A stretch of DNA of 64,000 bases, from IMG/VR virus record IMGVR_UViG_3300045960_000114, positions 96,001 through 160,000 of that record. One strand, 5' to 3'. The DNA comes from a virus. A program made the position numbers and the translations under genes. This document shows positions 1 to 64,000 of this stretch, piece by piece. Numbering within the stretch: position 1 is the first letter of the stretch; each line of letters opens with the position of its first letter. The notes under the pieces were generated by a model. That model did not search any database. It was not told the origin of the DNA and saw only the letters and a program-made list of their open reading frames with translations.

Positions 1-420
1 CAGCAGGGGCTTGATCAGTGAGCCGTAGATGAACGGACGCACGTAGATGGTCGAGAGCTTCGAAACCTGGTCAGCGCGTGGTGCGACTGCCAGGGTTCGG
101 AGGTGTGGAGTCGTAGCGCACATCAGGACATCCACAGCCGCAATGTTGGTGGTCTTGGACACCTGCCGGGCACACTTGAGAACCATACGCTTCGGCTGCC
201 GCACGGCGTATAGCGGCTCGAAGTGGAAGTGGTCTTCCAGGGAGTACGGTTTCCCCTTCAAGGAGAGCATCCCAAGGAGGGGTACGCGCGTAGACCGTGC
301 TGCCGGATTCCGCTGATAGGTCTCAAGCATGCCCCGTAGAATGTCCGTGGCCGACACACTGCGGTTTGCCGCGATGTCCTGTTGTAGCTTCGGCAGGTCC
401 ACACCCGTCGAGGAGGTCAA
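1..420 (-). CDS. Terminase large subunit, N-terminal ATPase part (partial, runs off the left edge; start uncertain, 330-453)
   Basis: My manual translation of the minus strand is open from about 558 to base 1: ...LKGKPYSLEDHFHFEPLY...KRMVLKCARQVSKTT...RTLAVAPRADQVSKLSTIYVRPFI. KxxRQxxKT is the terminase-type Walker A. Not in the ORF track. Confidence 0.7.
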   Translation of the reverse strand, partial: MTSSTGVDLPKLQQDIAANRSVSATDILRGMLETYQRNPAARSTRVPLLGMLSLKGKPYSLEDHFHFEPLYAVRQPKRMVLKCARQVSKTTNIAAVDVLMCATTPHLRTLAVAPRADQVSKLSTIYVRPFIYGSLIKPLL

Positions 421-436
421 AGAGAGAGGTGTAGTT

Positions 437-637
437 ATGATCATGCAGTTCATCCGTAGCGTCGGTCGTGCGATTGCCAATGCTTTCCGCAAAACGAAAA
501 GCCGTGGCAGTTCGATCCTGAAGCGCGCAAGCCGGTTCGTATCAGAATCGGCGAAGCGTTACGTCATCGAGACCCTTACGGCGATCATTGCAGAACTCGC
601 CGGCAAAGCTCTTGCCAAAGGTCCCGCTGCCGTATAA
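437..637 (+). CDS. Small basic hypothetical protein
   Basis: ATG at 437 after a GAGAGG-like RBS, within track ORF 329..637. It crowds the terminase 5' end, so it is uncertain. Confidence 0.35.
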   Translation: MIMQFIRSVGRAIANAFRKTKSRGSSILKRASRFVSESAKRYVIETLTAIIAELAGKALAKGPAAV

Positions 638-682
638 TCACTACTGGGGCGACCCAGGCGTGATTCGCCAAGGGAGTGTACC

Positions 683-931
683 ATGACTAGCGGAACTTTC
701 TACCTCGAACGATCAAGACGATTGATACCAGCACCAATACCACGATTACGCCATGTGACCTACTCACTTCATACCCATTACCGAGGCGTTCACCCGCTGC
801 CTGAGTTGCTGGGACCGGATACTCCAGCCAGCCGCGTGGTGACGACACCTGATAGACTTCGTACACCGTACGCCTGTACTTACGAACCAGTACCGAGGAC
901 GAACAGACGATGTGGGAATTGCGGCAGCTGA
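683..931 (+). CDS. Hypothetical protein ending in CxxC
   Basis: AAGGGAG RBS. Its TGA overlaps the ATG of the next gene (TGATG at 929-933). Confidence 0.55.
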   Translation: MTSGTFYLERSRRLIPAPIPRLRHVTYSLHTHYRGVHPLPELLGPDTPASRVVTTPDRLRTPYACTYEPVPRTNRRCGNCGS

Positions 932-1449
932 TGGAGCTGGGTGTACTGGGTGTGTTGGCGATTCTTACTACATGGCAGACGATTGTCACGTGGCGAAGTG
1001 GAACCATCTTCGAGAGACCACGTGCTTGGGCGCAAGCGAGACCAGGGCTCCTCAGTGAGCTTCTATTGTGCCCCCTTTGTCTGACCCACTGGATCGCCGG
1101 CTTCTGGGTTAGTTGGCTTTGTGTCTACCTTTACGTCACGCGCGAGCTCCCGCTCTGGCATTTGCTGCTCTGGCCGCTTTGTGTGGCCGCAGTTACCCGA
1201 ATGGCAGTAACCGCGCATGACTTGTTGTATCAGACAGAGAACTTCGAGAGGAAGGAGGGGAGCATGATCACAGCTGGAACTTTGCCAATGCATTCTGCCC
1301 TAAGTCAGACCTTCGAGTGCGGCAACGCCCTGCGTTGGTTGCGCAAGAAGGACGGCACGGTGGTGCTGCAGCAGGCGTGGGTGGAGGTCGGTGGCCCAGG
1401 CGTCGAGTGGAGGAATGTGGATGTCTACGAAGAACCCGTGGGAGAATGA
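931..1449 (+). CDS. DUF1360-like membrane protein
   Basis: Hydrophobic segments and an LLLCPLCLTHWIA motif. Start is coupled to the upstream stop. Confidence 0.6.
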   Translation: MELGVLGVLAILTTWQTIVTWRSGTIFERPRAWAQARPGLLSELLLCPLCLTHWIAGFWVSWLCVYLYVTRELPLWHLLLWPLCVAAVTRMAVTAHDLLYQTENFERKEGSMITAGTLPMHSALSQTFECGNALRWLRKKDGTVVLQQAWVEVGGPGVEWRNVDVYEEPVGE

Positions 1450-1912
1450 ATGGGAGAAGGTCCGAAAGTTCCGCAAGACTCTCAACATCTGGACAACGGT
1501 AGTATTCACTAACGGTTGTTACGACGTGTTCCATGCAGGACACGTTCAGTCACTGAAGTTCGCCAAGAACGTCGTTCACGACACCTGTCTGTTTGTCGGG
1601 GTCAACGATGACGACAGTGTGCGCCGGCTAAAAGGCAGCGGGCGCCCGATCAATGACGTAACGTCACGCATGGTGGTTCTGAGTGCCTGCCGATTTGTAG
1701 ACATCTGCGTACCGTTCAGCGAAGACACACCTGAGAAGCTGATCCAGCTGCTCAGACCACATTTCCTAATCAAGGATGCGTGGTACCGGCGGAAGTATGT
1801 GGCTGGTGCAGCCTGGGTGAAGAAACACGGAGGGAAGGTGCTGTTCGCGCCGACCATGGAGGGGATCTCGACGACGGAGATCCTACGGAGAGGAGGAGCC
1901 TGTGGCAGTTGA
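1421..1912 (+). CDS. rfaE2: RfaE/HldE domain II-like nucleotidyltransferase (heptose-1-phosphate adenylyltransferase family)
   Basis: FTNGCYDVFHAGH (HxGH), VGVNDDDSVRRLKG..RP, FSEDTP, EGISTT. ATG 1421 follows GGAGG. Confidence 0.88.
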   Translation: MSTKNPWENEWEKVRKFRKTLNIWTTVVFTNGCYDVFHAGHVQSLKFAKNVVHDTCLFVGVNDDDSVRRLKGSGRPINDVTSRMVVLSACRFVDICVPFSEDTPEKLIQLLRPHFLIKDAWYRRKYVAGAAWVKKHGGKVLFAPTMEGISTTEILRRGGACGS

Positions 1913-2453
1913 AGGGACACTGAATGGCTGGCTGCAATTAACAGACAGCTCGCCGCTGAATGACGAGGAATCGGCGGAGCTGGCCAAGTGGTTCATGGAG
2001 TATCGGAAGGACGATCCGAACTGCGAGAAGGAAGAGGCACTCTGGAGTGGTGACAATAAGGTAATCCCATTCTCGATCACTTTCTGGGATGGCTGGCCAC
2101 CGTGTGTCTGGAAAGATCTGGAGCAGTTGTGTGGCAAGCTGAAAAAAGGTTCCTGGATTCTGTTTCACTACACGACCAGGAACATGTACTTCAACTACAC
2201 GATGCAATCGATCCTGGTCAACCAGGAAGGCGTTCGATCCACGGGTGATCCGTTCATGGACGATCCGCTCATGCAGATCGTTGGTGGACCACTCCGGGGA
2301 GAGCAACCGGAAGAGAAGGACGAGCTGGACATCTCCGACGAGGATGTGGATGCCGAGCTGCGGGCATACGACCCGAGCTCCGTACCTGACGGTGGCTGGG
2401 GCGATGAGGGATACGACGACGAAGTTGACGAAGTTGACGAGGACTGGATCTAA
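1902..2453 (+). CDS. Hypothetical protein with acidic C-terminus
   Basis: GAGGAGG RBS, GTG start overlapping the upstream stop. Confidence 0.7.
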   Translation: MAVEGTLNGWLQLTDSSPLNDEESAELAKWFMEYRKDDPNCEKEEALWSGDNKVIPFSITFWDGWPPCVWKDLEQLCGKLKKGSWILFHYTTRNMYFNYTMQSILVNQEGVRSTGDPFMDDPLMQIVGGPLRGEQPEEKDELDISDEDVDAELRAYDPSSVPDGGWGDEGYDDEVDEVDEDWI

Positions 2454-2839
2454 CGCCCGCGCCGATCCGCCAGAATCTCGTCTACGACAGACACACGCTT
2501 GGGGCGCTTGAGTTCCTTGCTGGTGTTCAGGATGCACATCTGACGAAGCTGCTCGCGCAGCCTAGGGAGGGAGACGATCATGGCGGACACAAAGCCACCT
2601 GCATCTCGCCTGTACGTTCGTACGGACCGGGTGATCCAACCGGCCTTGACCAGCACAGTCAATGCCTTGGAGATGCCCCGAACCTGTGAATGACCGAGGC
2701 GTTTGGCCAAGGTCGTTCGGCGTACTCGAAACCGCATCCGACCAAGCTTGAGGGCTCGATCGACGAGTACGGTGTACAACTTCAGCGCGGTGCCGGACTG
2801 CTTAGCAACCTCACTGACGGATAACGGCGTTTGCGGCAT
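2450..2839 (-). CDS. Winged helix-turn-helix DNA-binding protein
   Basis: RRTTLAKRLGHSQVRGISKALTVLVKAGWITR pattern. AAAGGAG RBS on the minus strand. Confidence 0.65.
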   Translation of the reverse strand: MPQTPLSVSEVAKQSGTALKLYTVLVDRALKLGRMRFRVRRTTLAKRLGHSQVRGISKALTVLVKAGWITRSVRTYRRDAGGFVSAMIVSLPRLREQLRQMCILNTSKELKRPKRVSVVDEILADRRGR

Positions 2840-2883
2840 GGGGTGTCTCCTTTATTCCTCTCGGTATACCAACCATTAGGGGG

Positions 2884-2919
2884 AATATAATTGACACCCT
2901 AGGGGGAATCAAGTAAAAA
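2884..2919. promoter_or_regulatory. Overlapping divergent sigma70-like promoters
   Basis: Plus strand: TTGACA(2891)-17 nt-TAAAAA. Minus strand: TTGATT(2912-2907)-17 nt-TATATT(2889-2884). TAGGGGGAAT direct repeats at 2877 and 2900. Confidence 0.55.
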
Positions 2920-3131
2920 ACCCAGATATCGCAGTAGTCGGCACACGAGAGCATGCAAACGCTTAGTCGACAGTGTGTTGTGGGATTCTGTAATGATCTT
3001 ACAACATTAGATCGACGGAAGGGGGAGAACGTGGCAGCCCCTCCGCTTTACTACGTAAAGCTGAGCGTTCGCTTGTTGCGTTACTGCGCAACAAGCTCAC
3101 TTGAACAACTAACAGAACAGGAGGAGTGATC

Positions 3132-3872
3132 ATGTCGTTGATGAAGTTCAAGAAGACGATCGAGTTCCTCGCCGAGGTTGTCCGGCCTGGTGAACCCGAC
3201 GACGAGGGTAGGGAACTGCAGGTAAGCGAAGGCCAACGTCTGTACGGGTTGTACGTGGACGGACGCGACATCTTCCTGTCCTCCCGTTCCGATGAAGGGA
3301 TGGCCCCGGCGATGCTGCTGGTTCTGCCGAACACTGAGCCCGAGCATATCGGTCTGGCAGACATTCCCACGAATGTTGAGCCGGTTGCCGACCCCGCGCC
3401 GGTTACTACGTTTGTTGACGACACGTCGCATGACGATGACGATGGCGACACTTGTTCCAACTGCAATAACGCTAGGGATGAGTGTACCTGTGTCGATGGG
3501 GACGACGACGACTCCGACAGCGATGAGGACGACGAGGACAGCGACGAGGAGTATGACCGCTGTGCACACTGCGGGCGACTTGAGTCCGACTGCTCGTGTC
3601 CCATGTGTGCCAACTGCGGATGCAAAGTCATAGAGTGCATCTGCGCGCCGGACGAGGAGGACGAGGATCACGAGCCGGACGAGGGTGAAACGGAAGAGCC
3701 GGAAGAACCGGAAGAGGCGCACGATGAGGAACCGCCGCCGCAGCCTGAGTTGCGCGCGGAGGTCATGGAGGCGACGCTGACGGTCGAGAAGCCCATACCG
3801 CCTGGTTGGTTCACAACGGGTGAGATCTGCCAGGGCTGTGATCATCCGCTCAATGAGTGCATCTGCACCTGA
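3132..3872 (+). CDS. Asp/Glu-rich protein with four CxxC-x6-CxC motifs
   Basis: GAGGAG RBS. Four Cys clusters within acidic tracts. Confidence 0.8.
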   Translation: MSLMKFKKTIEFLAEVVRPGEPDDEGRELQVSEGQRLYGLYVDGRDIFLSSRSDEGMAPAMLLVLPNTEPEHIGLADIPTNVEPVADPAPVTTFVDDTSHDDDDGDTCSNCNNARDECTCVDGDDDDSDSDEDDEDSDEEYDRCAHCGRLESDCSCPMCANCGCKVIECICAPDEEDEDHEPDEGETEEPEEPEEAHDEEPPPQPELRAEVMEATLTVEKPIPPGWFTTGEICQGCDHPLNECICT

Positions 3873-3881
3873 GGAGGTCTG

Positions 3882-4940
3882 ATGTCGTTCATACTGTTCA
3901 CGGACGCCCACGTCTGCATGCAGGCGTGGCGTGACATGCCGGGCGTTCGGGGCGACGCGTACCAGTCACTGTCACAGGTGATTCGGTACGCCGTCGACCA
4001 CAAGGTCGAAGCGGTCGTGGACGGCGGGGATCTGTTTGATGCCCAGCCCACGGCGTACGACGCCCACTTCATGCTTTCCGCTGTCGAGGAGCTGAAGCGG
4101 GCTGGCATCAAGGTGTACAGCATCCAGGGACAGCACGCCCGCGACAGGATTATATCGTGGGCATGCATCGACCCCTACGTAACCAATCTGGAAGCCGCCG
4201 GGCCAGTCACACTAGCCGACGGCAAGATTGTCATGCAGGGATTCGACCACAGTCCTGCGGAAGAGCTGAAGGCCAAGCTGGAGTCGGGGCTCAAGCCGGA
4301 GACAAACGTCCTCGTCCTTCACCAGAAGGCGACAGGTGTCACGCCTGGCATGGGTGCCGACTTCGATCCCGAGTGGGTGGATTGTCACGTCAGGCTGGTG
4401 CTGATGGGCGACTACCACAAGGCGATCAACTGGTCACGCCCGTGTCCTCCGCCACTCCCGCCGATGCAGTTGATGTACAACGGCAGTTTGTGCATGCAGG
4501 CCATTGACGAATGCCCGGAGAAGTTTTTCACGGTGGTTTACGACGACCTGTCATATGAACGGGTGAAGCTGACTACGCGTCCGTTCATGGCGTCGATGGT
4601 GCAGTCACAGGAGCAGTTGGACAAGCTGCTGGAACAGCTGAAGTCGTTCCCTGCGGAGGGGATGCTCGTGGTCAAGTTCGACACGCGCATCAAGGACGTA
4701 GAGGACCTGCTGCGCAAGCGGCGCCCCGACATCAACATCAAGGCGCGCCCGCTGCCGATCGTGGTGGCGGACACGCCGGTCCCTCTGCCGGGCTCGATCT
4801 CGTTGGAGTCGTGTCTTCGCGTCCTGGCCGACCCGGCAAAGGATGCCGAGCTGTATTCCTTTGCCAAGCAGTTGATCGATTCCCGTGACGTTCGCGGGAC
4901 GCTTCAGGAGTGGCGCGGGAAGTTTCTGCAAGACGTTTGA
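3882..4940 (+). CDS. sbcD: Mre11/SbcD-like metallophosphoesterase nuclease
   Basis: FTDAH, GGDLFD, GQH and GDYH motifs. The Rad50-like partner lies 2 kb downstream. Confidence 0.88.
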   Translation: MSFILFTDAHVCMQAWRDMPGVRGDAYQSLSQVIRYAVDHKVEAVVDGGDLFDAQPTAYDAHFMLSAVEELKRAGIKVYSIQGQHARDRIISWACIDPYVTNLEAAGPVTLADGKIVMQGFDHSPAEELKAKLESGLKPETNVLVLHQKATGVTPGMGADFDPEWVDCHVRLVLMGDYHKAINWSRPCPPPLPPMQLMYNGSLCMQAIDECPEKFFTVVYDDLSYERVKLTTRPFMASMVQSQEQLDKLLEQLKSFPAEGMLVVKFDTRIKDVEDLLRKRRPDINIKARPLPIVVADTPVPLPGSISLESCLRVLADPAKDAELYSFAKQLIDSRDVRGTLQEWRGKFLQDV

Positions 4941-5161
4941 ACATTGGAGATGTCAGGCTTCCGGTAGAAGTCCGGATGGTGGGACCTCGAGCTAATTACT
5001 CGGGTGAAAGATTGACGATCCGGCCTGACATTTGGTGGGGCGGTGTAGACGGCTCGGCGGCGGCGCCGCCACAAGAGCTGTTTGTGCATACCCGAACAGG
5101 GAGGTGGCAGGTGAAAGACCTGTCCTCCGCCGAATTTAAACCCAATTACATTGGAGGTTAA
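4910..5161 (+). CDS. Hypothetical protein (weak)
   Basis: Track ORF filling the gap after sbcD. No recognisable motif. Confidence 0.35.
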   Translation: MAREVSARRLNIGDVRLPVEVRMVGPRANYSGERLTIRPDIWWGGVDGSAAAPPQELFVHTRTGRWQVKDLSSAEFKPNYIGG

Positions 5162-5163
5162 CA

Positions 5164-5361
5164 ATGTGTACTCAGGAGCACATTTACGGTTTTATTGTTC
5201 TTGAAGAACAGGGTCCCGGCTATCCACCCATCGTTCGTTCCGTAGTTTGTCCAAGCTATGAATCCGCCATGTCGGAACTCATTCGTATTGCGCAGTACAC
5301 ATCAAATGCGTTGTCTGTTGTGAAGGCTGTGACTGTGGCGTGTTACCAGAAAGACCACTAG
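5164..5361 (+). CDS. Small hypothetical protein
   Basis: GGAGG RBS preceded by the CAATTACATT motif. Confidence 0.6.
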   Translation: MCTQEHIYGFIVLEEQGPGYPPIVRSVVCPSYESAMSELIRIAQYTSNALSVVKAVTVACYQKDH

Positions 5362-5386
5362 GCAGTAGGAGACAGCTGGAGGAGCT

Positions 5387-6028
5387 GTGATGGAAACCAC
5401 ACTGTTCGACCACATTGATGACGAGCCGGATGAAGTTGATCGCGTATTCAGTCTGAAGGAGGGCAAGCGACTGAAGAAGGTTGGTATGGACCGAGCGATG
5501 TACGCAGACCTGTTCTCGGTATTCTTCGCGCGTAACGTTGCCAAGTATTTAGCGATGGAGCGGGATGATCGTATAGTCACTTCAAATGACATTTACAGAT
5601 ACTGCTACGACAACTACGAGCTTAACAACGAGTGGCTTGGTCCGCGTTCCGGTTCGGTTTGGACAGACAGCCAGTGGGAGAAACAGATAGATCGCGATAA
5701 GGCTGATCGATTGAACCAGAATGCAGCTGAGATATGCAGATGGCGCCTTCGCGACGATTGCGAAGGTACCGTGGTTCTCCCCTCGGTCGAATTGGTCCAT
5801 CGACACATACCGAAGCGTAGTAATGTGGTTTTGAAACCGGGTGTCGACAAAGCCGTCAGAGCGGTGCTTAATTTGAGTAAGCACCTCGATAAGTTCAACC
5901 TGTCGGAGCAGGACCTGGTGAGTGGTTTCAAAGAGCGTCTGCGGTTTGGCCATGAGCATGTGTTAATAACACTAGCCCGTGTGTTCGGGGCAATCGAGGA
6001 AGCGGAAAAAGAGAGCGGTAAGTGTTAG
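5387..6028 (+). CDS. Hypothetical protein
   Basis: GGAGGAG RBS, 213-aa ORF. Confidence 0.7.
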   Translation: MMETTLFDHIDDEPDEVDRVFSLKEGKRLKKVGMDRAMYADLFSVFFARNVAKYLAMERDDRIVTSNDIYRYCYDNYELNNEWLGPRSGSVWTDSQWEKQIDRDKADRLNQNAAEICRWRLRDDCEGTVVLPSVELVHRHIPKRSNVVLKPGVDKAVRAVLNLSKHLDKFNLSEQDLVSGFKERLRFGHEHVLITLARVFGAIEEAEKESGKC

Positions 6029-6093
6029 GGTCCTTAGAGTCAGAGAGTAGCAGGAGAAGAAAGGTCAATTACCTTAACCGGAGGATGCCGCAA

Positions 6094-6402
6094 ATGGAGT
6101 CCATGAAACTTGTCTGGGAAGACGCATTGAAGTCGCTAGATAAATTGGAGCGAGTATATGGCGATGCAGCACACGTGGGACATCTAACGCTTGATGAAAA
6201 GCTAGTCTTCATGCGCGCTCAAAAGGAAGCGCAGCGTGCGCGATCTACTCTCCGTGCGCAGGCTTACGTCTTTGAGGACGCGATTAAACAGCGCCTCGCG
6301 ATAGACGTAGACGAGGACCAGAAACCTACTTGGTGGTGTTGCAGCGCGGATTACCCAGACCATGAGCCAGACTGTCCTAACTCGTGCGAGAGTAATCCGT
6401 AA
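6094..6402 (+). CDS. Hypothetical protein with C-terminal Cys/His cluster
   Basis: GGAGG RBS. WWCCSADYPDHEPDCPNSC. Confidence 0.6.
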   Translation: MESMKLVWEDALKSLDKLERVYGDAAHVGHLTLDEKLVFMRAQKEAQRARSTLRAQAYVFEDAIKQRLAIDVDEDQKPTWWCCSADYPDHEPDCPNSCESNP

Positions 6403-6406
6403 TGGG

Positions 6407-6447
6407 AGGAGCCCAAGCGGGTTCCTCGAACAGATCCAATTACCTTG
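6407..6447 (+). repeat. 41-nt dispersed repeat, copy 1 (hairpin plus CAATTACCTTG)
   Basis: 39/41 identical to 38981-39021. Confidence 0.9.
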
Positions 6448-6455
6448 GAGCGAAC

Positions 6456-6659
6456 ATGACCATTCCTACGTTGATGAACTGCTCACACTCTGGCGATGGA
6501 TGGTGCCTTGAGTGCGTCAAAAAGCAACAGGGCAGGATCGACAAACTTGAGGAGGCAATTGACGTTGTAATTGAGGAGTTGGGAGCAAGTGGCGGCGGTG
6601 AGCAGAAGGTCGGAGGCGAAACGCTGATCGAGTTCTTAGAGAGAACTCTCGCAAGATAA
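6456..6659 (+). CDS. Small protein with CSH...CLEC zinc-finger-like start
   Basis: GGAG RBS. CSHSGDGWCLEC followed by a coiled segment. Confidence 0.6.
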   Translation: MTIPTLMNCSHSGDGWCLECVKKQQGRIDKLEEAIDVVIEELGASGGGEQKVGGETLIEFLERTLAR

Positions 6660-6675
6660 AACGAGGAGCGACTCC

Positions 6676-6879
6676 ATGAAAATCACCTACGAGCAGGTAC
6701 CAACCTTCTTTCAGGCTACGATCATCACGAAGGCCCCACGTGGTTGGCAGCGTACGGCACGTCGTTGGAAAATGCTGTTGCGTAAGACGCGCCTGAAGTG
6801 GCTGCGATGGGAGAAATTCAAGCGGCGTGCAGAGTCACAAGTCGTGAAGTCAGACGAATCGGGAAGTGCAAAGCAATAG
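6676..6879 (+). CDS. Small basic hypothetical protein
   Basis: GAGGAG RBS. Confidence 0.55.
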   Translation: MKITYEQVPTFFQATIITKAPRGWQRTARRWKMLLRKTRLKWLRWEKFKRRAESQVVKSDESGSAKQ

Positions 6880-6941
6880 GAGTAGTCTTGCGTTCGCGCG
6901 GCTGTTGTGGTAGGTTTACTGCTGGCGATAAGGAGAATTGA

Positions 6942-9044
6942 TTGAAGCTCAAGAAACTCAGTCTGGTGAACTACTGTCAGCATGCCGAGCGTGAAGATGT
7001 GTTCGCGCCGGGCATCACGCTGATCCACGGACCCAACGGTTCCGGCAAGTCGAATCTGGTGAAGTCGATCTTCCGGCTGCTGACGGGCATCAGCCTTAAC
7101 GGGGTCAATGCGGATGATATTCGTGTTGGTACCGAGAAGGGACACGGTGAGTTGGAGTTTGAAGTGAATGGTACTCCTGGGGTCATCAAACGGTTCTGGG
7201 ATACCAGCCGCTGCAACTTGACGTTTGGTGACAGGAAATTCAAAACAGCCACTGAAGTAGATCGCGTGATCTACGAGATCATCGGCGTGCAGCCGAAGGT
7301 CCTGAGCGAGATGGTCTTCGTGATGCAGGGCGCTATTGATGGCATCCTGTTCGGAAAGCCGGCGGAGCGCGCGAAGTCGTTCCAGGTCCTGTTCAACACG
7401 GCAGGGCTTGAGACGGTGCGCGACCTGCTGCATGAGGAGATGGAGAAGGTCGTCATTGTCAGCCGCAAGGAGCTAATCGACCAGCTCAAGCAGCAGCTCG
7501 CGACTACGGTCGAGGAGCCTCTGCGGAAGGCCGAGGACGAGTTGAAGTCCGTCAAGTTGAACGTGATGGACGAGAAGGCGTACACGAAGTGCAGCAACCT
7601 GATCGCCAATCACGAGAACTTCATCGCCTCCATGGAGGCGCAGAAGCGGCTGGCTGACGCGGTGATGTCCATCGAAGGAGAGCTGGGAAGGGCCAGCACC
7701 GAGGTCAGGGAACTGACTGACTCCGTTCTGGGGTTGGAGTCGTCGCTCAAGGACGTGGATGCGGACTACCGCGCGGCAAACGCGCGCATCGCTGCGTCGC
7801 ATATGGCGGCGGCGCGCAAGGCGCACGTTGCGCACCTACGGTCCATCATCGAGAACGCCGAGAAGGTGCTGCTGCTTCCCGAGCCGACGAAGCCGATTAC
7901 CAAGGACGAGCTGGACAAGCTGCGGGCTGAGTACGACGTGCTCATGCACAAGTTGCGCTCGGCCAATTCCATCGTGACGACGTTCAACTCAGGCGGTGGC
8001 GTTTGTCCGACCTGCACGCAGACTGTGCCGCAGTTCCTCGTCGAGCAGCAGAAGGCGCTGCTGGAGATGTTCGGCTCCAAGGCGCTGGATATGAAACGCA
8101 AGCTGGAGGATTCCGAGCTTGCGTTCGCCAGGTACCTGTCGGATTCGGAGCATCTGAGGGCGCGCAAGGAGGAGTTGAAGCGCGCACGCGATACAGCAGC
8201 TGCCACGTTGACCCAGCATCCCGACATGAGGGTGGAGGCTACCCAGGCTGATGTGGAGTTGGTCGCGTTGGTCAACGAGCTGAACGGATCATTGAATGAG
8301 TCACGAGGCAAGCTGGCGGCGGCGAAGGCCAACGTCGAGCAGCTGACCAAGCGGCTGGAGGATGCGCGGACGGCTGGATCGGACAACCTGGCGCGTTCGG
8401 GCGAACGTGCGAGCGACACCGACTACAAGGCGTGCAAGGACTCGCTCGAGTTGCACAACAAGAGCAGGGACAGGGTGGCGCGGTTGGAAGGTACCGTCTT
8501 GGCGCTTGAGTCTCAGCGCAAGACAATCCTTGATTCGGTCGAGAAGCACGAGAAGGAGGAGAGTGGGCTGGCCAAGGTGCGCGAGTGGCGCGGCCTGTTG
8601 GAACGGACCCGCATTCTCCTGCATCGGGACAACCTTCCGAATCTCGTGGCACGCTCGTATCTGGGCGGCATCAACGCGGCGATCGGCAAGTACCTGGAGA
8701 TGTTCAACTCCAAGTTCCAGGCAGTCATCAAAGACGACCTGTCGGTTGAGTGCCACTTCGCTGGCGGGTTCAAGCAGCCGTCTGAGCGGTTGTCAGGTGG
8801 TCAGCGCGTGATGCTTGGACTGGCCTTCCGGTTTGCCGTGTACGACCTCTTCACGGCGACGCTGGGTGTGCTGGTACTCGATGAGCCGACTGTGTTCTTG
8901 GACGATGCTAATGTCGACCGCGTGATAGAGCTGTTGGAGCACGTCAAGGCGTACTCACGCACGTCGAACCTGCAGGTGCTGGTGGTCAGTCACGAATCGA
9001 AGCTGATCCCAGTTTTCGACCACGTAATCAAAGTTGGCGATTAA
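6942..9044 (+). CDS. sbcC: Rad50/SbcC-like SMC ATPase
   Basis: Walker A GPNGSGKS, coiled coils, zinc hook CPTC, signature LSGGQ, Walker B LDEP, H-loop VSH. Confidence 0.93.
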   Translation: MKLKKLSLVNYCQHAEREDVFAPGITLIHGPNGSGKSNLVKSIFRLLTGISLNGVNADDIRVGTEKGHGELEFEVNGTPGVIKRFWDTSRCNLTFGDRKFKTATEVDRVIYEIIGVQPKVLSEMVFVMQGAIDGILFGKPAERAKSFQVLFNTAGLETVRDLLHEEMEKVVIVSRKELIDQLKQQLATTVEEPLRKAEDELKSVKLNVMDEKAYTKCSNLIANHENFIASMEAQKRLADAVMSIEGELGRASTEVRELTDSVLGLESSLKDVDADYRAANARIAASHMAAARKAHVAHLRSIIENAEKVLLLPEPTKPITKDELDKLRAEYDVLMHKLRSANSIVTTFNSGGGVCPTCTQTVPQFLVEQQKALLEMFGSKALDMKRKLEDSELAFARYLSDSEHLRARKEELKRARDTAAATLTQHPDMRVEATQADVELVALVNELNGSLNESRGKLAAAKANVEQLTKRLEDARTAGSDNLARSGERASDTDYKACKDSLELHNKSRDRVARLEGTVLALESQRKTILDSVEKHEKEESGLAKVREWRGLLERTRILLHRDNLPNLVARSYLGGINAAIGKYLEMFNSKFQAVIKDDLSVECHFAGGFKQPSERLSGGQRVMLGLAFRFAVYDLFTATLGVLVLDEPTVFLDDANVDRVIELLEHVKAYSRTSNLQVLVVSHESKLIPVFDHVIKVGD

Positions 9045-9083
9045 CAGGAACCATGTTAGATTAGTGATCAGGAGGAACCTGCC

Positions 9084-9383
9084 ATGAAGCACATTCTGCT
9101 TGCCTCTTTTGTTCTGCTGCTTGTCGCTGGCTGTGTGGATGACCGCATCAAGCGTGCGTCAACCACGCTGAACGCCAAGACGCAGGTGGCGAACGAGGAG
9201 TTCGACAAGGCGCCCACTCAGGAAGCCAAGGTGCAGGTTGCCAAGGACTACTTCCAGACGGCGCCAGCGATGACCCAGGTGTTGCAGGATTACCTGACGG
9301 GGGTTGACCCGAAGAAGCCGGTGATCAAGGAAGATCCGAATGATCCGGCGTCGATGGTCCCCGTCAACTTGAAGCCGAGGTAG
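9084..9383 (+). CDS. Putative lipoprotein
   Basis: MKH, hydrophobic core, LVAG-C lipobox. AGGAGG RBS. Confidence 0.7.
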   Translation: MKHILLASFVLLLVAGCVDDRIKRASTTLNAKTQVANEEFDKAPTQEAKVQVAKDYFQTAPAMTQVLQDYLTGVDPKKPVIKEDPNDPASMVPVNLKPR

Positions 9384-9393
9384 CTTTAAAGCT

Positions 9394-9558
9394 GGTCGCA
9401 CACCGTGGAGCGGCGTCCCTGGAAACCCCTCCTCCACAACCGTTCTGCGGTGTGCGGCCTTTGAACTTGCTGTGACGACGTGATCCCAACATGGACATTG
9501 GGGATCACGTTCGGTTGTAAAAAGTCCATGTGTCGTATGGACCGCCCCGGCTGGGGCG
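9394..9558 (+). ncRNA. Structured non-coding element (20-bp hairpin, H-type pseudoknot, small hairpin)
   Basis: Pairings by eye: 9394-9413 with 9440-9459; 9478-9487 with 9501-9510; loop 9489-9496 with 9524-9531; 9543-9558. Confidence 0.55.
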
Positions 9559-9610
9559 CATTACCGTTGCTGTCGGAACTCTTTTCTTTTGCTATGCCCA
9601 GGAGGAACCC

Positions 9611-9925
9611 ATGGCCATCGACTGGAAGCAGTTCGACGCGGTTGGTACCGACCTGCTGGACTTGATCAAGCCTTACCTGCCCGCGCTCGCGCGTGAGGGG
9701 CCGGATGTGTTTGATGGGTTTATCAAGAATCTGATCAAGAAGGACTGGGGGGCGATCAGCACGGACATGTACCGGCGCATGACACCTGCGGAGCGGCTGG
9801 AGCTGGATAAGCAGGTCATTGACGGTGCGTACAAAGCCGCGCAGGCACGGTACAGGCAGATTCAGCTGGAGAAGGAAATCCTGATGAAGATCGTGATCCG
9901 GCTGGCTCTGACGGTAATTCCCTGA
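9611..9925 (+). CDS. Hypothetical helical protein
   Basis: GGAGG RBS before ATG 9611. Its stop is coupled to the next start. Confidence 0.75.
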   Translation: MAIDWKQFDAVGTDLLDLIKPYLPALAREGPDVFDGFIKNLIKKDWGAISTDMYRRMTPAERLELDKQVIDGAYKAAQARYRQIQLEKEILMKIVIRLALTVIP

Positions 9926-10476
9926 TGGAAGTCTCGGCCAAGATACGATTCATCACGCCATGCCTCGGTAACGAGCGGCGCGACCAACGCGACCTGATGC
10001 TGCGCAACAGCGACGGGTATGTCATCTTCTTGCAGAGCTGGTGGCGCTGCTCGCTCAGGTACGCTGCCAACGCGATCGGGCGCTGGCAGCGTGACGTGGA
10101 CGAGGTGCAGGCCGATCCGGTCGTTCGAGGGGAGACGGGCATTTACAGGCGGTTCTGGAACAGCAATCAGTATAAGGAGCACGAATCATTTTTGGCGGGC
10201 TCCGTTGTGGAGGTGAACTTCCTGCTTCCCTCCACGCTGGGTATTGAGGAGTTCAAAAAGATCCTGGTGACGGCTGGGAAGTACGCGGGGCTGTCGCCTT
10301 ATGGGTACAAGCAGGATTTTGGGAGGTTTGAGTTGCTGGAGCTGGTTAGGAGGGTCCATGTCCAAGCTGAAAGCCATCATCACGCGGTGGGGCAATCTGA
10401 TCAAGGTTCAGCCGCCGTTCAAGGAACTGTTGGCCAAGAAGTTGTCGTACAACCGCAGGGAACAGACGGGCGGTGA
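9925..10476 (+). CDS. RAMP/Cas7(Csm3/Csf2)-like protein, orphan
   Basis: IRFITPCLG, DxMLRNSDGYVIFLQSWWRCSLRYAA and a C-terminal Gly loop AGKYAGLSPYGYKQDFGRF. The layout resembles RAMP proteins. Confidence 0.5.
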   Translation: MEVSAKIRFITPCLGNERRDQRDLMLRNSDGYVIFLQSWWRCSLRYAANAIGRWQRDVDEVQADPVVRGETGIYRRFWNSNQYKEHESFLAGSVVEVNFLLPSTLGIEEFKKILVTAGKYAGLSPYGYKQDFGRFELLELVRRVHVQAESHHHAVGQSDQGSAAVQGTVGQEVVVQPQGTDGR

Positions 10477-11812
10477 TTCGAAGTCGGTCACGGTGACGCC
10501 CACATATCTCTTCCGCGAAGACGAAGACGGGCTGGTGGTTCCTGCCGGGTTGCTTGACCGTGTCCTTGTCACGCTTCGGATGTGCGACGTGGACGTCGAG
10601 TACCACGACCTGCGCAAACCGAAGCTGGGTGAGCCACACTTCGAGAACGTGGATCTGCTACGCGACGGGCAGGAGGAGGTTATTGCCCAGATCATTGGCA
10701 AAGACATGGGCATCATCTGGGCGCCGACTGGCATAGGCAAGAGCTTCATCATCCGCCAGATCCCGAAGCTGTGGCCCGAAGCGCGGATCCTTATCTCCTG
10801 CGCGTCCAAGGACATCGTGAAGCAGACCTACGCGGAACTGCTGGAGATGTTCTCGTCGGCGGCTGTCGGGTTCGTGGGCGACGGGCGCAACGAATCGGAC
10901 CGGCGCATCGTCTGCTGCGTGGACAAGTCGTTGCTGAAGGTCAACCCCAGCAAGTTCGACATACTGATCTACGATGAGGTCCACCGCGCGGCGGCGAAGA
11001 ACACCGCTGAGATCATTGCTTCGATCCAGGTGGAGCGCATCTATGGATTCAGTGCCAGCCCGTTTGGCCGGTCGGACCGGGCTGATCTCGAGACCCATGC
11101 GATGTTCGGGCCGGTCATCTGCAAGATCAACTACGAGGAGGCTGAGGCTTCAGGTTCCGTGGTCCCCGTCGATGTGTGGGTGTCATCGGCTGCCGATCTG
11201 CCGCAGGTCAGCAAGTCGACCACGACGGCGCTGGAGCGGTGGGGGCTATGGCGTAATGAGGAGCGCAATCGCCGGTTGCGCGAGGCCATTGAGTGGGTAT
11301 TTGCCACGTTCGGCGAGGACATGCAGACCCTGGTGACGGTGAAGACTGTTGAGCATGCGGTGTGTTTGAATTGTGCGCTGGAAGGGCTTGGCTTCGCACT
11401 GGTCTATGCCAACATGGACGGAGAGATGCGCGAACGCTGGGAGAAGATGCGCATGATTCCCAAAGGCGTTCATCCGATCACGTCTGATACGCGCGAACAG
11501 ATGCGCAAGGCTTTCCGCAGCGGTGAGCTGCGTCGTGCGATCGCTACTGGTGTATGGGGAACAGGCGTTGACTTCCCCAGGCTCAACGTCCTCGTACGTG
11601 CTGATGGCGCTGGTGGCACCATTCCAAACACGCAGTTGCCCGGACGTGTTACGCGTCGTTCTGATGGCAAGACGGTGGGCATCGTCATCGACATAGATGA
11701 CAGGTTCAATCAGACGTTGTCCAACCGCTATGAGAGGCGGTCAAGGGACTACCGTAAACGTGGTTGGCAGGTACGTTACATCAAAGCACCTGCCGCCTAC
11801 CTTCAGGGGTAA
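10358..11812 (+). CDS. Superfamily 2 helicase (UvsW/XPB-like)
   Basis: APTGIGKS, DEVH, SAS, TGVWGTGVDFP, QLPGRVTR. Confidence 0.9.
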   Translation: MSKLKAIITRWGNLIKVQPPFKELLAKKLSYNRREQTGGDSKSVTVTPTYLFREDEDGLVVPAGLLDRVLVTLRMCDVDVEYHDLRKPKLGEPHFENVDLLRDGQEEVIAQIIGKDMGIIWAPTGIGKSFIIRQIPKLWPEARILISCASKDIVKQTYAELLEMFSSAAVGFVGDGRNESDRRIVCCVDKSLLKVNPSKFDILIYDEVHRAAAKNTAEIIASIQVERIYGFSASPFGRSDRADLETHAMFGPVICKINYEEAEASGSVVPVDVWVSSAADLPQVSKSTTTALERWGLWRNEERNRRLREAIEWVFATFGEDMQTLVTVKTVEHAVCLNCALEGLGFALVYANMDGEMRERWEKMRMIPKGVHPITSDTREQMRKAFRSGELRRAIATGVWGTGVDFPRLNVLVRADGAGGTIPNTQLPGRVTRRSDGKTVGIVIDIDDRFNQTLSNRYERRSRDYRKRGWQVRYIKAPAAYLQG

Positions 11813-11815
11813 GCC

Positions 11816-12373
11816 ATGGATCATGAGGAAAAGGTCTCTCTCTACGTGGAGAGGCTGATGGATGCGTATGTCCGTTTGCGCAGGAAGTACCGGCCCACCT
11901 TCGTCAAGGTGAACAGTCCGAACGTCCGGCTGTGGCGCAGCTGTGCCACCGCGCTGATTGAGATGAACCTCAATCCGTATCAGTTCGCACAGTACGTTTT
12001 CGATCTGGTCACCGAGCGGCGACCGGATGTTTACGAGTCGGAGATTACATCGGTGAAGTTGGCCAATGCGCACGCGCAAGACCGGCCCATGCTTAAGGAG
12101 AAGCTGAAGCTGCAGGTGAGCCTGCAGGCCGCCAAGATCAAGAATCACCTGAAGCTGGGTGAACCGCTGGCGGACATTTTGATGAACGAGACGTATGGCT
12201 TATTGCTGCCTGTTCGTTTCGCCACGGCATGGTCGGAGGGGCTCAAGGACTTGGCTGAGCACCTGCGACCTGAGGCCGAAGAGGCAATCATCTTTGAGCC
12301 GTATTACTTGGAACTGCTCAAGGATTACTTACCGGAGGACATTCACAATGTCGTCAGAGTACATACGTCTTAG
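11816..12373 (+). CDS. Hypothetical protein between the helicases (possible loader)
   Basis: Continuous ORF. The function is guessed from position only. Confidence 0.65.
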   Translation: MDHEEKVSLYVERLMDAYVRLRRKYRPTFVKVNSPNVRLWRSCATALIEMNLNPYQFAQYVFDLVTERRPDVYESEITSVKLANAHAQDRPMLKEKLKLQVSLQAAKIKNHLKLGEPLADILMNETYGLLLPVRFATAWSEGLKDLAEHLRPEAEEAIIFEPYYLELLKDYLPEDIHNVVRVHTS

Positions 12374-13841
12374 GAATTCGTTCTCTCGGCTGGAAATGGA
12401 CATGCTTCTGTGCCATGTGGTGCGCTGTACCCCGGTCATGCGCGCCGCGTTCGGGCGGCTGAAGGTAGAGCAGTTCATCCCTGACGCGGAGTTCGTCCAC
12501 CAGTTGCTGTGGGCGACCGCCTCCGAGTTCTACGACGCGCACAAGAAGGGAATCCCCGAGTCGGCCATGCGGGCGATCCTGGACAAGAAGAAAGAGGACA
12601 ATCCGGATTATTTCGGTGGGAATATCTACGACAACATTCTGGCTACGGTGATCTTCATCTACGGGCTGCCGGAGCAGGACCTGGTCCCGAGTTACGGCGT
12701 AGAACTGGTCAAGCGGTTCGTGGGGGAACGCCAGATTGGCGTCCAGTTCATCGGCGCAGCGCAGTCTGGTGTCCTTCAGCGGCAGCATTTGTGGGAGATG
12801 TTGGATACGGCACAGCAGTTGGACGCGCTTACGCCGCAGCCAACGATCTTGCCATTCAGCTCGCGCTCTGGCCCGCTGCTGGGCGTCAAGCCTCGCGAAC
12901 CCACGGGCGTCACATTCCTTGACGTGTTGATGAACGGTGGCCCGCGCAAGGGCGAGTTGTACGGTTTCCTGGCTCCGTCAGGTGGTGGTAAGACTACCCT
13001 GGCTAACCAGATTGCCATCAACTACGCCATGAGTGGGAAGCACATCATGGTCTTCACTTACGAGCAGCCGCCGGATGCGGAGTACATGATCCCCGTTTAC
13101 GCGTGTGCCGCGCAGACGGACCGGGGCAAGTTCGAGCGCATCGTTAATTTCTCAGGAGACTTATCTTTCTTGGACGAGAAAGAGCGCGAGCGATTCGAGC
13201 GCATGGGCAAGATCATCGGCGAGAACCTGCATTATCGGGATATGACTTCGGGCTCGCGGTATGGGGCTGAGGAGATCAAATCGCTGGTGGAGCAGGAGCA
13301 GCAGCAGAGCAAGATCAAGATCGACGCGATCATCGTCGACTGGTTCTGGCCGATGGTGACACGATCCTACGACCGGCTGGAGCTGGGTCGCGGGAAGAAG
13401 AAGGAAGTCCGCGGTTACGCCCAGGATCAGATTGACCGGCTCAAGGTCATCTGCATGGAGTTGGGTGTCTGGGGTTGGCTGACTCATCAGCTAAAGCCTG
13501 ATGCCGCCAAGAAGAACAAGATCATGGACTTCGAGGATGCAGCCGAGCTGAAGTCATTTGCGTGGTACATGAACGGCTGTTTCTGCTTGTCGAAGATGGA
13601 CGACGAGTGTCTGGCGCCGTTGAAATTTTCCAAGGCGCGTAGCCATAAGGCCGATCACACCGTGGTCAAGTTGCTGGGCAACATCGCCACGTTTGTCGAT
13701 GCTGCCAACATGGTGTTTGATCCTCGCCGGAAGAAGTGGGTGGAGAAGGGGAAGGAGAATGCGGTGCCCAAAGCCAACGAGTCAGACAAAACGCCCACTC
13801 GCGTTGACTACGAGGGTAGGGTGGGGGCGGTGCGAACATGA
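12348..13841 (+). CDS. dnaB: DnaB-like replicative helicase
   Basis: LAPSGGGKTT, FTYEQ, IIVDW, LTHQL. Adjacent to the primase. Confidence 0.85.
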   Translation: MSSEYIRLRNSFSRLEMDMLLCHVVRCTPVMRAAFGRLKVEQFIPDAEFVHQLLWATASEFYDAHKKGIPESAMRAILDKKKEDNPDYFGGNIYDNILATVIFIYGLPEQDLVPSYGVELVKRFVGERQIGVQFIGAAQSGVLQRQHLWEMLDTAQQLDALTPQPTILPFSSRSGPLLGVKPREPTGVTFLDVLMNGGPRKGELYGFLAPSGGGKTTLANQIAINYAMSGKHIMVFTYEQPPDAEYMIPVYACAAQTDRGKFERIVNFSGDLSFLDEKERERFERMGKIIGENLHYRDMTSGSRYGAEEIKSLVEQEQQQSKIKIDAIIVDWFWPMVTRSYDRLELGRGKKKEVRGYAQDQIDRLKVICMELGVWGWLTHQLKPDAAKKNKIMDFEDAAELKSFAWYMNGCFCLSKMDDECLAPLKFSKARSHKADHTVVKLLGNIATFVDAANMVFDPRRKKWVEKGKENAVPKANESDKTPTRVDYEGRVGAVRT

Positions 13842-14851
13842 GCGAAGTCAAGCCCCTGAATCCGAACCTGTACATCATGTTGCGCAAGCGGTTCGGTAAG
13901 GTGAAGATCTCCAATGAAGGTGAGCGTGCAGTCAGCCAGACCGTACCTGACATTTTCTCGTCTAAGAAACTGAAGACGCATGACCTGCAGACCGGCGAGT
14001 ATTACCGTGTCTGCTGCCCTGCGTGTGGTGATCGTCGATACCGGCTCTACATCAACTACAGGTGGAACACGGGTGAGAACACGATCTTCACCAAGTACCT
14101 GGCTTGCTGCTTCAACGAGGGCTGTGATCTGCGGTTCCTCGACGAAGAAATCAAGCCTTACATTGGGGGCAAACTGATCCTGTCGGACTTCGGCTATGAA
14201 CCTCCGCCGAAGTTCAAGGAGATCACGTTGCCCGGCAAGTGTGTTCCACTCAACGAACTCGGTGATTCCCACCCGGCCACGAAGTATGTGGTGGGGCGGC
14301 GCTTTTCGCCGAAATACCTGTTTGAGGCGTGGGGTGTCCAGTTCTGTACAGAACATCCCAGCGACTTGATCAGGAACCGGTTGGTCATTCCTTTCTACTG
14401 GGAGGGCAAGCTGGTCGGCTGGCAGACGCGCGCCATCGTGCCGCATGCGGACCCCAAGTATTACACCATGCCGGGGCTGCAGAAGGCGAACATGTTGTTC
14501 AATGGCGATCGGGCGCGGCTGTTCAAGCTGGGTGTGATCGTAGAAGGCGTGTTCGATGCCTTTCGTGTTGGGACTGCGGCTGTTGCCTTGTTGGGTACCT
14601 CGGTAAGCATGATCCAGCGCAGGCTGATCCATGCTTACTGGGGCAATGGTGGCATCTGCATCATGCTGGATTCGGATGCGGTGGACAAGATGGAGAAGGC
14701 CACGAACCTGTTCACGCCCAGTGCTTTCAAGCTGGGTGTGTTCTCTGTGGAATTGCCGCAGGGTAAGGATCCGGCAGACATGTCACGTAACGGCGTGTGG
14801 AAGGAGATAGGAAAGCGTGCAGCAGCTCTACGAATACCAGTTGCCGGCTAA
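13838..14851 (+). CDS. DNA primase (Zn-binding plus TOPRIM)
   Basis: CCPACGD...C, GWQTR, PKYY, VEGVFDA, MLDSD, GKDPAD. Confidence 0.88.
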   Translation: MSEVKPLNPNLYIMLRKRFGKVKISNEGERAVSQTVPDIFSSKKLKTHDLQTGEYYRVCCPACGDRRYRLYINYRWNTGENTIFTKYLACCFNEGCDLRFLDEEIKPYIGGKLILSDFGYEPPPKFKEITLPGKCVPLNELGDSHPATKYVVGRRFSPKYLFEAWGVQFCTEHPSDLIRNRLVIPFYWEGKLVGWQTRAIVPHADPKYYTMPGLQKANMLFNGDRARLFKLGVIVEGVFDAFRVGTAAVALLGTSVSMIQRRLIHAYWGNGGICIMLDSDAVDKMEKATNLFTPSAFKLGVFSVELPQGKDPADMSRNGVWKEIGKRAAALRIPVAG

Positions 14852-17753
14852 TTTCGAACTGGACCCGGATGCGCTGGCTATGGCACCGGTTGCTGGGAGT
14901 ACGGAAGAACCAAGCATCTTTGACCGGTATTGTGCTCAACTCGGCTACCCCAGCGCCGAGATACTGGCCAAGGTCATGCTTTTGAATCCCGTGTTCATGC
15001 CGGTGGTCGACAAGAAGGGAAATTCGACACAGCCTGTCCTCTGGTTACCAGGGCATACGTACGGGAATGCGGAACGTGGACCGATCAGGCATTACGACAT
15101 CATGGCTGTTGGTAAGATGCCTGGTCCAGAGGAGTTAGAGCGGCAGCTCAATTTCGCCGGCCCTGCCGGGAAGTTGCTGCGGGACATTGCGAACAGTCTT
15201 GGTTACCACCAGCTCAACAACTGGTACTTCACCAACATTGTGCGCTTCATACCGCCGACGGTTGGGAAGGCGGCGCTGCCAAACCTCTACGTGGAAATCT
15301 GCTTCCCTTTGCTGCTACAGGAGATAGCGCTGGTAAAGCCGCGTATTTTGGTGCTGATGGGCGCAGATGCTGTCAAGGCTGTGGCTGGCAAGCACACCAC
15401 CTTAAGCAACATGCGTTCGTCGGTCTTTGTGCTGCGCGGGCCGCGCGGGATCAGGCAGCCGATGGAGAACTACGCCCTACTGGAAGACAAGCCTGAGGAT
15501 GCTACCCTGGTTTGCGCTACAATCCATCCTGCGGCGGTTTTGCGCGAGAATGGGCTCATGGACGGTCTGACGGCGGATTTGACCCGCATTCGCGACCTGC
15601 ACATCGGCAGGGACCCAACAGTGACGGACCTCAAGTCGCGTGACTACTTCTACGTCAGGACACATGAAGAGCTCAGGGGGGTGGTAGATGCCATCTTCAC
15701 GCAGACCGGCCAGATCCCGATTGCGGTAGACTGTGAAACAGGCGGCAGAGATTTCCGAACTGGGCTGGTTCGTTCGATCCAATTCTCCTGGGCGCCGCGC
15801 ACGGCCTGTGTGGTGATTCTGGCCAATACGGGTGGTGAGCAGGCGCAGAGTTCAAGCGAACGGGCACTGATGGTAAACGAGCTGCGTCGGCTCTTCACGG
15901 ATCCGCGCGCGCAGCTGATCTTCCACAACGGGCGGTTTGAAGCCAAGTGGCTTGGTCATCTGGGGTTGGAGATGATAAACCGGTTCTATTTCGACACCAT
16001 GCTGGCCGACCATTGTCTTAACGCGAACGCTGAACATGGGTTGGAGGCGTTGTCAATCCGTTACACGAACATGGGCCGTTACGACTGGGAGCTGGCTGAA
16101 TGGGTCAAGGCGCATGGCGGTATGGCCATGGTCAAGGAGCGTGGCTATCTGGACGTGCCGGAAGACATCCTGCTGCCTTATGCGGCCTGTGATACGGACT
16201 GCACGTGGCGCTGTTACCGCGTGCTGAGTGAGACGCTGGAGCGGCCTGAGAACAAACAACTGCGGGACCTGTTCTTCAATGTCATCATGCCGTGCAACGC
16301 GCCGCTGCATGAGATGGAACGGTTGGGCGTGCTGGTGGACAGGGACAGGCTGGTTGAGCTGACCCATCGGTTCCATGAGCGCAAGGAACGGTTGGTCCAG
16401 CACATCAGGATGCGCGTGGGTGATGATTCCTTCAACCCACGGAGCACGCAGCAGAAGGCGAAGCTGCTCTTTGAGAACCTGGGGTTACCCCCCTACAAGA
16501 CGACGGGCAAGCCCTCCAGGATGTGGGTGGACCTGACTCCGTCGGAGGTGGTGAACTCGACGCCGGCGGTTGACCTCGAGACGTTGGAGGCAATACAGGC
16601 AAACGATAAGACTGGGATTGTTCAACTGCTGCATGACTTTGCGGTTGTGGACCAGGTCTGCAAGCAGTTCCTGACGTATGAAGACGGTGTTGAAGGTGGG
16701 CTGATCGATTACATCTCAAGTGACGGACGTATCCACACCAGCTTCTCCCAGACGTCTGAAACCGGGCGGGAGAAGAGTTCGGATCCAAATTGTCAGAATT
16801 TACCGAAGGCACAGGAAGAAGAACTGAGGCGCATCCTCGGCTCGGACCTGCCATCCATACGAAGCGCGTTCATCGCGCCTCAGGGAAGCGTAATCATCGA
16901 GGCTGATTACAAGTCGGCTGAGATCTTCACGCTTGGGTATCTGTCGAACTGTCCCAAACTGATTAGAGACGCGAGTAGTGATCTGCATGCTCGTGGTGCT
17001 GTGAACTACTTTGGTGCGCCCAGATGGAAGGGATTTGAGGAAGGTAAGAAACCGCCAGGCGACTGGAAGGAACAGTATGGTGCCATGCGTGTGGCGGCGA
17101 AAACCATCAACTTCGGCATCGCGTATCAGCGCGGTGCCAAAGCAGTTGCACGGGCGATCATCGCCGAGACGGGTGGTAAGTTGTGTCCCTCGCCTGAGGA
17201 GGCACAGGAGTTCATTGACGGGTTCTACAACACGTACCCGGAAGTAAGGGATTACGTGGATTACTGTAAGACGAGCGTGGTACAACCGGGCTACGTGTCG
17301 AACGCTTACGGAAGGCGTCGACGCTTCATGGCCCAGTCAACTGATGAACGAGGCCAGTTGGCTGCGTTTGAGCGAGAAGCCGTGAACATGCCGATCCAAG
17401 GGACGGTGGCTGATACGCTTAACGCTGCTATTTCCAACATGTTCAGGTGGAGATCAATGTATGCGGGTCGTTGCAACTACCGCATTATACTGGTTGTCCA
17501 CGACGCTGTTCTCATAGAGGTTCCAGGTGAGGAGGCGCATATAGTTTACAATGAAGTTCTTCCGCAGTGCATGACTACCATGGCGGTGGTACCTCCCTGG
17601 TATCCATGGCCGCATACAATCAGAAAATCCGAACCTTTCACCCTTGACGTTGATCGAGAAGTGTATATAAGGTGGGGCGTCAAAGCGACCAAAGAAGAGT
17701 TGGTTGCTCGTGGCGTTAGCACAGAACACGCAGAACTGATGACTAAGCACTAA
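14817..17753 (+). CDS. polA: Family A DNA polymerase with N-terminal uracil-DNA-glycosylase-like domain and 3'-5' exonuclease (start uncertain)
   Basis: UDG-like: FAGPAGKLL, TNIV, TIHPAAVLR. Exonuclease: DCE, HNGRFE, YAACD. Polymerase: ADYKSAE, RVAAKTINFGIAY, VHDA. Confidence 0.93.
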   Translation: MQQLYEYQLPANFELDPDALAMAPVAGSTEEPSIFDRYCAQLGYPSAEILAKVMLLNPVFMPVVDKKGNSTQPVLWLPGHTYGNAERGPIRHYDIMAVGKMPGPEELERQLNFAGPAGKLLRDIANSLGYHQLNNWYFTNIVRFIPPTVGKAALPNLYVEICFPLLLQEIALVKPRILVLMGADAVKAVAGKHTTLSNMRSSVFVLRGPRGIRQPMENYALLEDKPEDATLVCATIHPAAVLRENGLMDGLTADLTRIRDLHIGRDPTVTDLKSRDYFYVRTHEELRGVVDAIFTQTGQIPIAVDCETGGRDFRTGLVRSIQFSWAPRTACVVILANTGGEQAQSSSERALMVNELRRLFTDPRAQLIFHNGRFEAKWLGHLGLEMINRFYFDTMLADHCLNANAEHGLEALSIRYTNMGRYDWELAEWVKAHGGMAMVKERGYLDVPEDILLPYAACDTDCTWRCYRVLSETLERPENKQLRDLFFNVIMPCNAPLHEMERLGVLVDRDRLVELTHRFHERKERLVQHIRMRVGDDSFNPRSTQQKAKLLFENLGLPPYKTTGKPSRMWVDLTPSEVVNSTPAVDLETLEAIQANDKTGIVQLLHDFAVVDQVCKQFLTYEDGVEGGLIDYISSDGRIHTSFSQTSETGREKSSDPNCQNLPKAQEEELRRILGSDLPSIRSAFIAPQGSVIIEADYKSAEIFTLGYLSNCPKLIRDASSDLHARGAVNYFGAPRWKGFEEGKKPPGDWKEQYGAMRVAAKTINFGIAYQRGAKAVARAIIAETGGKLCPSPEEAQEFIDGFYNTYPEVRDYVDYCKTSVVQPGYVSNAYGRRRRFMAQSTDERGQLAAFEREAVNMPIQGTVADTLNAAISNMFRWRSMYAGRCNYRIILVVHDAVLIEVPGEEAHIVYNEVLPQCMTTMAVVPPWYPWPHTIRKSEPFTLDVDREVYIRWGVKATKEELVARGVSTEHAELMTKH

Positions 17754-17852
17754 GTACCAAGGACTGACTGACGACGGACATCGAGAATAGCGGGAAACGA
17801 GTGGTACCTCGTACCATAGTTTCTAATTACCCATGGTGAAAGGAGACTTACC

Positions 17853-19232
17853 ATGTCTGAGGAGTCCTACCGTAGTTCTGTCCCATCGACTGGCGGCTTG
17901 GAGCGGTTTGCTGGCTTCCTGTTGTTGAAGACCAACGTACCGCACCAGGTCTATGCACCGAGGGGTGAGAAGGGACGCGCGCTCTTCCGGATCCTACCTG
18001 AGATCCGTGAAGGCGCCGAGCTCCCGTGGCGAATGACAGCCGACCCTTGCGATTTCAGCGGCTGGATCAAGGCTGAGAAGATGATCCGCATGGCGGGCGC
18101 GAACAACAAGTTTACTGCCCTTTGCCGTGTCAAGGGTCAGGACAACAGGTACGCTGGCCCGATCCAGCGGTTTGTCGACACACTCTACCGCGCGTTCAAA
18201 GAAGCGCCGACTTCCCTTCCACCCGAATGGGCACGCTGGAAGGATAAGAGCGGCGCGTTGCCTGGCATTGAGTATGTTGGACTCATCCAGTGCATGCTGT
18301 TCGAGAACGGCGGTTACGTTCATAAGGACAAGGTGACCGGCAAGTACAAGCCTGTCAGCCCGGTCGTGTACATCCTACCCAAGACGGCCCGCATGTCGCT
18401 GGAGACGCTCTGCAACGTGGAGGTTGATGGATACACTGGCAGCGCCGACGATTACAACCAGCGATATAAGGTGGGCGATCCGTGTGGAACGAAGGATGGC
18501 CGGCTGATGCAGCTGGTGTACTACCCCGGAAGTGGGACGACGCTTTCCCACTACGAGGCTGCCGTTGTGCAGCCGTGTCCCATTTCCCCGGAGATGGCTA
18601 AAGCCTACAAACCGTGGGGTGACATCCTGAACTATCTCACGGAAGAGGAGCAGATGGAGTTGCTCGTCAACCACTTCCCGCCCGAGGCCGTCGATTTCGT
18701 GTTCGGGCAGACGAAGCTCGCGGACATGCTTCCCAAGAACGTGCGTGGGAAGTGGATGTCGCGCGTGCAGGTTGGAAACCCTTACGGTCAGTATCCGCCG
18801 CAGCAGCAGTTGCCGCCCGGTTACTATCCGCCGCATGGTGTTCCGCCTGGAATGCAGTTTGGACCGGCGCCTGGCATGATACCTGGTATGCCACCTGGCA
18901 TGATGCCGCAGGCCATGCCTGCCATGCCGCAGGTAATGTCGGCTGCACCGATGCCTTCCATGCCAGCTGCCACACCACCGCCACCGGTAACCCCGAGGGG
19001 CGCACCCTCTGCCGGTGGTGGTGAGTATGACTTCTCTCTGGATGGCGATGCGGGGGGAGGGGATGATAGCATCCCTTTTGACAGTAACGTCAACCCACCC
19101 GTGACGGCTCCGGCGGCAAGCCAGGACTTCCAGCCGCCCCAGAGCGACGCGACCAAGTTGGCGAAACAACGGCTGGCGGAAGCGCAGGCGCTTCTCCGTC
19201 AGAAAGCCGCACAGCAACCCCCACAGCAGTAA
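17853..19232 (+). CDS. Putative single-stranded DNA-binding/recombination protein with Pro/Met-rich linker
   Basis: Lies between pol and recA, with FRILP near the N-terminus and an acidic DDSIPF motif. Inferred. Confidence 0.55.
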   Translation: MSEESYRSSVPSTGGLERFAGFLLLKTNVPHQVYAPRGEKGRALFRILPEIREGAELPWRMTADPCDFSGWIKAEKMIRMAGANNKFTALCRVKGQDNRYAGPIQRFVDTLYRAFKEAPTSLPPEWARWKDKSGALPGIEYVGLIQCMLFENGGYVHKDKVTGKYKPVSPVVYILPKTARMSLETLCNVEVDGYTGSADDYNQRYKVGDPCGTKDGRLMQLVYYPGSGTTLSHYEAAVVQPCPISPEMAKAYKPWGDILNYLTEEEQMELLVNHFPPEAVDFVFGQTKLADMLPKNVRGKWMSRVQVGNPYGQYPPQQQLPPGYYPPHGVPPGMQFGPAPGMIPGMPPGMMPQAMPAMPQVMSAAPMPSMPAATPPPPVTPRGAPSAGGGEYDFSLDGDAGGGDDSIPFDSNVNPPVTAPAASQDFQPPQSDATKLAKQRLAEAQALLRQKAAQQPPQQ

Positions 19233-19240
19233 CATAGTCG

Positions 19241-19275
19241 AGCAGCCTGCCTCCGTCATGCGGGGGCAGGCTGTT
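19241..19275 (+). terminator. Stem-loop, probable terminator
   Basis: 15-bp stem with two G-U pairs and a 5-nt loop. The U-tract is weak. Confidence 0.5.
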
Positions 19276-19294
19276 CATTTGATAGAGGTGCCGA

Positions 19295-20653
19295 ATGGCT
19301 CAATCCAACTTCCTTACTGCATCGCTTGATGCGCAGAAACGTCAGCACGGTGAGGGCAATGTATTCCTGGCCAGCGAAGGTTCCAAGCTGTCCGTTGGCG
19401 TACCGTTGCCGTCGTTCTCACTGATGTACCTGATGGATTTGGACGTATTGCCGCTGGGTCGGATCCTGGGCGTTGCGGGACCGCCGGCGTCACAGAAGTC
19501 GTCTTTCGCGTTTGAGGTCGTCCGGTGGCTGATGGCTGCCGACGGCGAGGCCAAGCTGGTTGAATGCGAAGGCGGCAAGTACAGCCCTAAGCTGATGCGC
19601 TCCATCATCGGCGATAAGGGCGTTGATGAACATTTCATCATCGGCAGGTCGGACACCATCGAAGAGGCACAGGGGCATCTTTCCTCTGCGTTGGATCTCT
19701 ACGAGGCGAATCCGGAAGCCGGCATGAAGGCCATCTCCGCGTTGGTGGTTGACAGTCTTGTTGGCGTGACCAGCGAAGCGGTGATGAAGAAGCACGTGGA
19801 CGAAGGGCACGCGTCGCCTGAGGTTGCCATTCAGGCCAAGGGTTGGTCTCCGTTCTTCAAGAGCTACAGCACGCGCATTGCTGGTTGGCCGATCGTCGCG
19901 GTGGTTGTCAACCACCTCAAGACGAAGGTCAATACGTCTGGGCATGGCGGTCCGCCCGGAAGGTACACCCCTGGGGGCGATGCGCAGTCATTCTACGCTT
20001 CGCTGTATCTGTGGATGCAGCGGATCGCGTCGTCGGAGCGTGTCACCATCATGCGTAATGGTGAGCGCATTAACCGGTTCACGGAGACGCGCCGGCTGAA
20101 ACTCGAGCTGCAGAAGAGTTCGCTCGGTACGGATGGCAGGGACATCTTTGTCAACTTCTCGTGGTACCATGACGAGGAGGGACAGCAGATATCCTACTTC
20201 GATTGGAACGCGTCCACCTGTGAGCTGCTGCTTGGCCTACAGGGCAGACACGGCTACATCGACAAGCAGCCGGCGGACCTGTGCAACCTGATCGACATCG
20301 AGGTCAGCAAGGGCACCGGTGACAAGAAGTACACCAGTCAGGCGTTGGGTCTGGAGGGCGTGTCGGACAGTGAGATCGGTGCAGCCATCGACAATGATCC
20401 GCAGTGGATCGACCGGCTCTGCAAGTTCTTCAACATCACCCGGCATAACAAGTGGGCTGGTGCCATGCCGGAGTTGGAGAAGAAGGTGAAGCAGAAGAAA
20501 GGCAGGGTGGAGGTCGTGGCTGGCGCGTTGGCGGACGTGGGGAAGGCGGCAGAGAAGGCGTTGGCAACTCTGCAAGACCCTACAGAATCCGTACCGGACA
20601 AACCCAGGAAACGCGGTAAGGATAAACCGCCAGAAGGCTTAGAGACCGTTTGA
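19295..20653 (+). CDS. recA: RecA/UvsX-like recombinase
   Basis: AGPPASQKSS (variant P-loop), VVDSL, VVNHLK, TPGGDAQSFYAS. Confidence 0.88.
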   Translation: MAQSNFLTASLDAQKRQHGEGNVFLASEGSKLSVGVPLPSFSLMYLMDLDVLPLGRILGVAGPPASQKSSFAFEVVRWLMAADGEAKLVECEGGKYSPKLMRSIIGDKGVDEHFIIGRSDTIEEAQGHLSSALDLYEANPEAGMKAISALVVDSLVGVTSEAVMKKHVDEGHASPEVAIQAKGWSPFFKSYSTRIAGWPIVAVVVNHLKTKVNTSGHGGPPGRYTPGGDAQSFYASLYLWMQRIASSERVTIMRNGERINRFTETRRLKLELQKSSLGTDGRDIFVNFSWYHDEEGQQISYFDWNASTCELLLGLQGRHGYIDKQPADLCNLIDIEVSKGTGDKKYTSQALGLEGVSDSEIGAAIDNDPQWIDRLCKFFNITRHNKWAGAMPELEKKVKQKKGRVEVVAGALADVGKAAEKALATLQDPTESVPDKPRKRGKDKPPEGLETV

Positions 20654-21429
20654 CAGATTCCCTCCCGGTTATTATGCTGTTCGATAACTCGGAGGGACTG
20701 TTCGTGAAAGTCACAGCGACCAAGACGATTGTAACTGAGCGCGGTTTCGTGGTGGCGAAGCAGGGGTCCGTGGGTAAGGTCAAGCAGGCCAAGCCCCATG
20801 ACCCCTGCAACCACTTCAAGGTGCTGGTGATGTTTGGCAAGCGGCGGCACGGCTACTGGTGCTCGCCGAAGGATCTGACTGCTGAGGGGTCGCTGGAGAA
20901 ATACATCGCATGGCCGCCGCCGCCGAAGAAGGTGTTACCGGTTCCGAAGGGCGACCCGCACAAGTACGACTTCGGGTCGAATCTAAGGGTCATCCGCGAG
21001 GCGCGCGGTCTTTCGCAGGTACAGCTGGGCAAGTTGATGTCCAAGAACGGCTTGTATGTGGCCCAGTCAACCATTTGCTACAGGGAAAGGAGACCGGACT
21101 GCCCGAGTGGAAGGTTCGTGAACGCTTCAGCCAAGGCGCTGAATGTCCCTGCGTTCATGTTCTTCATACCGCTGGGGGATTGTGTTGTGATCGAGTCAGC
21201 CGGCGAGTTCGTGAAGGCCGTACGCGAGAAGCTGTGCATCGGCATCTCCGAGGTGCAGTTCGACGAGACCACCAAACGGGAACTGCTGCTCACGGGCTTC
21301 AAGGAGCTCCCACCGGGGAAAGAGGGCAAGAATGGGGTTCCTAAGAAACGTCGAGAAGTACGACGAGGAACAGTCGGCCAGAGCCGACCACGCGTTCGAA
21401 ACAAGGATATTGACCAAGGTATGTTCTGA
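20650..21429 (+). CDS. XRE-family HTH protein
   Basis: FGSNLRVIREARGLSQVQLG...QSTICYRER...AKALNV. Confidence 0.8.
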   Translation: MTDSLPVIMLFDNSEGLFVKVTATKTIVTERGFVVAKQGSVGKVKQAKPHDPCNHFKVLVMFGKRRHGYWCSPKDLTAEGSLEKYIAWPPPPKKVLPVPKGDPHKYDFGSNLRVIREARGLSQVQLGKLMSKNGLYVAQSTICYRERRPDCPSGRFVNASAKALNVPAFMFFIPLGDCVVIESAGEFVKAVREKLCIGISEVQFDETTKRELLLTGFKELPPGKEGKNGVPKKRREVRRGTVGQSRPRVRNKDIDQGMF

Positions 21430-21808
21430 ACTTGGTATAGATGTTCCATCGGATCTTAAGCGTGATTCTACTTTTGGGTTTGAGTGGTTTCACGAGGAGT
21501 ACCACCTGCCTGTACGCCTGTGTTCACGACGCATTCGCGCCAGACCCGTCGATCTCTTCAAGCGTATGACGGCTACCCAGCTGTTCGATACGTACATGAA
21601 GGAGATGGAGGATAACGGCTGTACGACGATGGCCATGTTCTTCACGTTGGACGGTGTCGGTCTCAGTGTCATTCATAACTGGTGGGGGCTGGAGCACGTG
21701 CCGGGGTACACCCGGCTGGTGCGCCGGGCCGCTTCTGAGACGCGCGGCATCATCATCGAGCCAATTGACTCGTTCCTGAAGTCGCTCAAGGCGAAGGGGG
21801 TGGCCTGA
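21332..21808 (+). CDS. Hypothetical protein
   Basis: Track ORF coupled to the next gene. Confidence 0.65.
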   Translation: MGFLRNVEKYDEEQSARADHAFETRILTKVCSELGIDVPSDLKRDSTFGFEWFHEEYHLPVRLCSRRIRARPVDLFKRMTATQLFDTYMKEMEDNGCTTMAMFFTLDGVGLSVIHNWWGLEHVPGYTRLVRRAASETRGIIIEPIDSFLKSLKAKGVA

Positions 21809-22245
21809 TGGTAGACCAGCCCGAGAAGATGTGGTGCCGTTCGTTTCCATCGGCTGACGACATACGCGCCCTTCTTTGCGAGGCGCAGATACGCAACGTG
21901 TCGCCCATGGCCATGCAAATGTTGCGCTGGCTGGCCGGCATGTCGCCTTTGCGCAGGCTCATGCACAACCTGAATGTGCTACTGGCCCTGTGTGATCATC
22001 ACGAAATACGTGACATCCTTAACCAAGGTCTGGCGCCAGATGAGCGCGCGACGCTTATCGAGCTGGATTCGTGTGAGTTGCCCGTAGCCATGCGGGAAGT
22101 GGCACATGGTCTCTTCAATGTGCACGAGCGATGGAGCACGCTGAAGGCGATCGCCAAACCCATGCGTGAGGCTTTGGCTTTCGCGGACGAGCGAGTAGTG
22201 GAAAAGCCCTTGGACAGAGTCCTGGGCGAATCAAGAAAGGGGTAG
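21808..22245 (+). CDS. Hypothetical protein
   Basis: TGATG coupling with the upstream gene. Confidence 0.65.
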   Translation: MVDQPEKMWCRSFPSADDIRALLCEAQIRNVSPMAMQMLRWLAGMSPLRRLMHNLNVLLALCDHHEIRDILNQGLAPDERATLIELDSCELPVAMREVAHGLFNVHERWSTLKAIAKPMREALAFADERVVEKPLDRVLGESRKG

Positions 22246-22249
22246 TCAG

Positions 22250-22972
22250 ATGTCAAAGGAAAGTGATCTGGCAACGGTTTCGAGGACTGGTGACCTGACG
22301 CCTGAAGAGGTGAAGGACGGCCAGAAACGCTTTGAAGAGCGAATCTCCGAGTTCACGAAACGCACCGAGGCGGTCAACCGCAGCGTGTTGGAGTTGAACT
22401 GGGAGAAGGGTGGTTTCGTCAACGAACTGCTGAGCGAGCCCAAGAAGTACGCCAACAAGACTGTGGAGAACCTGGCCACGGCGCTGGGCGTATCGCCGGA
22501 GATGGTCTACGCCTGGCACCGCTTCAACCAGCGGTACACCCGGGAGGAGATGGAAGCCTGCGTCGAGAAGAACCTGGCGTGGCATAACATCTACTACCTG
22601 CTCAGCGTGTCGGATACCGGCAAGCGTAAGGAGCTGGAGACGCAGCTGGCCAAGGGTGAGATCAAGACGCCGCAGTTGCAGGAGAAGGTCAAGTCGATCA
22701 ATGCCAGCGAGAAGAAGACGGCCAAGGCCAAGGGCAAGAAGGTGGACAACCGGGGCGGGCTGCGCGTTGGTGTTGTCGTTCAGAGCACCCACAACATGTG
22801 CGTGAGCATGGTGCGCAAGCTCGACGAGTTCCACGATGCGTACAAGGTATGGGACAAGATGGAGGACGGACAGCCCAAGTCCCAGATGCTGTTGAACCTG
22901 AAGGCATCCCGTAAGGCGATCCAGGAGTTGCAGGAGAAAGCTGAACGGATACTGGAACGATGCGAGCTCTAA
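22250..22972 (+). CDS. Helical, probably DNA-binding protein
   Basis: KTVENLATALGVSPEMVYAWHRF is HTH-like, followed by coiled segments. Confidence 0.7.
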   Translation: MSKESDLATVSRTGDLTPEEVKDGQKRFEERISEFTKRTEAVNRSVLELNWEKGGFVNELLSEPKKYANKTVENLATALGVSPEMVYAWHRFNQRYTREEMEACVEKNLAWHNIYYLLSVSDTGKRKELETQLAKGEIKTPQLQEKVKSINASEKKTAKAKGKKVDNRGGLRVGVVVQSTHNMCVSMVRKLDEFHDAYKVWDKMEDGQPKSQMLLNLKASRKAIQELQEKAERILERCEL

Positions 22973-23400
22973 AGGACAAGACGCCCTGTGCCGTGCTACA
23001 CAGGCCGAAACCCAGTGCAGAGTGGGAGCTATGCTACTACACCGAGCGTATCTCCCACGCCTGGCGGCTTCAGCTGTGGATCGCGGAGGAGGAGTCAAAG
23101 AGCAATCCCAGACAGCAGACGGTGACCATCCTCCGCGAAGACTACGATGCTGATAGATTCAAGGTACTGAGGATACCCAAGGACTTTGATCCGGCTAAAG
23201 TACCCCAGGCTGAACCGGTTGTCTTTTCAAGATCTGTGGAGATACCTACCCTGCCACCCACTCCATCAGTTGTTCCACGTCAATCAACCCCGGAAGTAGC
23301 TGTACCCCTGACCCAGACAACTCCAGGACCGCCGGACTTAGTGGCGAAGCCGGTGGCCCTGGAGTTGCCCGAACCCCCCGAACTGGCGGGTGCCTGGTAG
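22960..23400 (+). CDS. Hypothetical protein with Pro-rich C-terminus
   Basis: Overlaps the upstream stop. Confidence 0.55.
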   Translation: MRALKDKTPCAVLHRPKPSAEWELCYYTERISHAWRLQLWIAEEESKSNPRQQTVTILREDYDADRFKVLRIPKDFDPAKVPQAEPVVFSRSVEIPTLPPTPSVVPRQSTPEVAVPLTQTTPGPPDLVAKPVALELPEPPELAGAW

Positions 23401-23401
23401 C

Positions 23402-23430
23402 GTAAAATACCTCCATAAGCGCGTTAGTAT
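23402..23430 (+). promoter_or_regulatory. Putative phage-specific promoter GTAAAA-17-TAGTAT
   Basis: Shares GTAAAATACC...GCGTTAGYATA with 40008-40037. Confidence 0.6.
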
Positions 23431-23511
23431 AACATAGGTTGAGTTTGCTTGGCGCCTGGGTGTAAACCAGGGCACAGCTCGACTTGGAACGCGTTCTAAG
23501 GAGATACGGAG

Positions 23512-23685
23512 ATGGCCGGAGAGGATAACGGACTCGGCGATACTGCCTTGAAAGTGGGCATTATCGCGCTTGGCATCTGCACAGCCAAGCTCGCCGAAAA
23601 CGCCGTAGGTTGGGCGATCGGCGCCGGCGGAAAAAAGGGAACGGGTAAGAAAGGCGGGTCGCGGAAACGCACCCGCAAGTCCTAA
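23512..23685 (+). CDS. 57-aa protein with a hydrophobic segment and Lys/Arg tail (below the track cut-off)
   Basis: AAGGAG RBS. MAGEDNGLGDTALKVGIIALGICTAKLAENAVGWAIGAGGKKGTGKKGGSRKRTRKS. Confidence 0.65.
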   Translation: MAGEDNGLGDTALKVGIIALGICTAKLAENAVGWAIGAGGKKGTGKKGGSRKRTRKS

Positions 23686-23692
23686 CCGGTTC

Positions 23693-23728
23693 TGGCGGTG
23701 CTGGCCCCTCGCGGGGTCGGCACCGCCA
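23693..23728 (+). other. 16-bp GC hairpin without U-tract
   Basis: TGGCGGTGCTGGCCCC-TCGC-GGGGTCGGCACCGCCA. Confidence 0.6.
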
Positions 23729-23847
23729 CCCACACATCTCCAAGCAACGAGACATTTTCTTTTAATAGCAGTTTGGACTTGGCGGCCCGATAGGGTGCCA
23801 ATCTGGCGTTCGCCGGGGTACTTTACGGGCATCTAGTAGGAGGGTAC

Positions 23848-24255
23848 ATGGAGGAGCTGAAGGGGCTAGCGGAAGTCGTCGAGAAAACTCAAGTCACGAA
23901 AGAAGAGGTCGAGCGCGCAATCGTAGCACTTGACGACCTCTTTACCCAACACGAAGACGTACTCGACGACAGGACTCGGGTCGAGATGATCGACCTGCGC
24001 GCAAAACTGGTGAAAAAGCTCCAGGCTGAGATCAGCCAGGTTACCGACATCGCCCAGAACAAGGCCAAGCCTGCGCGCCGCAGGGTGATCCCGATCAAAG
24101 AGGGTGAACCTGAGCAGCGCACGCGGCGGAAGAAAGTGACAGCTTTCCGCCGGGACAGGGATCGTAAACCGAAGGAAGACAACAGCGGGTTAATCGCAAC
24201 AGTAGGTGCTGGTGCGGTTCTCGGTCTGTTGTTACTTCTCGGTAGCGGTGAATAA
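23848..24255 (+). CDS. Tail-anchored hypothetical protein
   Basis: AGGAGG RBS. C-terminal hydrophobic helix. Confidence 0.75.
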   Translation: MEELKGLAEVVEKTQVTKEEVERAIVALDDLFTQHEDVLDDRTRVEMIDLRAKLVKKLQAEISQVTDIAQNKAKPARRRVIPIKEGEPEQRTRRKKVTAFRRDRDRKPKEDNSGLIATVGAGAVLGLLLLLGSGE

Positions 24256-24434
24256 CTAACCGCGAACTATAAGGTGTGTGTTTTTGGGAGCGGCAGACCG
24301 CGTGTCATATACCCACCGGCGGGCTAGTCCGTACACACATCTAACGAACACAAGGGTAGCTGGCCAAGGATCCCCTGCATGCGTGGGGGTGGCTGGCACC
24401 GGGGGAATAGTCCCCCATTGGAGACAAGACTCAG

Positions 24435-24644
24435 ATGGTCAAGATCGTGTTCGGCGGCAACAGCGTAGTCAAGGCGTACGACGGCCAGCAGGTGGCCCAG
24501 GTCCGCACGGACCTGTCGGGATTCTTTCAGATCCCGGGCAACGCGCAGGTGCGCGTGAACGGCGTCACCGCCGGTGAGGACACCACGCTCCGCCCCAACG
24601 ACGTGGTTGAGTTCATCAAGCAGTCGGGCGAGAAGGGCTGCTAG
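24435..24644 (+). CDS. Ubiquitin-like (beta-grasp, ThiS/MoaD/Ubl) protein ending GEKG-C
   Basis: VRVNG...LRPNDVVEFIKQSGEKGC. Lies upstream of E2, JAB and E1 genes. Confidence 0.85.
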   Translation: MVKIVFGGNSVVKAYDGQQVAQVRTDLSGFFQIPGNAQVRVNGVTAGEDTTLRPNDVVEFIKQSGEKGC

Positions 24645-24672
24645 CCCTCTCCGACTGTTGACGTACCAGTGT

Positions 24673-24714
24673 GATACCAGCGCCTGTCTCCCACAGGCGC
24701 TGGTGTCTTTTTTT
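24673..24714 (+). terminator. Intrinsic terminator between the Ubl and the enzyme genes
   Basis: 15-bp stem GATACCAGCGCCTGT/ACAGGCGCTGGTGTC plus T7. Confidence 0.85.
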
Positions 24715-24752
24715 AGTTACCACCAAACCAACCCCAAGAAGCAGGAGGAAGG

Positions 24753-25487
24753 ATGAGTGAGGAGCGGATCGTAGCAGCAAAGGATGCTCCAGCTGCTAAG
24801 CCAGCCGATGCCGTTGAACCGCACTACGCGGATCTCAACGAGCGGTTGACTGAACAGTTGCGGAATTTCCGGGCTGCTGGCGAGGCGTTGGGGCTTCTTC
24901 TCGTCGAGAACATCAAGTTCAACCGTGACAAGTTGAGCGAGTTCTTCGACAAGTTTGAAGCGATCAAAGAAGCGCTGCCGGACGTCGATGCCGTATTGAA
25001 GGCGTGCGACGATCTGGCGGAATTCAAAAAGCGGCTGGATGGTGCCGTGGCGGATCTGGACACCAAGTTCATGGGCCAGCTTACGACCCTGAACAACACG
25101 GTCAATGGACTCGTGGCGTCGCAGCAGGAGAGGGCGCAACGCGACGGACAACCCGTGGATCTGACGTCCGTGATGTCGTTGGTCACCACGATACGCGATC
25201 AGGCGGTGGACCTGGAGAACAGGTTCAGCGCTCTGTACGAACGTGTCACGATGGTGGATCAGAGCCACCGCGATACGACCGGCGAGGTGCACACACGGCA
25301 CGACAACCATGCACGAGCTACCGCCGCGCGGTTCTTGCAGATTGAGAACCGCGTGACGGAACTCGAAGGAAGAGTTGCTAACCTGCCCACGAATCTACCT
25401 GGTCGGCTCATTGAGCTGAGAAACAGGATCGAAAGGCTCGAGCCCCGCTCAGAAAGCGGGCAACAAAACGAAGGAGGGACGTCTTAA
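24753..25487 (+). CDS. Coiled-coil protein in the Ubl operon
   Basis: Heptad-rich. AGGAGG RBS. Confidence 0.8.
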   Translation: MSEERIVAAKDAPAAKPADAVEPHYADLNERLTEQLRNFRAAGEALGLLLVENIKFNRDKLSEFFDKFEAIKEALPDVDAVLKACDDLAEFKKRLDGAVADLDTKFMGQLTTLNNTVNGLVASQQERAQRDGQPVDLTSVMSLVTTIRDQAVDLENRFSALYERVTMVDQSHRDTTGEVHTRHDNHARATAARFLQIENRVTELEGRVANLPTNLPGRLIELRNRIERLEPRSESGQQNEGGTS

Positions 25488-26201
25488 ATGGCGGTTCCCG
25501 CACAACAACAGCGGCGTCGGATCGTCGTTCAGAATGGACTCGTTCTGATGGAGCTGGTGACGTTGGAGAAGGTCGGCTCCCTCGGTGACTGGATGAACAA
25601 GGTACTGGAGTCGTCGCCCTCGCCCAGCAAGTTGCTTCCGCTCGACTGCGTGGACAACTTCTCCCTGCGGCGCAAGGACACGACGCACCGCCGGATCTAC
25701 GTGACATACATGCACCCCCGGATGCAGACGTTCCGCTTCCGTGGCGACCGCGCGAACGCGCAGGCACAGCAGTACGAACTGAGCTGGCCGCACACCCTCT
25801 GGTGGTTCGTGTTCTCGAACCAGCAGTTGAACGGCCTGTACCTGACCGCCACGAAGGTCTCACCGTACGAGGTTCCGAACTACATGGACCTCGACTTGTT
25901 CTGGCTGCCCTGTCCGAATCAGTACCCTGAGGGTCACTTCTGCCTCGGTAACCTGAGCACGGACATCTCGTGGCCGGACTGGCGGCGCGTCAATGTCCTG
26001 CGCAATGATGTACTGTCGTCGAACTGGAACACCGACCTGATCCCGAATCTGTCCGGGTTCCCGTTCAGCTCCATCCCGGAGTGGGCGGAGCAGTCGAGCC
26101 GCAAGCCGGAGCTCTGGAAGGAGCTTCCGTTCAAGCCGTACGTACACCCCACGTACCGGAAGATGTGCGACTACCTGATGGGAGTGGGAGGCCGAGAGTA
26201 G
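25488..26201 (+). CDS. Prokaryotic E2-like (Prok-E2_D / PRTRC protein B-like) enzyme
   Basis: WPHTLWWF...LFWLPCPNQYPEGHFCLG matches the P-x-x-N-x-x-x-x-G-x-x-C-x-G pattern with a candidate catalytic Cys. Confidence 0.8.
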   Translation: MAVPAQQQRRRIVVQNGLVLMELVTLEKVGSLGDWMNKVLESSPSPSKLLPLDCVDNFSLRRKDTTHRRIYVTYMHPRMQTFRFRGDRANAQAQQYELSWPHTLWWFVFSNQQLNGLYLTATKVSPYEVPNYMDLDLFWLPCPNQYPEGHFCLGNLSTDISWPDWRRVNVLRNDVLSSNWNTDLIPNLSGFPFSSIPEWAEQSSRKPELWKELPFKPYVHPTYRKMCDYLMGVGGRE

Positions 26202-26202
26202 C

Positions 26203-26514
26203 ATGGCTACGAAAGTCGAAGACGAGAAGTTGATGCAGCAGCTGATCGACGCGCTGGTGGCTATGCCTCCGGGCAAGATCCAGAGCATCCCCGAGATCAT
26301 GGGTCAGTTCATGACCATGTCCCGGGAGAGCCTGGTTACGTGGGCTGGGCGGCCCGAGCAGGTGATGGCCGCCCAGTTCATGGCCTATCTCAAAGGCCAC
26401 GGCATGCTGACGGAAGTGCTGGAGTCGAAGTTCGATTCCTCGTTCAAGGTCATGACGGACGCAATGGCGCTGTGTCCGTCAAAGGCGAGCAGAGTCTCGG
26501 AGGGAGGCCACTAA
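26203..26514 (+). CDS. Small helical protein in the Ubl operon
   Basis: GGGAGG RBS. Tightly packed between the E2 and JAB genes. Confidence 0.7.
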   Translation: MATKVEDEKLMQQLIDALVAMPPGKIQSIPEIMGQFMTMSRESLVTWAGRPEQVMAAQFMAYLKGHGMLTEVLESKFDSSFKVMTDAMALCPSKASRVSEGGH

Positions 26515-26517
26515 GGG

Positions 26518-27807
26518 ATGTTTCCCATCATTCAGGTGAGCAAGGAGATGAAGGACTCCGATATCCCGCAGGAGAATTGTTATCTCATCGGGTCCAACGG
26601 GGTCTTCAAGCAGGTCGTCAACGAGTTCTACAGCGTCCGGGTGAAGAACGGATCACTCCCGGATCTGCAGGAACTCAAGGAAGACGTCGAACTCCACGTG
26701 ACGCGGCTGCCCCAGCGCATCCTCGACCACGTGCACGCGTTCTTCCGCGCCGTGAACGACAAACACAAGGGGGAGGCTGTTGTCCTCCTCATGTACCATC
26801 CCACGGACAAAAGGTGGATCGTCAAGATCCCCCCGCAGGACACAAAGGGGATGAGCGTCCACTACGATCTGGATAAGGGCGACGCCCTCATCTGGATTCC
26901 CTCGAACGGTAAGGAAGAGATGACCTTGGTACATAACCAGCGGGAAGCCCCGCCGGAAGGTATCAAGGATTTCAGGCTCTTCGGGTCGATACACAGCCAC
27001 TGTGACGCCGGCGCGTTTCACAGTGGTACGGATGACAAGGACGAGTTCTGTTTCGACGGCCTCCACATCACGTTGGGGCACGTCAGCAAGAATCCGCCCG
27101 ACATCAGTTGCCGGTGGATGTTAGCTGGCCAGTGGTGGAAAGCGGAAGCGAGCGGCTGCATTGCGTTCGACCACGCGGCACCGAAGGTGGACGACCGCTG
27201 GATGGATCGCGTAAGCGAGGTGAAGTATTCGCCCGCTGTCCAGACCTGGGTGTCCCCGCCATCGGGTACCGGGTTCGATTCGCCCATGAGCAGGCATCCG
27301 TACGATGGCAATGGGTACGGGTACAGCGGGTACGAAGGACCTGGGAGTCACGACGACCCAAAATCACAAACCCCCACACAGGCGGGCGGCGGAAGCGCAG
27401 GAGGAAGCACAAGCGGGACGACAAATCCTGCTACCTCCTCGACTAATACGCCGGATGTGGGGGAAGATGACACACCGCCGGTGTACGAACTGTTCGCTCG
27501 GTACGAGGACGTTACTGAGCACGCAACACTCACCAGTAAGGAACTGTCCATCATCCAGTTGTGCGAGGACGACCCGCAGCTCCTGTCGTTCATGGAGACG
27601 TTGAGTGAGGAGGAACTGAAGCGGTTGCTGACTACTCACGAACTGTTCGACAAGTTCATGGAGGAGGCGTCGATCGACTTCATCGCACGCAAGCAGGCTG
27701 AAGGCGATGGTTCAGGCAAGACGGATATCGACGGCAAGCGGCTTGCCGATCTGATCGAAGAGGAGAAGGAAGCGCAAAAGGAAGGGGAGGTACTCGGGAG
27801 TGTTTGA
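26518..27807 (+). CDS. JAB/JAMM metalloprotease (PRTRC protein A-like) with long low-complexity C-terminal extension
   Basis: GEAVVLL...SIHSHCDAGAFHSGTDDKDE (E...HxH-x7-S-x2-D). N-terminal YLIGSNGVF. Confidence 0.88.
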   Translation: MFPIIQVSKEMKDSDIPQENCYLIGSNGVFKQVVNEFYSVRVKNGSLPDLQELKEDVELHVTRLPQRILDHVHAFFRAVNDKHKGEAVVLLMYHPTDKRWIVKIPPQDTKGMSVHYDLDKGDALIWIPSNGKEEMTLVHNQREAPPEGIKDFRLFGSIHSHCDAGAFHSGTDDKDEFCFDGLHITLGHVSKNPPDISCRWMLAGQWWKAEASGCIAFDHAAPKVDDRWMDRVSEVKYSPAVQTWVSPPSGTGFDSPMSRHPYDGNGYGYSGYEGPGSHDDPKSQTPTQAGGGSAGGSTSGTTNPATSSTNTPDVGEDDTPPVYELFARYEDVTEHATLTSKELSIIQLCEDDPQLLSFMETLSEEELKRLLTTHELFDKFMEEASIDFIARKQAEGDGSGKTDIDGKRLADLIEEEKEAQKEGEVLGSV

Positions 27808-28576
27808 ACCCAAAACTGTAGCGGTGGTGGGTTGCGGGGGGATCGGCTCATGGCTGATCCCTCCGCTCGTACGATACTTGGCGTCGGAGGACTACGACGG
27901 GGAGATAATCCTCTTCGACGGCGACAAGTACGAGGAAGGGAACGTTTGCAGGCAGGCGTTCCCCATGCGCTGTATGGGCATGAACAAGGCGGAAGCCATG
28001 CGTGACCGCATCCTCGATGACCTGCCACACGTGCTGGTTACGGCTAACAGCCAGTACATCAGCAAGGAGACGGCTGGGATGGCCATGCGCGAGCATGGCG
28101 TGTGCTTCGCCTGCGTGGACAACCACCCGGCGCGTGCACATCTGGCCCGGCAGTGTGAGTCATTGAAGAACGGACTGTTGATCTCTCCAGCAAACGAGAA
28201 GTATGACGGCAACGTCTGCGCGTACCTGAGAGAGAATGGGAAGGAGTCCACAGAGCACCTCCTCAACCGTCACCCGGAAATTGCGGCGAAGACCGAGGGT
28301 GACCGTGGAGCGGGCTGTGAGGCTCTTACTGCGGCAGGCGAGACGCAGCTGATGTTGGCCAATCTGTATGCGGCTACGACTGCGATGGGTGTGTTCTGGA
28401 ACCTGTACAACCAGGGCATGCGCATGGAGAAGGGTACTAAGCTGACTGAGAAAGCGCAGGAAACCTTCTTCGACATCCGTACGTTGCAGGCGAATACCGT
28501 GTTCGCACCGAAAGGAGGCGTACATGCAGCTAGCCCCGATATGCCTGTCGTCGCTATTCCTGCTGGATCCGCATAG
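27800..28576 (+). CDS. ThiF/E1-like adenylyltransferase
   Basis: VVGCGGIGS, LFDGDKYEEGNVCRQ, NKAEAM, CVDNHPAR and a candidate catalytic GCEAL. Confidence 0.9.
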   Translation: MFEPKTVAVVGCGGIGSWLIPPLVRYLASEDYDGEIILFDGDKYEEGNVCRQAFPMRCMGMNKAEAMRDRILDDLPHVLVTANSQYISKETAGMAMREHGVCFACVDNHPARAHLARQCESLKNGLLISPANEKYDGNVCAYLRENGKESTEHLLNRHPEIAAKTEGDRGAGCEALTAAGETQLMLANLYAATTAMGVFWNLYNQGMRMEKGTKLTEKAQETFFDIRTLQANTVFAPKGGVHAASPDMPVVAIPAGSA

Positions 28577-29378
28577 CCTGCATGAAAGCAAAGAAGTGAG
28601 TCGGGACCTGACGTTGACTGTGGCGGATGCAACGGACGACTACAACACGGACGAAGGCGATGGCGCCTGGATACCAGAGTACCTACGCTGGATTCAGAAC
28701 ATGTGGTTCTCACTGACCCAGGAGGAGATCCACTGGCCGGATTACCACCGGTTCGACGACGATTCATTCCGTGAGACGCTGCGGACCGTATACCACAGAA
28801 ACATGTTCGTGGAGTTCACGAACAGGTTCTACACGGAGTGGCGGGACAACCATATACACATCCCGTCCATGTATGACGTGGACTCCAGCGTACAGGATCG
28901 GGTGTGTTCCGAGTGCGAAAACGACGACGTCTGGGAGGAGGAGTATGACATGACCCAGGCGCCAATCAATCCTGATGAGTGGACGGGGTGGGAAGTTAGT
29001 CCTCCGCGCTGTTCCGCAGCCGTTCTGTTTGCGGTTGGTGAGCGTAATGCATCACTTCGTCAGCACATGGAGAACGCGTGGCAGCAATGGCTCGCCACAC
29101 GAGAGTCGATTGGGCGCCACAATATCTGCGATGAACGATGCGATTTGTTCTACGATAACCAAGCCGATCGCATGAGGCGAATGATCGACTTCAACATCCA
29201 CTGGTTGGACGCGAAGTGGCAAGCCTTTATAGGCACCACTATCCAGATCCCACCGATACCGAAGCCGATCAACGTGCTTCCTTTCCCTGAGCTGCAGATC
29301 GACCCGGCACCAGCCGTGACGATCAGGCCGCTTAGCGAGATCGCAAAGGAAGCACGAAGACTTAGACGTGGCTGGTAA
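28524..29378 (+). CDS. Acidic, Trp-rich hypothetical protein after E1
   Basis: AAAGGAGG RBS. Overlaps the 3' end of E1. Confidence 0.7.
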   Translation: MQLAPICLSSLFLLDPHSLHESKEVSRDLTLTVADATDDYNTDEGDGAWIPEYLRWIQNMWFSLTQEEIHWPDYHRFDDDSFRETLRTVYHRNMFVEFTNRFYTEWRDNHIHIPSMYDVDSSVQDRVCSECENDDVWEEEYDMTQAPINPDEWTGWEVSPPRCSAAVLFAVGERNASLRQHMENAWQQWLATRESIGRHNICDERCDLFYDNQADRMRRMIDFNIHWLDAKWQAFIGTTIQIPPIPKPINVLPFPELQIDPAPAVTIRPLSEIAKEARRLRRGW

Positions 29379-29382
29379 ACCT

Positions 29383-29413
29383 TGCGGGGCCGGGCGTGTA
29401 ACCCGGCCCCGCA
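29383..29413 (+). other. Perfect 12-bp GC hairpin closing the Ubl gene cluster
   Basis: TGCGGGGCCGGG-CGTGTAA-CCCGGCCCCGCA. Confidence 0.65.
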
Positions 29414-29444
29414 CTTGAACCTTTGCCTGCGTAAGGAGACGATT

Positions 29445-29717
29445 GTGGCCATCAAGGTAAAGATGCTGTTCCTGGACCCCCACTGTGTTGATGTCGCAAT
29501 CAAATCGGCTGAGTCGGATGGTGTGGGTATGGACTGGGCGCACCGTCACATCAACGAATGCAAATGCTGCAGCGAGTACGACAAGCTGGTACGCGCGAAT
29601 ATGAAGGATGTGGCTGACGACCATGAGTCCGGGAATCTGGTACGGATGTGCTCAGCAAACACGATGTCCGTCCGCATCCCCAAGGGGATCAAGCACGTGC
29701 ACTTCGAGGCGCCTTAG
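29445..29717 (+). CDS. Small Cys/His-rich protein
   Basis: AAGGAG RBS and GTG start. HINECKCC. Confidence 0.6.
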   Translation: MAIKVKMLFLDPHCVDVAIKSAESDGVGMDWAHRHINECKCCSEYDKLVRANMKDVADDHESGNLVRMCSANTMSVRIPKGIKHVHFEAP

Positions 29718-29899
29718 TCCCCGGCGATCTTCTTCAGGTGTTCATTCAGTTCCTGGAGTTGCTGATTGGTGCCGTGCAGTTCCTGCTGAATGCATGCTGC
29801 TCGCCGGTCGAAGATGACAATGCAGGTGGCAACCAGGCTGGCGATTACCAGTACCGTGATCAGGAATTCACGCTTGGTCATGTCACACCTCCCAACCAA
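29714..29899 (-). CDS. Small single-TM protein
   Basis: GGGAGG RBS on the minus strand. MTKREFLITVLVIASLVATCIVIF. Confidence 0.6.
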   Translation of the reverse strand: MVGRCDMTKREFLITVLVIASLVATCIVIFDRRAACIQQELHGTNQQLQELNEHLKKIAGD

Positions 29900-29916
29900 A
29901 GGATAAAGGAGAACCG

Positions 29917-30510
29917 ATGTTAAGGCAAGATGTGCCGCTACTTACGTTGTGGCGACATGGCGGGCAGGACGTGCCGTATCTGGCTCTGGACGTGGAAACG
30001 TTGAAGGTAGTCAACCGGTCGCCGCTCTTCAGGTCGTGGGATCCAGGTTGGCAGATGCCGTGTATTGATGCTAGTGGAGAGGGAGTGGACGGGCTCTGGC
30101 GGCTGAACCAGACAGACCCCGAGAACTCAAACGTCGAATTGATGCGGCCTGATGACCTCGATGAAACACAGCGCCGGAACGTTGAAAGATTGGCACGCAT
30201 TTTAAGGCTACTTGGACTGAAGTTTGAAAGCCTCTACGCAGACCTGACTTGTGGTCGTCAGCATCTCGTAAAAGAACAGCAGGATTTGAGCGAGCTTTTT
30301 CAGGTAGGATTATGGATCATGTTTGAATCTATTGACAGGATGGAAGGGCTGGGCTTTCCGCCTTCGGATAACCCGGAGGTATTGTCTGACATAAAGATCC
30401 GCTTAAGCGCACTGGTAAAATCAGTCCCGGAACAGCACGTGAAAGCGAGCTTTTTTAACAGGCTTTTGAGACATGGTTTTCGTACCCTCCGCGATCCCGA
30501 AAAGAAGTAG
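29917..30510 (+). CDS. Hypothetical protein
   Basis: AAAGGAG RBS. Confidence 0.7.
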   Translation: MLRQDVPLLTLWRHGGQDVPYLALDVETLKVVNRSPLFRSWDPGWQMPCIDASGEGVDGLWRLNQTDPENSNVELMRPDDLDETQRRNVERLARILRLLGLKFESLYADLTCGRQHLVKEQQDLSELFQVGLWIMFESIDRMEGLGFPPSDNPEVLSDIKIRLSALVKSVPEQHVKASFFNRLLRHGFRTLRDPEKK

Positions 30511-30543
30511 GGTCTCTCCGGTCGACATCTGGGCTGTTGGCGG

Positions 30544-31038
30544 GTGTCCGCCGAAGCTACCCTCAAAAAACCGATGTGGGCGATGCACGTAGTGCAGGAG
30601 CAGACTATGAGTGACCGATGTTACATCAGGGTTTGGTGTGCCAGGTGTGACGTTAACCTCTTTGAACCCATAGGGTTACTTGAGGATGGCGGGGATGAAG
30701 CAGTCGCTGAGTTGGTCAATGCGGAGTGCAACTACGCGGCTGGGATGGGTTCTGGTGATGAGGAAGTAAACGGCTGGCCACTACGTGTTCCGTTCTTCGG
30801 CTGGCACTCAGGCGGCGGTGAATACGGTGCTTTGCAGTTCGTGTGCCTGGGTGATCGTAGGGTGATTACCGTGGCGGACTACAAGGACCAGGTCGTAGTG
30901 GCCTTCAATGGGGCTACGGGTCAGCCTGTCTTTAGTGATGTCGAAAACGCATGTGCGTTCTTTGCGGCCATGGCGGTCGTACGCAACCACCTGATGATGC
31001 GACAGACAGAGGTACCAGGCGGGGCCAGTAGAGCCTGA
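30544..31038 (+). CDS. Hypothetical protein (start uncertain)
   Basis: Track ORF containing CARC. Confidence 0.55.
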   Translation: MSAEATLKKPMWAMHVVQEQTMSDRCYIRVWCARCDVNLFEPIGLLEDGGDEAVAELVNAECNYAAGMGSGDEEVNGWPLRVPFFGWHSGGGEYGALQFVCLGDRRVITVADYKDQVVVAFNGATGQPVFSDVENACAFFAAMAVVRNHLMMRQTEVPGGASRA

Positions 31039-31100
31039 CTGGTGGGAAGGACATGTAGCCCGGGTCGAGGCGGCGATGGATCGGCTTGGCTTGAGAAAGG

Positions 31101-31352
31101 ATGTGGTGGATGGAGAAGCGGGAACTGGTGCTGGGCAGCCTGGTAACGGGCCGCCCAGCAATCCTGTACTTACCGTACGAGATCACGGTAGACGAGGTTA
31201 CGAAGCTGGAAAATTTTGTTGCGCATATCCGCTACGAAGCGGAGCAACGGGCGAAGGAGAAGTTGGATAACCTGAAGGCTGCACGGGGGAGTGCGGCCAA
31301 GGAAGAGACCAGACGGGTTGAACCCATACGGGTGGCGCCGTCACTGAAATAG
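31101..31352 (+). CDS. Small hypothetical protein
   Basis: GAAAGG RBS. Confidence 0.6.
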   Translation: MWWMEKRELVLGSLVTGRPAILYLPYEITVDEVTKLENFVAHIRYEAEQRAKEKLDNLKAARGSAAKEETRRVEPIRVAPSLK

Positions 31353-31362
31353 GAGGCAGTCG

Positions 31363-32250
31363 ATGCCGAATCTCGAGTCGTTCCCGCTCGGCTATCTGCT
31401 CAAGGGTGACGAGGGGGGTGATATCCTGATCAAGGCTTCAGTGAGGATGCTGGGCGAGCTGGCACGTGGTGGGGTGATCGACCACAGCGTGGTGGATGAG
31501 CCCATGCTGATCAGGTGCATTCGGTTGGAGGAGGGCGGGCGTATCATGCATGTATTTCGGTCTGGTACGTACCGCGTGCACCTGGCGGAGAGAGAACTGG
31601 ATCTGACTTGTGAACAGGACGAGGCGTGGTGCCGATTGGTGGAATTCACCTGTCTGCATGGGATGGCGGGCGAACTGCTGGTCTGTGACAGTGGCGGAAT
31701 GGTGCCTGTGCGTACGAAGCTGGCCAGTGGCGAGAAGATCTGTGCCGCGGGTCCGTATTCGTCTTCACTGGTCAAGCAACGCCCGGAGCCGAAGCAGGAT
31801 GTGGTCAATGAGGCGGTTCGCAGCGCTGCGAAGACGGCGTCCTTCGCGAATAACGAACGCAGGGTCAAGCTACGCCCGAAGTTGAAGAACCCGTTGGATG
31901 AGACGCCGGCATCGTCGCCGAGAGACATTGATGCCGAGTGGGCACATTGGCTGCGGCATGGTGCGCAGGAACTGGAGGCGAAGCGGGTGAAGGAGATGCT
32001 TGCGCGCCGGTATGCCGCGTTGCCTGAGAATGCGGTGACGAAGGCGGACGCGGACAGGATCAGGGATCAGGTGAAGCTGCAGGGCGAACTACATTACCAG
32101 CTGGATTTGATCCGTGCGGCAGTCGAGTACCTGGAAGACAGGCTGGAGAACGCCAAGCAGCTGGGTATCCGCAAGGAGCTTACGGACAAGAGCGAGCGGA
32201 TCATCAAGTTCATCCGCGATGACGATAGGGGGCGCCAGACAAAAGCGTAG
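31363..32250 (+). CDS. Hypothetical protein with C-terminal coiled coil
   Basis: AGGAGG RBS, 295 aa. Confidence 0.75.
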   Translation: MPNLESFPLGYLLKGDEGGDILIKASVRMLGELARGGVIDHSVVDEPMLIRCIRLEEGGRIMHVFRSGTYRVHLAERELDLTCEQDEAWCRLVEFTCLHGMAGELLVCDSGGMVPVRTKLASGEKICAAGPYSSSLVKQRPEPKQDVVNEAVRSAAKTASFANNERRVKLRPKLKNPLDETPASSPRDIDAEWAHWLRHGAQELEAKRVKEMLARRYAALPENAVTKADADRIRDQVKLQGELHYQLDLIRAAVEYLEDRLENAKQLGIRKELTDKSERIIKFIRDDDRGRQTKA

Positions 32251-32360
32251 GCGGTCGCACGTCTACGGTGAGGCATCGTAGTCCTCGATACTGGCTGACA
32301 TGCCTGTGCTTGTCGGTTAGGCTTATGGGGGAAGGAGGGGGGTGTCTATGGAGGTGGAGA

Positions 32361-32507
32361 ATGAGAGCTCGGTTTGCGGAGTTCACCTTCTGGTTCATCA
32401 GGAGTCCGTTCTTGTGGTACGTTGTCTTTGGGTTGATTGTCGTTGCGATGGCAACGGTCATTACGGGTTGTCGACCGAACCCTGAAGACATCCCGATTTT
32501 CAGGTAG
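32361..32507 (+). CDS. Small membrane protein or lipoprotein-like peptide
   Basis: GGAGG RBS. Hydrophobic run ending ITGC. Confidence 0.45.
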   Translation: MRARFAEFTFWFIRSPFLWYVVFGLIVVAMATVITGCRPNPEDIPIFR

Positions 32508-32546
32508 CCAAGGGGGCGGGGCACACGGCCCCGCCCCTCCTACCTT

Positions 32547-32795
32547 ATGAGGGTGACCGGAATGACTGGAGCCGACTGGCGCAGGGTCAGCAAGTGTCCT
32601 AAGTGTCATGGCTCCAAGCTGTTTAGTGTGGTAGGTAATCACAAGGTAATCCTGCGTTGTCTCGACTGTGATCACCACGTGGTGGGTCGCAACAGCGCAC
32701 ATTGCCTGAAGCTCTGGGTGCACGATAAGCGCCCTAAGAGCGAACGCCGGGCATACACCGACCAGGTGCGTCGCCCGTTTCAACAATCTTTTTGA
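32547..32795 (+). CDS. Zinc-ribbon protein
   Basis: CPKCHG...CLDCDH. Confidence 0.6.
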   Translation: MRVTGMTGADWRRVSKCPKCHGSKLFSVVGNHKVILRCLDCDHHVVGRNSAHCLKLWVHDKRPKSERRAYTDQVRRPFQQSF

Positions 32796-33076
32796 GCACA
32801 CACGGGGAAGACATGGCGAATAGCGGCTGTTTGGAAGGCATGCGGTGCCCATCTTGTGGTTCGGGGGGGCCGTTTCGGATCGCTTCGTTGTGCTGGGCGA
32901 TCGTGCATGATGACGGGGTCAACGAGACATCCGAGCACGAGTGGGATCATTCCAGCAGTTGCCGCTGCATCAGCTGTGGGCATGCGAGCGATGTTGGCAA
33001 GTTCTCGCGCAAGCTGAAGACCAGAAAGGAACTGGCCCATGCAGATGGGGAATCGGCTGGAAAGGGCGCTGGATAA
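32792..33076 (+). CDS. Zinc-ribbon protein
   Basis: CPSCGS...CRCISCGH. Confidence 0.65.
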   Translation: MSTHGEDMANSGCLEGMRCPSCGSGGPFRIASLCWAIVHDDGVNETSEHEWDHSSSCRCISCGHASDVGKFSRKLKTRKELAHADGESAGKGAG

Positions 33077-33223
33077 GCTGGCGAGGATGTCGCACCCGTC
33101 TGTTGCCGGCTTGTTGAGCAAGTACAGTTTCGACTACGAGGCGGAAGTGGTGGACGAGGTAGTCGCGGCGTTTGAGGAGTGGCAGAAGGCTGCCAAATGC
33201 CCAGGAAGGGCAAAGGAGATGGA

Positions 33224-33376
33224 ATGCGGAAGTTCATCGTCGGAATCATTGTCGTCGGGGTGATGCTGTTGCCGGGTTGTTTCGGCGACCGTGGGCGTGT
33301 CGTTGAGATGGGGCGGATGTGGGAGCTGCAGTTGTCGCCTCAGGGACCGGATGACAGCTACGAGCCAGTGGGCTAG
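33224..33376 (+). CDS. Small putative lipoprotein
   Basis: AAAGGAG RBS. MRKFIVGIIVVGVMLLPG-C. Confidence 0.6.
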   Translation: MRKFIVGIIVVGVMLLPGCFGDRGRVVEMGRMWELQLSPQGPDDSYEPVG

Positions 33377-33402
33377 CGCGCTGGAGATAGGGAAGGAGGA
33401 GC

Positions 33403-33972
33403 ATGAGTCACAAGGTAAAGCCGGGGCAGGCATGTGTGATCAGAACCATTGAAGTCGCGTTCCCGGCTGGGACTTCTGAGGGTGACATCGACGACGAACT
33501 CAGCGTGATGCTCACGGATCACGGCACGCATAGTCCGAAGAGCAATGTGGCGGACTGGCGGTACATACACAACGACAGGAAGGTTGAAGCGCGGGCCACG
33601 TTTGAGCCTGTGGAGGGTGAGATCTTCACGGTTGCGCGGACGAATCTGCCCAAGCAGGGCGTGAAGATGACGTTGGGGCAGAAGGTCAAGGAGAGGACGA
33701 AGGACCAGGTGTCGGTGCTGATTGTGAACAGCGAGACTGGTTGGGACTATTACGGGCACGAACCGTCGGGTCTGTCGCTGACGGTGTGCGTCGTCGATTT
33801 TACGGCGATGGGGAAAATGGATATTTGGGATATCAACGACCTGATTCTCTCGCTGACTCGGTTGGCGCCGTCGGTTCTTCGTGATAGTGCTCTGATACGG
33901 TTGCGCAAGGAGTATCGAGCCGCTGTCGCGCGGGCCGCTGCTAATGCGCAGGTACCCGACGACAACATTTGA
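33403..33972 (+). CDS. Hypothetical protein
   Basis: AAGGAGG RBS. Confidence 0.75.
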   Translation: MSHKVKPGQACVIRTIEVAFPAGTSEGDIDDELSVMLTDHGTHSPKSNVADWRYIHNDRKVEARATFEPVEGEIFTVARTNLPKQGVKMTLGQKVKERTKDQVSVLIVNSETGWDYYGHEPSGLSLTVCVVDFTAMGKMDIWDINDLILSLTRLAPSVLRDSALIRLRKEYRAAVARAAANAQVPDDNI

Positions 33973-34452
33973 TATGCACCTTGTGTCCAAGGGCGAAAAA
34001 CCGACATAGAGGAGGGCCAATGGCGAAGCGTTGGCAGCGTGTTGTGTTTGCGGGCGAGTTGCCCAGCTGTCCAGACTGTGGGGAGCCATGGTGTCCCAGG
34101 CACGGAAAGCATTACTCGGACTGTAGTTGCATTGGTCCGCACGAAGACGGAGTCAGGTTCAAGGAACGAAAGGGCGTGCTTTACGCCCAGAGGCTCAGTC
34201 GTAGCCGTAACCGTATGTGAGGCGGAGTAGCGCACCAGCCCAGCGGTGCGAGGCAGTGCTGAGTAGGGATCCGCCCGTTCGGGTTGCTGACCGAACGACT
34301 CATAAACCCAAAATCGACCGCAGCGAGTGGACAGGAACTCCGCCTGGGCCGCCCGTGTTACTCATGGGGGGCAGTGTGTGTCTTAAAGTCGGGTCGTGTG
34401 CTCCTGACTGGCACACACTGCCCTTTAACCTTAGTTCAGTGGAGGACTTACA

Positions 34453-34896
34453 GTGTTTGAGATCGATGATTCGGACGAAGGCGTTGCGCGCCGGTGTCAT
34501 TTCGGGTTGGACGGCAAGACGAACGACGTGGTGCTCACGAAGCCGCTTCCCGACCTTCTGACGGATGAGGAGACGTTGCGGTTCTGCATCGCGAAGTGGG
34601 AAGTGATCGCGATGTTGGCTGACGAAGGCCACCGCATCGAGTCGGATGGTGCCCACAACACGTGCGCGCTGTGTCGGTTCTACTTCGACCCCAGCCGCAT
34701 GATATGCACGAACGCAGCTGGCAAGCGCTGTCCTGTGGCGATGGCTACAGGTGCTGATATGTGTCGGGACACGCCGTACCAGGCGTTCATTCGGGCGGAC
34801 AAGGGTGACGACTACGACCGGCAGGTGGCGGCTGAGCGGGAAGTGGCTTTCCTGCGCGGGCTGCTGGAAGTCGCGATCGAGAAAGAGAACTGCTAG
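34453..34896 (+). CDS. Cys-rich hypothetical protein
   Basis: GGAGG RBS. CALC...C...CPV...C. Confidence 0.65.
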   Translation: MFEIDDSDEGVARRCHFGLDGKTNDVVLTKPLPDLLTDEETLRFCIAKWEVIAMLADEGHRIESDGAHNTCALCRFYFDPSRMICTNAAGKRCPVAMATGADMCRDTPYQAFIRADKGDDYDRQVAAEREVAFLRGLLEVAIEKENC

Positions 34897-34924
34897 GAGC
34901 AGGCGCGAGCCTGTTCGGGCTGGG

Positions 34925-34967
34925 GGGCTGTGGGTATTTCAACCGTTATACCCACAGCCCTTTTTTT
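34925..34967 (+). terminator. Intrinsic terminator
   Basis: 13-bp perfect stem plus T7. Confidence 0.85.
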
Positions 34968-34982
34968 GCTTACAAGGAGAAC

Positions 34983-35573
34983 GTGATGATCACGCAGATG
35001 GTTGTTCTGAAGTGGCGGCACGCGCTGGATCATACGCCGCGCTTCACCGTGGTTGGACCGGGCACGACGCTGATGGTCAAGGACAAGGTCTTGTGGGTTA
35101 ACGACTCGCCGACATGCAATGGCTTCTCCACAGCTGACGAGGCGAATGCGTTCGCTTCCTCCTTGTTGAACAGCATCAACAAGTGTTCGGGCAGCAACGC
35201 CGTGTTTGACTTGGACAAGCTGTCGTATGTGACCACCTATGAGGCCAAGAACAACGAGTTGGATGCGCGGGTGGCGGAGTTGACACGTCGGGCGCTCGGA
35301 TATGACCAGTCGATTGCCGATCGTAAAGCGCGCCTGGAGCAGCTGGAGAAGCAGCACACTGAGATGTGGTTGAAGTTTTCTGATGCGGAGGGCAAGAACG
35401 CCGAGTTGAGCAAGAAGTTGGAGGAGTCGGAAATCCGTATCACAGCGAAGAGGCAGAGGATGCGTGAGTTGGACGACGAAGCGCAGATCATACAACAGCG
35501 GATCAAGGCAACAGAGACCTGGATCAAACGGAATCGGGTGACGCTGAAGCGCCTGAAAGGGAAGCGTAAGTGA
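34983..35573 (+). CDS. Coiled-coil protein
   Basis: AAGGAG RBS. Heptad-rich C-terminal half. Confidence 0.75.
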   Translation: MMITQMVVLKWRHALDHTPRFTVVGPGTTLMVKDKVLWVNDSPTCNGFSTADEANAFASSLLNSINKCSGSNAVFDLDKLSYVTTYEAKNNELDARVAELTRRALGYDQSIADRKARLEQLEKQHTEMWLKFSDAEGKNAELSKKLEESEIRITAKRQRMRELDDEAQIIQQRIKATETWIKRNRVTLKRLKGKRK

Positions 35574-36067
35574 AGTGTAAACTGTGCGAGACCAAGGAAG
35601 CCTACAAGGGCACGGAACTGTGCTACCCGTGCTCTGAGTTGCGCAATGCGATTGCCGCCGATCCGGGGCTGGCTGCGAAGATCCTGCGTAGCCTGTCCCC
35701 ACCGGTAGCGGACAAGGCCAAATCGGAAGGGTGGCATGGCGTCGACCTGGACGGGACGCTGGCGCACTACGACGGCTGGAAGGGCATTGATCACGTCGGC
35801 GAGCCGATTCCACGGATGGCGGAACGCGTGTGCCAGTGGCTGCTCCGCGACGAGCAGGTGCGCATCTTCACGGCGCGCGTCTGTCCCAATCAGGATGGGC
35901 GTGTGCTCGAGGTGGTGCGGTACTGGATCGACAAGTGGTGCCTGGAGCACTTTGGGCGGACGCTGCCGGTCACGAACGAGAAGGACTTCGGGATGATTGA
36001 CCTTTGGGATGATAGGTGTGTCCAGGTCATCCCCAACACAGGAATCAGAGCGGATGGAAAGGAGTAA
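35570..36067 (+). CDS. HAD-superfamily phosphatase-like protein
   Basis: GVDLDGTLA (DxDGT), IFTAR, TNEK, LWDD. Confidence 0.8.
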   Translation: MKCKLCETKEAYKGTELCYPCSELRNAIAADPGLAAKILRSLSPPVADKAKSEGWHGVDLDGTLAHYDGWKGIDHVGEPIPRMAERVCQWLLRDEQVRIFTARVCPNQDGRVLEVVRYWIDKWCLEHFGRTLPVTNEKDFGMIDLWDDRCVQVIPNTGIRADGKE

Positions 36068-36147
36068 CCATAATCAGTCGGACGGATCCGACAGACGAGA
36101 AGAAAGTGCTTGATCCGGAGTTCTCATTCAGGGAACAGGAGAGAAAC

Positions 36148-36438
36148 GTGCGTAACGCTTTTTGTGTCGGTACTTTGTTGGTGTTGTTGTCTTTGTCCGC
36201 ATGTAGCGCTGGTGGGCAAAGAGGAAACAGTCCTGCTTTCAAGGCGGGGTACATAGATGGTTTCAGTGTGGGTGAGTCAGCGCGGGGTACGTTGTTGATT
36301 TCGCGGGAGGCCAAGCAGCGCGTAGCGGAGCTCGATCTTTACCGCAATCTACGCATGTTGGGTGCCGAGTCGGAGCAGGTCCGGCAGGAGTACACTTCGG
36401 GATTCTGGGCTGGATATGCGGCTGGTGAGGGAGGGTAG
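36148..36438 (+). CDS. Putative lipoprotein
   Basis: AGGAG RBS. LLVLLSLSA-C lipobox. Confidence 0.6.
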   Translation: MRNAFCVGTLLVLLSLSACSAGGQRGNSPAFKAGYIDGFSVGESARGTLLISREAKQRVAELDLYRNLRMLGAESEQVRQEYTSGFWAGYAAGEGG

Positions 36439-36442
36439 GCTG

Positions 36443-36967
36443 ATGGAGGCGAATGTGAAACTGTCGCAGGCGCAGGTCGACAAGCGTAAGAAGCCTATCA
36501 TCAGGGCGAAGCTGACGCCCATGGGCAAGGCGCAGGTGAAGTTCCTGCAGGTGCGTGATGCCGGCATGAAGGCGACGGAGTGGACACCGTCGTGGCAGCT
36601 CAGGGGCCGGCTGCTCGACATTGGTGGTCGGTTCGTGATCCTGCCGGTATGTGAGCCTGATGCGGGGAAGATCATTGCCAGGGGTGAGCTGATCTATGGC
36701 AGGCCGATCATGAAGCGCGGCGAGCCCTGTCGCTGTCATGCGAATGCGGCGCATCTGTGGGATGAGCGCGCGGTCTTAAAGGGAGGGGACCTGGAGTTGA
36801 TGACCGGCTACGGACTGAGCCGGGATGGCATCTGGCGCCAGCACAGCTGGTGTTGGTGGCCGCGCAAGAAGAAGGTGGTGGAGACGACGGAAGCACGTAT
36901 CGCCTATTACGGATTCCGGCTGTCGGAGCCCGAGGCGGAGGTGTTCCTGGACAACAATTTTCTGTAG
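36443..36967 (+). CDS. Conserved-looking protein with Cys...His...Glu pattern
   Basis: RCHANAAHLW...RQHSWCW...VVETT. Confidence 0.7.
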   Translation: MEANVKLSQAQVDKRKKPIIRAKLTPMGKAQVKFLQVRDAGMKATEWTPSWQLRGRLLDIGGRFVILPVCEPDAGKIIARGELIYGRPIMKRGEPCRCHANAAHLWDERAVLKGGDLELMTGYGLSRDGIWRQHSWCWWPRKKKVVETTEARIAYYGFRLSEPEAEVFLDNNFL

Positions 36968-36976
36968 GAGGATGAG

Positions 36977-37189
36977 ATGGGTTGCCCGAAGAAAGTCTAC
37001 ATCATCGTGACTGATGACAACCATGAGTTGCAGCATGACGTTACCTACACCACGCTGGAGGAGGCGAAGGCTGCCATCATGGAGTGTGTCGAGAACGGTG
37101 AGTACGAGATCAACGACGTTGAGATTTGGGCTGCTACGCCTTGTCTCAAACCGAAGAAGCTCGAGACGGTCTGGGAGGAGATAACATGA
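36977..37189 (+). CDS. Small acidic protein
   Basis: AGGAGG RBS. Confidence 0.7.
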   Translation: MGCPKKVYIIVTDDNHELQHDVTYTTLEEAKAAIMECVENGEYEINDVEIWAATPCLKPKKLETVWEEIT

Positions 37190-37614
37190 GGCCGCTGCTT
37201 ATAACGGCGGACTTGCTGCGGAGGATGCGTGCGTGTTATCCGTCGATCGAGAAGTTCGAACAGCTCTGGCCGGATGGGTGTCCGCTTACGGTGGAGAATG
37301 TCAGGCGCGCGTACACGCAGCAGTCTCTTCCGCCTGACTGGTTTTGTCGGCATTATGTGCAGCGTGATCCGGTGGTCATGCGCTGGTATTGCAATCGGCT
37401 GGATATTGCCTGGAACAAGCGTGGCGTGGCGTTGAATCGGTCGTGGTTGTACACATACAAACTGTGTGTGGACACCAGGAACAAGCTTGCTGCGCAGGTG
37501 GCGCAGGCCAGGCATGACCGGCTGACTGAGGAGTTGAATCACGCCTATGACGAGGCGCATATCCGGGCGGTTGTCATGGCTGTCAACAGGTTCAGAAGGA
37601 GGAACGGAGAGTGA
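37186..37614 (+). CDS. Hypothetical protein
   Basis: GGAGGAG RBS. Confidence 0.65.
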   Translation: MRPLLITADLLRRMRACYPSIEKFEQLWPDGCPLTVENVRRAYTQQSLPPDWFCRHYVQRDPVVMRWYCNRLDIAWNKRGVALNRSWLYTYKLCVDTRNKLAAQVAQARHDRLTEELNHAYDEAHIRAVVMAVNRFRRRNGE

Positions 37615-37955
37615 ACGCAGAGGTGTTAGCGGACTACAAGATGGAGCCGGACGGATACTTCACGGTATCGCGAACGCTCAGTCTGCCCTTTACGCCGGTG
37701 GTGGGGATGTGTCTGGAGTGGGGCGAGGATTTGTTTACCATTCAGAGTGTGACATGGGACGCGATTGGTGACAAGTTCATGTTGGAAGGCATTTTGGAGT
37801 ACACGCCCTGCAAGTACGAAGAGGCGATGGACACGATTGAGGGGCTGTGGGAGGACGGCTGGAAGTTTGAGATTGCCACCAGTGAGTTCTTTGAATCCAA
37901 GCATGCGGACAAGGCGGAGCTGGAGCGGTTCATGAAGACTTGTCCTGCGGGATAG
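37611..37955 (+). CDS. Hypothetical protein (paralogue-like to 43311-43607)
   Basis: LPFTPVVG...FTIQSV...LWEDGW. Confidence 0.65.
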   Translation: MNAEVLADYKMEPDGYFTVSRTLSLPFTPVVGMCLEWGEDLFTIQSVTWDAIGDKFMLEGILEYTPCKYEEAMDTIEGLWEDGWKFEIATSEFFESKHADKAELERFMKTCPAG

Positions 37956-37981
37956 TGCATTCAGATAGGGAGGACTGCGGG

Positions 37982-38167
37982 ATGAGGCGTCTGAAGAGTG
38001 TCGAGACGGACCAGTACAGTCTCGAGGTGATCGAGTGTGACTGTGGGTATCACATGGGGATAGACTCCAGTTTCCTGGATCAGGTGGGTGATTTTGAGAC
38101 CACATGTCCTTCGTGTGAGAGGGCTATCCGGACGGAGGATATTGTTCCGGAGGACATTGACGGATAG
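37982..38167 (+). CDS. Small zinc-ribbon protein
   Basis: CDCG...CPSC. GGGAGG RBS. Confidence 0.65.
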   Translation: MRRLKSVETDQYSLEVIECDCGYHMGIDSSFLDQVGDFETTCPSCERAIRTEDIVPEDIDG

Positions 38168-38169
38168 CT

Positions 38170-38196
38170 AAGGAAAAGGCGTAGTGCCTTTTCTTT
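38170..38196 (+). terminator. Terminator-like hairpin
   Basis: AAGGAAAAGGC-GTAGT-GCCTTTTCTTT. Confidence 0.65.
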
Positions 38197-38197
38197 G

Positions 38198-38276
38198 TGC
38201 CCCCTGCGGCGTAAACGGCCTGGCCTGATCAACCAGGACATCCAGGATGATCTCCTGGTTAGCGCTGTTGGGGGTA
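38198..38276 (+). ncRNA. Long irregular hairpin, non-coding
   Basis: TGCCCCC/GGGGGTA outer stem and AACCAGGA/TCCTGGTT inner stem. Confidence 0.4.
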
Positions 38277-38284
38277 TCAGTTTT

Positions 38285-38438
38285 GCCGCGATAGCTCAGA
38301 GCGAGCCCGTACCCTGCAAGTACGGTGTGTAGCCGGCGCGCATGCGACCGGTGAAAGTCTGGATCCGACTGGGAGAGTCACGTGCTCCCTGCCAGTTGGC
38401 CGAGCCAGGCGAAGGGGGTGCGACTCCCTCGCGCGGCA
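38285..38438 (+). ncRNA. tRNA-like RNA with 88-nt variable region
   Basis: GCCGCGA-TA-GCTC/GAGC D arm, CCGTAC-CCTGCAA-GTACGG anticodon arm, GGGGG-TGCGACT-CCCTC T arm and GCGCGGC-A acceptor 3' strand (6 of 7 bp). No CCA. Confidence 0.6.
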
Positions 38439-38474
38439 CTTCAAAGCAACTTCAATTACCTTGGAGGATGAAGC

Positions 38475-38738
38475 ATGGCAGAAATCATCGCTACGTATTC
38501 CCCGTGCTGCGGGATCTTTCACACAGGAGACGCAGAGCAGGGAATCATGCACTGCGCACTGCCGCATGAGCGGCAAGTCATAAAACTGGTGGATGAGAAG
38601 GAGCTAGGGATACTTGCGATACTTGAAGAAGAGAATCGCAGGCTGAAGCAGATGAACAAGCGTTTTGAAATAGCGCTTCGCGGCCTTGGCTACACGTCGG
38701 ATAGCTCGATTTTCATTCAGGTGACTAGGCTTGCGTGA
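38475..38738 (+). CDS. Small protein with C/H cluster and coiled coil
   Basis: GGAGG RBS preceded by CAATTACCTT. Confidence 0.6.
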   Translation: MAEIIATYSPCCGIFHTGDAEQGIMHCALPHERQVIKLVDEKELGILAILEEENRRLKQMNKRFEIALRGLGYTSDSSIFIQVTRLA

Positions 38739-38810
38739 GTGTAAGGCAATAGGAGGATTCTGCTGTGAGTGCAGCAGAGGCACAAACAGGATTATCTTGG
38801 AGGTAGCCCG

Positions 38811-38981
38811 ATGGACCCAGTATGCGTACGACACCGAGACGGATGGTGTGCTACTCGGTTAAAGAAAGCCAGATACCGCGACTCAATTAGGACGTTGTGT
38901 AATCATTATGTGGTACTTCCGCTTGGAGTTGAGCGTAGGCAACCGACCTGTGCTTGGTGCCTGGCGCTAAAGGCAAAGTGA
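38811..38981 (+). CDS. Small Cys-rich protein
   Basis: GGAGG RBS. WCA...TLCNH...PTCAWC. Confidence 0.55.
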   Translation: MDPVCVRHRDGWCATRLKKARYRDSIRTLCNHYVVLPLGVERRQPTCAWCLALKAK

Positions 38982-39021
38982 GGAGCCCCAGCGGGTTCCT
39001 TGAACAGATCCAATTACCTTG
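38981..39021 (+). repeat. 41-nt dispersed repeat, copy 2
   Basis: 39/41 identical to 6407-6447. Confidence 0.9.
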
Positions 39022-39034
39022 AGAGGAAACGACC

Positions 39035-39298
39035 ATGCCAGAGATAAAAGATACGCACACCGTCTACGGGCCAAGTCCAAAGTACGAAGTCAAGAGTAGT
39101 AAGGTCGTCACTTACAAGATTCGACCATGCCCGTTCTGTCACAAAGCTCCGAAGGAAATTATGCATATGACCACAGGGGCGATCCTCAAGGACGGATCGA
39201 TAGAAGAGTCGCGTGCCGTGACGTGCCAGTGCGGAATTTACGGACCAATTCGTGATAGCGCGGCCAGTGCCGTCGCTGCGTGGAACGGGATCGAGTGA
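39035..39298 (+). CDS. Lar-like restriction-alleviation family zinc-finger protein
   Basis: RPCPFCH...VTCQCG..GP...AVAAWN. Confidence 0.65.
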   Translation: MPEIKDTHTVYGPSPKYEVKSSKVVTYKIRPCPFCHKAPKEIMHMTTGAILKDGSIEESRAVTCQCGIYGPIRDSAASAVAAWNGIE

Positions 39299-39490
39299 AG
39301 GCAAAACGAGGAGTTGGCGCGGTGTCGTAGTGTCGGCGGCCCGTGATTAAAGTGGCTTGCCGTTGAGCGTGCATCGACTTTGGCCGAGGTCTGGACGCAT
39401 CTCGGCACGCGCCAAAGTAAAGGCAAATCTAGCAACTGTCCGGGGATGCCGGAGAGTTGAACAGGCCGAAGACTTTTTACAGGAGGAACG

Positions 39491-39730
39491 ATGAAGAACT
39501 GGCGTGGGCCGTTGATTAAGCTGACAAACGTACACAATCGTCCAGTTAGCCCAGTATACGTTCGTGCGTTTGACGTGAGGGAGATCTGGGCACGGATGGG
39601 TTCTGGCAATTCACGCTTGCTGCTCCGGTCTTCGAGGGAGAATCTTCTGGACGTTGCGGAGATGCCGGAGGAGGTGGCGGAGCTGATTGCTGCTGCTGAA
39701 GCCAGGTACATCATTCGATCGGGGGGCTGA
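39491..39730 (+). CDS. Small hypothetical protein
   Basis: AGGAGG RBS. Confidence 0.65.
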   Translation: MKNWRGPLIKLTNVHNRPVSPVYVRAFDVREIWARMGSGNSRLLLRSSRENLLDVAEMPEEVAELIAAAEARYIIRSGG

Positions 39731-39732
39731 CG

Positions 39733-39963
39733 ATGGACACTGGCGAGATGTGGCGTGGTGTTCAGCGGGCTGCGGACCAGAAGGAGATTGATGCGTTGGC
39801 ATGTGAGCTTGCCCGGCTGGCTGGGCGTAACGAGCGTCTTGAGGTTGTGATTCACGGGATACGGCGCATGGCGGAGAGCGGGTGTTCCTTGAAGGACATC
39901 ATTGATGCTTGTGAGGCGGAGCTGCCTGAGTCGTTGCCGGGGGAGTTGGGGGGACTACCTTAA
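39733..39963 (+). CDS. Small hypothetical protein
   Basis: Follows the upstream stop closely. Confidence 0.55.
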   Translation: MDTGEMWRGVQRAADQKEIDALACELARLAGRNERLEVVIHGIRRMAESGCSLKDIIDACEAELPESLPGELGGLP

Positions 39964-39989
39964 AGCGCCCTTTGCGGGGCGCTTTTTTT
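39962..39989 (+). terminator. Intrinsic terminator
   Basis: AAAGCGCCC/GGGCGCTTT plus T-run. Confidence 0.8.
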
Positions 39990-40007
39990 AGCTATCAGGC
40001 AGGTGGT

Positions 40008-40036
40008 GTAAAATACCCCCCAGTATGCGTTAGCAT
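40008..40036 (+). promoter_or_regulatory. Putative phage-specific promoter GTAAAA-17-TAGCAT
   Basis: Matches 23402-23430 and directly follows a terminator. Confidence 0.6.
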
Positions 40037-40091
40037 ATATTAAGGAGCGTTCCGTTAATCCCCCATAACCCTTTTCTACGGAGAGAGTTGC

Positions 40092-40424
40092 ATGAGTCAG
40101 TTCCCAAAGAACCAGCATGACCGGGACGCGTTGTTGAATCCTGGTGAGCTGAAGAGATGGGTGGCCGACATAGTAGACAACAAGTTCGCTGTGTGCCATG
40201 TCTGTCTGCGCGCTTGGCGGCGTGTGGATGGTAAACGGTATTTCGAGACGTCGCCGCAGATCTTCAAGCATCACAGGTCGGTCTCAGCGATGCATACGGT
40301 TATATGCCCGGAGTGTGCCGCGAGCGAGGAAGACAGATGGAAGCGGCAGTGTGTTAGTGCGAGGGTAAACCGTAAGTCGCGCATAGCCATGGTGAAGATC
40401 CTAAAGTCGGAGAGGGATTTGTAG
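40092..40424 (+). CDS. Zinc-finger-like protein
   Basis: CHVC...CPEC. Confidence 0.65.
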   Translation: MSQFPKNQHDRDALLNPGELKRWVADIVDNKFAVCHVCLRAWRRVDGKRYFETSPQIFKHHRSVSAMHTVICPECAASEEDRWKRQCVSARVNRKSRIAMVKILKSERDL

Positions 40425-40684
40425 TGAGAAAGGAGGAGCAAGTGGGACACGAAGTCATCTGCCCGATCTGTCATAGGGTTTGGGTGTGGCAAGGCGATGA
40501 TGCGCTGTATAACGTGGCTGGGTACATGGTAGTTGTGTATGGAAAGCCCACCAAGTTGGACAGATGTACTTGCCCTACGTGCAGCCATATACCAGCTCCC
40601 AGGCATATCCCACCTAATGGGCCAGGTAATGTGCCCGAGGTAAACCCCTGGCAGGAGAATGCCATCAGGGCACTAGAGGGATAG
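40424..40684 (+). CDS. Zinc-finger-like protein
   Basis: CPICH...CTCPTC. Confidence 0.6.
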   Translation: MRKEEQVGHEVICPICHRVWVWQGDDALYNVAGYMVVVYGKPTKLDRCTCPTCSHIPAPRHIPPNGPGNVPEVNPWQENAIRALEG

Positions 40685-40788
40685 GTTGAGAGCCCACCCA
40701 AAGCCGTTCCCTGCCACGAATATTGCCCGCTGCGAGTAGGATGCATCTATACGCAAGCTGGTAGCTGCACTAGCTTTACATGGTGCAG

Positions 40789-40868
40789 TGAGATTCTGAC
40801 GTAACCTAACAGAATCTCAGCCGTACGGGTTAACCCCTTATTAAATAGGGGGTTACCTGCGTTAGCAT
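40789..40868 (+). promoter_or_regulatory. Palindromic operator plus GCGTTAGCAT element
   Basis: TGAGATTCTG-11 nt-CAGAATCTCA, then the TAACCCC/GGGGTTA inverted repeat, then TAGCAT at 40863. Confidence 0.55.
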
Positions 40869-40980
40869 ACCATGGCCGAGAGTTGTGCTTGTCCAGAGGG
40901 TAACCCGGGGGCTTGATGCGATACGTCAGGACCGGGCTGTGCCTGAGGCTTGCGCGACTCTCACTCGCGAGGAGAAACAC

Positions 40981-41319
40981 ATGAGTTGGATGACCTACGG
41001 ACTGATCGGCGCTGCGGCACTGGTGGGCGGGTTGGGCATCTACGCCTGCTGCAAGCGCAAGAAGGGCGGCTCGAGCAAGGTCAGCGGCAGGCGCCACACG
41101 TCGGAGCCCAAGTTCAAAGCGTCCAAGGACAAACGCTTTGACAAGCACCGCCGCTTGGCGTTGGCCGCGCTGAAGCAGGCGAACAGCTTGCAGAAGAAGT
41201 TGGCGATGGCCATCGCCAAGAACGACAAGTCCTTGGCGAAGAAGGTCACGAAGCGCCTCGAGGCGCTGAAGACCCAGATGGAGCGTCTGCACCTGAAAGG
41301 GGCAGCTGTGGCGGCCTGA
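40981..41319 (+). CDS. N-terminally anchored Lys-rich protein
   Basis: GAGGAG RBS. TM helix followed by a very basic region. Confidence 0.75.
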   Translation: MSWMTYGLIGAAALVGGLGIYACCKRKKGGSSKVSGRRHTSEPKFKASKDKRFDKHRRLALAALKQANSLQKKLAMAIAKNDKSLAKKVTKRLEALKTQMERLHLKGAAVAA

Positions 41320-41357
41320 ACCGCCCTGCCGCCGGCTCCTCCGGGAGCTGGTGGCGG

Positions 41358-41393
41358 AAGAAACGCGCGCGATCATCGCGGGCGTTTTCTTTT
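41358..41393. terminator. Probable bidirectional terminator
   Basis: A-run, stem with one mismatch and T-run, between convergent genes. Confidence 0.5.
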
Positions 41394-41401
41394 GATATGG
41401 C

Positions 41402-42274
41402 TTAAAGGAGTCGCTTGACTACGGCTGCTCCGGTGGCGGAAGAGCCGTTCAGCGGGATATGGCGTACAGGCTTCTCGAACTGCATGGGCCGGCAATCCAT
41501 CGGGAAGTGGCCGCCGGTGTCGCCCCAGTGGATATAAACGGCTGCCGTGGGGATGTTGAGGATAGGTGCCCACAGCGTAGTGCCGGTCTCACCCCCGACG
41601 TGCACAGCGGCCATGCTGATCAGGGCCAGGCTGTCCATCGGGTCCAGATCCTCATTCCAAAGGGGATAACAGTTTTTGGGCGTCCGCATCTTCGCCGCCG
41701 AGTCCTTGGTGCCGATCAGCACGACTGGGCAGATTTTGCCGATCTCCTCACACAGCTCAGCCCACCAGCCGGGCGGTGCGTTGCGGTGTTGATTGTAGGC
41801 AGCGTCGTAGAGTGGTTGGATGGTAATGAAGCCGCTGTACAGCTTGTGCTTATCCAGCAGGGCGCGAACCTTCGTGCAGTTCTCCGGTTTGGGCTGGATG
41901 CTCGGCCTGCAGATCTTGTTCTTCCGTAGCCAGAGCCAGATCCGCCACATGTTCGTGTGGTACATGACGTAGGCGGCGGGCTTGGGGATTTCCTCTGTGG
42001 AGGACTCGGCGATCCACAGTTCATCGGCGATGCCCCGGAACATCCATTCGATGTCCAGGTGCTTGGCCCAGCTCACTTCTTCGCGGTTTGGGTCATCGAC
42101 GACGATGATGTGGTCGTGGGGATTGCGTGTGCGCCAGTCCAGCAGCCAGACGTAGGCTGCCGCCCGGTCGCCCATGCGGAATGCCCCGCCGTGCAGCTTG
42201 GGCTTATGGCGCCCAGAGAGGTCCATGAATGCCCGGCGCCCGTGGTGCTCTGACAGCAGTAGCTTCTTCATCAT
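41402..42274 (-). CDS. GT9 (heptosyltransferase)-like glycosyltransferase
   Basis: VVLIGT...DSLALISMAAVHVGGETGTTLWAPILNIPTAAVY resembles the GT9 C-terminal signature. Confidence 0.65.
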   Translation of the reverse strand: MMKKLLLSEHHGRRAFMDLSGRHKPKLHGGAFRMGDRAAAYVWLLDWRTRNPHDHIIVVDDPNREEVSWAKHLDIEWMFRGIADELWIAESSTEEIPKPAAYVMYHTNMWRIWLWLRKNKICRPSIQPKPENCTKVRALLDKHKLYSGFITIQPLYDAAYNQHRNAPPGWWAELCEEIGKICPVVLIGTKDSAAKMRTPKNCYPLWNEDLDPMDSLALISMAAVHVGGETGTTLWAPILNIPTAAVYIHWGDTGGHFPMDCRPMQFEKPVRHIPLNGSSATGAAVVKRLL

Positions 42275-42918
42275 TTGCCCTTGAGTAGTGCCGTCTGGAT
42301 GTTCTGTTCGCCGCTGGGCAGTGTGCCGCGAATGGCGTCCTCCAGATCAGCGCACGTGTACATGGTATGGCCATAGAAGAGTGTGGCCAGTGAACACAGG
42401 GTGAAGTAGTGAAGATGCTCGCCGGGCCGGTAGTGCTTCCATTCGCGCTTGTAGGGGAACCAGCGCGGCCTGGCCGGGAAGGACACCAGGATCCACTTGG
42501 CTCGCTTGGCCAGGTGGGTGACGGCCTTGAAATCGGGGAAGTGTTCGAGCGAGTCGAAGAAGGTCACGACGTCCCAATGCTCGTGGCCTTCCAGTGGCAT
42601 TTCGCGGACGCCGTAGTCCGCGTGGTGGACGTCGTTGCCATATGCGTCGAAGCCGGCCTTCAGCGCCGCCTTCACGAAAGCACCATTCCCGTACCCGACG
42701 TCAAGCAGCTTGCCCTTCGGGCAGAATGACTTGAGGTAGCCCAGCCGAAGGTAGCTCATGGCCTCGGTGGTTGGGTACATGTCGTAGCGATTGTGGATGT
42801 AGTCTTTGTCGTAATGTGCGGTGACAGCCAGCGTGGACTGGTAGATGTGGTCACAGGCGCAACGCGACAGCCCGTCCAGCTCTTCAATGGGATGAGTGTG
42901 GCATACGGGGCAGATCAT
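42271..42918 (-). CDS. SAM-dependent methyltransferase with N-terminal Cys cluster
   Basis: LLDVGYGNG, DVVTFFDSLEHFPD, EHLHYFT. GGAGG RBS before ATG 42918. Confidence 0.85.
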   Translation of the reverse strand: MICPVCHTHPIEELDGLSRCACDHIYQSTLAVTAHYDKDYIHNRYDMYPTTEAMSYLRLGYLKSFCPKGKLLDVGYGNGAFVKAALKAGFDAYGNDVHHADYGVREMPLEGHEHWDVVTFFDSLEHFPDFKAVTHLAKRAKWILVSFPARPRWFPYKREWKHYRPGEHLHYFTLCSLATLFYGHTMYTCADLEDAIRGTLPSGEQNIQTALLKGK

Positions 42919-43004
42919 CAGACAAACCCTCCAGTTCGGGACCATCATACAGAGTATTGATAGCCCCGTCCACACCTGGAGCCAGAAAAGAAACGGAGAG
43001 ACAG

Positions 43005-43289
43005 ATGAGTCATTGTGCTTGGCATGTAAAGTTCCTCGAGGGTTCACCTGACTGTGATGACAAGCCAATTCGCATTCCAGGGGGTGTACGTGTTGTGTAC
43101 GGGGGGAATTATATTGATCATACGCTTGCTGGAGAGACTGTTCGCCAGGTGGCGAAGCGGTGGCGTTGTTTCTTTTCTATACGCAGACGTTCGAGGTGTT
43201 TTGTAAATGAGCAGCCTTCCAACCGTAATTACAGACTTGAACCTGGGGACCGTTTGGAGTTCGTTCCACCTGGCGATTGTTGCCGATAA
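43005..43289 (+). CDS. Second ubiquitin-like protein (paralogue of 24435-24644)
   Basis: Ungapped alignment to the operon Ubl, 19/59 identities. Confidence 0.75.
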   Translation: MSHCAWHVKFLEGSPDCDDKPIRIPGGVRVVYGGNYIDHTLAGETVRQVAKRWRCFFSIRRRSRCFVNEQPSNRNYRLEPGDRLEFVPPGDCCR

Positions 43290-43310
43290 CTCTTGATAAC
43301 GGAGGTGATC

Positions 43311-43607
43311 ATGCGAGTTAGGTTCAATGTGCAGTTTGAAGGGGACTGGTTATATTTGGATTTAGAGATTCCTATTACTCCTTTCCCAGGGTTGGTTGTT
43401 TGGGAACTGCCGGGCTTTCCAGGCGAGCCGTTTTTTGTAAAGTCGGTCGACTACATGTTTAAGGGTGGTTACTCGACTGTTATGTACGGTCACGGTGACG
43501 ATGAAGACGACGTCGAGTATCCCCCGTTATACGGCGAGTTTGCCAAGCGGCTGATTAACGCTGGCTGGCGATCTGGTATTGATACGGATCGGATAGAAAT
43601 AACGTAA
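43311..43607 (+). CDS. Hypothetical protein
   Basis: GGAGG RBS. Confidence 0.65.
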   Translation: MRVRFNVQFEGDWLYLDLEIPITPFPGLVVWELPGFPGEPFFVKSVDYMFKGGYSTVMYGHGDDEDDVEYPPLYGEFAKRLINAGWRSGIDTDRIEIT

Positions 43608-43666
43608 CAGCCATTACCAACCAATCTGTCGTTTCGTAGTTCAAACCCAACACAACGATAACGGAG

Positions 43667-43912
43667 GTGCCAGTGAGAAAGAATGCAGCATCAGCGGGAC
43701 AGTGGAAGCGGCGATCGTCGGCGAGAGCCGAGGCGCCAAGCAAAGTGAAGTCTCCTGCTACGGTTCTGAAGGAGGTTTCCGCCTATGTACGGGAGGTGGA
43801 TCCGCCCAAGCGAAGGTGTGAGCTCTGCAGGGCGTTCCTGCGGAGTGGAAACAACACCAATAGGTGTGCGCTGTGTGTGCGGAAGCTGAAACCGAAGGAG
43901 TTGGAGGAGTGA
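43667..43912 (+). CDS. Basic zinc-finger-like protein
   Basis: CELC...CALC. Confidence 0.6.
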   Translation: MPVRKNAASAGQWKRRSSARAEAPSKVKSPATVLKEVSAYVREVDPPKRRCELCRAFLRSGNNTNRCALCVRKLKPKELEE

Positions 43913-43913
43913 G

Positions 43914-44303
43914 ATGATAAGGAAAAGAAGTGAGCTGTTGCGCGGTACGATCTGGAATCACATAATGCAGGGGAGTGACGCACTGTATATCGCCTTGTCA
44001 GTCGATGACAGTAATTCTCTCGGTAGACGGTCCAGTGAACACCAACTGTGGTCGATCACATTATCGCCCTTAAACTGTTGTGGATTGGTGTGGTCACGCA
44101 CAACTGACAACTGCGTTGTCTTCCCACCTCATACGTGGAGTCCTGCTACATATGATGCTGTCATACGGGGGACTGATTGGGCGGCACAGCGTGGCGTGTT
44201 TCTGACGCCGCTGTGTTGGCGACTTTACGCAGGAGATCAGGATGCAGGCGGACAAGCGGTGCAAGGACTGTCACAGGGGGGTGCTGGAGCACAGGTCCGG
44301 TGA
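43914..44303 (+). CDS. Hypothetical protein (end uncertain)
   Basis: GGAGGAG RBS. Confidence 0.45.
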   Translation: MIRKRSELLRGTIWNHIMQGSDALYIALSVDDSNSLGRRSSEHQLWSITLSPLNCCGLVWSRTTDNCVVFPPHTWSPATYDAVIRGTDWAAQRGVFLTPLCWRLYAGDQDAGGQAVQGLSQGGAGAQVR

Positions 44304-44381
44304 CCTGTGGGCATGCCGCCGCTGTGGTGCGAAGTGGTACAGGAACTTTCACGGGAAGATGCTTCCAGTAAAGGAGTAGGA

Positions 44382-44744
44382 ATGATTCACGTTGATTTGG
44401 GGAATGGCCGCTCCATCAAGATCGAGTGGCACCACAGGCCGAAGGAGCGGTACAGCATTGCCACGGCGTTGATGATCACGAAGGAGGGGACGGTCGGCGA
44501 CGCGGTCAGCACCATGTCCAAGTGCCACCCGAATGATCCCTGGAGCAAGGAGCAGGGCAGGCGCGTGTCGTTGACGCGGTTGCTCGAGGTGTTGACGTAC
44601 CACGGGGTGGATGACCTGGCGTACATGCTGCCTAACAAGCTGACGAAGATGGACCGGACGTTGATCTGGGCGGCATACTTCGGCAGGAAAGCTGCAGCAT
44701 TACAGCAGCCTTCCAGCAGCATTTCCGCAGCAATTCAGCAGTAA
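44382..44744 (+). CDS. Phage-type hypothetical protein
   Basis: SKCHPNDPWSKEQGRRVSL. AAAGGAG RBS. Confidence 0.7.
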   Translation: MIHVDLGNGRSIKIEWHHRPKERYSIATALMITKEGTVGDAVSTMSKCHPNDPWSKEQGRRVSLTRLLEVLTYHGVDDLAYMLPNKLTKMDRTLIWAAYFGRKAAALQQPSSSISAAIQQ

Positions 44745-44769
44745 TCCTGCAGTCTTCTGAGGAGGAGTC

Positions 44770-45213
44770 ATGAGTACAACATACACGGCGTACACCGTGA
44801 TCGGTGTGCGCCTGCATGAGAACCAGCTGGTTCGGTACAGGAAGGTGAAGGGTTGTAACTGCTTCGATGTGGACCCACGCAACAAGTTCTGTCCGCACTG
44901 CGCGGCGCCGGTCAGCAAGTCGCACAAGTATTATGTTGGCGTGTTCAACGGCGAGCGCGATCAGCTGGAGCGTGAATTGGACAACGGGCTCAAACTGGTC
45001 CGGCCTTACCACGACAGCGAAGATGTGTTCCTTGGTAGTGTGTTTGGGGTGGATCACGACGTCGGCTCAGGCGACTTCACTTGGAACTTTCTCCACTGGC
45101 CGGACATGGAGTTCGTCATGTCGACCAAGGAGAAACTGCGGCATATGTTGGAGCTGCATGAGCTATGGGATGAGCGTGATTTTGGGATTTACACATTCCT
45201 TGGCATCCGTTGA
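44770..45213 (+). CDS. Zinc-ribbon-containing protein
   Basis: FCPHCAA. GGAGGAG RBS. Confidence 0.75.
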   Translation: MSTTYTAYTVIGVRLHENQLVRYRKVKGCNCFDVDPRNKFCPHCAAPVSKSHKYYVGVFNGERDQLERELDNGLKLVRPYHDSEDVFLGSVFGVDHDVGSGDFTWNFLHWPDMEFVMSTKEKLRHMLELHELWDERDFGIYTFLGIR

Positions 45214-45647
45214 GGAGGAAACATGAACCTGTGCACAAAGCAGAAACGGAGGAGCTGATGGGTAAGCAGAAGGTAACAGCGCAGCCGCTAGAGGTTCTTC
45301 ATCAGTTGGCAAAGGACATCGTACACGGGCATATATTCACGCATCGGCATCTCGAGGACGTGAAGCTGGTCATCCACGTGTTCCTGCCTATCGGACTTGG
45401 GGGACTGGATGACATTGATTACAGCTCCCTGGGCATGATCTATGCACGCCGGGACTCGGCCATCAGGCTGAGTATTAATGGTCACCCCGTCTTCAGGGAG
45501 TGTTCATTGCTGAACAAGAAAGATGCGAAGGCCGTATGGAAGATGGCCAACGAGATGCACGAGGCGGTTGAGCGGGTGCAGATACCGGCGAAGAAGAAAG
45601 TTACCGGTCGTAGACGGCAGGTCTTCAAGCGTAAACGGAGGAGCTGA
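45210..45647 (+). CDS. Hypothetical protein
   Basis: Track ORF. Confidence 0.65.
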   Translation: MRRKHEPVHKAETEELMGKQKVTAQPLEVLHQLAKDIVHGHIFTHRHLEDVKLVIHVFLPIGLGGLDDIDYSSLGMIYARRDSAIRLSINGHPVFRECSLLNKKDAKAVWKMANEMHEAVERVQIPAKKKVTGRRRQVFKRKRRS

Positions 45648-45651
45648 AGGG

Positions 45652-46101
45652 ATGGATCGGGAATTGGAGATATCGGTCATGCGGGCGGTTTTCGGCGAGA
45701 AGAGAGTGGAGCCGTGGATTCCTGCGCTGGAAGCCGCCTTGGATACGGCGGATGAGGACCGGCGGGGGTCTGTTTCGGAGTTGTTCAAGCAGATCTTCGC
45801 TCAGAATGCGAAGTTCAATGCCTTGACCGGAAGACAGAAAGAGCTCGCGGAAGAGGCGGAGGAAATCCGCAGGTTGGTTAATGGGGACGGTGGTGCGCCA
45901 GCACTCGACACGGTCATGCGGACTGAAGAGCGCGTTAACAGGCTACACGATAACGCGGTCCGTATTGAGCGAGAGTCGGCGTGGTCGTTCATCCAACTGA
46001 TGGTCAGCGTCCGTAAGCTGCGGAAGCTGATGGAGGACGCGGAGCCTGGTTCGTCCATCAGGCTTGAGGCGCAGATCAAGCGGGAGGCCGGATTGGAATA
46101 G
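45652..46101 (+). CDS. Coiled-coil hypothetical protein
   Basis: ATG directly after the upstream stop. Confidence 0.65.
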   Translation: MDRELEISVMRAVFGEKRVEPWIPALEAALDTADEDRRGSVSELFKQIFAQNAKFNALTGRQKELAEEAEEIRRLVNGDGGAPALDTVMRTEERVNRLHDNAVRIERESAWSFIQLMVSVRKLRKLMEDAEPGSSIRLEAQIKREAGLE

Positions 46102-46115
46102 GAGGGAGATCTAAG

Positions 46116-46616
46116 ATGCCCTGTCAGGATCCGTGGCCGGAGGGAACGCGCGCCGCTGAGGAGGAAGGGTGTCGCGCGCGGTTGGATAAAGTCACGCAGT
46201 TCCTCTGCTGGCTCTGCGGTGAGCTGGAGGAGGATAAGCTTCTGGATAAGTACACCCGGAACCACGAAGAGCTGCGGAAGTGGAAGGACGAGCATGACAA
46301 CGCAGACATGAATCGCGTCTATCTCGAGATGTACCGGTTCGTCTGTAGTGGTAGGTGTGACCCAGATGAGTGGGAATTGCTGGGTGGCCACTTTATCAAT
46401 CTTGCGCTCAAGGTCCATCCCGTGAGCCGTTCCCATCGGAAGTGGTTCTTGCGGATGGCGCATCAGGTGTGTCTTGCGCGCAGGAACGAGCTGCGCGCCC
46501 ATACCAAGAAGATGTCGTTGAAGGCAAAAGTGTTGAAGCGGCTGTCCCCCGAGGAACGCGAAGCGCTGGGGTTCAGCAACAGAAAACCCAAACCCAAGAA
46601 ACGGAGGAAGAAGTGA
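46116..46616 (+). CDS. Hypothetical protein
   Basis: GGAGG RBS. CWLC. Confidence 0.7.
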   Translation: MPCQDPWPEGTRAAEEEGCRARLDKVTQFLCWLCGELEEDKLLDKYTRNHEELRKWKDEHDNADMNRVYLEMYRFVCSGRCDPDEWELLGGHFINLALKVHPVSRSHRKWFLRMAHQVCLARRNELRAHTKKMSLKAKVLKRLSPEEREALGFSNRKPKPKKRRKK

Positions 46617-46624
46617 CTGAGGCG

Positions 46625-47068
46625 ATGAAGGAAGCGGCGGATAGGTTGAACATGGCGATGAGGACCGCCCTGACGACGTTTGCCGGCGAGCTGGACATCA
46701 CCGAGATCGAGCGCAAGCACTGGCAGGAGTTGACGGCGCAACTGAAGGCCAAGGAGGCGGAGTTGGCCCAGCGCGAGAAGAATGTCAAGAACCGGGAGGA
46801 GTCGGCGAAGGACGTGCACAAGATCGCGGCTGACAGACTGCTCCGGGAGAAGATCGCGAAGGAAAGCGCCGATCAGTCGAATGCGAAGTGCAAGAAGGCT
46901 GAAAAAGAGAGGGACGAGGCGCGGGCTGACAAGAAGCGTCTTGAAGACGTGATCGAGGCGCTCATCAAGGAGAAGAAAGAGTTGGCTGCACGCGTGGCCG
47001 ACTTGACGCGGGCGTGTGCTGAACTGGAGGCGCAGGTGCCTGTGAAGGGAGGCGCTGATGTCGGATGA
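46625..47068 (+). CDS. Coiled-coil protein
   Basis: Heptad-rich, K/E-rich. Confidence 0.7.
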   Translation: MKEAADRLNMAMRTALTTFAGELDITEIERKHWQELTAQLKAKEAELAQREKNVKNREESAKDVHKIAADRLLREKIAKESADQSNAKCKKAEKERDEARADKKRLEDVIEALIKEKKELAARVADLTRACAELEAQVPVKGGADVG

Positions 47069-47486
47069 AGTCTGTGCCAAGCCGACCCCCGTGGGGCCGA
47101 GCTGGCATTCGCAGGTGCAGGTGAAGGAGATGCCCAAGCCCTCGGCGCCGGCGCAGTCGCAGCCGGCTGAGGTGAGCACGTTCATTCCCGGCGGCTCGAT
47201 CGTCAAGCCGGAGACGAGTGCCGGGATCACGCACAAGAACGCGCTGCATCAGCAGGATGTGCATCGGCTGATGTACGTGCTTGAGGGTACGGTACGCACG
47301 ATCACGTATTCGTTGACGATGCTTGGCATTCGTGGGGTAGACTTTGCGATAGCCGAGAAGCAGCTCCATCTGGCCGGCATGGACCGGTGTCCGTACTGTG
47401 ATCGGTGGTTCAGGGAGGAGTACCGGCAGGGCCGTGGCAGGGCTGGCGCGTGTTACCTGTGCCAGATCGGAGACGACGCCTACTAG
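47058..47486 (+). CDS. Protein with C-terminal zinc finger
   Basis: CPYC...CYLC. GGAGG RBS. Confidence 0.7.
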   Translation: MSDEVCAKPTPVGPSWHSQVQVKEMPKPSAPAQSQPAEVSTFIPGGSIVKPETSAGITHKNALHQQDVHRLMYVLEGTVRTITYSLTMLGIRGVDFAIAEKQLHLAGMDRCPYCDRWFREEYRQGRGRAGACYLCQIGDDAY

Positions 47487-47495
47487 GAGGGCTTC

Positions 47496-47978
47496 ATGCG
47501 AGTCTACGTTGCTGTTGTCCATCATCGGCATGGTGAGGATATGTATCTCAGTTGTTCGATGAATGATCTGTTCAGGCAGTTGTACGGGTACGTCACTCAA
47601 TGGTGGGGTGAATTCAAGGACGACGAACCGATCCCAGCGGACCACAAGGAGGCCGTCAAGGCGTACTTCGAGGAGGCCGAGGGCTATGACAGCGACGAGC
47701 ACGAGTGGTACACGGTGGACTCGCACGACTTGAAGGAACCGAGCCCGATGTCGCCGCCCATCTACGACATCCTGGACGTGGTCGCGGGGCACATCGGTCG
47801 AACTGGTCCGATCAACTTCATGGACCATGGGACTGAGAACATCTTGGTGGTCGATGCGAATCTCACCCGGAAGGAGTTCATCCTGACAGTGGACAAGGCG
47901 GGTGACGGCAATGAGGAGTCGTACGAGATGCACTTCCGGCTGAAGAAGGTCAAGCGAACAAGGACGGACCGCGAATGA
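47496..47978 (+). CDS. Hypothetical protein
   Basis: AGGAGG RBS. Confidence 0.75.
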   Translation: MRVYVAVVHHRHGEDMYLSCSMNDLFRQLYGYVTQWWGEFKDDEPIPADHKEAVKAYFEEAEGYDSDEHEWYTVDSHDLKEPSPMSPPIYDILDVVAGHIGRTGPINFMDHGTENILVVDANLTRKEFILTVDKAGDGNEESYEMHFRLKKVKRTRTDRE

Positions 47979-48286
47979 ACCCTACCCTGTGGGTGCTTGT
48001 ATCGTTGCTCTTCTTCGCCGTGGGTGAGGCAGCGTCGAAGCTGTGGTCGGAAGGGTGTACGGACTGGTGGGCGATCGCTGCGGTGGCCGCTTACATCACC
48101 TGCGAGGTGCCGTGGCTGGTGGCCATACGCGAGCACGGGCACCTGACGTCGTTGGGGACGTTCTGGTCAGTTGGGGCGGTTGTGGTCACCATCCTTGTAG
48201 GCATGGTGGCCTTCGGGGAGTCCATTACCATGCGGCAGGGTATTGGGCTGGCGATCGCCTTTGTGGCCTGCTGGCTTCTGAGCTGA
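47975..48286 (+). CDS. SMR/DMT-superfamily four-TM membrane protein
   Basis: 103 aa, four hydrophobic helices, GMVAFGESIT..QGIGL. Confidence 0.7.
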   Translation: MNPTLWVLVSLLFFAVGEAASKLWSEGCTDWWAIAAVAAYITCEVPWLVAIREHGHLTSLGTFWSVGAVVVTILVGMVAFGESITMRQGIGLAIAFVACWLLS

Positions 48287-48290
48287 GGAG

Positions 48291-48581
48291 TTGATCGTGA
48301 AGAGATTCCACCCTTTGGGGTTCATAACACAGGTGGAAGCGCATCTGATGCGCGCGCCAGACTCAGAAGAGGTCCGGTGTGCGCTGGACCTGATCGCCGT
48401 CTGGAAGCAACGGTTCGTGGTGATGCTGGAGAAGAAGAGGAGGAAGGAGCGTTTGCTGAGTTTACAGGAAGCCAGGGACTTGTTTCTCGTCAAGAAGGAG
48501 GGTGAGGATGTTCATACCGTACAACGGATTAGTACACGAAGTGCATCAGATCATGCGGGCGAGCCGGGAGCGTCGGGATGA
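48291..48581 (+). CDS. Small hypothetical protein
   Basis: GAGGAG RBS. Confidence 0.55.
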   Translation: MIVKRFHPLGFITQVEAHLMRAPDSEEVRCALDLIAVWKQRFVVMLEKKRRKERLLSLQEARDLFLVKKEGEDVHTVQRISTRSASDHAGEPGASG

Positions 48582-49485
48582 GTCGTTCGTAGAGAAACTG
48601 CTGTTCGAGACGGGCGCGCGACTACTGGTCAATCAGAACGGCAACAGTTCCAATACGGTGACGCACTGCATGTTGGAAAGCGCACATTACTTCCTGAGCC
48701 ATCGCGTACTCTACGTGAGCAACGTGCTGGCAGAGGAGCTGGATGAAACCCGGGTGGAGATACCCCCGGATGAACTCCGGCTGCCATACCATCTGTTTGA
48801 GGTGTGCTTCAACGACAACCTGCGGATCAGGGGTCGACGCATACCTTCAGCGCTCGTCCTCATCAAGCCGGACGATAGCACCTTCAACGTGATGGCTGAG
48901 CGCTTCCAGAAGATCTCGAACACCGCCATCGACAAGGCGAATGAGGTCTTGCGGAAGGCGGGCAGGCATCCCCTCCCATACAACCAGACGGAAGTTGCGC
49001 CCAAGCTGCGCCAGTCGTTCTACCTGCTGTTCCGGTTGGATGGTCAGTTGGACACCTGCCAGCTCCACTTCAGCATGGAGGAGTACAAGGGTGTCAAGAC
49101 GGATGACGCCATTGAGCGGCTCCTGGCCCAGGGGCCGATCGAGGGGTTCTCCGCCCTTACGCCTGACGAGGTGGACGTCGAGCGGGCGTTGTGTCGGATC
49201 ATCTTTGGGGCGCTGTGTTACCTCAATGTGAAGGATCCGGAAGTTGAGGAAGGATGGAAGGATCGCAACCGACCGAACATGGGCGTGAAGCCTGCGGGTG
49301 TCATGCTGGGCCGGACGATGCGTGCGTCGCCTGATCGGCACATGCGTAAGGGCAGCATGCACACGCTGATTCATCCGCGCTACGTGAACGTCAGGTGTGC
49401 CTGGCATCGCCCGTGTGAGGTGAACCCGAAGGCCAAGTCGGGTGGCCATCGGGAGAAAGTCGAGGAGCTGAATGGCCAAGCGTAA
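48508..49485 (+). CDS. Hypothetical phage protein
   Basis: Long ORF with a basic HMRKG...H motif near the C-terminus. Confidence 0.75.
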   Translation: MFIPYNGLVHEVHQIMRASRERRDESFVEKLLFETGARLLVNQNGNSSNTVTHCMLESAHYFLSHRVLYVSNVLAEELDETRVEIPPDELRLPYHLFEVCFNDNLRIRGRRIPSALVLIKPDDSTFNVMAERFQKISNTAIDKANEVLRKAGRHPLPYNQTEVAPKLRQSFYLLFRLDGQLDTCQLHFSMEEYKGVKTDDAIERLLAQGPIEGFSALTPDEVDVERALCRIIFGALCYLNVKDPEVEEGWKDRNRPNMGVKPAGVMLGRTMRASPDRHMRKGSMHTLIHPRYVNVRCAWHRPCEVNPKAKSGGHREKVEELNGQA

Positions 49486-49765
49486 GGACTTGACGGTGGC
49501 GGACATCGTCGAGATGTGGCTCATCGAGAATGGGTACGATGGGCTGTACCAGGAGGAGTCCTGCGCCTGTCTGGCGACCGATCTGGCGCCATGCTGCGAT
49601 AACGGCTGGAATTGCTTCCCTGGCGTGTTGGTCAGGTGCAATCCGGAGACATGTGAGCAGGGTGGGGAGTGTCGGTTCCACATCGGACCGAAGGACGACC
49701 CGGACAAGATGACCTGCGGGGAGCGGCAGGCCATCCTTAATGACGAAAGGGGAAGCACTCCATGA
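49472..49765 (+). CDS. Cys-rich small protein
   Basis: GYDGLY...CAC...DLAPCC...C..G. Confidence 0.7.
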   Translation: MAKRKDLTVADIVEMWLIENGYDGLYQEESCACLATDLAPCCDNGWNCFPGVLVRCNPETCEQGGECRFHIGPKDDPDKMTCGERQAILNDERGSTP

Positions 49766-50071
49766 AGTGCGAGAGGTGTGGGAGGGAGGCGCAGGAACTG
49801 AAAACCTGCGTTTGTTGCCGGGCGAATGCTTGCAGCAAGTGCGCGCGGGAGAGCAAGTATGGACCTTCATGTTCCGCCGCGTGTACACGCCAGTTGCGGA
49901 AGACTGGCGGCAAGCACCATGTTTGACGTGCTGTTCGGGTGGGCAGCCGATGCGTGGCGTCAGAAGGAGACGCGAGGTTGCCTGACAGAATTCATGTTCA
50001 TTTCCGCAGGGTTCGCGTTGATCGCGCTGTTGGCGTGGTTGGCGCACAGATTCTGTTAGGAGCGTACAGAA

Positions 50072-50422
50072 ATGAGTAAGCAACGGAAGTCGAAGGCCAA
50101 GGACCCGCTGGTTGAGGAGCTGAACAGATGTGCCAAGTGGTTCATCTGTGGGTTCCTGCTGTCGGCGCTAATTCCGGTGATTGTGGTGGCCATGAGTGCT
50201 GGCCTCTTATTCGGCATGGACTGGCTGAATGCGCCGGGAAAGGTCGAACGCGCGCCGATCATCGCGAATGAGGTGCCTACAACGCCGGCTGACAGGGGGG
50301 CGTATGCGGCTGCGCACTACGTGCCGCCGGACCCTCGCCAGCCCATCAAGCCCGGCAGGTTGCCCACGGCAGCCGAGCTTCGTAATCAAAGAACTGTTGT
50401 TGTTCAGGAGCTGGACTTCTGA
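50072..50422 (+). CDS. Single-TM protein
   Basis: TAGGAG RBS embedded in a palindrome. Confidence 0.7.
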   Translation: MSKQRKSKAKDPLVEELNRCAKWFICGFLLSALIPVIVVAMSAGLLFGMDWLNAPGKVERAPIIANEVPTTPADRGAYAAAHYVPPDPRQPIKPGRLPTAAELRNQRTVVVQELDF

Positions 50423-50691
50423 TGGTCAAGATTGGTGACGTGGTGAAGCTTCGACCGCACATTACGTCTGAGCATCTTTTGACGATCTTGTTGCGGTTCG
50501 ATAAGAGGCAGGTGGAATTCTTACGCCAAGCGAAATTCAGGGCGGATCATATCTTCTGGCATAGTAGGTTCGGCCTGATGACGAGAGCCTCAATGTACTG
50601 GTGTCCCCCGTTCCAGCCCGGCTTGTGGCTGGAGTGGTGCGACGAGAACTATGTTAAACTCGGCTACCTGGAGGTGGTGGATGGCTCTTGA
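50422..50691 (+). CDS. Small paralogue family member 1
   Basis: IGDVVKLRPHITSEHL. Confidence 0.65.
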   Translation: MVKIGDVVKLRPHITSEHLLTILLRFDKRQVEFLRQAKFRADHIFWHSRFGLMTRASMYWCPPFQPGLWLEWCDENYVKLGYLEVVDGS

Positions 50692-50938
50692 TCAGTTTGC
50701 TGTAGGTGACAGGGTACGGATGGCTGAGTGGGTAAAGCCCGAGCATCTGCGTGTGTTGGGTATTTCTGAGAGGAATACTATTATATGGCTTCTCTCTGCT
50801 GAGTTGGTGGTGGTCTGCGGAGAGGACGGGGCTTACCGGTCCTGCGGGAGGGTGATTCAAGTTGATAACGGAATCCGTATGCCGTTGTTCGTTAAGTGCT
50901 GTTACCTAAGGAGGGTCGATGGGCGATCTATATCCTGA
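50681..50938 (+). CDS. Small paralogue family member 2
   Basis: VGDRVRMAEWVKPEHL. Confidence 0.65.
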   Translation: MALDQFAVGDRVRMAEWVKPEHLRVLGISERNTIIWLLSAELVVVCGEDGAYRSCGRVIQVDNGIRMPLFVKCCYLRRVDGRSIS

Positions 50939-51305
50939 GTTGAATGGGTCGTATGTACGGATTGGTAAGTGGGTGACGGTCGAACACGTAAGACGGCTTG
51001 GGCTCATGACGACTACTAGACAAAACGTTTACGAATTGTGGCGTGACTGCTCATTTTTTCAGGTGGTGCGTAGTTACGCACATGATGACGTTGGAAGAGT
51101 GGCTGAGCTGGACCTGATCAGGCATTCAGGTACCGGTTTGATTTGGTGGAACGGGGCGATCGTGAAGTGGTGCTGGCTCGAACTCGTGGCGGAGAGCGAG
51201 TTGCCTGTCACATCTCCAGTAGTATTTACTTCTGGATATGTCACAGGCTACGCCACTGGAGTGACGTCGACTTTGTCGTCGTACACGTCATACGTGATTA
51301 CATAG
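50919..51305 (+). CDS. Small paralogue family member 3
   Basis: NGSYVRIGKWVTVEHV. Confidence 0.65.
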   Translation: MGDLYPELNGSYVRIGKWVTVEHVRRLGLMTTTRQNVYELWRDCSFFQVVRSYAHDDVGRVAELDLIRHSGTGLIWWNGAIVKWCWLELVAESELPVTSPVVFTSGYVTGYATGVTSTLSSYTSYVIT

Positions 51306-52013
51306 GTGCCGCGTGAGCTGGACCATGCCTGTCATTGTGACGGGAAGGCCGGTGCGGCAGAAGCAAGGAGGCACTCAATGCTGAGTGTGGTCGAGAAGAT
51401 GTCGTTCAGCTGTCATACCCCGGAGGCGAGGAAGGCAGTCGCTGAGCTGTTCCGGTTCCTGGGTACGCTTTCCCGTACGGAGCGCGTGGCCCTGGACAAT
51501 GTCGTTGGCTCTTGGTACGGCGCCACCATGGACTGCGGTCCGTTGATGGCCGCGTCGGAGAAGAACGAGGACTTCGCGTTGGCTGCGAGGCTCCTGGACC
51601 GGCTGGCTCAGTCGAATGGGCACGAAGTGAAGCTGGAACCGTCGGCGGCTGTCCTGCCCGCGACCATCGCTTCACCCGAGGATGGGAACGGTAAGGCGCT
51701 GATTCGCAGGATGGCCCGGTTGTCGACGATCCGACCCAGCAGAATCAACTCGATCCGGAGGTGGCTGCTTACGCTGCCGAAGGGGTCGGTTGTTACCTAC
51801 GAGCAGGTGGCTTCCCGATTCTACGGTGACCATCCTGCCCGTGCTGGCAGCTGCTTCACACAGTTGTGCGGTCTCGATAAGGTGTTGAAGAAGGTTGGGC
51901 ATGCCAAGTACCAACTGACTCGAAACGCTGCTACCAAACTCCGCAAGGGTCTGACGTACTTCGACGGGGATAAGTATGCTAAGAAGGCACCTGACAAAAC
52001 ACTCTTTGACTGA
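51306..52013 (+). CDS. Hypothetical protein, possible C-terminal winged helix
   Basis: Track ORF. VVTYEQVASRF. Confidence 0.6.
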   Translation: MPRELDHACHCDGKAGAAEARRHSMLSVVEKMSFSCHTPEARKAVAELFRFLGTLSRTERVALDNVVGSWYGATMDCGPLMAASEKNEDFALAARLLDRLAQSNGHEVKLEPSAAVLPATIASPEDGNGKALIRRMARLSTIRPSRINSIRRWLLTLPKGSVVTYEQVASRFYGDHPARAGSCFTQLCGLDKVLKKVGHAKYQLTRNAATKLRKGLTYFDGDKYAKKAPDKTLFD

Positions 52014-52072
52014 TGCCGTGGGGCGGGGAACGAGTGGCCACTTCCCCGCCCACGCTCTTGGAGGTGATGCCA

Positions 52073-52345
52073 GTGAATAGCGGCGCAGTAACAATGGTCA
52101 AGTCTGGTGCTGTGGTGCTCATCTGCCCGTGGGTTACTGTAGACCAAGCGAGACGCTATTGGGACAATGTAGACCGCGACATGTTGCAGCATTACAAAGG
52201 GAAATTCTTGCGGGTAGAACGGATGGAGCATGACGTGACGTTTGGAACGTGGGCACAGGTTTCAGCGATACCGAACGGTAATGGTGGTGTTTTCTGGTTA
52301 AAGACCTGTCTTCTCATGCTTGCCAGTGATTCACCACTGATATAG
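52073..52345 (+). CDS. Small paralogue family member 4
   Basis: SGAVVLICPWVTVDQA. GGAGG RBS. Confidence 0.55.
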   Translation: MNSGAVTMVKSGAVVLICPWVTVDQARRYWDNVDRDMLQHYKGKFLRVERMEHDVTFGTWAQVSAIPNGNGGVFWLKTCLLMLASDSPLI

Positions 52346-52351
52346 TATAGG

Positions 52352-53011
52352 TTGATGAGGTTCTGCAACCTATGCAAATGGGAAGGCGCTGCCTTCGAGT
52401 TGGATGGGGTTATCCAACGGTGCCCGGCTTGTGGCAGCTCAGAGGGCAATCGTTCGATGTTCCACGAGATGGGCAATCGGGGCTTGCGCCCACCCCCATA
52501 TAGCGGTTTACCGATGCTGGCGATGAATGTCGGGGACCGTATGGGCAGTCATCTGCGCGGCCACTTCAACGTGGCCACATTCGACCTGAAGGGATACGAC
52601 CTTGGCAACCGAGAGTTGCCATACTCAGACGAGCTCTTTCATCTGGTTGTTCAAGGTCGTCCCTTCGATTACTTCTACTACGACGCCGATCTGGTTCACG
52701 AAATCTACCGTGTCACAGCAAAAAGTGGCCGATACATCTCATACGTGAACCCGAAGCCGGCAGGTGCTTCCTACAAGAAGCGTACTCCTGACGGTCGGTG
52801 GCGTGAGTACAGCATACAGACATACCTGGACCTGGTGCGTGGTGCCGGGTTCAGACCAATCTTCAGGGACATGTCAGCTTCAGATGATTTTGGGGCGACA
52901 GTGGTCATAGGAGTAAAGGAGGAGCATGCCTCAGATCCTGCAATTCCCGCCAAAGACTCAGCCAGAGGCGGGAACGAAGTTCATTTACACCATCCTGACC
53001 AGGTACGGTGA
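52352..53011 (+). CDS. Zinc ribbon plus degenerate methyltransferase-like domain
   Basis: CNLC...CPAC. LPYSDELFHLVV...EIYRVTAKSG. Confidence 0.55.
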   Translation: MMRFCNLCKWEGAAFELDGVIQRCPACGSSEGNRSMFHEMGNRGLRPPPYSGLPMLAMNVGDRMGSHLRGHFNVATFDLKGYDLGNRELPYSDELFHLVVQGRPFDYFYYDADLVHEIYRVTAKSGRYISYVNPKPAGASYKKRTPDGRWREYSIQTYLDLVRGAGFRPIFRDMSASDDFGATVVIGVKEEHASDPAIPAKDSARGGNEVHLHHPDQVR

Positions 53012-53222
53012 CGGTAACGCGACGTACTGGAGCCACAACTGCACGATCGAATACGCACGCGGCATTCTAAAGAACCTGACCAGTGCCAAGTACCGCGTGC
53101 GCTACTTCAAGCAGAAGAAGCATCACGAAACGGCGTTAGCGAGCAAATGCCCGGATTGCATCAAGGAGGGTGCCCGGATTGCGCGCCTGATGGCGCTCAT
53201 TGACAACAGCAGAGAGGACTAA
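52926..53222 (+). CDS. Hypothetical protein
   Basis: AAGGAGG RBS. CPDC. Confidence 0.65.
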   Translation: MPQILQFPPKTQPEAGTKFIYTILTRYGDGNATYWSHNCTIEYARGILKNLTSAKYRVRYFKQKKHHETALASKCPDCIKEGARIARLMALIDNSRED

Positions 53223-53242
53223 GGGGTAAGACTGACCCCGGG

Positions 53243-53623
53243 ATGTACGGATGGGTTTCCCTGTCCAAGTTGCCCAACGGCATCCCGGGGTTGGATTTAA
53301 GCGGAGAAGATATGCAGAGAATCCGACGTGCCTGTAAACGGTTGCTGCTCGTGCGTGAAGATTTCAAGTCTGACAAGGCGGAAGTGTTGGCCAGCGGGCG
53401 CTGCATGCTGCTGGAGGTGTCGGCGCTGCTGACGGAGCTGGCCGATGAGTTGGCAGGTAACGGTAGTATAGAGGCGCAGAGTGAGCGTCGGCTGTATGAG
53501 TTTATGTCACTCAAGCTGTCCGTTGCGAATGAAGTCGCGGATTCAGAAGAGGTGGGGGAAGTTTACGCGTTGCTCTGCGAGCTACGTGATGTAGAGGGGA
53601 AAGGGAATTTAAGTGCAGGATAG
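53243..53623 (+). CDS. Helical hypothetical protein
   Basis: Track ORF. Confidence 0.6.
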   Translation: MYGWVSLSKLPNGIPGLDLSGEDMQRIRRACKRLLLVREDFKSDKAEVLASGRCMLLEVSALLTELADELAGNGSIEAQSERRLYEFMSLKLSVANEVADSEEVGEVYALLCELRDVEGKGNLSAG

Positions 53624-53791
53624 GTGGCCGGACGTCGTACATACAGAAGAGGAAACGGAAAAGAAGATGCACGAGTGCCTTAAGGTGAGAACAAGCTGGG
53701 CGCAGCGTGAGCTGCGCGAGCTGCTCGATGCGCTGCTCGGGGAGGAAGTCATGGAGGAGGCGGTATAGGAACCCGCCTGAAAGGGGAACCG

Positions 53792-54331
53792 ATGGAACTG
53801 GCTGACTTTCGCGAAGCTCGTAAGCTGATGATTACCAGGCTTGGCAAGTTCACGAAGCTGTTAAGGAAGGGTGCAGCGCCTGAGGTCATGGCGTTTGCGT
53901 TCGTCCTGGTGGAGCAGGCAGCATACTGGTGCTACGGCAAGGCGGTCAACGAGGCCGTATTAGCTGCTCACTCGCGTAGGTCTTCGGGCGCCAGTTGCCG
54001 CATAGACCACGCCAATCTACGCTCGCTCAGGCGGGCAGCCATCATTCTGCGTAAGCGAATCGTGATCCGCTGTGAACCCCGCGACATTGCGGAGCAGTTC
54101 CTGCTCATCGAATCGCTTGCATTGCTCTTCTTTGGGAAGGAGGTTCTGGACTTCAGACTTCTTGAGCATGTGCAGTTCGCCAGGTTGCAGCATGGGCGTT
54201 GTCCAGGCTGCGGCCTGTCCGTGAATCACGTGCATGAGGAGCTCTGGTTGTGCGATCGGTGCACAACGATCGCGCAGGATCAGGCTGCCGTAGACGGCGA
54301 GGCGATCCTACATGCTGTAGCGCAGGGTTGA
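53792..54331 (+). CDS. Helical protein with internal repeat and zinc finger
   Basis: AAAGGGG RBS. CPGC...CDRC. Confidence 0.7.
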   Translation: MELADFREARKLMITRLGKFTKLLRKGAAPEVMAFAFVLVEQAAYWCYGKAVNEAVLAAHSRRSSGASCRIDHANLRSLRRAAIILRKRIVIRCEPRDIAEQFLLIESLALLFFGKEVLDFRLLEHVQFARLQHGRCPGCGLSVNHVHEELWLCDRCTTIAQDQAAVDGEAILHAVAQG

Positions 54332-54438
54332 TTCTGTGCGGTTCTAACAGAATACCTAATTAGTATCCGGAAACGTGCTTTAATTAGTCCCGGTTTCATA
54401 GGGAAATGGTATCTTTTTCTGTAATATTTGCACAGGAA
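54331..54438. promoter_or_regulatory. AT-rich regulatory region with two TTCTG-N11-CAG palindromes
   Basis: Palindromes at 54331-54353 and 54416-54438. TAATTAGT repeated at 54357 and 54381. Confidence 0.5.
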
Positions 54439-54611
54439 AATTAAGGCGCAGGCGTGTAAGGGTTTGTGAGAAAAACTTTTTGGTTTCACGCATACTCTTT
54501 CATCTGGACGAGGTTCTACCTTCGAATAAGATGGATGGTCTCGCGGCGAGTGCCGACGAACGCCAACCAAAGCGGACTACCTGGGTCCGCTCCATTCGAA
54601 GGGGGTCTCAA

Positions 54612-56267
54612 ATGCAAACGCTGGAAGCCGCTCCGTCAGTATCGACATGTGAATTCGGAGCGCTGGCCAAGGGTATCTATGAGCACAAATACTCTTGGTT
54701 GAAAGATGACCAAACGAAGGAAAGCTGGCCTGAAACGTGTCGGAGAGTGGTAACCCACGTAGTACATCCGTACCTGCCCGCCTTGGCCGATCCCATCTAC
54801 GAGTTGCTGGTCCAACGGAAGTTCATGCCGGGCGGTCGCTATCTTTACGCCGCCGGAAGGAAGTTCCATCAGGTCAACAACTGCTTCTTATTCGACGTGG
54901 AGGACAGCAGGGAAGGCTGGGCCGGCTTGATGTTCCGCGCCACGCAGGCGCTGATGACGGGCGGTGGCATTGGGACGGTGTACAGCAAGTTGAGGGCTGA
55001 AGGCGAACCAGTGAAGGGCATGGGCGGGCAGTCGACGGGTCCAATTTCGCTGATGAACATGGTCAACGAAGCCGGACGACACATCATGCAGGGCGGCTCG
55101 CGGCGTGCAGCGGTATGGGCTGGACTCCACTGGAACCACAAGGACTGCCACAAGTTCGTCCACCTGAAGGACTGGCCGGAATTCGTCAAGGCGCGCAAGT
55201 CAGAGGACTTCAACTTCCCAGCTGCCATGGACGGCACGAACATCAGTGTCATTCTGGATGATGCCTTCTTCACCGCCTACAACGACAAATCGAACCCACA
55301 ACACCAACAGGCGTACGACATTTATTGGGACGTGGTGTGGCAGATGTGTCGTTCAGGTGAGCCTGGATTCTCAGTCGACGTCGGCCCGAATGCTGGTGAA
55401 CATCTTCGCAACGCATGCACGGAAATAACCAGTTCGGATGACAATGACGTCTGCAACCTAGGCAGTATTAACCTGGCCCGGATTGAGAGCAAAGAAGAGA
55501 TGGCAAGGGCGGTCGAGCTCTCGACCGCCTTTCTCATTTGCGGCACCCTCTATTCGAAGGTGCCATTCCCCGAAGTGGCCGACGCGCGTGAGCGCAACCG
55601 CCGGCTCGGCCTTGGCCTCATGGGCATCCATGAGTGGTTGCTTGTCCGCGGAAAGCGCTACGGCGCCGATGAGGAGTTGGGCACGTGGATGTCTGAGTAC
55701 GTCAAGTCGGATGAATATGCCGCTAACTACTGCAAGCAGCTGAACATCTCCGTCCCGAAGAAGACGCGTGCGATCGCCCCGACAGGCACCATCAGCATCC
55801 TGGCTGAGACCACGTCCGGAATCGAGCCGATCTTCTGCGTGGCGTACCTGCGTCGTTACCTCAAGGGACGCCAGTGGCACGCGCAGTACGCCATTGATAA
55901 CACGGCCCGCCGCCTGATCGAACGCGGTATCCCGGTCGAGCAGATCGAGGATGCGTACGAGCTGGCAAAGGACGTGGAGCGCCGGGTGTCGTTCCAGGCG
56001 TGGATGCAGCGGTATGTCGACCACGCGATCAGCAGCACCATCAACCTGCCGGAGTGGGGCTCCGAGTACAATAACGGCGACACGGTTCGGCCCTTCGGCG
56101 AGATGCTGGTCAAGTACCTGCCGGGGCTTCGCGGCGTGACGGCATACCCGGATGGGTCGCGTGGTGGCCAGCCTTTGACGCCCGTGAGCTACAAGGCAGC
56201 CATTAAGAAGGAAGGCGTGGAGTTTGTGGAAAATACGAACTGCACGTCAGGGTCGTGCGGCGTTTGA
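54612..56267 (+). CDS. nrdJ: Class II (adenosylcobalamin-dependent) ribonucleotide reductase
   Basis: FMPGGR, NNCF, NACTEI, CNLGSINL, APTGTIS, TSGIEP, ISSTIN, C-terminal CTSGSC. No adjacent nrdB. Confidence 0.88.
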   Translation: MQTLEAAPSVSTCEFGALAKGIYEHKYSWLKDDQTKESWPETCRRVVTHVVHPYLPALADPIYELLVQRKFMPGGRYLYAAGRKFHQVNNCFLFDVEDSREGWAGLMFRATQALMTGGGIGTVYSKLRAEGEPVKGMGGQSTGPISLMNMVNEAGRHIMQGGSRRAAVWAGLHWNHKDCHKFVHLKDWPEFVKARKSEDFNFPAAMDGTNISVILDDAFFTAYNDKSNPQHQQAYDIYWDVVWQMCRSGEPGFSVDVGPNAGEHLRNACTEITSSDDNDVCNLGSINLARIESKEEMARAVELSTAFLICGTLYSKVPFPEVADARERNRRLGLGLMGIHEWLLVRGKRYGADEELGTWMSEYVKSDEYAANYCKQLNISVPKKTRAIAPTGTISILAETTSGIEPIFCVAYLRRYLKGRQWHAQYAIDNTARRLIERGIPVEQIEDAYELAKDVERRVSFQAWMQRYVDHAISSTINLPEWGSEYNNGDTVRPFGEMLVKYLPGLRGVTAYPDGSRGGQPLTPVSYKAAIKKEGVEFVENTNCTSGSCGV

Positions 56268-56294
56268 ACGTCGTACGAAAAACCAAGGTAACAG

Positions 56295-56324
56295 AAAGCC
56301 GCAGCGATGAGCTGCGGCTTTTTT
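56295..56324 (+). terminator. Intrinsic terminator
   Basis: AAAGCCGCAGC/GCTGCGGCTTT plus T-run. Confidence 0.8.
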
Positions 56325-56341
56325 GTTTTGAGGAGATTGTA

Positions 56342-56662
56342 ATGGCGAAGGACAGGGAAGACTCAACGTCAGCATCAGCAACCAACCTTACGTGGACTCC
56401 GTTTGATGTGAAGAATGCTCCACGGCACCGGCTGTACAAGGTGAATTACGCACTCGAGCTGGCGCTAAACCCGGAGCTGGCGATTGATCACGTCGCTGAT
56501 ATAGCTTTCAGCTGGGGTAACATGGATCACGGTCAGTTGGAAGACGAAGTTAACCGTCGGTTGCACATCTGCCGCTGCCGTAAGCTGGTTGTCAAGCTGC
56601 CTGATCCTCCGCCGTTCCCATCGTACATTTCCAGGGACGATTGGCGTGCTCTGGTGAGTTAA
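56342..56662 (+). CDS. Hypothetical protein
   Basis: GAGGAG RBS. Confidence 0.65.
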   Translation: MAKDREDSTSASATNLTWTPFDVKNAPRHRLYKVNYALELALNPELAIDHVADIAFSWGNMDHGQLEDEVNRRLHICRCRKLVVKLPDPPPFPSYISRDDWRALVS

Positions 56663-56675
56663 CAAGGAGAGTGGG

Positions 56676-57023
56676 ATGTCATCCATCGAGAACCTACTGG
56701 GTGTGCGATTCACCTCATACAGGGGTGTATCGACGATTGAGGTTAGCAACGCGTTGTTAAAGCGCTGGATGCCCTTGGGGATGTACTTCTTTGGGGTGAT
56801 CATCCTGCGCGGTCGGCAGTCGAGAAACACCAGGGCACACGAGTATTGTCACTACCTTCAGGCGAAGGAGGACTCGTTGTTCTGGTTTAAGTATTTGTTT
56901 GAGTATGCCCGGGTAGGTTACTGGGCCAACAAATACGAACGGGCAGCGCGGATTTTCGCGTTGCGATCCCGTTGTTCCTCTCTCTTTCGGCGAAGCCAGT
57001 ATATGCCTTTTGCCAAACCGTAG
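56676..57023 (+). CDS. HExxH metallopeptidase-like small protein (DUF4157-like)
   Basis: RAHEYCHYLQ...NKYERAA. Confidence 0.65.
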   Translation: MSSIENLLGVRFTSYRGVSTIEVSNALLKRWMPLGMYFFGVIILRGRQSRNTRAHEYCHYLQAKEDSLFWFKYLFEYARVGYWANKYERAARIFALRSRCSSLFRRSQYMPFAKP

Positions 57024-58057
57024 GCGCCTAACCCGCCACCTACGAGTCCTGCGACTGATGGGGTTAGTGAGGCTTTGGCGGGTATCTTCTTTAGCCACTT
57101 GTTGACTAACTTTTGGCGGCTTCCCATTGTGGCCTGCCAGCCTGGCCAGTGTTTGGCTATGTATTTTGCTGGGTTCCGTTCCCCGGCAGCCTGTTCGAGT
57201 TTCCAGCCGCCGTACATACCACCGGCGGCGCCGAGAAGCGCAGCCAGTGGTGCCATTCCTTCTCCTTCGCGGATGTCTTTAACACCCTTGTAGACACTTC
57301 CACCCAGCGCGGATCCCATCGCCAGCCTGATCAGGGGGTTGTACAACCTGTCCCATTTTGGGAGATTGAACTTGGTTCCGTAATAACCGACTGGCTCATA
57401 CTTATCTGAGCGCAGGTAGTCGGAAGCCAGTTCATAGCCTTTTGGGGCTTTAAGGCCGGGATCGACGCCAGAACGACGCATAACGTCAGCAGGTCCTGTT
57501 GAGCAGACGTTACCTTTGCAATTTGGTAATGGTACGCTGGGTGGAAGGAAGATTCGCCCTGCCGCTGTTGCGAGCAGTTTGTTTGGTGAGTATTCCTCTT
57601 TCGCCAATTCGATGGCATTTCGTGCGATACCTTTCTGTTGTGTGGCTGTCAGCTTTTTTGGTCTGAGTAGCACACCCCCGCGCTGGTTCTTCAGTAGGGT
57701 ATATAGCGGGTCAGCACCACCAGCCATATGGGACATACCCTCATTTCCGAGGATTTCTGCATGATAGTATGGGGCGCCGCTCAGTATCGGTGTGACTGCT
57801 CGCCAGGCCGAGTAGGGAGCTTTGTTGTGGGTGAGAACGACATCCCCTGGCCGACTCTCCATGAACAGGTCGTGTGCACCCATTCGTTTGACTTTACCAA
57901 GATCCATCATTGGTTTCTGTCCGATTAGGGGCGACATCACGGATAAGCCAGTTCCCAGCCCTAATACGTGCTCTAGCCGCAGTTTTTGTTTATTCTCTTC
58001 CTCTGCCTGGTTGGAGTACCGGGCAGCTGCGATGATCGCTTGTTTTAGCAGTGACAT
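56918..58057 (-). CDS. Permuted papain-like (YiiX/YebB-type NlpC/P60) protein with Gly-rich hydrophobic segments
   Basis: PGDVVLT...YYHAEI...EYS...VCS. His precedes Cys. Confidence 0.6.
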   Translation of the reverse strand: MSLLKQAIIAAARYSNQAEEENKQKLRLEHVLGLGTGLSVMSPLIGQKPMMDLGKVKRMGAHDLFMESRPGDVVLTHNKAPYSAWRAVTPILSGAPYYHAEILGNEGMSHMAGGADPLYTLLKNQRGGVLLRPKKLTATQQKGIARNAIELAKEEYSPNKLLATAAGRIFLPPSVPLPNCKGNVCSTGPADVMRRSGVDPGLKAPKGYELASDYLRSDKYEPVGYYGTKFNLPKWDRLYNPLIRLAMGSALGGSVYKGVKDIREGEGMAPLAALLGAAGGMYGGWKLEQAAGERNPAKYIAKHWPGWQATMGSRQKLVNKWLKKIPAKASLTPSVAGLVGGGLGAYGLAKGIYWLRRKREEQRDRNAKIRAARSYLLAQ

Positions 58058-58190
58058 ATTTGTTTGATCTCCTGGGATAAGTTTATGTGTCCCCAGGCGT
58101 CAGTCAATAGCTGCTCAGGGCATCAAAACGGGGTGCCTGCAGGCGTTAGAATACATTGTGGCCCTTTTCATTCACCTAAAGGAGGATCAG

Positions 58191-58502
58191 ATGAGAGACG
58201 ACGTTGGATGCAACGAGGTCGTTACGCTCAAGGCGAAGGATGTGCCTTTGGTCAGCCGGCTCATCCAGCTGGGGCGGAAGTGGACGGTCTTTTCCCTGAA
58301 AAGCAATCCGGAGGAGTTTTATGTCATCAAGACTCCGATGGGGCAGGTGGTCCATGAACACCTGAAGGCCAAGTACGGCGACGATCTCGGGATCATATAC
58401 CAGCCCGACGCCGAGAACTGCGATTTGTGTCCGCATCCGCACGGCTGTCCGCGCGACCAGGCGAAGCTCCGGCAGATCACGAAGATCGGGTTGCCAGCCT
58501 GA
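58191..58502 (+). CDS. Hypothetical protein with CxxC-x-H-x3-C
   Basis: AAAGGAGG RBS. CDLCPHPHGCP. Confidence 0.7.
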   Translation: MRDDVGCNEVVTLKAKDVPLVSRLIQLGRKWTVFSLKSNPEEFYVIKTPMGQVVHEHLKAKYGDDLGIIYQPDAENCDLCPHPHGCPRDQAKLRQITKIGLPA

Positions 58503-58534
58503 CGGGTCTTTGCTAATCTGGATCAGGGTGATCA

Positions 58535-58744
58535 ATGGCGCGAAAGAAGAGTAAACAGACGACCGCCATGACGTTCATCGGGGGACCGATGGACGGCTCT
58601 GAGGTCACCCTCAAACTTGAAGAGAGTGCCGACATCACGCTGCAGCCGTCGGAAGTTCCAGCTTCGGTGATGGTTCTCTTCCGGGCTTGCACCTACCGCG
58701 TGAACGTCGACAAGAAACGGCTGTACCACATTCCCCTGAAGTAA
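58535..58744 (+). CDS. Small hypothetical protein
   Basis: FIGGPMDG motif. Confidence 0.65.
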   Translation: MARKKSKQTTAMTFIGGPMDGSEVTLKLEESADITLQPSEVPASVMVLFRACTYRVNVDKKRLYHIPLK

Positions 58745-58782
58745 GTTTCCTGCCCGTCAGCGAGTGCTGGCGGCGTTCCCCG

Positions 58783-58820
58783 CGCCTGGGTTGGTTCCCG
58801 CCGCCCAGGCGTTTTTCTTT
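58783..58820 (+). terminator. Probable terminator
   Basis: CGCCTGGG/CCCAGGCG plus T-run, 13-nt loop. Confidence 0.5.
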
Positions 58821-58835
58821 AGCTAGGAGGACAGG

Positions 58836-59324
58836 ATGGTCATCAAGTTGATAGCGGTTCATAACAAAGCTGTTGCACCAAGGCGTGCCACCAAGCGGTC
58901 GTCAGGTGCTGACGTGTACGCCGTCGAGGACTTTGTCATCCCACCGAAGGACTGGGTCACGGCTGACCTGGGGCTTCAGGTTGCCGACATGCCGGAGATT
59001 GCAGGGTATCTATCCGGCCCTTGGAGAGACACGGACCCTCGGGTAGAGGTCGGGCTCGAGTTGCAGGTGCGCGCGCGGTCTGGCGAGGCGCGCAAGCGCG
59101 GTGTCTTCGTCCTGAATGAGCCAGGCACCATCGACCAGGACTACCGTGGAATGATGGGTGTGATCCTGGCCAACTTCAGCAATCAGCCGGTTGAGTTCAA
59201 GGCTGGCGAACGCATTGCTCAGGTCGTGTGCAGCCTGGTGCTATATGTCGACTACGAACTGGTTGGGGAGGTTAGCGAGACGGAGCGGGGCGCTGGCGGC
59301 TTCGGCTCGACAGGGAGGGTGTGA
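58836..59324 (+). CDS. dut: Trimeric dUTPase
   Basis: SSGADV, RARSG, GTIDQDYRG, GERIAQ, RGAGGFGSTG. Confidence 0.95.
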   Translation: MVIKLIAVHNKAVAPRRATKRSSGADVYAVEDFVIPPKDWVTADLGLQVADMPEIAGYLSGPWRDTDPRVEVGLELQVRARSGEARKRGVFVLNEPGTIDQDYRGMMGVILANFSNQPVEFKAGERIAQVVCSLVLYVDYELVGEVSETERGAGGFGSTGRV

Positions 59325-59743
59325 TGGGCTTCGTAATTGAGACTGTGGGGCTTGCGGCGAAGAAGTGGGGAATGGAAGAGGTCTTCGTAAACAACTCCAT
59401 GTACTGCGGTAAGCGGATGACCGTGATGCCTGGTGTTGCCTGCTCCATTCACTACCACACCGACAAGGTTGAGACGTTCGTCGTGCTGGATGGTCGGCTG
59501 ATCCTCGAGATCTATGAGGAAGTCAGTCTGATGGCACCGAAGCGCCGGCGGCTACTGGAATGCAGGCCGCTGTTGCCGGGCAGGCCATTGACGATCCTCA
59601 AGCACACACCGCATCGGTTTTGGGCGGAGCACGCGCCGGTACGGTTCCTGGAGTTCTCGAGTCATGACAGTCTGGACGATTCGATCCGGATCACCAAGGC
59701 GGGTCCGGTCACTTGGAAATATTCTTTAGGAGGGCCGTGGTAA
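59321..59743 (+). CDS. Cupin, sugar-isomerase-like
   Basis: CSIHYH..KVETFVVLDG...ILKHTPHRF...LEFS. Confidence 0.8.
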   Translation: MMGFVIETVGLAAKKWGMEEVFVNNSMYCGKRMTVMPGVACSIHYHTDKVETFVVLDGRLILEIYEEVSLMAPKRRRLLECRPLLPGRPLTILKHTPHRFWAEHAPVRFLEFSSHDSLDDSIRITKAGPVTWKYSLGGPW

Positions 59744-60171
59744 TGGCGTATGACTGTCAGGTATTCTTCCTGGAAATCAAGGTGGCCAGGGAGAACGAGA
59801 CGTTCTTGTGTGCCTCGGAAGAGGTGGCGATGAAGATCGTCCGGGCTTACGCCCGGCTTGTGGCGATCCAGCTCATGTCGAAGAACAAAGCGTTAAAACT
59901 GGATTTGTCGGACAGTAACAATCTGCCCGATATGTTGGTGGCATCTAAGGATCTCGCGTATAGTATAGATGCGCGAGATGTCATCACCGATGACGTCGAG
60001 TTTGTAGAGGAAACGCGCCAAATCCAGGAGGAGATCGAGGCAGAGGAGGATGAAGTGGAGGAGGAGATGGCTGCGGATGCTGCAGCCGTCGAAGCTGAGC
60101 GAACTGGTATGCCCAGCTCGGTGTTGAACGACGCTGACGATACCCTTTTCGGGAGGATGGACGAGGTATGA
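59743..60171 (+). CDS. Acidic hypothetical protein
   Basis: TAATG coupling. AGGAGG RBS. Confidence 0.7.
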   Translation: MAYDCQVFFLEIKVARENETFLCASEEVAMKIVRAYARLVAIQLMSKNKALKLDLSDSNNLPDMLVASKDLAYSIDARDVITDDVEFVEETRQIQEEIEAEEDEVEEEMAADAAAVEAERTGMPSSVLNDADDTLFGRMDEV

Positions 60172-60479
60172 AGATCATCAACATACAGGTTGAGCTCGGG
60201 CCGGGGAAGGAACTGCTGATCAACGGCAGACCCTGGCAGACGTCGAACATCGCCCAGGAAGTGGATGAGAAGGTCTTCCTGAAGCAGACGAACTTGGAGC
60301 AGAAGTGGGCGGTTCTCTGCGAGCTGCAGAAGCTGCTTGCGATGCTGTCGTACCAGTACCAGGTTCAGCGGGTGATGTCTGGCGACTTGCCTGCAACCGA
60401 CTTTGAACGGATGCAGCGCAATGTCGGGTACTCGGTGGGCTGGGGTCCGCAGTTGCCTCCGCCCCCGAAGCGGGAGTGA
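60168..60479 (+). CDS. Hypothetical protein
   Basis: Overlaps the upstream stop. GAGG RBS. Confidence 0.7.
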   Translation: MKIINIQVELGPGKELLINGRPWQTSNIAQEVDEKVFLKQTNLEQKWAVLCELQKLLAMLSYQYQVQRVMSGDLPATDFERMQRNVGYSVGWGPQLPPPPKRE

Positions 60480-60482
60480 ACC

Positions 60483-61253
60483 ATGAGCAGTTGGTCTAGC
60501 TACAGGTTCGATCAGGTACGGTGGTGTGTGCTTTCCGGTGTTCCTAACAATAAGTTCGAGACAGAGGCGCGGGCGTTTGCAATGGAGCATCCATCTGTAA
60601 TGGAGGCGTTCGCGGAAGAGTGTCAGGTACTAGTGGATGGCGACAGTCGGTTCTCGTTCAAGGATGTCGTCGCGCGGGTCAGGTTTGTACGTGGGGTCAA
60701 ACTCAGCAACAACCTGACTGCACCTCTGGGTCAGTTGATAATGCGTCTGTTCAGCCACGAAGGCATCAGTGTGCGTCTGTTCAGCTTACCTGGGCGGCGC
60801 ATGCGCACGAACTGGATAGACAGGACGCGGCACCTGCGGACGGCTTCCATCACGCTTGAGGCATTCCAGCGCAGGTACGGGCCGGTCGTGAGCAACAAGG
60901 ATCGTGATGCGCGGGCGAAGTTGTACTTCGACCAGGACCTGCACCTGATGTTCATCCAGGCGTGCAAGGATGCGATCAAGTGGTACGAAGACAACGGGGC
61001 TGACTGGAAGGTGTCTGTGAAGGACATTCTTCAGGCTTCGCGTCTTAACTACAAGATCAAGGTGACAGGACGGATTGCTGGTGAGCGTATGTACAACCCG
61101 ATCTTCAGCAACACGGACGTGACGTACTACGCCCGCATGATGCTGGTGGATGTGCCAGAGCTGAAGCAGCTGGTGAATGGGGTGAAGCGGATCAAGCACG
61201 AGTTGGACAAGGAGGCCATGGTGGTAGCGCCTGAGGCTTTCCTGGAGGTATAA
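60483..61253 (+). CDS. Hypothetical protein with two similar subdomains
   Basis: FSFKDVVARVR...LSNN and VSVKDILQASR...FSNT. Confidence 0.7.
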   Translation: MSSWSSYRFDQVRWCVLSGVPNNKFETEARAFAMEHPSVMEAFAEECQVLVDGDSRFSFKDVVARVRFVRGVKLSNNLTAPLGQLIMRLFSHEGISVRLFSLPGRRMRTNWIDRTRHLRTASITLEAFQRRYGPVVSNKDRDARAKLYFDQDLHLMFIQACKDAIKWYEDNGADWKVSVKDILQASRLNYKIKVTGRIAGERMYNPIFSNTDVTYYARMMLVDVPELKQLVNGVKRIKHELDKEAMVVAPEAFLEV

Positions 61254-61255
61254 AG

Positions 61256-61939
61256 ATGAAGATAGCTGTGTTTGCTCTCTTCTACGGTGACTACCCGGAC
61301 CTGCACGCCCGTTTGATCAATGGGCTGGTTGGCTCCCTCAAGTTGCCGGACGTGAAGTTGACAGTCTGGTTGAACAGTGTCAGCGATCGCTGCGTCGATC
61401 TGATTTCCAAAGGCGTGGCAGAGTTGGGTGGTGACATCGCGTACAGGGGCGACAACGTGCCCAAGTACGAGGCAATGCGCACGATGTTCCAGCCGCTCAA
61501 GGTCGTATCGAACACCGATTGGGTGGTGTGGTTCGACGATGATACCCTGATTGAGAAGCAGGACTGGGTTTCTGTAACGTCTAACTACATTCTGGCCAAC
61601 CCTAGCGCTGTCTACATGGGAGAACGGTGGTTCATCCACTGGATGAACGGGCAGTGGGAGTTCGTCCAGAAGTCGAAGTGGTTCCAGGGAAAGCCGCCTG
61701 AGATGATCAAGGGCAAGCCCGGTATCAACTTCGCGCAGGGTGCATACTGGTGGCTGAAGTCGTCAGCCATGTGCGACCTGGATTGGCCCGACTCGCGGCT
61801 GAGCCACAATGGAGGCGATACCCTGCTGGGGGAGGCAATCCGCCAGCAGGGGTGGCCGTTCCATAAGTTCAGCTACGGGGTAAAACCTAACAAGGCGCCA
61901 CGGCGAGGGCTTTCACAGCGGCCTGCCGGGGCGAAGTGA
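61256..61939 (+). CDS. GT-A fold glycosyltransferase-like protein
   Basis: NVPKYEAMR...WVVWFDDDT (DxD)...GGDTLLGE. Confidence 0.7.
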   Translation: MKIAVFALFYGDYPDLHARLINGLVGSLKLPDVKLTVWLNSVSDRCVDLISKGVAELGGDIAYRGDNVPKYEAMRTMFQPLKVVSNTDWVVWFDDDTLIEKQDWVSVTSNYILANPSAVYMGERWFIHWMNGQWEFVQKSKWFQGKPPEMIKGKPGINFAQGAYWWLKSSAMCDLDWPDSRLSHNGGDTLLGEAIRQQGWPFHKFSYGVKPNKAPRRGLSQRPAGAK

Positions 61940-62214
61940 GGATCATGGGATACAAAGATGAGGTTAGTGGCTCGGGCGGAGAAGTGAAGGAGGATGTGAC
62001 GGAAGCGCTGAAGTTCTGCGACTTGATCCTTCGACGGATCGAGGACCTGCCGGAGCGGGCGTTTGAGTTCGGCGCGTCAGTCGAGGAGAAAGTGACCGGC
62101 ATGCGGAAGTGGATTGACGAGAAGAAGCACGTCACTCCTAAGATGCAGGCGGCGCTGGAGAACATCTACTCGGGGATGAAGAAGTGGTTACGGGAGGCCG
62201 ACGATGACGACTAA
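61936..62214 (+). CDS. Hypothetical protein
   Basis: Track ORF, coupled to neighbours. Confidence 0.7.
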   Translation: MRIMGYKDEVSGSGGEVKEDVTEALKFCDLILRRIEDLPERAFEFGASVEEKVTGMRKWIDEKKHVTPKMQAALENIYSGMKKWLREADDDD

Positions 62215-62524
62215 AGAGCCGATTGTCTGGACGTGGTTCACCACGGTGCGCTGCTCTCTGGCGCTCTCGGCTTGCAAGCTGTGCGGCAAGCGTGAGACGT
62301 CACCAGGACCGATGGTCATCATTGAGGCCGAGGCGAACGACAAATCGGTTCGATCGCAAAACCGGTACTGTCTGGCCTGCTACGAGGCGCAGGTCAAGCT
62401 GGCGCACATCGACGGTGAGCTCAGGGATTTGCCGGAGAAAATCAAACCGGATGAATACTTGAGCCTGATCGTCCCCGCCTATATAGTTCAAAAGGGTGAC
62501 GTTCTGTCATACTTCAAGGCATAG
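62204..62524 (+). CDS. Zinc-finger-like protein
   Basis: CKLC...CLAC. Confidence 0.65.
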   Translation: MTTKEPIVWTWFTTVRCSLALSACKLCGKRETSPGPMVIIEAEANDKSVRSQNRYCLACYEAQVKLAHIDGELRDLPEKIKPDEYLSLIVPAYIVQKGDVLSYFKA

Positions 62525-62536
62525 GAGGAACGAGTC

Positions 62537-62971
62537 ATGCTGAAGTTGCTGATGGTGTTGCCGTTGCTGTTGATGTGTACCAACTGCGGTGAGACGGTCG
62601 ACAAGCTGAAGGTTGCCAAGGACGCGGGGCAAGTCGCTGCGCTCGCCTGGCAGGCTGCAGCCAAGCCGACGCCTGACCAGGTGAAGGCGGTCAAGTTCGT
62701 TGTGGATGACATCCGGAAGTCCATGACGGACTGGAAGGAAGGCGGGTTCACGGGCACGCTTCCCGACATCTACAAGGGGATCGACAAAGCCTTGCCGCCC
62801 GATACGAAGGCCGCTGAAAACAAGTTGGCACGGAAGCTGGCTGAGCTGCTGGTTGCTGAACTGGATAACCAATTCAAGAAGCGTCCGGATTGGCAAAAGG
62901 CCGGTGGCGAGGTTGCTTCGATCGTGGGTGCCTTCTGTGACGGCGCGTCCGGCGTGTTGACGACTCCGTAG
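62537..62971 (+). CDS. Secreted protein or lipoprotein
   Basis: AGGAGG RBS. MLKLLMVLPLLLMCTN-C. Confidence 0.75.
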   Translation: MLKLLMVLPLLLMCTNCGETVDKLKVAKDAGQVAALAWQAAAKPTPDQVKAVKFVVDDIRKSMTDWKEGGFTGTLPDIYKGIDKALPPDTKAAENKLARKLAELLVAELDNQFKKRPDWQKAGGEVASIVGAFCDGASGVLTTP

Positions 62972-62972
62972 G

Positions 62973-63054
62973 AATGTGGGGAGCAGGTAGGGCGGAAACT
63001 ACTCTGATGGCGGTGTAGGCATCTTTCCGCGCCACGCACCGTCCGGCCCCCATT
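62973..63054 (+). ncRNA. Three-way-junction RNA with potential 7-bp kissing loops
   Basis: Loop GCGGAAA (62992-62998) is complementary to loop TTTCCGC (63024-63030). Confidence 0.45.
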
Positions 63055-63088
63055 AAGGGGCGGCCAGTAAAATGGCCGCCCCTTTTTT
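63055..63088 (+). terminator. Intrinsic terminator
   Basis: 12-bp perfect stem plus T-run. Confidence 0.85.
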
Positions 63089-63096
63089 GTTTGCGT

Positions 63097-63125
63097 TTGA
63101 CTTATTAGCTCAGTTGTTTTAATCT
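63097..63125 (+). promoter_or_regulatory. Sigma70-like promoter
   Basis: TTGACT-17 nt-TAATCT. Confidence 0.6.
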
Positions 63126-63143
63126 TGGGAACTGGAGGAAACG

Positions 63144-64000
63144 ATGCCCCCGCCTGCTGGGATGAGATTCGAGATGCGCCGCATCGAAGCGATCCACCAG
63201 GAGCTCTTCGAGCAGACATTGTCTTTCGTGAATGCGGACGTACTGGAAGGTGATCTGTTTGACCGGGCGGTTAATGCGGTTCTGGGCGTTCTCTTCAACC
63301 ACGCCGAGCGCAGGCCGGAAGGCGCTGAGGACATTACGCAGGAAAAGGTCTCGACGGACCATACCGCGGAAGGAACACGCGGTACGTCGAAGCTGTGGTC
63401 GAAGCGCGCCAACATCCTTGAGGCGCTGCTTGCTGGGTTCCAGGGCAAGACCATGTCGCCTGACGTGCTGAGCGAATGTGCGTGGCGCTGCGCGGCCAGC
63501 CTCGACTGCGTGATGAAGTTCAAGTCGATGAAGGCGGCATTCGAACCTGGCGAACCGGAATGGGTCTCGCTGCGCATTGAGGATGTCCGCTGGGGCAGGC
63601 CGACCATGGCCGGCAAGCCAACGTTCAACATCACGTTTCGCATCTTCTCCGGGCCGTTTGGTGGACTGACCTTCGACCAGCGGTTTCCGTACAAGTTCTG
63701 GATGTACGTCGTGAAGCGGGATCTGGGCTTTCCGGCCTACAAGCATGTCCACAAGAATGAGTTTGTGTTGGGCAGGCTGGCAGGGCTGCTGGAGACGCGG
63801 GGGCTGACTGACACGCGCGATAAGGCGCAGATCAGCGAGTTCTACGCGTCTGGCGGTATGCGGACCTGGAACAGCGGTTTGAGGAAATGGCGGGCGGATG
63901 ATTGCCGGTTGGGATACGGATGGGCGTGCCATGAGTGCACGATGGGCCATTCGCCGGCGACTAAGAACCTCTCTTGCCTGCGTGGGACGCATACGAACAC
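63144..64000 (+). CDS. Hypothetical protein, partial (runs off the right edge)
   Basis: GGAGG RBS. Open frame from ATG 63144 to the window end (MPPPAGMRFEMRRIE...). Not in the track. Confidence 0.75.
   Translation, partial: MPPPAGMRFEMRRIEAIHQELFEQTLSFVNADVLEGDLFDRAVNAVLGVLFNHAERRPEGAEDITQEKVSTDHTAEGTRGTSKLWSKRANILEALLAGFQGKTMSPDVLSECAWRCAASLDCVMKFKSMKAAFEPGEPEWVSLRIEDVRWGRPTMAGKPTFNITFRIFSGPFGGLTFDQRFPYKFWMYVVKRDLGFPAYKHVHKNEFVLGRLAGLLETRGLTDTRDKAQISEFYASGGMRTWNSGLRKWRADDCRLGYGWACHECTMGHSPATKNLSCLRGTHTN

What the first reader, a model, noticed from the sequence alone, without database searches (positions are those of the whole stretch)
9925..10476. Orphan RAMP/Cas7-like gene overlapping an SF2 helicase in the replication module
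Seen: an N-terminal strand followed by TPCLG, then DxMLRNSDG..F..SWWR..LR..A and a C-terminal Gly loop G..YG...DFGRF. The helicase start (10358) lies inside its 3' end. There is no CRISPR array or other cas gene in the window. Known: this motif order typifies RAMP RNA-binding proteins (Cas7 group), and type IV CRISPR systems pair Cas7-like Csf2 with a helicase. Inferred: a CRISPR-independent RNP, possibly loaded with the structured RNA about 400 nt upstream, or a Cas7 mimic acting as an anti-CRISPR.
Basis: partly seen in the sequence, partly recalled or inferred. Interest (0 to 1): 0.75.

Follow-up and report, generated by a model that had tools for sequence, protein, structure and literature searches.

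The report
Guide-less Vipr-like RAMP beside phage helicase
A large uncultured phage encodes a very small (141-residue core) Cas7-like RNA-binding-fold protein, a distant relative of the newly described viral Vipr guide-RNA proteins, but it sits in the DNA-replication genes next to a helicase and no guide-RNA array was found in the phage, so it may show what such proteins do without programmable guides.

Summary
ORF 9925-10476 is a real gene: 203 cluster representatives match it, none named and none with a Pfam or PHROG hit. Its conserved core is residues 1-141. The tail is variable and overlaps the helicase start at 10358.

It is not a canonical VIPR or CRISPR system. I found no pentamer guide array, CRISPR array or other RAMP in the 185-kb genome (88% complete). 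Two fixed pentamer patterns also found no arrays in four fuller relatives tested, apart from one array beside its own separate Vipr gene. All 40 evaluable related loci lacked arrays nearby. SUSP1 served as positive control.

In all 40 loci the gene lies directly upstream of an XPB-like SF2 helicase in the SbcCD/primase/PolA replication block, and the two proteins diverge in step. Sister phages keep the helicase without it.

Most likely it is a guide-array-less Vipr-family protein that binds single-stranded nucleic acid and works with the helicase (confidence about 0.45).

This scan noted the same gene arrangement in another phage (e1-5669371).

The parts
9925..10347 (+). Conserved core (aa 1-141) of a minimal single-RRM RAMP. 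Order of elements: beta1 with the TPCLG motif, helix alpha1 (LQSWWR..YAA), a beta-hairpin carrying R76/H86/E87, helix alpha2, the glycine loop AGKYAGLSPYGYKQDFGRF, then beta4.
   Evidence: AF2 pLDDT 96.2. Foldseek and VIA-align top hits are Cas7 proteins. Family alignments A1 and A2.
10348..10476 (+). Non-conserved C-terminal tail of the RAMP ORF. It overlaps the helicase ribosome-binding site (AGGAGGG, 10348-10354) and the helicase start (ATG 10358).
   Evidence: The tail varies in length or is absent in homologues. The RAMP ORF end lies 1 to about 146 nt past the helicase start in most close relatives.
10358..11812 (+). XPB/Rad25-like SF2 helicase (484 aa) with a conserved N-terminal domain of about 95 aa. 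It is the invariable downstream neighbour of the RAMP.
   Evidence: Pfam ResIII and Helicase_C, PHROG 16. Nearest solved proteins are archaeal XPB, E 2e-16. Adjacent in 14/14 viral and 26/26 evaluable metagenome loci.
9602..9925 (+). Small upstream ORF (107 aa) whose TGA stop overlaps the RAMP ATG (TGATG). It belongs to the same operon here but is not a conserved partner.
   Evidence: A homologue was found only in L006, where it is not adjacent. No family match.
3882..9044 (+). SbcD (3882-4940) and SbcC (6942-9044) nuclease genes upstream. They are part of the conserved context SbcD-SbcC-RAMP-helicase.
   Evidence: Pfam and PHROG matches. Synteny in 13 viral loci.
11816..20653 (+). Downstream replication genes: unknown 185-aa ORF, DnaB-like helicase, Toprim primase, UDG-PolA fusion, unknown 459-aa ORF, RecA-like protein.
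   Evidence: Pfam matches. Synteny.

Best explanation
The gene encodes a very small RAMP (141-aa core: one RRM plus a glycine loop). It belongs to the same deep lineage as the viral Vipr proteins.

Unlike Vipr, it is not part of a programmable guide-array system. It is a vertically inherited component of the replication/recombination gene block of a clade of phages of roughly 185-210 kb, always encoded immediately upstream of an XPB-like SF2 helicase. In this phage and its close relatives the helicase start lies inside the RAMP ORF's 3' end.

Proposed mechanism: the RAMP binds single-stranded nucleic acid without GGY-type sequence specificity, through helix alpha1 and the glycine loop, possibly as an oligomer as Cas7 and Vipr do. 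Candidate ligands are RNA in R-loops, primers or transcripts, or ssDNA. It then presents or stabilises that substrate for the helicase during phage DNA replication or recombination.

Shown: the fold, the Vipr relationship, the lack of detectable guide arrays, the strict linkage to the helicase and the co-divergence with it.

Inferred: nucleic-acid binding, the nature of the ligand, oligomerisation, and physical or functional cooperation with the helicase.
For: Fold:
- AF2 pLDDT 96.2, topology b1-a1-hairpin-b-a2-Gloop-b4.
- Foldseek pdb gives 137 hits at E<1e-3, led by type VII Cas7, Csm3 and Cas7-11.
- The only significant BFVD hits are phage RAMPs of 194-252 aa.

Vipr kinship:
- The family profile's best PDB hit is SUSP1 Vipr 36pp.
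- hhalign against a 47-sequence type II Vipr profile gives 94% probability, E 1e-7.
- The Vipr profile run over the whole phage hits only this gene's glycine loop.
- A genuine array-linked Vipr from a related phage (P0318) is as far from type II Vipr (E 1.3e-3) as from this family (E 2.5e-3).

No guides:
- Scans for YNNGG, NNNGG, YNNNG and NNNNG, single-base period 5, and spacing 5 for all 16 dinucleotides were negative in the window and the whole genome.
- 13 viral loci (YNNGG/NNNGG scan) and 29 metagenome loci (all-dinucleotide spacing-5 scan) had no arrays nearby.
- The YNNGG pattern gave nothing beyond chance in the fuller relatives G001, G002, G004 and G005, and the GT-N3 pattern gave nothing in G001, G002 and G004.
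- The same detectors found the four SUSP1 vrRNAs and the array in G003.

Binding residues:
- By the hhalign alignment, of the glycine-loop GGY contacts only the stacking aromatic is kept (W178 to Y126). D177 becomes P125 and R179 becomes G127. H17 to N16 is my own reading of the N-terminal motifs, outside the aligned block.
- Family-invariant residues lie in the glycine loop, the start of alpha1 (W39, W40) and the hairpin (R76, H86, E87).
- Median core pI is 9.2.

Helicase linkage:
- The helicase lies directly downstream on the same strand in 14/14 non-redundant viral loci (-101 to +246 nt) and 26/26 evaluable metagenome loci (25 within 400 nt).
- Pairwise identities of RAMP and helicase correlate (Pearson 0.86; means 0.34 and 0.35).
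- RAMP-positive lineages lie on both sides of the deepest split of the helicase tree.
Against: There is no direct evidence of nucleic-acid binding or of contact with the helicase.

Orthologous helicases in sister phages lack the RAMP: 15 of 31 rows in the tree, with at least 3 changes of state needed. The helicase therefore does not need it.

The genome record is only 88% complete, so an array could lie in the missing part.

VIPR arrays can be degenerate (NNNNG) and were found by the authors with a language model that I could not run.

A related phage (G003) does carry a pentamer array, although it sits next to its own separate Vipr gene.
Confidence: 0.45

Rival explanations
1. It is the effector of a genuine helicase-associated VIPR system. 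It would be loaded with pentamer-coded guide RNAs that are encoded elsewhere: in the missing 12% of the genome, in a form too degenerate for my scans, or supplied by another element. The helicase would then be its Vap accessory acting on RNA-specified DNA targets.
For: Sequence kinship to Vipr. The VIPR preprint says types III-V carry nuclease or helicase accessories and that some types use NNNGG, YNNNG or NNNNG repeats found only by Evo2 scoring. Related phage G003 has a large NGT-NN array. Earlier scan note e1-5669371 reports a distant array in a phage with the same gene arrangement. The best period-5 G run in the genome (16 of 18 positions) lies at window 31058-31162.
Against: No array was found by any detector in the genome, and two fixed pentamer patterns found none beyond chance in the relatives G001, G002 and G004, all 90% or more complete; G005 was tested with one pattern only. 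None of about 40 loci has an array beside the gene. The G003 array directly follows its own 249-aa Vipr, 124 kb from the replication RAMP. The period-5 G run is no better than runs at periods 4, 7 and 8 and overlaps an 83-aa ORF. The glycine-loop GGY-contact residues D177 and R179 are not conserved. The gene holds a fixed core position and diverges in step with the helicase, unlike a conflict system. The family is absent from 185,579 prokaryote genomes, whereas most VIPRs are proviral or chromosomal.
Confidence: 0.2
2. It is a metal-independent RNA endonuclease of the Cas6/Cas5d kind, or a Csm3-like target RNase. It would use the invariant R76/H86/E87 cluster to process primers, R-loop RNA or transcripts in the replication block.
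Confidence: 0.12
3. It is a counter-defence decoy: a Cas7 or Vipr mimic that soaks up host crRNAs or rival phages' vrRNAs, or poisons their effector filaments.
For: Cas7-like fold without partners. Phages are known to fight over VIPR guides (abstract of bioRxiv 10.64898/2026.10.15.759431).
Against: It has a fixed place in the replication block, strict linkage to one helicase and co-divergence with it. Its conservation equals or exceeds that of neighbouring core genes: 45% identity against 32-39% for SbcC, helicase, primase and PolA in L002-L004. The glycine-loop GGY-contact residues D177 and R179 are not kept.
Confidence: 0.06

Closest known systems
Vipr proteins of VIPR systems (Viral Interference Programmable Repeat): type II of Escherichia phage SUSP1, PDB 36pp; bioRxiv 10.64898/2026.04.26.720920 and 10.64898/2026.04.26.720927
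   Same: Both are phage-encoded minimal single-RRM RAMPs without CRISPR arrays or cas genes. They share the alpha2 / glycine loop / beta4 block (AG..G[ILV].[PDQ][YW]...[FY]G[RA]F; hhalign E 1e-7) and have a similar beta1 plus T/P.L N-terminal motif by eye. The aromatic that stacks on a base (W178 in Vipr, Y126 here) is kept. A DNA-acting accessory gene lies next door.
   Different: The core is 141 aa against about 190-250 aa. No GGY/NN or related pentamer array was found next to the gene or anywhere in the genome. The aligned GGY-contact residues D177 and R179 are replaced. It sits in the conserved replication block rather than a two-gene accessory locus. It is absent from prokaryote genomes. 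Its partner is an XPB-like helicase. Sequence similarity is limited to about 41 columns.
Cas7-group RAMPs of class 1 CRISPR effectors (Csm3, Cmr4, type VII Cas7, Cas7-11 domains, Csf2)
   Different: About 10-15% sequence identity, and no PF03787 match. Much smaller, with no insertions. No crRNA, no array and no Cas5, Cas10 or Cas11 partners.
Type IV-A CRISPR-Cas (Csf2 filament plus DinG helicase)
   Different: The helicase here is XPB/Rad25-like, not a DinG/XPD Fe-S helicase; the PADLOC typeIV_DinG hit is only 21 bits on the P-loop. There is no Csf1, Cas5 or Cas6 and no array. The context is phage replication genes, not a plasmid.
Helicase-linked VIPR loci with XPD/DinG helicases, noted by this scan in Patescibacteria (e1-3381648, e1-2525914, e1-2993467; presumably the preprint's helicase-bearing type)
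   Same: A minimal RAMP next to a helicase.
   Different: According to those notes, which I did not check, those loci are embedded in 9-22 pentamer guide genes and use Fe-S helicases on chromosomes. This locus has no guides and an XPB-like helicase in a phage.

Membership tests
RAMP superfamily (Cas5/Cas6/Cas7/Vipr) | RRM (ferredoxin-like) beta-alpha-beta-beta-alpha-beta core | tested here: met
   AF2 model pLDDT 96.2 with elements E2-9, H37-51, E72-77, E83-89, E94-100, H107-121, E135-142. Foldseek and VIA-align hits are overwhelmingly RAMPs.
RAMP superfamily (Cas5/Cas6/Cas7/Vipr) | Glycine-rich loop between alpha2 and beta4 | tested here: met
   Residues 118-135, GKYAGLSPYGYKQDFGRF. G118, G122 and G133 are 98-100% conserved in 139 members. 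The model has a loop at 122-134.
RAMP superfamily (Cas5/Cas6/Cas7/Vipr) | Thumb (beta-hairpin) that contacts the bound RNA | tested here: inconclusive
   A short beta-hairpin (72-77 and 83-89) carries R76, H86 and E87. No coordinates or complex were available to show that it acts as a thumb.
Cas7 group / CRISPR effector subunit | Sequence-profile membership (Pfam PF03787 RAMPs or Cas7 models) | tested here: not met
   No Pfam hit at E<=1 for the protein or for 139 family members. No NCBIfam or PADLOC hit. PF03787 is silent on the whole genome.
Cas7 group / CRISPR effector subunit | Encoded with a CRISPR array and other cas genes | tested here: not met
   No CRISPR-like repeats by k-mer or TRF scan of the 185-kb genome. 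Only one RAMP copy. The neighbours are replication genes.
VIPR system (Vipr + vrRNA + Vap) | Protein homologous to Vipr | tested here: met
   PDB 36pp SUSP1 Vipr is the best hit of the family profile, E 0.035. hhalign A2 against the Vipr profile A3 gives 94.3% probability, E 1e-7 over 41 columns. The reverse search of the genome hits only this gene, E 0.007. Similarity is partial, confined to the C-terminal block.
VIPR system (Vipr + vrRNA + Vap) | vrRNA genes: tandem YNNGG (GGY/NN) or related pentamer repeats, at least 4 units, near the vipr gene | tested here: not met
   Pattern, single-base and all-dinucleotide period-5 scans of the window and the whole genome were negative. 13 viral loci (YNNGG/NNNGG scan) and 29 metagenome loci (all-dinucleotide scan) were negative too. 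YNNGG and GT-N3 pattern searches of the fuller relatives found nothing beyond chance apart from the G003 array. Positive controls, SUSP1 and G003, were detected. Caveats: the genome is 88% complete and very degenerate arrays could be missed.
VIPR system (Vipr + vrRNA + Vap) | Residues that read the GGY motif (SUSP1 H17, R138, D177, W178, R179; bioRxiv 10.64898/2026.04.26.720927) | tested here: not met
   By the hhalign alignment: D177 aligns to P125 (95% P), W178 to Y126 (aromatic kept), R179 to G127. H17 to N16 (variable) is my own reading of the N-terminal motifs, outside the hhalign block. The equivalence of R138 to R76 is uncertain.
VIPR system (Vipr + vrRNA + Vap) | Adjacent DNA-acting accessory gene (vap) | tested here: inconclusive
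   An XPB-like helicase is always adjacent. The preprint mentions helicase accessories for some types but gives no sequences in the text held.
Type IV CRISPR-Cas | Csf2 with Csf1/Csf3 (Cas5)/Cas6 and a DinG helicase (IV-A), plus an array | tested here: not met
   The helicase's nearest solved relatives are archaeal XPB, E 2e-16. No array. No other cas-like gene was seen among the neighbours scanned.

The most novel reading that the evidence does not exclude
This family is a guide-array-free RAMP whose native job is in phage DNA replication or recombination, for example coating RNA or ssDNA at R-loops or forks for an XPB-like translocase. It would then be a living example of what RAMPs did before, or outside, programmable interference. 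That would place the root of the Vipr/Cas7 lineage in a viral replication accessory rather than in a defence or conflict system.
Probability: 0.25. Interest if true: 0.85.

Novelty: new variant of a known kind. Interest (0 to 1): 0.62.

Why it matters
RAMPs are the RNA-holding backbone of all class 1 CRISPR effectors. The 2026 VIPR preprints argue that phage Vipr proteins are their ancestors.

Here is a still smaller relative (141-aa core) that is unannotated in the databases and libraries I searched. It is fixed in the replication block of a wide clade of large phages, tied to an XPB-like helicase, and has no detectable guide array.

If it binds nucleic acid without programmed guides, it gives a testable model for a non-immune, possibly ancestral RAMP function, and for how a RAMP-helicase pair (as in type IV CRISPR and helicase-linked VIPR) could arise. 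If it does use hidden guides, it extends VIPR to a new architecture with guides encoded far away or in trans.

Either result can be reached with ordinary biochemistry on a small, confidently modelled protein.

Tried and rejected
Complex prediction. The RAMP (A2) plus helicase (A8) job gave 'no answer' (score 0.00). I do not use it either way.

I used the search for related loci instead. Alignments A2, A5 and A6 were too diverse for it.

Empty searches.
- tblastn against 50,697 GenBank phages: no match.
- 185,579 prokaryote species genomes: no relative.
- Profile search of the 5.8-billion-protein set with A2 brought no new remote families.
- The protein atlas gave only unnamed viral clusters.
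- The VIPR preprint has no supplementary tables held, so I could not check whether this family is among its 2,664 Vipr sequences or which type has helicases.

Upstream structured RNA (9384-9601) as ligand: rejected, because it is unique and not conserved.

Period-5 G run at 31058-31162 as a degenerate vrRNA: rejected as chance. Runs just as good occur at periods 4, 7 and 8, and it overlaps an 83-aa ORF with a ribosome-binding site.

Single GT-period hit at genome position 175,879: it lies in a repetitive coding region.

The GNNNN x16 pattern search was uninformative, because its built-in control is identical to the pattern.

RAMP as the phage SSB: PF00436 is absent from the genome. I still consider this role unlikely, because sister phages lose the gene or replace it with unrelated small proteins.

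Distant-clade 500-640-aa protein between SbcC and the RAMP as a conserved third partner: it has no Pfam match and is absent from this genome.

Full report
**1. The observation**

The next gene starts at ATG 10358, preceded by AGGAGGG at 10348-10354. It lies in another frame, so 119 nt of the ORF overlap it. Alignment with 12 orthologous helicases supports 10358 as the start rather than 10301. The stop of the preceding 107-aa ORF overlaps the RAMP ATG (TGATG).

The gene is real. A search gave 30 close homologues, down to E 1e-109. An exhaustive phmmer run found 203 cluster representatives at E<1e-3, all 88-260 aa. None carries a name or a Pfam domain, and Pfam, PHROGs, NCBIfam and PADLOC are silent.

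Only residues 1-141 are conserved. The tail differs in length or is missing in homologues. Its patchy similarity most likely reflects the helicase N-terminus encoded in the overlapping frame.

**2. What the protein is**

With a 139-sequence alignment, AlphaFold2 gives a model at pLDDT 96.2 and pTM 0.89. The order of elements is beta1, alpha1, a beta-hairpin, a further strand, alpha2, a 13-residue loop and beta4.

- Foldseek against the PDB returns 137 hits at E<1e-3. The leaders are type VII Cas7, Csm3 and Cas7-11.
- Among predicted viral structures, only three or four phage RAMPs of 194-275 aa match.

Conserved residues cluster as follows:

- glycine loop: G118, G122, S124, P125, G133, F135
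- start of alpha1: W39, W40
- beta1: F9, L14, G15
- hairpin: R76, H86, E87, G92

The median core pI of the family is 9.2.

**3. Closest relatives by sequence**

The family profile's best hit among all PDB sequences is 'SUSP1 Vipr protein' (36pp, E 0.035). Vipr is the RAMP of VIPR systems, described in 2026 preprints. It polymerises on vrRNAs made of GGY/NN pentamers and directs DNA binding (bioRxiv 10.64898/2026.04.26.720920 and .720927).

I located the SUSP1 vipr gene and its four vrRNAs in KT454805. I then built a 47-sequence type II Vipr profile.

- hhalign of the two profiles gives 94.3% probability, E 1e-7, but only over 41 columns (alpha2, glycine loop, beta4).
- The Vipr profile run over the whole phage genome hits only this gene, at window 10225-10335.
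- A genuine, array-linked Vipr that I came across in a related phage (P0318, see section 7) is as distant from type II Vipr (E 1.3e-3) as from this family (E 2.5e-3).

This family therefore sits within the divergence range of Vipr types. No CRISPR RAMP family is detectable by sequence.

**4. Why it is not a canonical VIPR or CRISPR system**

The window is bases 96,001-160,000 of a 185,265-bp virus record, 88% complete by CheckV.

Searches for vrRNA-like repeats in the window and the whole genome found nothing above chance or above other periods:

- the preprint's criterion (at least 4 YNNGG units) and its variants NNNGG, YNNNG and NNNNG
- sliding counts of GGY or GG at period 5
- any single base at period 5
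- a column-information score
- spacing-5 enrichment for all 16 dinucleotides

The same scripts recover all four SUSP1 vrRNAs and a degenerate array in phage G003.

Further negatives:

- No CRISPR-like repeats.
- No Rfam family apart from one tRNA.
- No second RAMP.
- The 13 viral loci (YNNGG/NNNGG scan) and 29 metagenome loci (all-dinucleotide scan) showed no arrays nearby.
- The YNNGG pattern gave nothing beyond chance in G001, G002, G004 and G005 (all 90% or more complete). The GT-N3 pattern gave nothing in G001, G002 and G004.

By the hhalign alignment, of the glycine-loop residues that read GGY in SUSP1 Vipr only the stacking aromatic survives (W178 to Y126). D177 aligns to a 95%-conserved proline and R179 to glycine. 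H17 appears to correspond to a variable position by my own reading of the N-terminal motifs.

**5. Genomic context**

The neighbours are, in order:

- SbcD
- two unknown ORFs
- SbcC
- a small lipoprotein-like ORF
- a 107-aa ORF
- the RAMP
- an SF2 helicase
- a 185-aa ORF
- a DnaB-like helicase
- a Toprim primase
- a UDG-PolA fusion
- a 459-aa ORF
- a RecA-like protein

. The helicase's nearest solved relatives are archaeal XPB/Rad25 (E 2e-16), not DinG or UvsW.

The order SbcD-SbcC-...-RAMP-helicase-...-primase-PolA recurs in 13 viral contigs of up to 211 kb. These include a distant RAMP subfamily only 23-33% identical to this one.

In 14/14 non-redundant viral loci and 26/26 evaluable metagenome loci the helicase follows the RAMP on the same strand. 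The distance is -146 to +246 nt in all but one, which has +566 nt. In the window's own subclade the two genes usually overlap.

RAMP and helicase pairwise identities correlate (Pearson 0.86) and have equal means (0.34 and 0.35). In L002-L004 the RAMP (about 45% identity) is better conserved than SbcC, the helicase, the primase or PolA (32-39%).

The reverse does not hold. Fifteen of 31 orthologous helicases have no RAMP within the upstream sequence available. At that position they have unrelated small genes, or nothing after SbcC. Three of those loci (L017, L028, L034) have only about 0.4-1.1 kb of upstream sequence.

On the helicase tree, RAMP-positive lineages occupy both sides of the deepest split. 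At least 3, and most parsimoniously 5, changes of state are needed. This fits an old acquisition followed by several losses. The tree is midpoint-rooted, so the direction of change is not proven.

The family has no match in 185,579 prokaryote species genomes or in GenBank phages. That contrasts with VIPR, which is mostly proviral or chromosomal.

**6. How it probably works**

The conserved surfaces are the ones that hold RNA in Cas7 and Vipr: alpha1 and the glycine loop. The protein is basic, and its gene is locked to one helicase inside a replication/recombination block.

My best reading (confidence about 0.45) is a Vipr-family RAMP without a guide array. It would bind single-stranded nucleic acid with little sequence specificity and cooperate with the XPB-like helicase at R-loops, primers, forks or recombination intermediates.

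Fold, kinship, lack of detectable arrays and linkage are shown. Binding, ligand, oligomerisation and cooperation are inferred.

Rivals:

- A true VIPR effector with hidden or trans-encoded guides (0.2). This stays alive because the genome is incomplete, the preprint describes degenerate array types, G003 has an array, and an earlier scan note reports one too.
- A Cas6/Csm3-like RNase using R76/H86/E87 (0.12).
- A decoy against CRISPR or VIPR (0.06). This fits poorly with the fixed core position and the co-divergence.

**7. Things seen on the way**

Phage G003 (210.7 kb, the phage of locus L008) carries a separate, bona fide VIPR-like locus about 124 kb from its replication RAMP. It is a 249-aa Vipr-like protein (glycine loop GLGQWRNAGYGAF) followed directly by an array of about 880 nt of NGT-NN pentamers. 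A second short array lies elsewhere in the genome. The replication-block RAMP and an array-linked Vipr therefore coexist as distinct genes in one phage.

**8. Novelty and score**

The kind (RAMP, Vipr lineage) is known as of 2026. The variant has a 141-aa core, no detectable array, a place in the replication block and an XPB-like helicase partner. I found no description of it in the papers and databases I could search.

I could not see the preprint's supplementary tables. It may list members under a helicase-bearing type.

This scan has already met the same gene arrangement in another phage (e1-5669371). I score interest at 0.62.

Noticed in passing
L117:8301-9947 (G003:66,300-67,946) and L118:6606-6794: A related 210.7-kb phage has a genuine VIPR-like locus about 124 kb from its replication-block RAMP. 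It is a 249-aa Vipr-like protein (P0318) directly followed by about 880 nt of NGT-NN pentamer repeats (17 GT-5-GT pairs per 100 nt, against 5 or fewer at other spacings). A second short array lies about 40 kb away.
   Followed up: partly
window 9384-9601: Strongly structured intergenic stretch (MFE -88 kcal/mol, z -4.2) with a 20-bp hairpin and three further hairpins, lying between a lipoprotein-like ORF and the 107-aa ORF. It has no Rfam match and no similar sequence in related loci or elsewhere in the genome. It may be a terminator and leader region.
   Followed up: partly
window 14817-17753; L004-L006: The DNA polymerase is a UDG/3'-5' exonuclease/PolA fusion. In relatives L004, L005 and L006 the PolA match is interrupted by about 0.5-0.9 kb at window PolA residue ~659 (L005, L006) and further downstream in L004, which suggests an intein or a homing-endonuclease insert.
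   Followed up: no
L009:6242-7762, L011:6310-7872, L008:4134-5645, L013:5308-7227: In the distant RAMP subclade a conserved unknown protein of 500-640 aa lies between SbcC and the RAMP. It has no Pfam match and no homologue in this genome. An earlier scan note calls a protein in that position TasR/Nop-like; I did not test this.
   Followed up: partly
whole genome G000: No PF00436 SSB was detected in the 185-kb record. The conserved unknown ORFs 11816-12373 and 17853-19232 in the replication block remain unassigned and could be the loader or the SSB.
   Followed up: no
L025, L031, L040 (upstream of the helicase): In some sister phages that lack the RAMP, the gene just upstream of the orthologous helicase looks like a ThiF/E1-type enzyme (GxGxxG motif). 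This recalls the ubiquitin-like cassette that this phage carries at window 24.4-29.4 kb.
   Followed up: no
window 31058-31162: G at every fifth base in 16 of 18 positions, the best period-5 run in the genome. It is partly intergenic and partly inside an 83-aa ORF. I judged it chance, because runs just as good occur at periods 4, 7 and 8.
   Followed up: yes

Follow-up and report, generated by a model that had tools for sequence, protein, structure and literature searches.

A tRNA-derived element with an 88-nt insert in the variable-loop position of a phage genome: a candidate non-decoding tRNA-like RNA

We analysed a single 154-nt element of a phage genome in which the frame of a tRNA is combined with an unusually long insert between the anticodon-like arm and the T arm. 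Judged from its sequence, this frame is very probably genuine and the element derived from a tRNA gene, although it cannot serve as a normal decoding tRNA. Among the explanations considered here, our tentative first choice is a non-decoding tRNA-like RNA that may act as a processing signal and/or as a scaffold for the insert. The original prediction had likewise proposed a tRNA mimic or scaffold RNA; the tRNA frame has stood up well and is very probably of tRNA descent, while the role as mimic or scaffold, which we also place first, is argued here from anatomy and genomic context.

The source is a linear IMG/VR record of 185,265 bp with a CheckV completeness of 88% and a G+C content of 57%, in which the plus strand carries nearly all genes. 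The window, meaning the whole stretch of DNA that was analysed, is 64,000 nt long and corresponds to bases 96001–160000 of this record. The element, its parts and the features around it are listed in Table 1. Codon-position G+C showed clear plus-strand coding on both sides of the gap that holds the element and none within it, and the gap was ruled out as protein-coding, since codon periodicity is absent and none of the four ORFs overlapping it has a Pfam or PHROG match. Around it lie small genes for which no family was matched, together with one Lar-like gene, an arrangement compatible with an early or accessory region.

Table 1. Positions of the tRNA-like element, its parts and neighbouring features (window positions, except where marked as record positions)
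Feature	Position	Strand	Remarks
Upstream gene, zinc-ribbon-like, 61 aa	37982–38167	+	stop at 38167
Non-coding gap holding the element	38168–38474		307 nt; among the longer gaps of the genome
Weak terminator-like hairpin with T-rich run	38174–38196	+	read from the sequence; not listed by the consensus scan
Second terminator-like hairpin	38252–38284	+	tail TATCAGTTTT; consensus scan
tRNA-like element	38285–38438	+	154 nt; single copy
Acceptor 5' strand GCCGCGA	38285–38291	+	pairs with 38431–38437; followed by U8 and A9
D arm GCTC/AGAGC/GAGC	38294–38306	+	4-bp stem; 5-nt loop without GG; A-G dinucleotide kept
Anticodon-like arm	38307–38325	+	6-bp stem; loop CCUGCAA at 38313–38319
Extra region in the variable-loop position	38326–38413	+	exactly 88 nt
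T arm GGGGG/UGCGACU/CCCUC	38414–38430	+	one G-U pair
Acceptor 3' strand GCGCGGC	38431–38437	+	discriminator A at 38438
Translation start region of the 87-aa gene	38453–38477	+	leader motif CAATTACCTTGGAGG, then ATG at 38475
Downstream gene, 87 aa, without assigned function	38475–38738	+	ATG at 38475
Lar-like restriction-alleviation gene	39035–39298		
Anticodon-less tRNA look-alike	record 162026–162097		46.8 bits with the Rfam tRNA model; 2 kb beyond the window

Read letter by letter, the arms follow one another in canonical tRNA order, as had been claimed, and 21 of the 22 stem positions are paired (acceptor 6/7, D 4/4, anticodon 6/6, T 5/5). The exception is A7, which faces G66 in the acceptor stem; both acceptor strands had been placed correctly beforehand, but this mismatch was overlooked. 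The remaining parts proved to be as described, namely the D arm with its 5-nt loop lacking GG, the anticodon-like arm with a 6-bp stem and C33, the T loop, the acceptor 3' strand and the discriminator A. The anticodon-like loop has 7 nt, with UGC in the anticodon position and A37, and its stem can be drawn equally well with 6 bp or with the standard 5 bp and an additional C26:G44 pair. The 88 nt of extra sequence contain stems of their own, as had also been noted (CCGACTGG at 38365–38372 and CCAGTTGG at 38392–38399), and fold as a hairpin A (38332–38352) and a long, internally looped hairpin B (38357–38410); no further copy of this insert was found in the genome. Position 55 in the T arm is G, while G53, U54, C56, R57, A58 and C61 are retained, and the element also carries U8, A14 and the D-arm start TAGCTCA. 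CCA is not encoded, with CUU following directly after the discriminator A.

Left unconstrained, the minimum-energy fold of 38285–38438 makes the acceptor, D and anticodon stems unaided but loses the T arm, whose 3' strand pairs with the insert instead. A fold constrained to the complete cloverleaf lies 1.9 kcal/mol above the optimum (−71.0 versus −72.9), and in it the insert makes two separate hairpins. Folding z-scores were −1.79 for the element in its entirety and, for its insert, −1.90 on the plus strand compared with −0.48 on the minus strand; the structure of the insert is thus specific to the plus strand, whereas folding energy by itself is weak support for the element. The nearly complete pairing, the low cost of the cloverleaf and the strand-specific insert structure all speak for a non-decoding tRNA-like RNA, while the weak z-scores and the exchange of the T arm for a pairing with the insert count against it.

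Standard annotation tools do not recognise the element, and it belongs to no curated RNA family. ARAGORN with default settings called no genes in the native window, and Rfam gave no match to the element at gathering score. Even with E values up to 10 the tRNA model RF00005 matched neither the whole element nor either of its halves, and the Rfam matches obtained at this threshold were all weak ones that use the T arm (tRNA-Sec, 15.6 bits; Tymo_tRNA-like, 11.5 bits). Intron, low-threshold and mitochondrial modes of ARAGORN yielded only mutually inconsistent calls below threshold, the intron-mode solutions at the element differing in their arms. However, when the extra region was shortened to 23 nt or less, ARAGORN with default settings called a tRNA-Ala(UGC), so that the ARAGORN and Rfam checks first suggested for this locus were negative for the native sequence, and the former was positive for the trimmed form. 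This pass was a narrow one, since the trimmed element fails at 105% of the threshold.

It could be argued that the resemblance arose by chance and that the gap is a structured leader, a terminator or an operator region. We built a descriptor no stricter than the original account of the arms, which on the 5' side requires at least 6 of 7 acceptor pairs, then 2 nt of spacer, a D stem of 4 bp closed by a 5–11-nt loop and a 5-bp stem with a 7-nt loop, and on the 3' side allows 3–120 free bases before a 5-bp T stem with a 7-nt loop that abuts the acceptor 3' strand. Over both strands (370 kb) it found 7 matches, compared with a mean of 5.2 in 12 second-order Markov genomes, and the bare order of arms is therefore no evidence in itself. 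When the T-loop motif T[GT]C[AG]A was added, the element was the sole match, with none in the 12 simulations and an expectation of ~0.02 per genome. Identical trimming of 46 control matches (6 real and 40 simulated) produced no ARAGORN call. Furthermore, among all T-arm-like hairpins of the genome, an acceptor match together with TAGCTCA occurs only in the element and in the tRNA look-alike at record positions 162026–162097. From the descriptor with the T-loop motif, the call on the trimmed form and the shared TAGCTCA start we conclude that the tRNA frame is very probably real and that the element descends from a tRNA gene. A chance origin may draw on the unremarkable count for arm order, on fold z-scores near −1.8, on the failure of every curated model to recognise the element, and on the capacity of the acceptor 3' strand to pair alternatively with 38332–38340, as it does in the Rfam tRNA-Sec alignment. 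Set against the motif-dependent expectation, the failure of all 46 controls and the additional presence of U8, A14 and TAGCTCA, and against a combination of D loop and T loop that recurs in a class of real tRNAs (below), we consider it very unlikely.

The two oddities of the elbow, the D loop without GG and the unusual T loop, had been regarded as separate in the original prediction, but comparison with other phages shows otherwise. Eleven phage tRNAs for nine amino acids have UGCRA T loops, and hence G55, and lie in the tRNA clusters of three contigs, L016 (266 kb), L017 and L018, with those of L016 encoding CCA. In the alignment of these 11 tRNAs the D loops lack GG and have instead an A-G dinucleotide (as in AGCAGTA and AATAGCA), of which the G is invariant and the A nearly so, while U54, G55, C56 and U33 are invariant. 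Among the 73 tRNAs called by ARAGORN in the compared loci, the D loop lacks GG in 7 of 8 G55 tRNAs compared with at most 8 of 62 U55 tRNAs (Fisher p = 4e-5), the latter figure being inflated by the automatic parse. The missing GG and G55 are thus a single co-varying elbow feature of ordinary phage tRNAs, in which an A18-G55 contact presumably replaces G18-psi55. We found no description in the literature of a tRNA class with an A-G / U54-G55-C56 elbow.

The element shares with this class the A-G of the D loop, the run U54-G55-C56-R57-A58 and the T loop UGCGACU. Likewise, its D stem GCTC/GAGC is that of the tRNA-Phe and tRNA-Thr of L016, and the L016 tRNA-Val has exactly the same T stem, GGGGG/CCCTC. 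It departs from the class in having a D loop of 5 nt instead of 7–10 nt, C33 in place of the invariant U33, and a length of 154 nt against 71–75 nt for members cut through the discriminator. Unlike the members, which have sensible identity elements and sit in tRNA clusters, it has neither. That both elbow anomalies belong to one feature of real tRNAs argues for a non-decoding tRNA-like RNA, whereas the 5-nt D loop and C33 fit decay of a tRNA gene just as well as its repurposing.

These departures also bear on decoding. The identity pair for alanine is G3:U70, and the tRNA-Ala genes of L016 and L017 keep it, while the element has C3:G70, so that an RNA with its UGC anticodon would not be alanylated by the textbook rule. 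The variable region of a canonical tRNA has 4–24 nt. Together, C33, the 5-nt D loop, C3:G70 and an extra region ~4 times too large indicate that the element is not a working tRNA. A decoding tRNA could in principle be rescued in two ways, either as a tRNA with a giant variable arm or through removal of the 88-nt insert by splicing, leaving a product of ~70 nt. In favour of such a decoder are the call of tRNA-Ala(UGC) on the trimmed form, the 7-nt anticodon loop with A37, and the fact that the natural long arms of class II tRNAs occupy the same variable pocket. In addition to C33 and the lost identity pair, the former version has to contend with an insert ~4 times the length of any class II arm, and the latter, which had been raised at the outset as an excisable insert, found no backing. 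Rfam searches with E values up to 10 gave no match to group I or other introns or to ribozyme families, and inspection revealed neither a helix joining the insert junctions in bulge-helix-bulge fashion nor direct repeats flanking the insert. The record yielded no RtcB and no CCA-adding enzyme, and its sole RNA ligase-like match falls below the family cut-off. We thus hold a working decoder, in either version, to be highly improbable. A further candidate, an attP copy of the 3' end of a host tRNA, was rejected because the record has no match to the tyrosine integrase family PF00589, the element comprises the 5' as well as the 3' half of a tRNA, and its T loop differs from the bacterial type.

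The class II tRNAs (Leu, Ser and bacterial Tyr) are none-the-less comparable in layout, as they too have extra structure between the anticodon stem and the T stem. Their arm is one hairpin of no more than ~24 nt, whereas the element has 88 nt in two hairpins and is missing features of identity and decoding.

The second tRNA look-alike, at record positions 162026–162097, is the record's only Rfam-grade tRNA. It has a cUUCGg tetraloop on a 6-bp stem where the anticodon loop should be, and because of this replacement it cannot decode. Only 1–2 nt separate its start from the stop codon upstream, and 13 nt separate its end from the ribosome-binding site that follows, a spacing which implies that it belongs to a polycistronic transcript. 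Both tRNA-like elements begin N7-TAGCTCA. All matches to a pattern modelled on this second element were class II tRNAs whose variable arms are capped by UUCG. A tRNA-Asp(AUC) called by ARAGORN at record positions 12021–12094 was dismissed as a false positive, having several stem mismatches and no Rfam tRNA match. The presence in the same genome of another tRNA shape without an anticodon, and of no other convincing tRNA in the record, supports a non-decoding role for the 154-nt element.

The gap around the element offers further context. The hairpin at 38174–38196 probably ends or attenuates the upstream transcription unit. The second terminator-like hairpin was the sole site of its kind listed by the scan in 37800–38900, where shuffled sequences gave a mean of 0.5, and it abuts the 5' end of the element, placing a U at position −1. 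In bacteria, U is the usual base preceding RNase P cuts. A promoter scan of the gap found none, and a putative phage promoter motif, GTAAAA-N17-TAGYAT, was absent by eye from 38197–38284. The CAATTACCTTGGAGG leader motif ahead of the 87-aa gene also precedes at least 4 other genes of the phage; variants of it come after both the 154-nt element and the look-alike at 162026–162097, and at no fewer than 3 further genes with this leader the position of the tRNA shape is taken by an ordinary hairpin. The location in one of the longer non-coding gaps, with small genes including the Lar-like one nearby, fits a non-decoding tRNA-like RNA, while the missing promoter and a terminator-like hairpin directly at the 5' end weigh against it.

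Searches for relatives were largely negative. A blastn search of 38100–38600 against 50,697 phage records gave no match, and neither exact 25-mers nor exact 17-mers of the element retrieved a relative from IMG/VR, the three 17-mer matches there being unrelated to the element (one is an iteron array). A gapped pattern running from the D arm to the T arm matched in IMG/VR only adjacent pairs of tRNAs within tRNA clusters, and in this way led to the clusters of L016–L018. The one match to a pattern of this kind among 185,579 prokaryote genomes, in a Planctomycete MAG, has no acceptor or T stems and overlaps a long ORF, and was put down to chance (expectation ~0.13). When the proteins encoded upstream and downstream were compared with cultured phages by tblastn, there was likewise no match. 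The downstream gene has 15 related proteins, the closest two with 87% and 84% identity; on six contigs (L003–L008) carrying homologues with 55–75% identity over the aligned part, only that gene is common and the element is absent. The one relative of the upstream gene, on another contig (L002), runs directly into the next gene, again with the element absent. That the element is single copy with no homologue found, and that these relatives of its neighbours occur without it, tells against a retained, functional RNA.

The only sequencing run found to contain the stretch is a DNA metagenome of sediment, probably from the source sample. Its contigs show no variant within the element but a graph branch at 38430–38459, where a low-depth contig has 30 bases in common (the last 9 of the element and 21 of the leader) before it leads into another gene. 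Weakly, this hints at a related phage in the same sample that has the element, or at least its 3' end, in other surroundings.

The main rival of a non-decoding tRNA-like RNA is a decaying tRNA gene, in which an 88-nt insertion into the variable loop and a deletion in the D loop would have disabled a phage tRNA of the G55 class, whose sequence is now drifting, so that any RNA made from it would have no role. Several changes are of the type expected from decay, including C33, a D loop of 5 nt where 7–10 nt is normal, the A7-G66 mismatch and the absent alanine identity pair. The narrow pass of the trimmed form, the silence of the Rfam tRNA model, the single copy missing from more distant relatives, and the lack of a recognisable promoter are also what decay would leave behind, and the failure of the Rfam model with the whole element and both halves is in turn a point against a functional tRNA-shaped RNA. 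None-the-less, all but one of the stem positions are paired, the insert is self-contained in its two hairpins with the cloverleaf within 1.9 kcal/mol of the optimum, and every elbow nucleotide is kept. Moreover, phage genomes seldom retain 300 nt of dead DNA, and the anticodon-less look-alike, which is clearly not decaying, indicates that this phage keeps non-decoding tRNA shapes. On balance we regard decay as rather unlikely, and tentatively prefer a non-decoding tRNA-like RNA, for which descent from a tRNA above chance level is the starting point.

For such an RNA there are precedents in the t-elements of plant mitochondria and in the YrlA RNAs of bacteria. The t-elements direct cuts by RNase P and RNase Z at mRNA ends (Forner et al. 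2007, PMC1920247). Like them, the element has a non-canonical, non-decoding cloverleaf in which the T arm and acceptor stem are kept, and it adjoins a putative mRNA end: a start codon follows 36 nt after its 3' end, and the second look-alike is flanked by a stop codon on one side and a ribosome-binding site on the other. Unlike the element, t-elements are about the size of a tRNA, are organellar and have a T arm of the form GGTTCRANYCC, whereas the element has G55 and an 88-nt insert, belongs to a phage, and is a predicted substrate for cleavage.

YrlA RNAs are tRNA look-alikes that are RNase P substrates, receive CCA and occur in phages (Chen et al. 2014, PMC4201824). They (RF02553) resemble the element in being non-decoding and in having tRNA-like D and T arms with an additional structured arm, and the element might accordingly be seen as a YrlA-like Y RNA whose insert would be the arm that docks onto a Ro60/Rsr ring protein. 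This would be in line with the sequence GGCGAAG at 38408–38414, just before the T arm, which fits the motif GNCGAAN0-1G (PMC4201824). By our estimate, however, this motif is expected by chance in ~7% of 154-nt stretches, and in YrlA it lies near the 5' end and not before the T arm. RF02553 did not match the element, its only matches in the genome being weak ones at the second look-alike (record positions 161994–162089; 13.9 and 10.6 bits, against a gathering score of 69). A six-frame search of the 185-kb record, whose completeness is 88%, gave 0 matches to PF05731 (TROVE) with E values up to 0.1. YrlA is moreover circularly permuted relative to tRNA, ends in the position of the anticodon stem, is adjacent to Ro60 and has canonical elbow nucleotides, whereas the element has its arms in normal order and no Ro60 gene was found. 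A Y RNA is thus a most improbable identity for it.

How a non-decoding tRNA-like RNA might work here can be outlined from these comparisons. A derivative of a tRNA gene would have stopped decoding and been retained as a tRNA-shaped RNA module, with the elbow and stems preserved while U33, the alanine identity pair and the normal D-loop length were lost. Transcribed from the plus strand, it would be recognised by host tRNA-processing enzymes through the stack of acceptor stem and T arm together with the elbow. The cut by RNase P would fall between U38284 and G38285, with RNase Z or exonucleases removing what follows A38438, and the product would be a stable RNA of ~154 nt of which the insert could be the working part, as a protein-binding arm or a decoy. 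The same processing would leave the downstream mRNA with a 5' end 36 nt ahead of its start codon. A role like that of the t-elements is the most economical mechanism because of the placement of the second look-alike, the CAATTACCTTGGAGG leaders and the U at position −1, while the presence of an 88-nt arm suggests a further, separate function of the RNA once it is released.

A bolder version, which we offer as speculation and think unlikely, is that tRNA bodies with the alternative A18-G55 elbow are a scaffold system of this phage. Once RNase P and RNase Z had excised the 154-nt RNA, its arm would be the active part, for instance as a decoy or sponge of a host defence protein or RNA-binding protein; the anticodon-less element would do the same job as a bare body, and both would punctuate mRNAs. 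Engineered tRNA scaffolds, in which according to Ponchon and Dardel the tRNA body reportedly gives recombinant RNA nuclease resistance and defined processing, are similar in that a tRNA body bears a structured RNA cargo. In those constructs the cargo replaces the anticodon arm, whereas the element keeps an anticodon-like arm, holds its cargo in the variable pocket and is natural.

The elbow type may be of wider use and matters for the annotation of phage tRNAs, as standard finders score a D loop without GG and G55 as defects, yet in real phage tRNAs the two go together as one consistent elbow. Should the element be no more than a dead gene, it would be an ordinary relic. Should its RNA be made and processed, on the other hand, a bacterial virus would have a counterpart of the organellar t-elements, and there would be a natural case of a tRNA with cargo in its variable pocket, which engineered scaffolds leave unused. 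The number of non-decoding tRNA look-alikes from large phages, already growing, would then also increase by one; the candidate roles for these are decoys of anticodon nucleases, partners of Ro-type proteins and processing signals.

The phage record (G000, 185,265 bp) carries a second tRNA look-alike 2 kb beyond the end of the window, which scores 46.8 bits with the Rfam tRNA model. Its D and T loops are canonical, but where the anticodon loop should be, a 6-bp stem is capped by a cUUCGg tetraloop, and a G at position -1 is able to pair with C73, a likeness to tRNA-His, which has G -1 opposite C73. The look-alike is placed after a stop codon and before the next ribosome-binding site, and a search of IMG/VR using one sequence pattern found no relative of it.

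At least five plus-strand genes have the leader motif CAATTAC(C/A)TTGGAG immediately 5' of the start codon, and at every site listed in the table a hairpin or tRNA-like fold precedes it. A possible role for the motif is as an extended signal for translation start or for processing. In the gap that holds the tRNA-like element, the stretch from the upstream terminator-like hairpin to the element contains two short palindromes with TGATC in common, which could be operators or leader hairpins. A gene for a Lar-like restriction-alleviation protein lies 600 nt 3' of the element, and its neighbours are small genes without family matches.

Coordinates of the features in the phage record and in other viral contigs
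Feature	Location	Detail
Second tRNA look-alike	G000:C1:162026-162097 (= L012 1501-1572)	Rfam tRNA model
Leader motif	window 5145, 6068, 6439, 38455; G000 162100	genes on plus strand
Palindromes	window 38199-38258	CCTGG-N9-CCAGG; CCAGGA-TGATC-TCCTGG
Lar-like protein	window 39035-39298	Pfam PF14354, 31.2 bits; PHROG 599
tRNAs with U54-G55-C56 T loop	L016 3884-8200; L017 4735-4809 (-); L018 3237-3309	phage tRNAs
tRNA with CUA anticodon	L002 4856-4931	ARAGORN label Pyl
Oversized tRNA-like sequence	L019 ~3790-3960 (-)	TAGCTCAGTGGG start, GGTTCGAATCC T arm
Tandem array	L013 ~1900-2090 (-)	~nine copies of 18-20-nt unit (GGCTCAGAGTGAGCCAAC-like)

Three other phage contigs (L016-L018) encode otherwise ordinary-looking tRNAs, covering nine amino acids, in which the T loop reads U54-G55-C56; those of L016 have an encoded CCA. 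Their D loops are short and have an A-G pair instead of G18-G19, its G being invariant and its A almost so, and this D-loop feature co-varies with the T-loop one (Fisher p = 4e-5). Some members of this class were missed by ARAGORN, and we found no description of it in the literature. ARAGORN made no call on an oversized tRNA-like sequence in a 239-kb phage contig (L019), which has ~60 extra bases with a UUCG-capped hairpin among them. L002, which alone among viral contigs has a relative of the 61-aa gene upstream of the element, encodes a tRNA with a CUA anticodon, which is of the amber suppressor type. The tandem array, which resembles an iteron array, is from an unrelated viral contig (L013) and came up only as a chance match of a pattern search.

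Only one run, a DNA sediment metagenome, holds the stretch, and its assembly graph branches at window 38430-38459, at the 3' end of the element. A 339-nt contig of low depth (3.7x) has the same 30 bases followed by a different gene start (MDEC...), suggesting that a related phage from the same sample has a mosaic junction.

Follow-up and report, generated by a model that had tools for sequence, protein, structure and literature searches.

A ubiquitin-like protein with a replaced C-terminal tail, encoded apart from the conjugation operon of a large phage, as a candidate non-conjugatable binder

A role in phage defence has been demonstrated only recently for bacterial ubiquitin-like (Ubl) conjugation (Bil, Bub, CBASS Cap2), and a literature search turned up no account of counterparts or regulators that are encoded by phages. 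The large phage considered here carries a Ubl operon and, far from it, a second Ubl gene whose product ends in an unusual C-terminus. This raises the question of whether the orphan is a true relative of the operon Ubl and, if so, what a Ubl with such an end could do. The window, i.e. the whole stretch of 64,000 nucleotides that was analyzed, corresponds to bases 96001-160000 of an IMG/VR virus record of 185,265 bp, which is estimated to be 88 % complete. It covers a replication and nucleotide-metabolism region with genes for an SbcC-like ATPase, helicases, a family A DNA polymerase, a RecA-like protein and a ribonucleotide reductase. The orphan Ubl is referred to as P0001 and the operon Ubl as P0002, and the coordinates of both loci are given in Table 1.

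Table 1. Features of the Ubl operon and of the orphan Ubl locus, in window coordinates
Feature	Position	Strand	Details
Operon Ubl gene (P0002)	24435-24644	+	69 aa; end G-E-K-G-C; canonical tail
E2-like gene	25488-26201	+	237-aa product, putative E2-like
Small ORF	26203-26514	+	between the E2-like and JAB genes
JAB peptidase gene	26518-27807	+	weak Prok-JAB match; best NCBIfam match PRTRC_A, under the cut-off
ThiF-type E1 gene	27800-28576	+	PF00899, 2.6e-18; best NCBIfam match PRTRC_ThiF, under the cut-off
Divergent intergenic region	42919-43004	.	86 bp; separates the minus-strand methyltransferase gene from the P0001 gene; GGAG 42995-42998
Orphan Ubl gene (P0001)	43005-43289	+	94 aa plus TAA stop; ATG start; GGAG 42995-42998, six nt upstream
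N-terminal extension of P0001	43005-43082	+	residues 1-26; His3, Cys4, His7, Cys17; predicted disordered
Beta-grasp core of P0001	43083-43265	+	residues 27-87; strands 27-32, 35-40, helix 46-57, strands 64-67, 83-87
Rewired tail of P0001	43263-43286	+	V87-P-P-G-D-C-C-R94; eight residues past Phe86
Downstream ORFan	43311-43607	+	98 aa; GGAGGTG upstream; 92-aa form in the protein collection

The operon is a co-oriented set of genes (24435-28576) in which P0002 is followed by the gene of a coiled-coil protein. The 185-kb record holds one E1, one JAB and two Ubl genes in total, and no second E1 or JAB that could belong to the orphan was found in it. The codon adaptation of the P0002 gene is extreme (CAI 0.905 and GC3 0.93, compared with genome means of 0.71 and 0.70), which suggests that it is very highly expressed. 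Two close relatives, P0014 and P0015, are 88 % identical over 68 residues (tblastn) and end in KGS and KG, so that the terminal Cys of P0002 is a Ser in the former and missing in the latter. Close relatives of the phage are present in Logan/ENA assemblies (L009 and a 9-kb ENA contig with P0015) and keep the operon order, namely the Ubl, proteins of about 235-250, 237 and 103 aa, JAB, E1 and a protein of about 283 aa. In L009, the Ubl, the E2-like protein and JAB are 88 %, 79 % and 76 % identical to those of the window by tblastn. The contigs of both relatives end short of the region syntenic to the orphan.

The orphan product is a gap-free homologue of the operon Ubl. BLASTP aligns residues 28-87 of P0001 with residues 2-61 of P0002 at an E-value of 2e-10, with 30/60 positives and 19/60 identities; an earlier reading of the sequence alone (the sequence-only reading) had counted 19/59, and its gap-free alignment stands. 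The ungapped BLOSUM62 score of the pair is 80, compared with 22 +/- 3.9 for shuffled sequences, and none of the 3000 shuffles (2 x 1500) reached it (z about 15-17). Identity at the three codon positions is 43, 53 and 28 %, which places the likeness at the protein level and indicates that the two genes diverged long ago under protein-level constraint. An independent family profile of 35 domains, from which P0001 was left out, recovers residues 27-87 of P0001 without gaps at 55.2 bits (E 3.6e-19 for that single comparison). The homology had been put forward as something that shuffling or a profile search, together with a predicted beta-grasp fold, should bear out, and all of these checks were passed. 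The descriptive details held up as well: the C-termini read as had been described (LEF-VPPGDCCR in P0001, VEF-IKQSGEKG-C in P0002) and the N-terminal extension, put at 27 aa, measures 26-27 residues. As for the distance of about 18 kb to the enzymes, the orphan gene lies 18.6 kb from the start of P0002 and 14.4 kb from the end of the E1 gene at 28576.

The core of P0001 is as well preserved as that of its canonical relatives. When each of 12 canonical lineages was left out of a core-only profile in turn and then scored, they obtained 48-72 bits, and P0001, scored in the same leave-out manner, obtained 60.3 bits and P0002 48.2. With a value amid the canonical range, the core is without sign of decay. 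From an alignment of 16 sequences, AlphaFold2 predicts a beta-grasp fold, in which a pair of strands is followed by a helix, two short strands and a last strand, with a pLDDT of 85-91 over residues 27-89. Both ends are disordered in this model (pLDDT < 50 over residues 1-20), which leans on the family alignment; the pLDDT from the single sequence is an uninformative 42. The top Foldseek matches of the model are ubiquitin, NEDD8, SUMO, MoaD, TGS and Urm1 (probability 1.0, TM-score by target 0.6-0.69), with E-values in the PDB that are modest (0.004-0.02), the domain being so small, and viral Ubl proteins match it in BFVD. The conserved polar core residues of the family are kept (N68, D82, E85 and G43), and the near-invariant core Gly of the V-N-G motif is a Glu. 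An ESM feature search places P0001 among phage clusters, some of which are associated with ThiS. Judged by its core sequence and predicted fold, P0001 is a member of a phage Ubl family linked to E1 and JAB.

The extent of this family was outlined by database searches. With P0001 as the query, an exhaustive phmmer run against 1.84 billion representative sequences returned seven matches. Six of them, at E-values of 2.6e-7 to 8.5e-4, are Ubl relatives, and the seventh was discarded as a spurious repeat protein. A profile search raised the number of Ubl relatives to 17 in all. As defined here, the family comprises P0002-P0006, P0008-P0022 and the viral loci L011-L016 and L115-L139. Its members follow the pattern V-x-V-x-x-G ... 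G-x-T-V ... V-N-G ... G-D-x-L-E-F-x-K-x-[AS]-G-x-K-G and usually end there or at most four residues later. Some consist of two or three tandem domains with K-G junctions, resembling polyubiquitin. N-terminal extensions of 27-100 aa are frequent. Several members have a helix-rich N-terminal domain, which in P0016 matches Pfam Rho_N (PF07498). Similar extensions of 75-100 residues precede the Ubl domain in L011-L014 (L011:5731-6201, L013:5725-6201, L014:4338-4820). These domains are hints, at the level of sequence, that some phage Ubls may be targeted to nucleic acid.

In every locus with readable context, the Ubl adjoins a ThiF-type E1 gene; most of these loci include a JAB gene, and the contigs are phage-like. 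A scan based on the E1 found this E1 type on at least 202 IMG/VR viral contigs of up to 527 kb (loci L035-L114), and a family Ubl adjoins the E1 in all 23 large records searched. Judging from these loci, phage cassettes of Ubl, JAB and E1, with or without an E2-like gene, appear to be widespread. Neither a published name for the family nor a description of such phage-encoded cassettes was found in the literature search, and the family Ubls have no PADLOC or PHROG match and only sub-threshold ThiS matches in Pfam. P0001 shares with the family the core (55-60 bits, no gaps), the domain length, the frequently present N-terminal extension, the tail length and the stop position. It differs in being basic and Cys-rich, in the Glu in place of the V-N-G Gly, and in ending in P-G-D-C-C-R instead of [AS]-[GA]-x-K-G. 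It also differs in location: the Ubl gene lies beside the enzyme genes in every other examined locus that includes the E1 gene, whereas the gene of P0001 lies 14-18 kb away from them.

The tail is where P0001 departs most clearly from the family. The family tail also comprises eight residues, x-K-x-[AS]-[GA]-x-K-G, and P0001 keeps both this length and the position of the stop. All four conserved K/G/K/G positions are replaced, with Arg94 standing in for the conjugating Gly, so that P0001 lacks the family tail with its 0-4 trailing residues. The family HMM, which has 70 positions, matches P0001 no further than position 62. Among 37 family domains, 33 end in [AS]-[GA]-x-K-G with 0-4 residues added; the four without the K-G end are P0001, P0024 (see below) and two internal domains of di-Ubls, for which release is not expected. 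A further 23 large viral records gave 25 matches, every one of which has an alignment that runs through position 108 of the 109 in the model, and three family members from metagenomes also end in A-G-E-K-G. A frameshift as the origin of the P0001 tail was considered and rejected, as the other two frames of 43260-43330 contain no K-x-A-G-x-K-G.

ThiF/MoeB/E1 enzymes adenylate a small flexible tail that ends in Gly. Work on Bil places the C-terminal Gly in the nucleotide site of the E1 (10.1101/2023.09.04.556158). Given the replaced tail and its terminal Arg in place of the conjugating Gly, we infer that P0001 cannot be activated by the E1, and it is very probably non-conjugatable in the normal way of the family. 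The sequence-only reading of a rewired tail on a homologous beta-grasp core is borne out, and the tail argues strongly against normal conjugation.

A remote second Ubl copy is a rare arrangement. Among 23 other large records, a search at an E-value of 0.01 or better found none. In the complete 181-kb phage IMGVR_UViG_3300035698_016797, a triple Ubl precedes E2-like, JAB and E1 genes, in the gene order of the window, and a weak fourth Ubl match, P0024 (L022:1372-1839; G001:C1:19230-19697), lies about 20 kb from this operon. P0024 is recognized by hhalign with 88.6 % probability and by the family profile with 15 bits, and shares 9/24 identities with P0001. Past the last strand it reads F-I-P-P where P0001 reads F-V-P-P, and both are without the K-G end, whereas the longer C-terminal extension of P0024, which overlaps the next ORF, and its other neighbours set the two apart. 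The P0024 gene has an ATGA overlap with an upstream gene of 197 aa, which makes it translationally coupled, and at its 3' end it runs about 120 nt into the next ORF. None of its neighbours has a Pfam match. Apart from this, no relationship between the two phages is evident: they differ in GC content (42 % vs 57.5 %) and have six proteins in common, four of which belong to the operon. From this one weak match, it is suggestive that tail-less orphan Ubls are a recurring type.

The immediate surroundings of the orphan gene are poor in known families. It is the first plus-strand gene past the divergent region and heads a run of small ORFans, several of which encode Cys pairs. A single sigma-70-like site was found in the divergent region, on the minus strand and no better than in shuffled sequences. 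The minus strand upstream of it carries a methyltransferase gene (PF13489, 8.5e-14) as well as a 290-aa ORF without a significant family match; apart from this methyltransferase, the neighbours have no Pfam, PHROG or NCBIfam match. The methyltransferase ORF as called (265 aa, 42271-43068) overlaps the start of the P0001 gene. Its true start is probably the ATG at 42918 behind GGAGGG, from which the overlap vanishes and the product consists of an N-terminus with a Cys pair and the methyltransferase domain. The only homologue found for the downstream ORFan is itself. The P0001 stop and the ORFan start at 43311 share one frame without a further stop between them (43287-43313), so read-through of the TAA would, as a possibility in the sequence, yield a fusion of the Ubl with a further protein. 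An identical 13-nt motif, GATAACGGAGGTG, occurs at 43295-43307 and 43657-43669, before or over the starts of two successive small genes, and is probably a common context of stop codon and ribosome-binding site. Two perfect 11-nt inverted repeats touch the P0001 gene, but an mRNA structure was rejected, as the 321-nt region folds no better than shuffled sequences (z +1.42).

On balance, we give about even chances to the reading that P0001 is a "tail-dead" protein with the Ubl fold, non-conjugatable and acting by binding. Its core is as well kept as that of the canonical members, and the eight-residue tail, which in the family would be adenylated by the E1 and cut by JAB, has been replaced residue for residue. 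An intact core combined with a full, length-preserving replacement of the tail fits a protein that folds and cannot be transferred, and is not what neutral decay would be expected to leave. P0001 could then not enter the conjugation cycle and, if it is made, would work through non-covalent binding via its Ubl surface. The retained polar residues and the canonical-level core score suggest that it probably still meets the usual partners of the family. The most plausible of these would be the proteins that recognize the canonical Ubl, i.e. the phage's E1, E2-like protein or JAB, or similar machinery of the host. P0001 would then act on the Ubl machinery as a competitor or regulator, which is the most natural, if speculative, version of the binding reading; equally speculative is the decoy of the sequence-only reading, which would jam an E1 or JAB. 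The specific form of a natural dead-tail competitive inhibitor or timer of Ubl conjugation that occupies an E1, E2 or JAB, be it the phage's own, the host's or a rival phage's, is distinctly doubtful. Points against the binding reading are that no orthologue was found, that the codons are atypical, that the protein collection lacks the exact sequence, that the V-N-G Gly is a Glu, and that the protein is unusually basic and rich in Cys.

A rather unlikely but serious alternative is a protein with the Ubl fold whose function is unrelated to the operon, e.g. a small basic adaptor that binds nucleic acid or metal, brought in from another phage with the downstream ORFan as a two-gene accessory cassette. 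The two genes form a 603-bp islet with a GC content of 0.486, and only 0.4 % of the 600-bp windows of the genome are as low. Both have low CAI and GC3; for P0001, the values are 0.574 and 0.43, compared with 0.706 +/- 0.057 and 0.70 +/- 0.08 for long genes. On this make-up, joint acquisition with the ORFan from a source of lower GC is tentatively favoured over an old duplication within the genome. Repeats at the flanks of the islet could mark a mobile cassette, but no meaningful ones were found. In a phylogenetic tree, P0001 forms a long lone branch outside the P0002 clade, which also speaks for the cassette, although the AU test does not reject their union (p 0.43) and hence a common origin. 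The word "paralogue", used in the sequence-only reading, is uncertain; by sequence, both an ancient duplicate and an acquired homologue are possible. P0001 is also unusually basic and rich in Cys, with a pI of 9.1 (core 9.8), 13 Arg, six Cys and an R-R-R-S-R loop, and this composition could point to another partner such as nucleic acid or metal. The position of P0001 at the head of the run of small, partly Cys-paired ORFans behind the divergent region and the Rho_N/SAP-like N-terminal domains of some family members are in line with such a role. On the other hand, P0001 keeps N68, D82, E85 and G43 and scores like a canonical member over its core, which suggests continued contact with the usual partners, and neither gene of the islet matches a family that would name another function.

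It is also fairly improbable, though to be taken seriously, that the gene is a remnant, i.e. a Ubl copy that has lost its tail, is no longer expressed or useful, and is open by chance or owing to recent loss. Its codon adaptation is at a level that shadow ORFs reach equally well, and its coding-potential score is -0.06, compared with 0.27 +/- 0.14. The exact protein sequence, with either the ATG or an upstream TTG start, is absent from a collection of 15 billion proteins that includes P0002 and the downstream ORFan, and is not among the collection's proteins for this record; the gene thus appears to be unannotated. Orthologues were found neither by a word-indexed search of 5.8 billion proteins, nor by scans of IMG/VR and JGI metagenomes with P0001 patterns, nor by tblastn against GenBank phages. 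Likewise, blastn of 40001-48000 against phages found nothing, and a scan of metagenomes with the family pattern returned canonical-tailed members only. The sequence composition unlike that of the family, the long branch and the replaced near-invariant Gly would fit a remnant, too. Against it stand the undecayed core, which with 60 bits is mid-range among the canonical lineages, the restriction of the changes to the tail with exact length and stop position kept, and a 94-codon frame that is open and begins with an ATG behind a GGAG. Moreover, the neighbouring ORFan is equally odd in composition and yet a called protein in the collection, so composition alone is no mark of a dead gene.

That P0001 is still a covalent tag, processed after Gly90 (the second tag cleaved after Gly of the sequence-only reading) or activated at a non-glycine C-terminus, e.g. 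by Cys92-Cys93 chemistry, is very improbable: the tail does contain a Gly and has the length of the family's mature tail, and JAB trimming is expected in this phage from the extra Cys past the Gly of P0002, but Gly90 lies four residues short of the conjugating Gly and behind Pro-Pro, no position of the K/G/K/G set, which would mark a cleavage site, is kept, and none of about 65 family members examined uses anything other than Gly.

The binding reading gives P0001 its wider interest. Preservation of the core with loss of precisely the conjugation tail is what would be expected in the sequence of a non-transferable binder. If P0001 binds the E1, the E2-like protein or JAB, it would be a natural inhibitor and a handle on the function of the phage Ubl system; if it does not, it would be a modest example of how the Ubl fold is recruited elsewhere. 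Should the inhibitor or timer form be true, P0001 would be the first decoy-type regulator of Ubl conjugation in conflicts between phages and bacteria, and P0024 with its F-x-P-P tail would be a second, independently evolved case.

Among known systems, the Bil operons resemble the operon of this phage in their parts list of Ubl, E2-like protein, JAB and E1 (PMC11601603; 10.1101/2023.09.26.559546; 10.1101/2023.09.04.556158). BilA and BubA, the Ubls of Type II Bil and Bub systems in bacteria, lie in an operon with E2, JAB (or BubE) and E1 and end in a Gly; both features are found again in P0002 and not in P0001, and BilA needs its C-terminal Gly (10.1101/2023.09.04.556158). A search of PDB chains with the family profile gave nothing under an E-value of 0.4 and hence no detectable tie to the solved BilA/BubA. 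PADLOC had no match for the Ubls, the E2-like protein or JAB, with the qualification that PADLOC 2.0.0 may not model Bil. With ThiS/MoaD (PF02597), P0001 shares the beta-grasp fold and a weak Pfam match over residues 53-89 (19.6 bits, E 0.0013), which is below the Pfam cut-off of 22.5 bits; it differs in its G-D-C-C-R tail without Gly-Gly and in having no sulfur-transfer genes nearby. The F-x-P-P turn past the last strand is a feature that we take to recall MoaD. A match to PF14452 (Multi_ubiq) was absent at E-values up to 1. Hub1/UBL5, with Tyr-Tyr in place of Gly-Gly, and the Ubl-domain adaptors Rad23/Dsk2 are not conjugated and bind non-covalently. Like them, P0001 combines a predicted ubiquitin-like fold with the lack of a conjugatable C-terminal Gly, and it is unrelated to them in sequence and host. 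By analogy, the functional counterparts of P0001 would thus be Hub1/UBL5 and the Ubl-domain adaptors rather than any known phage protein.
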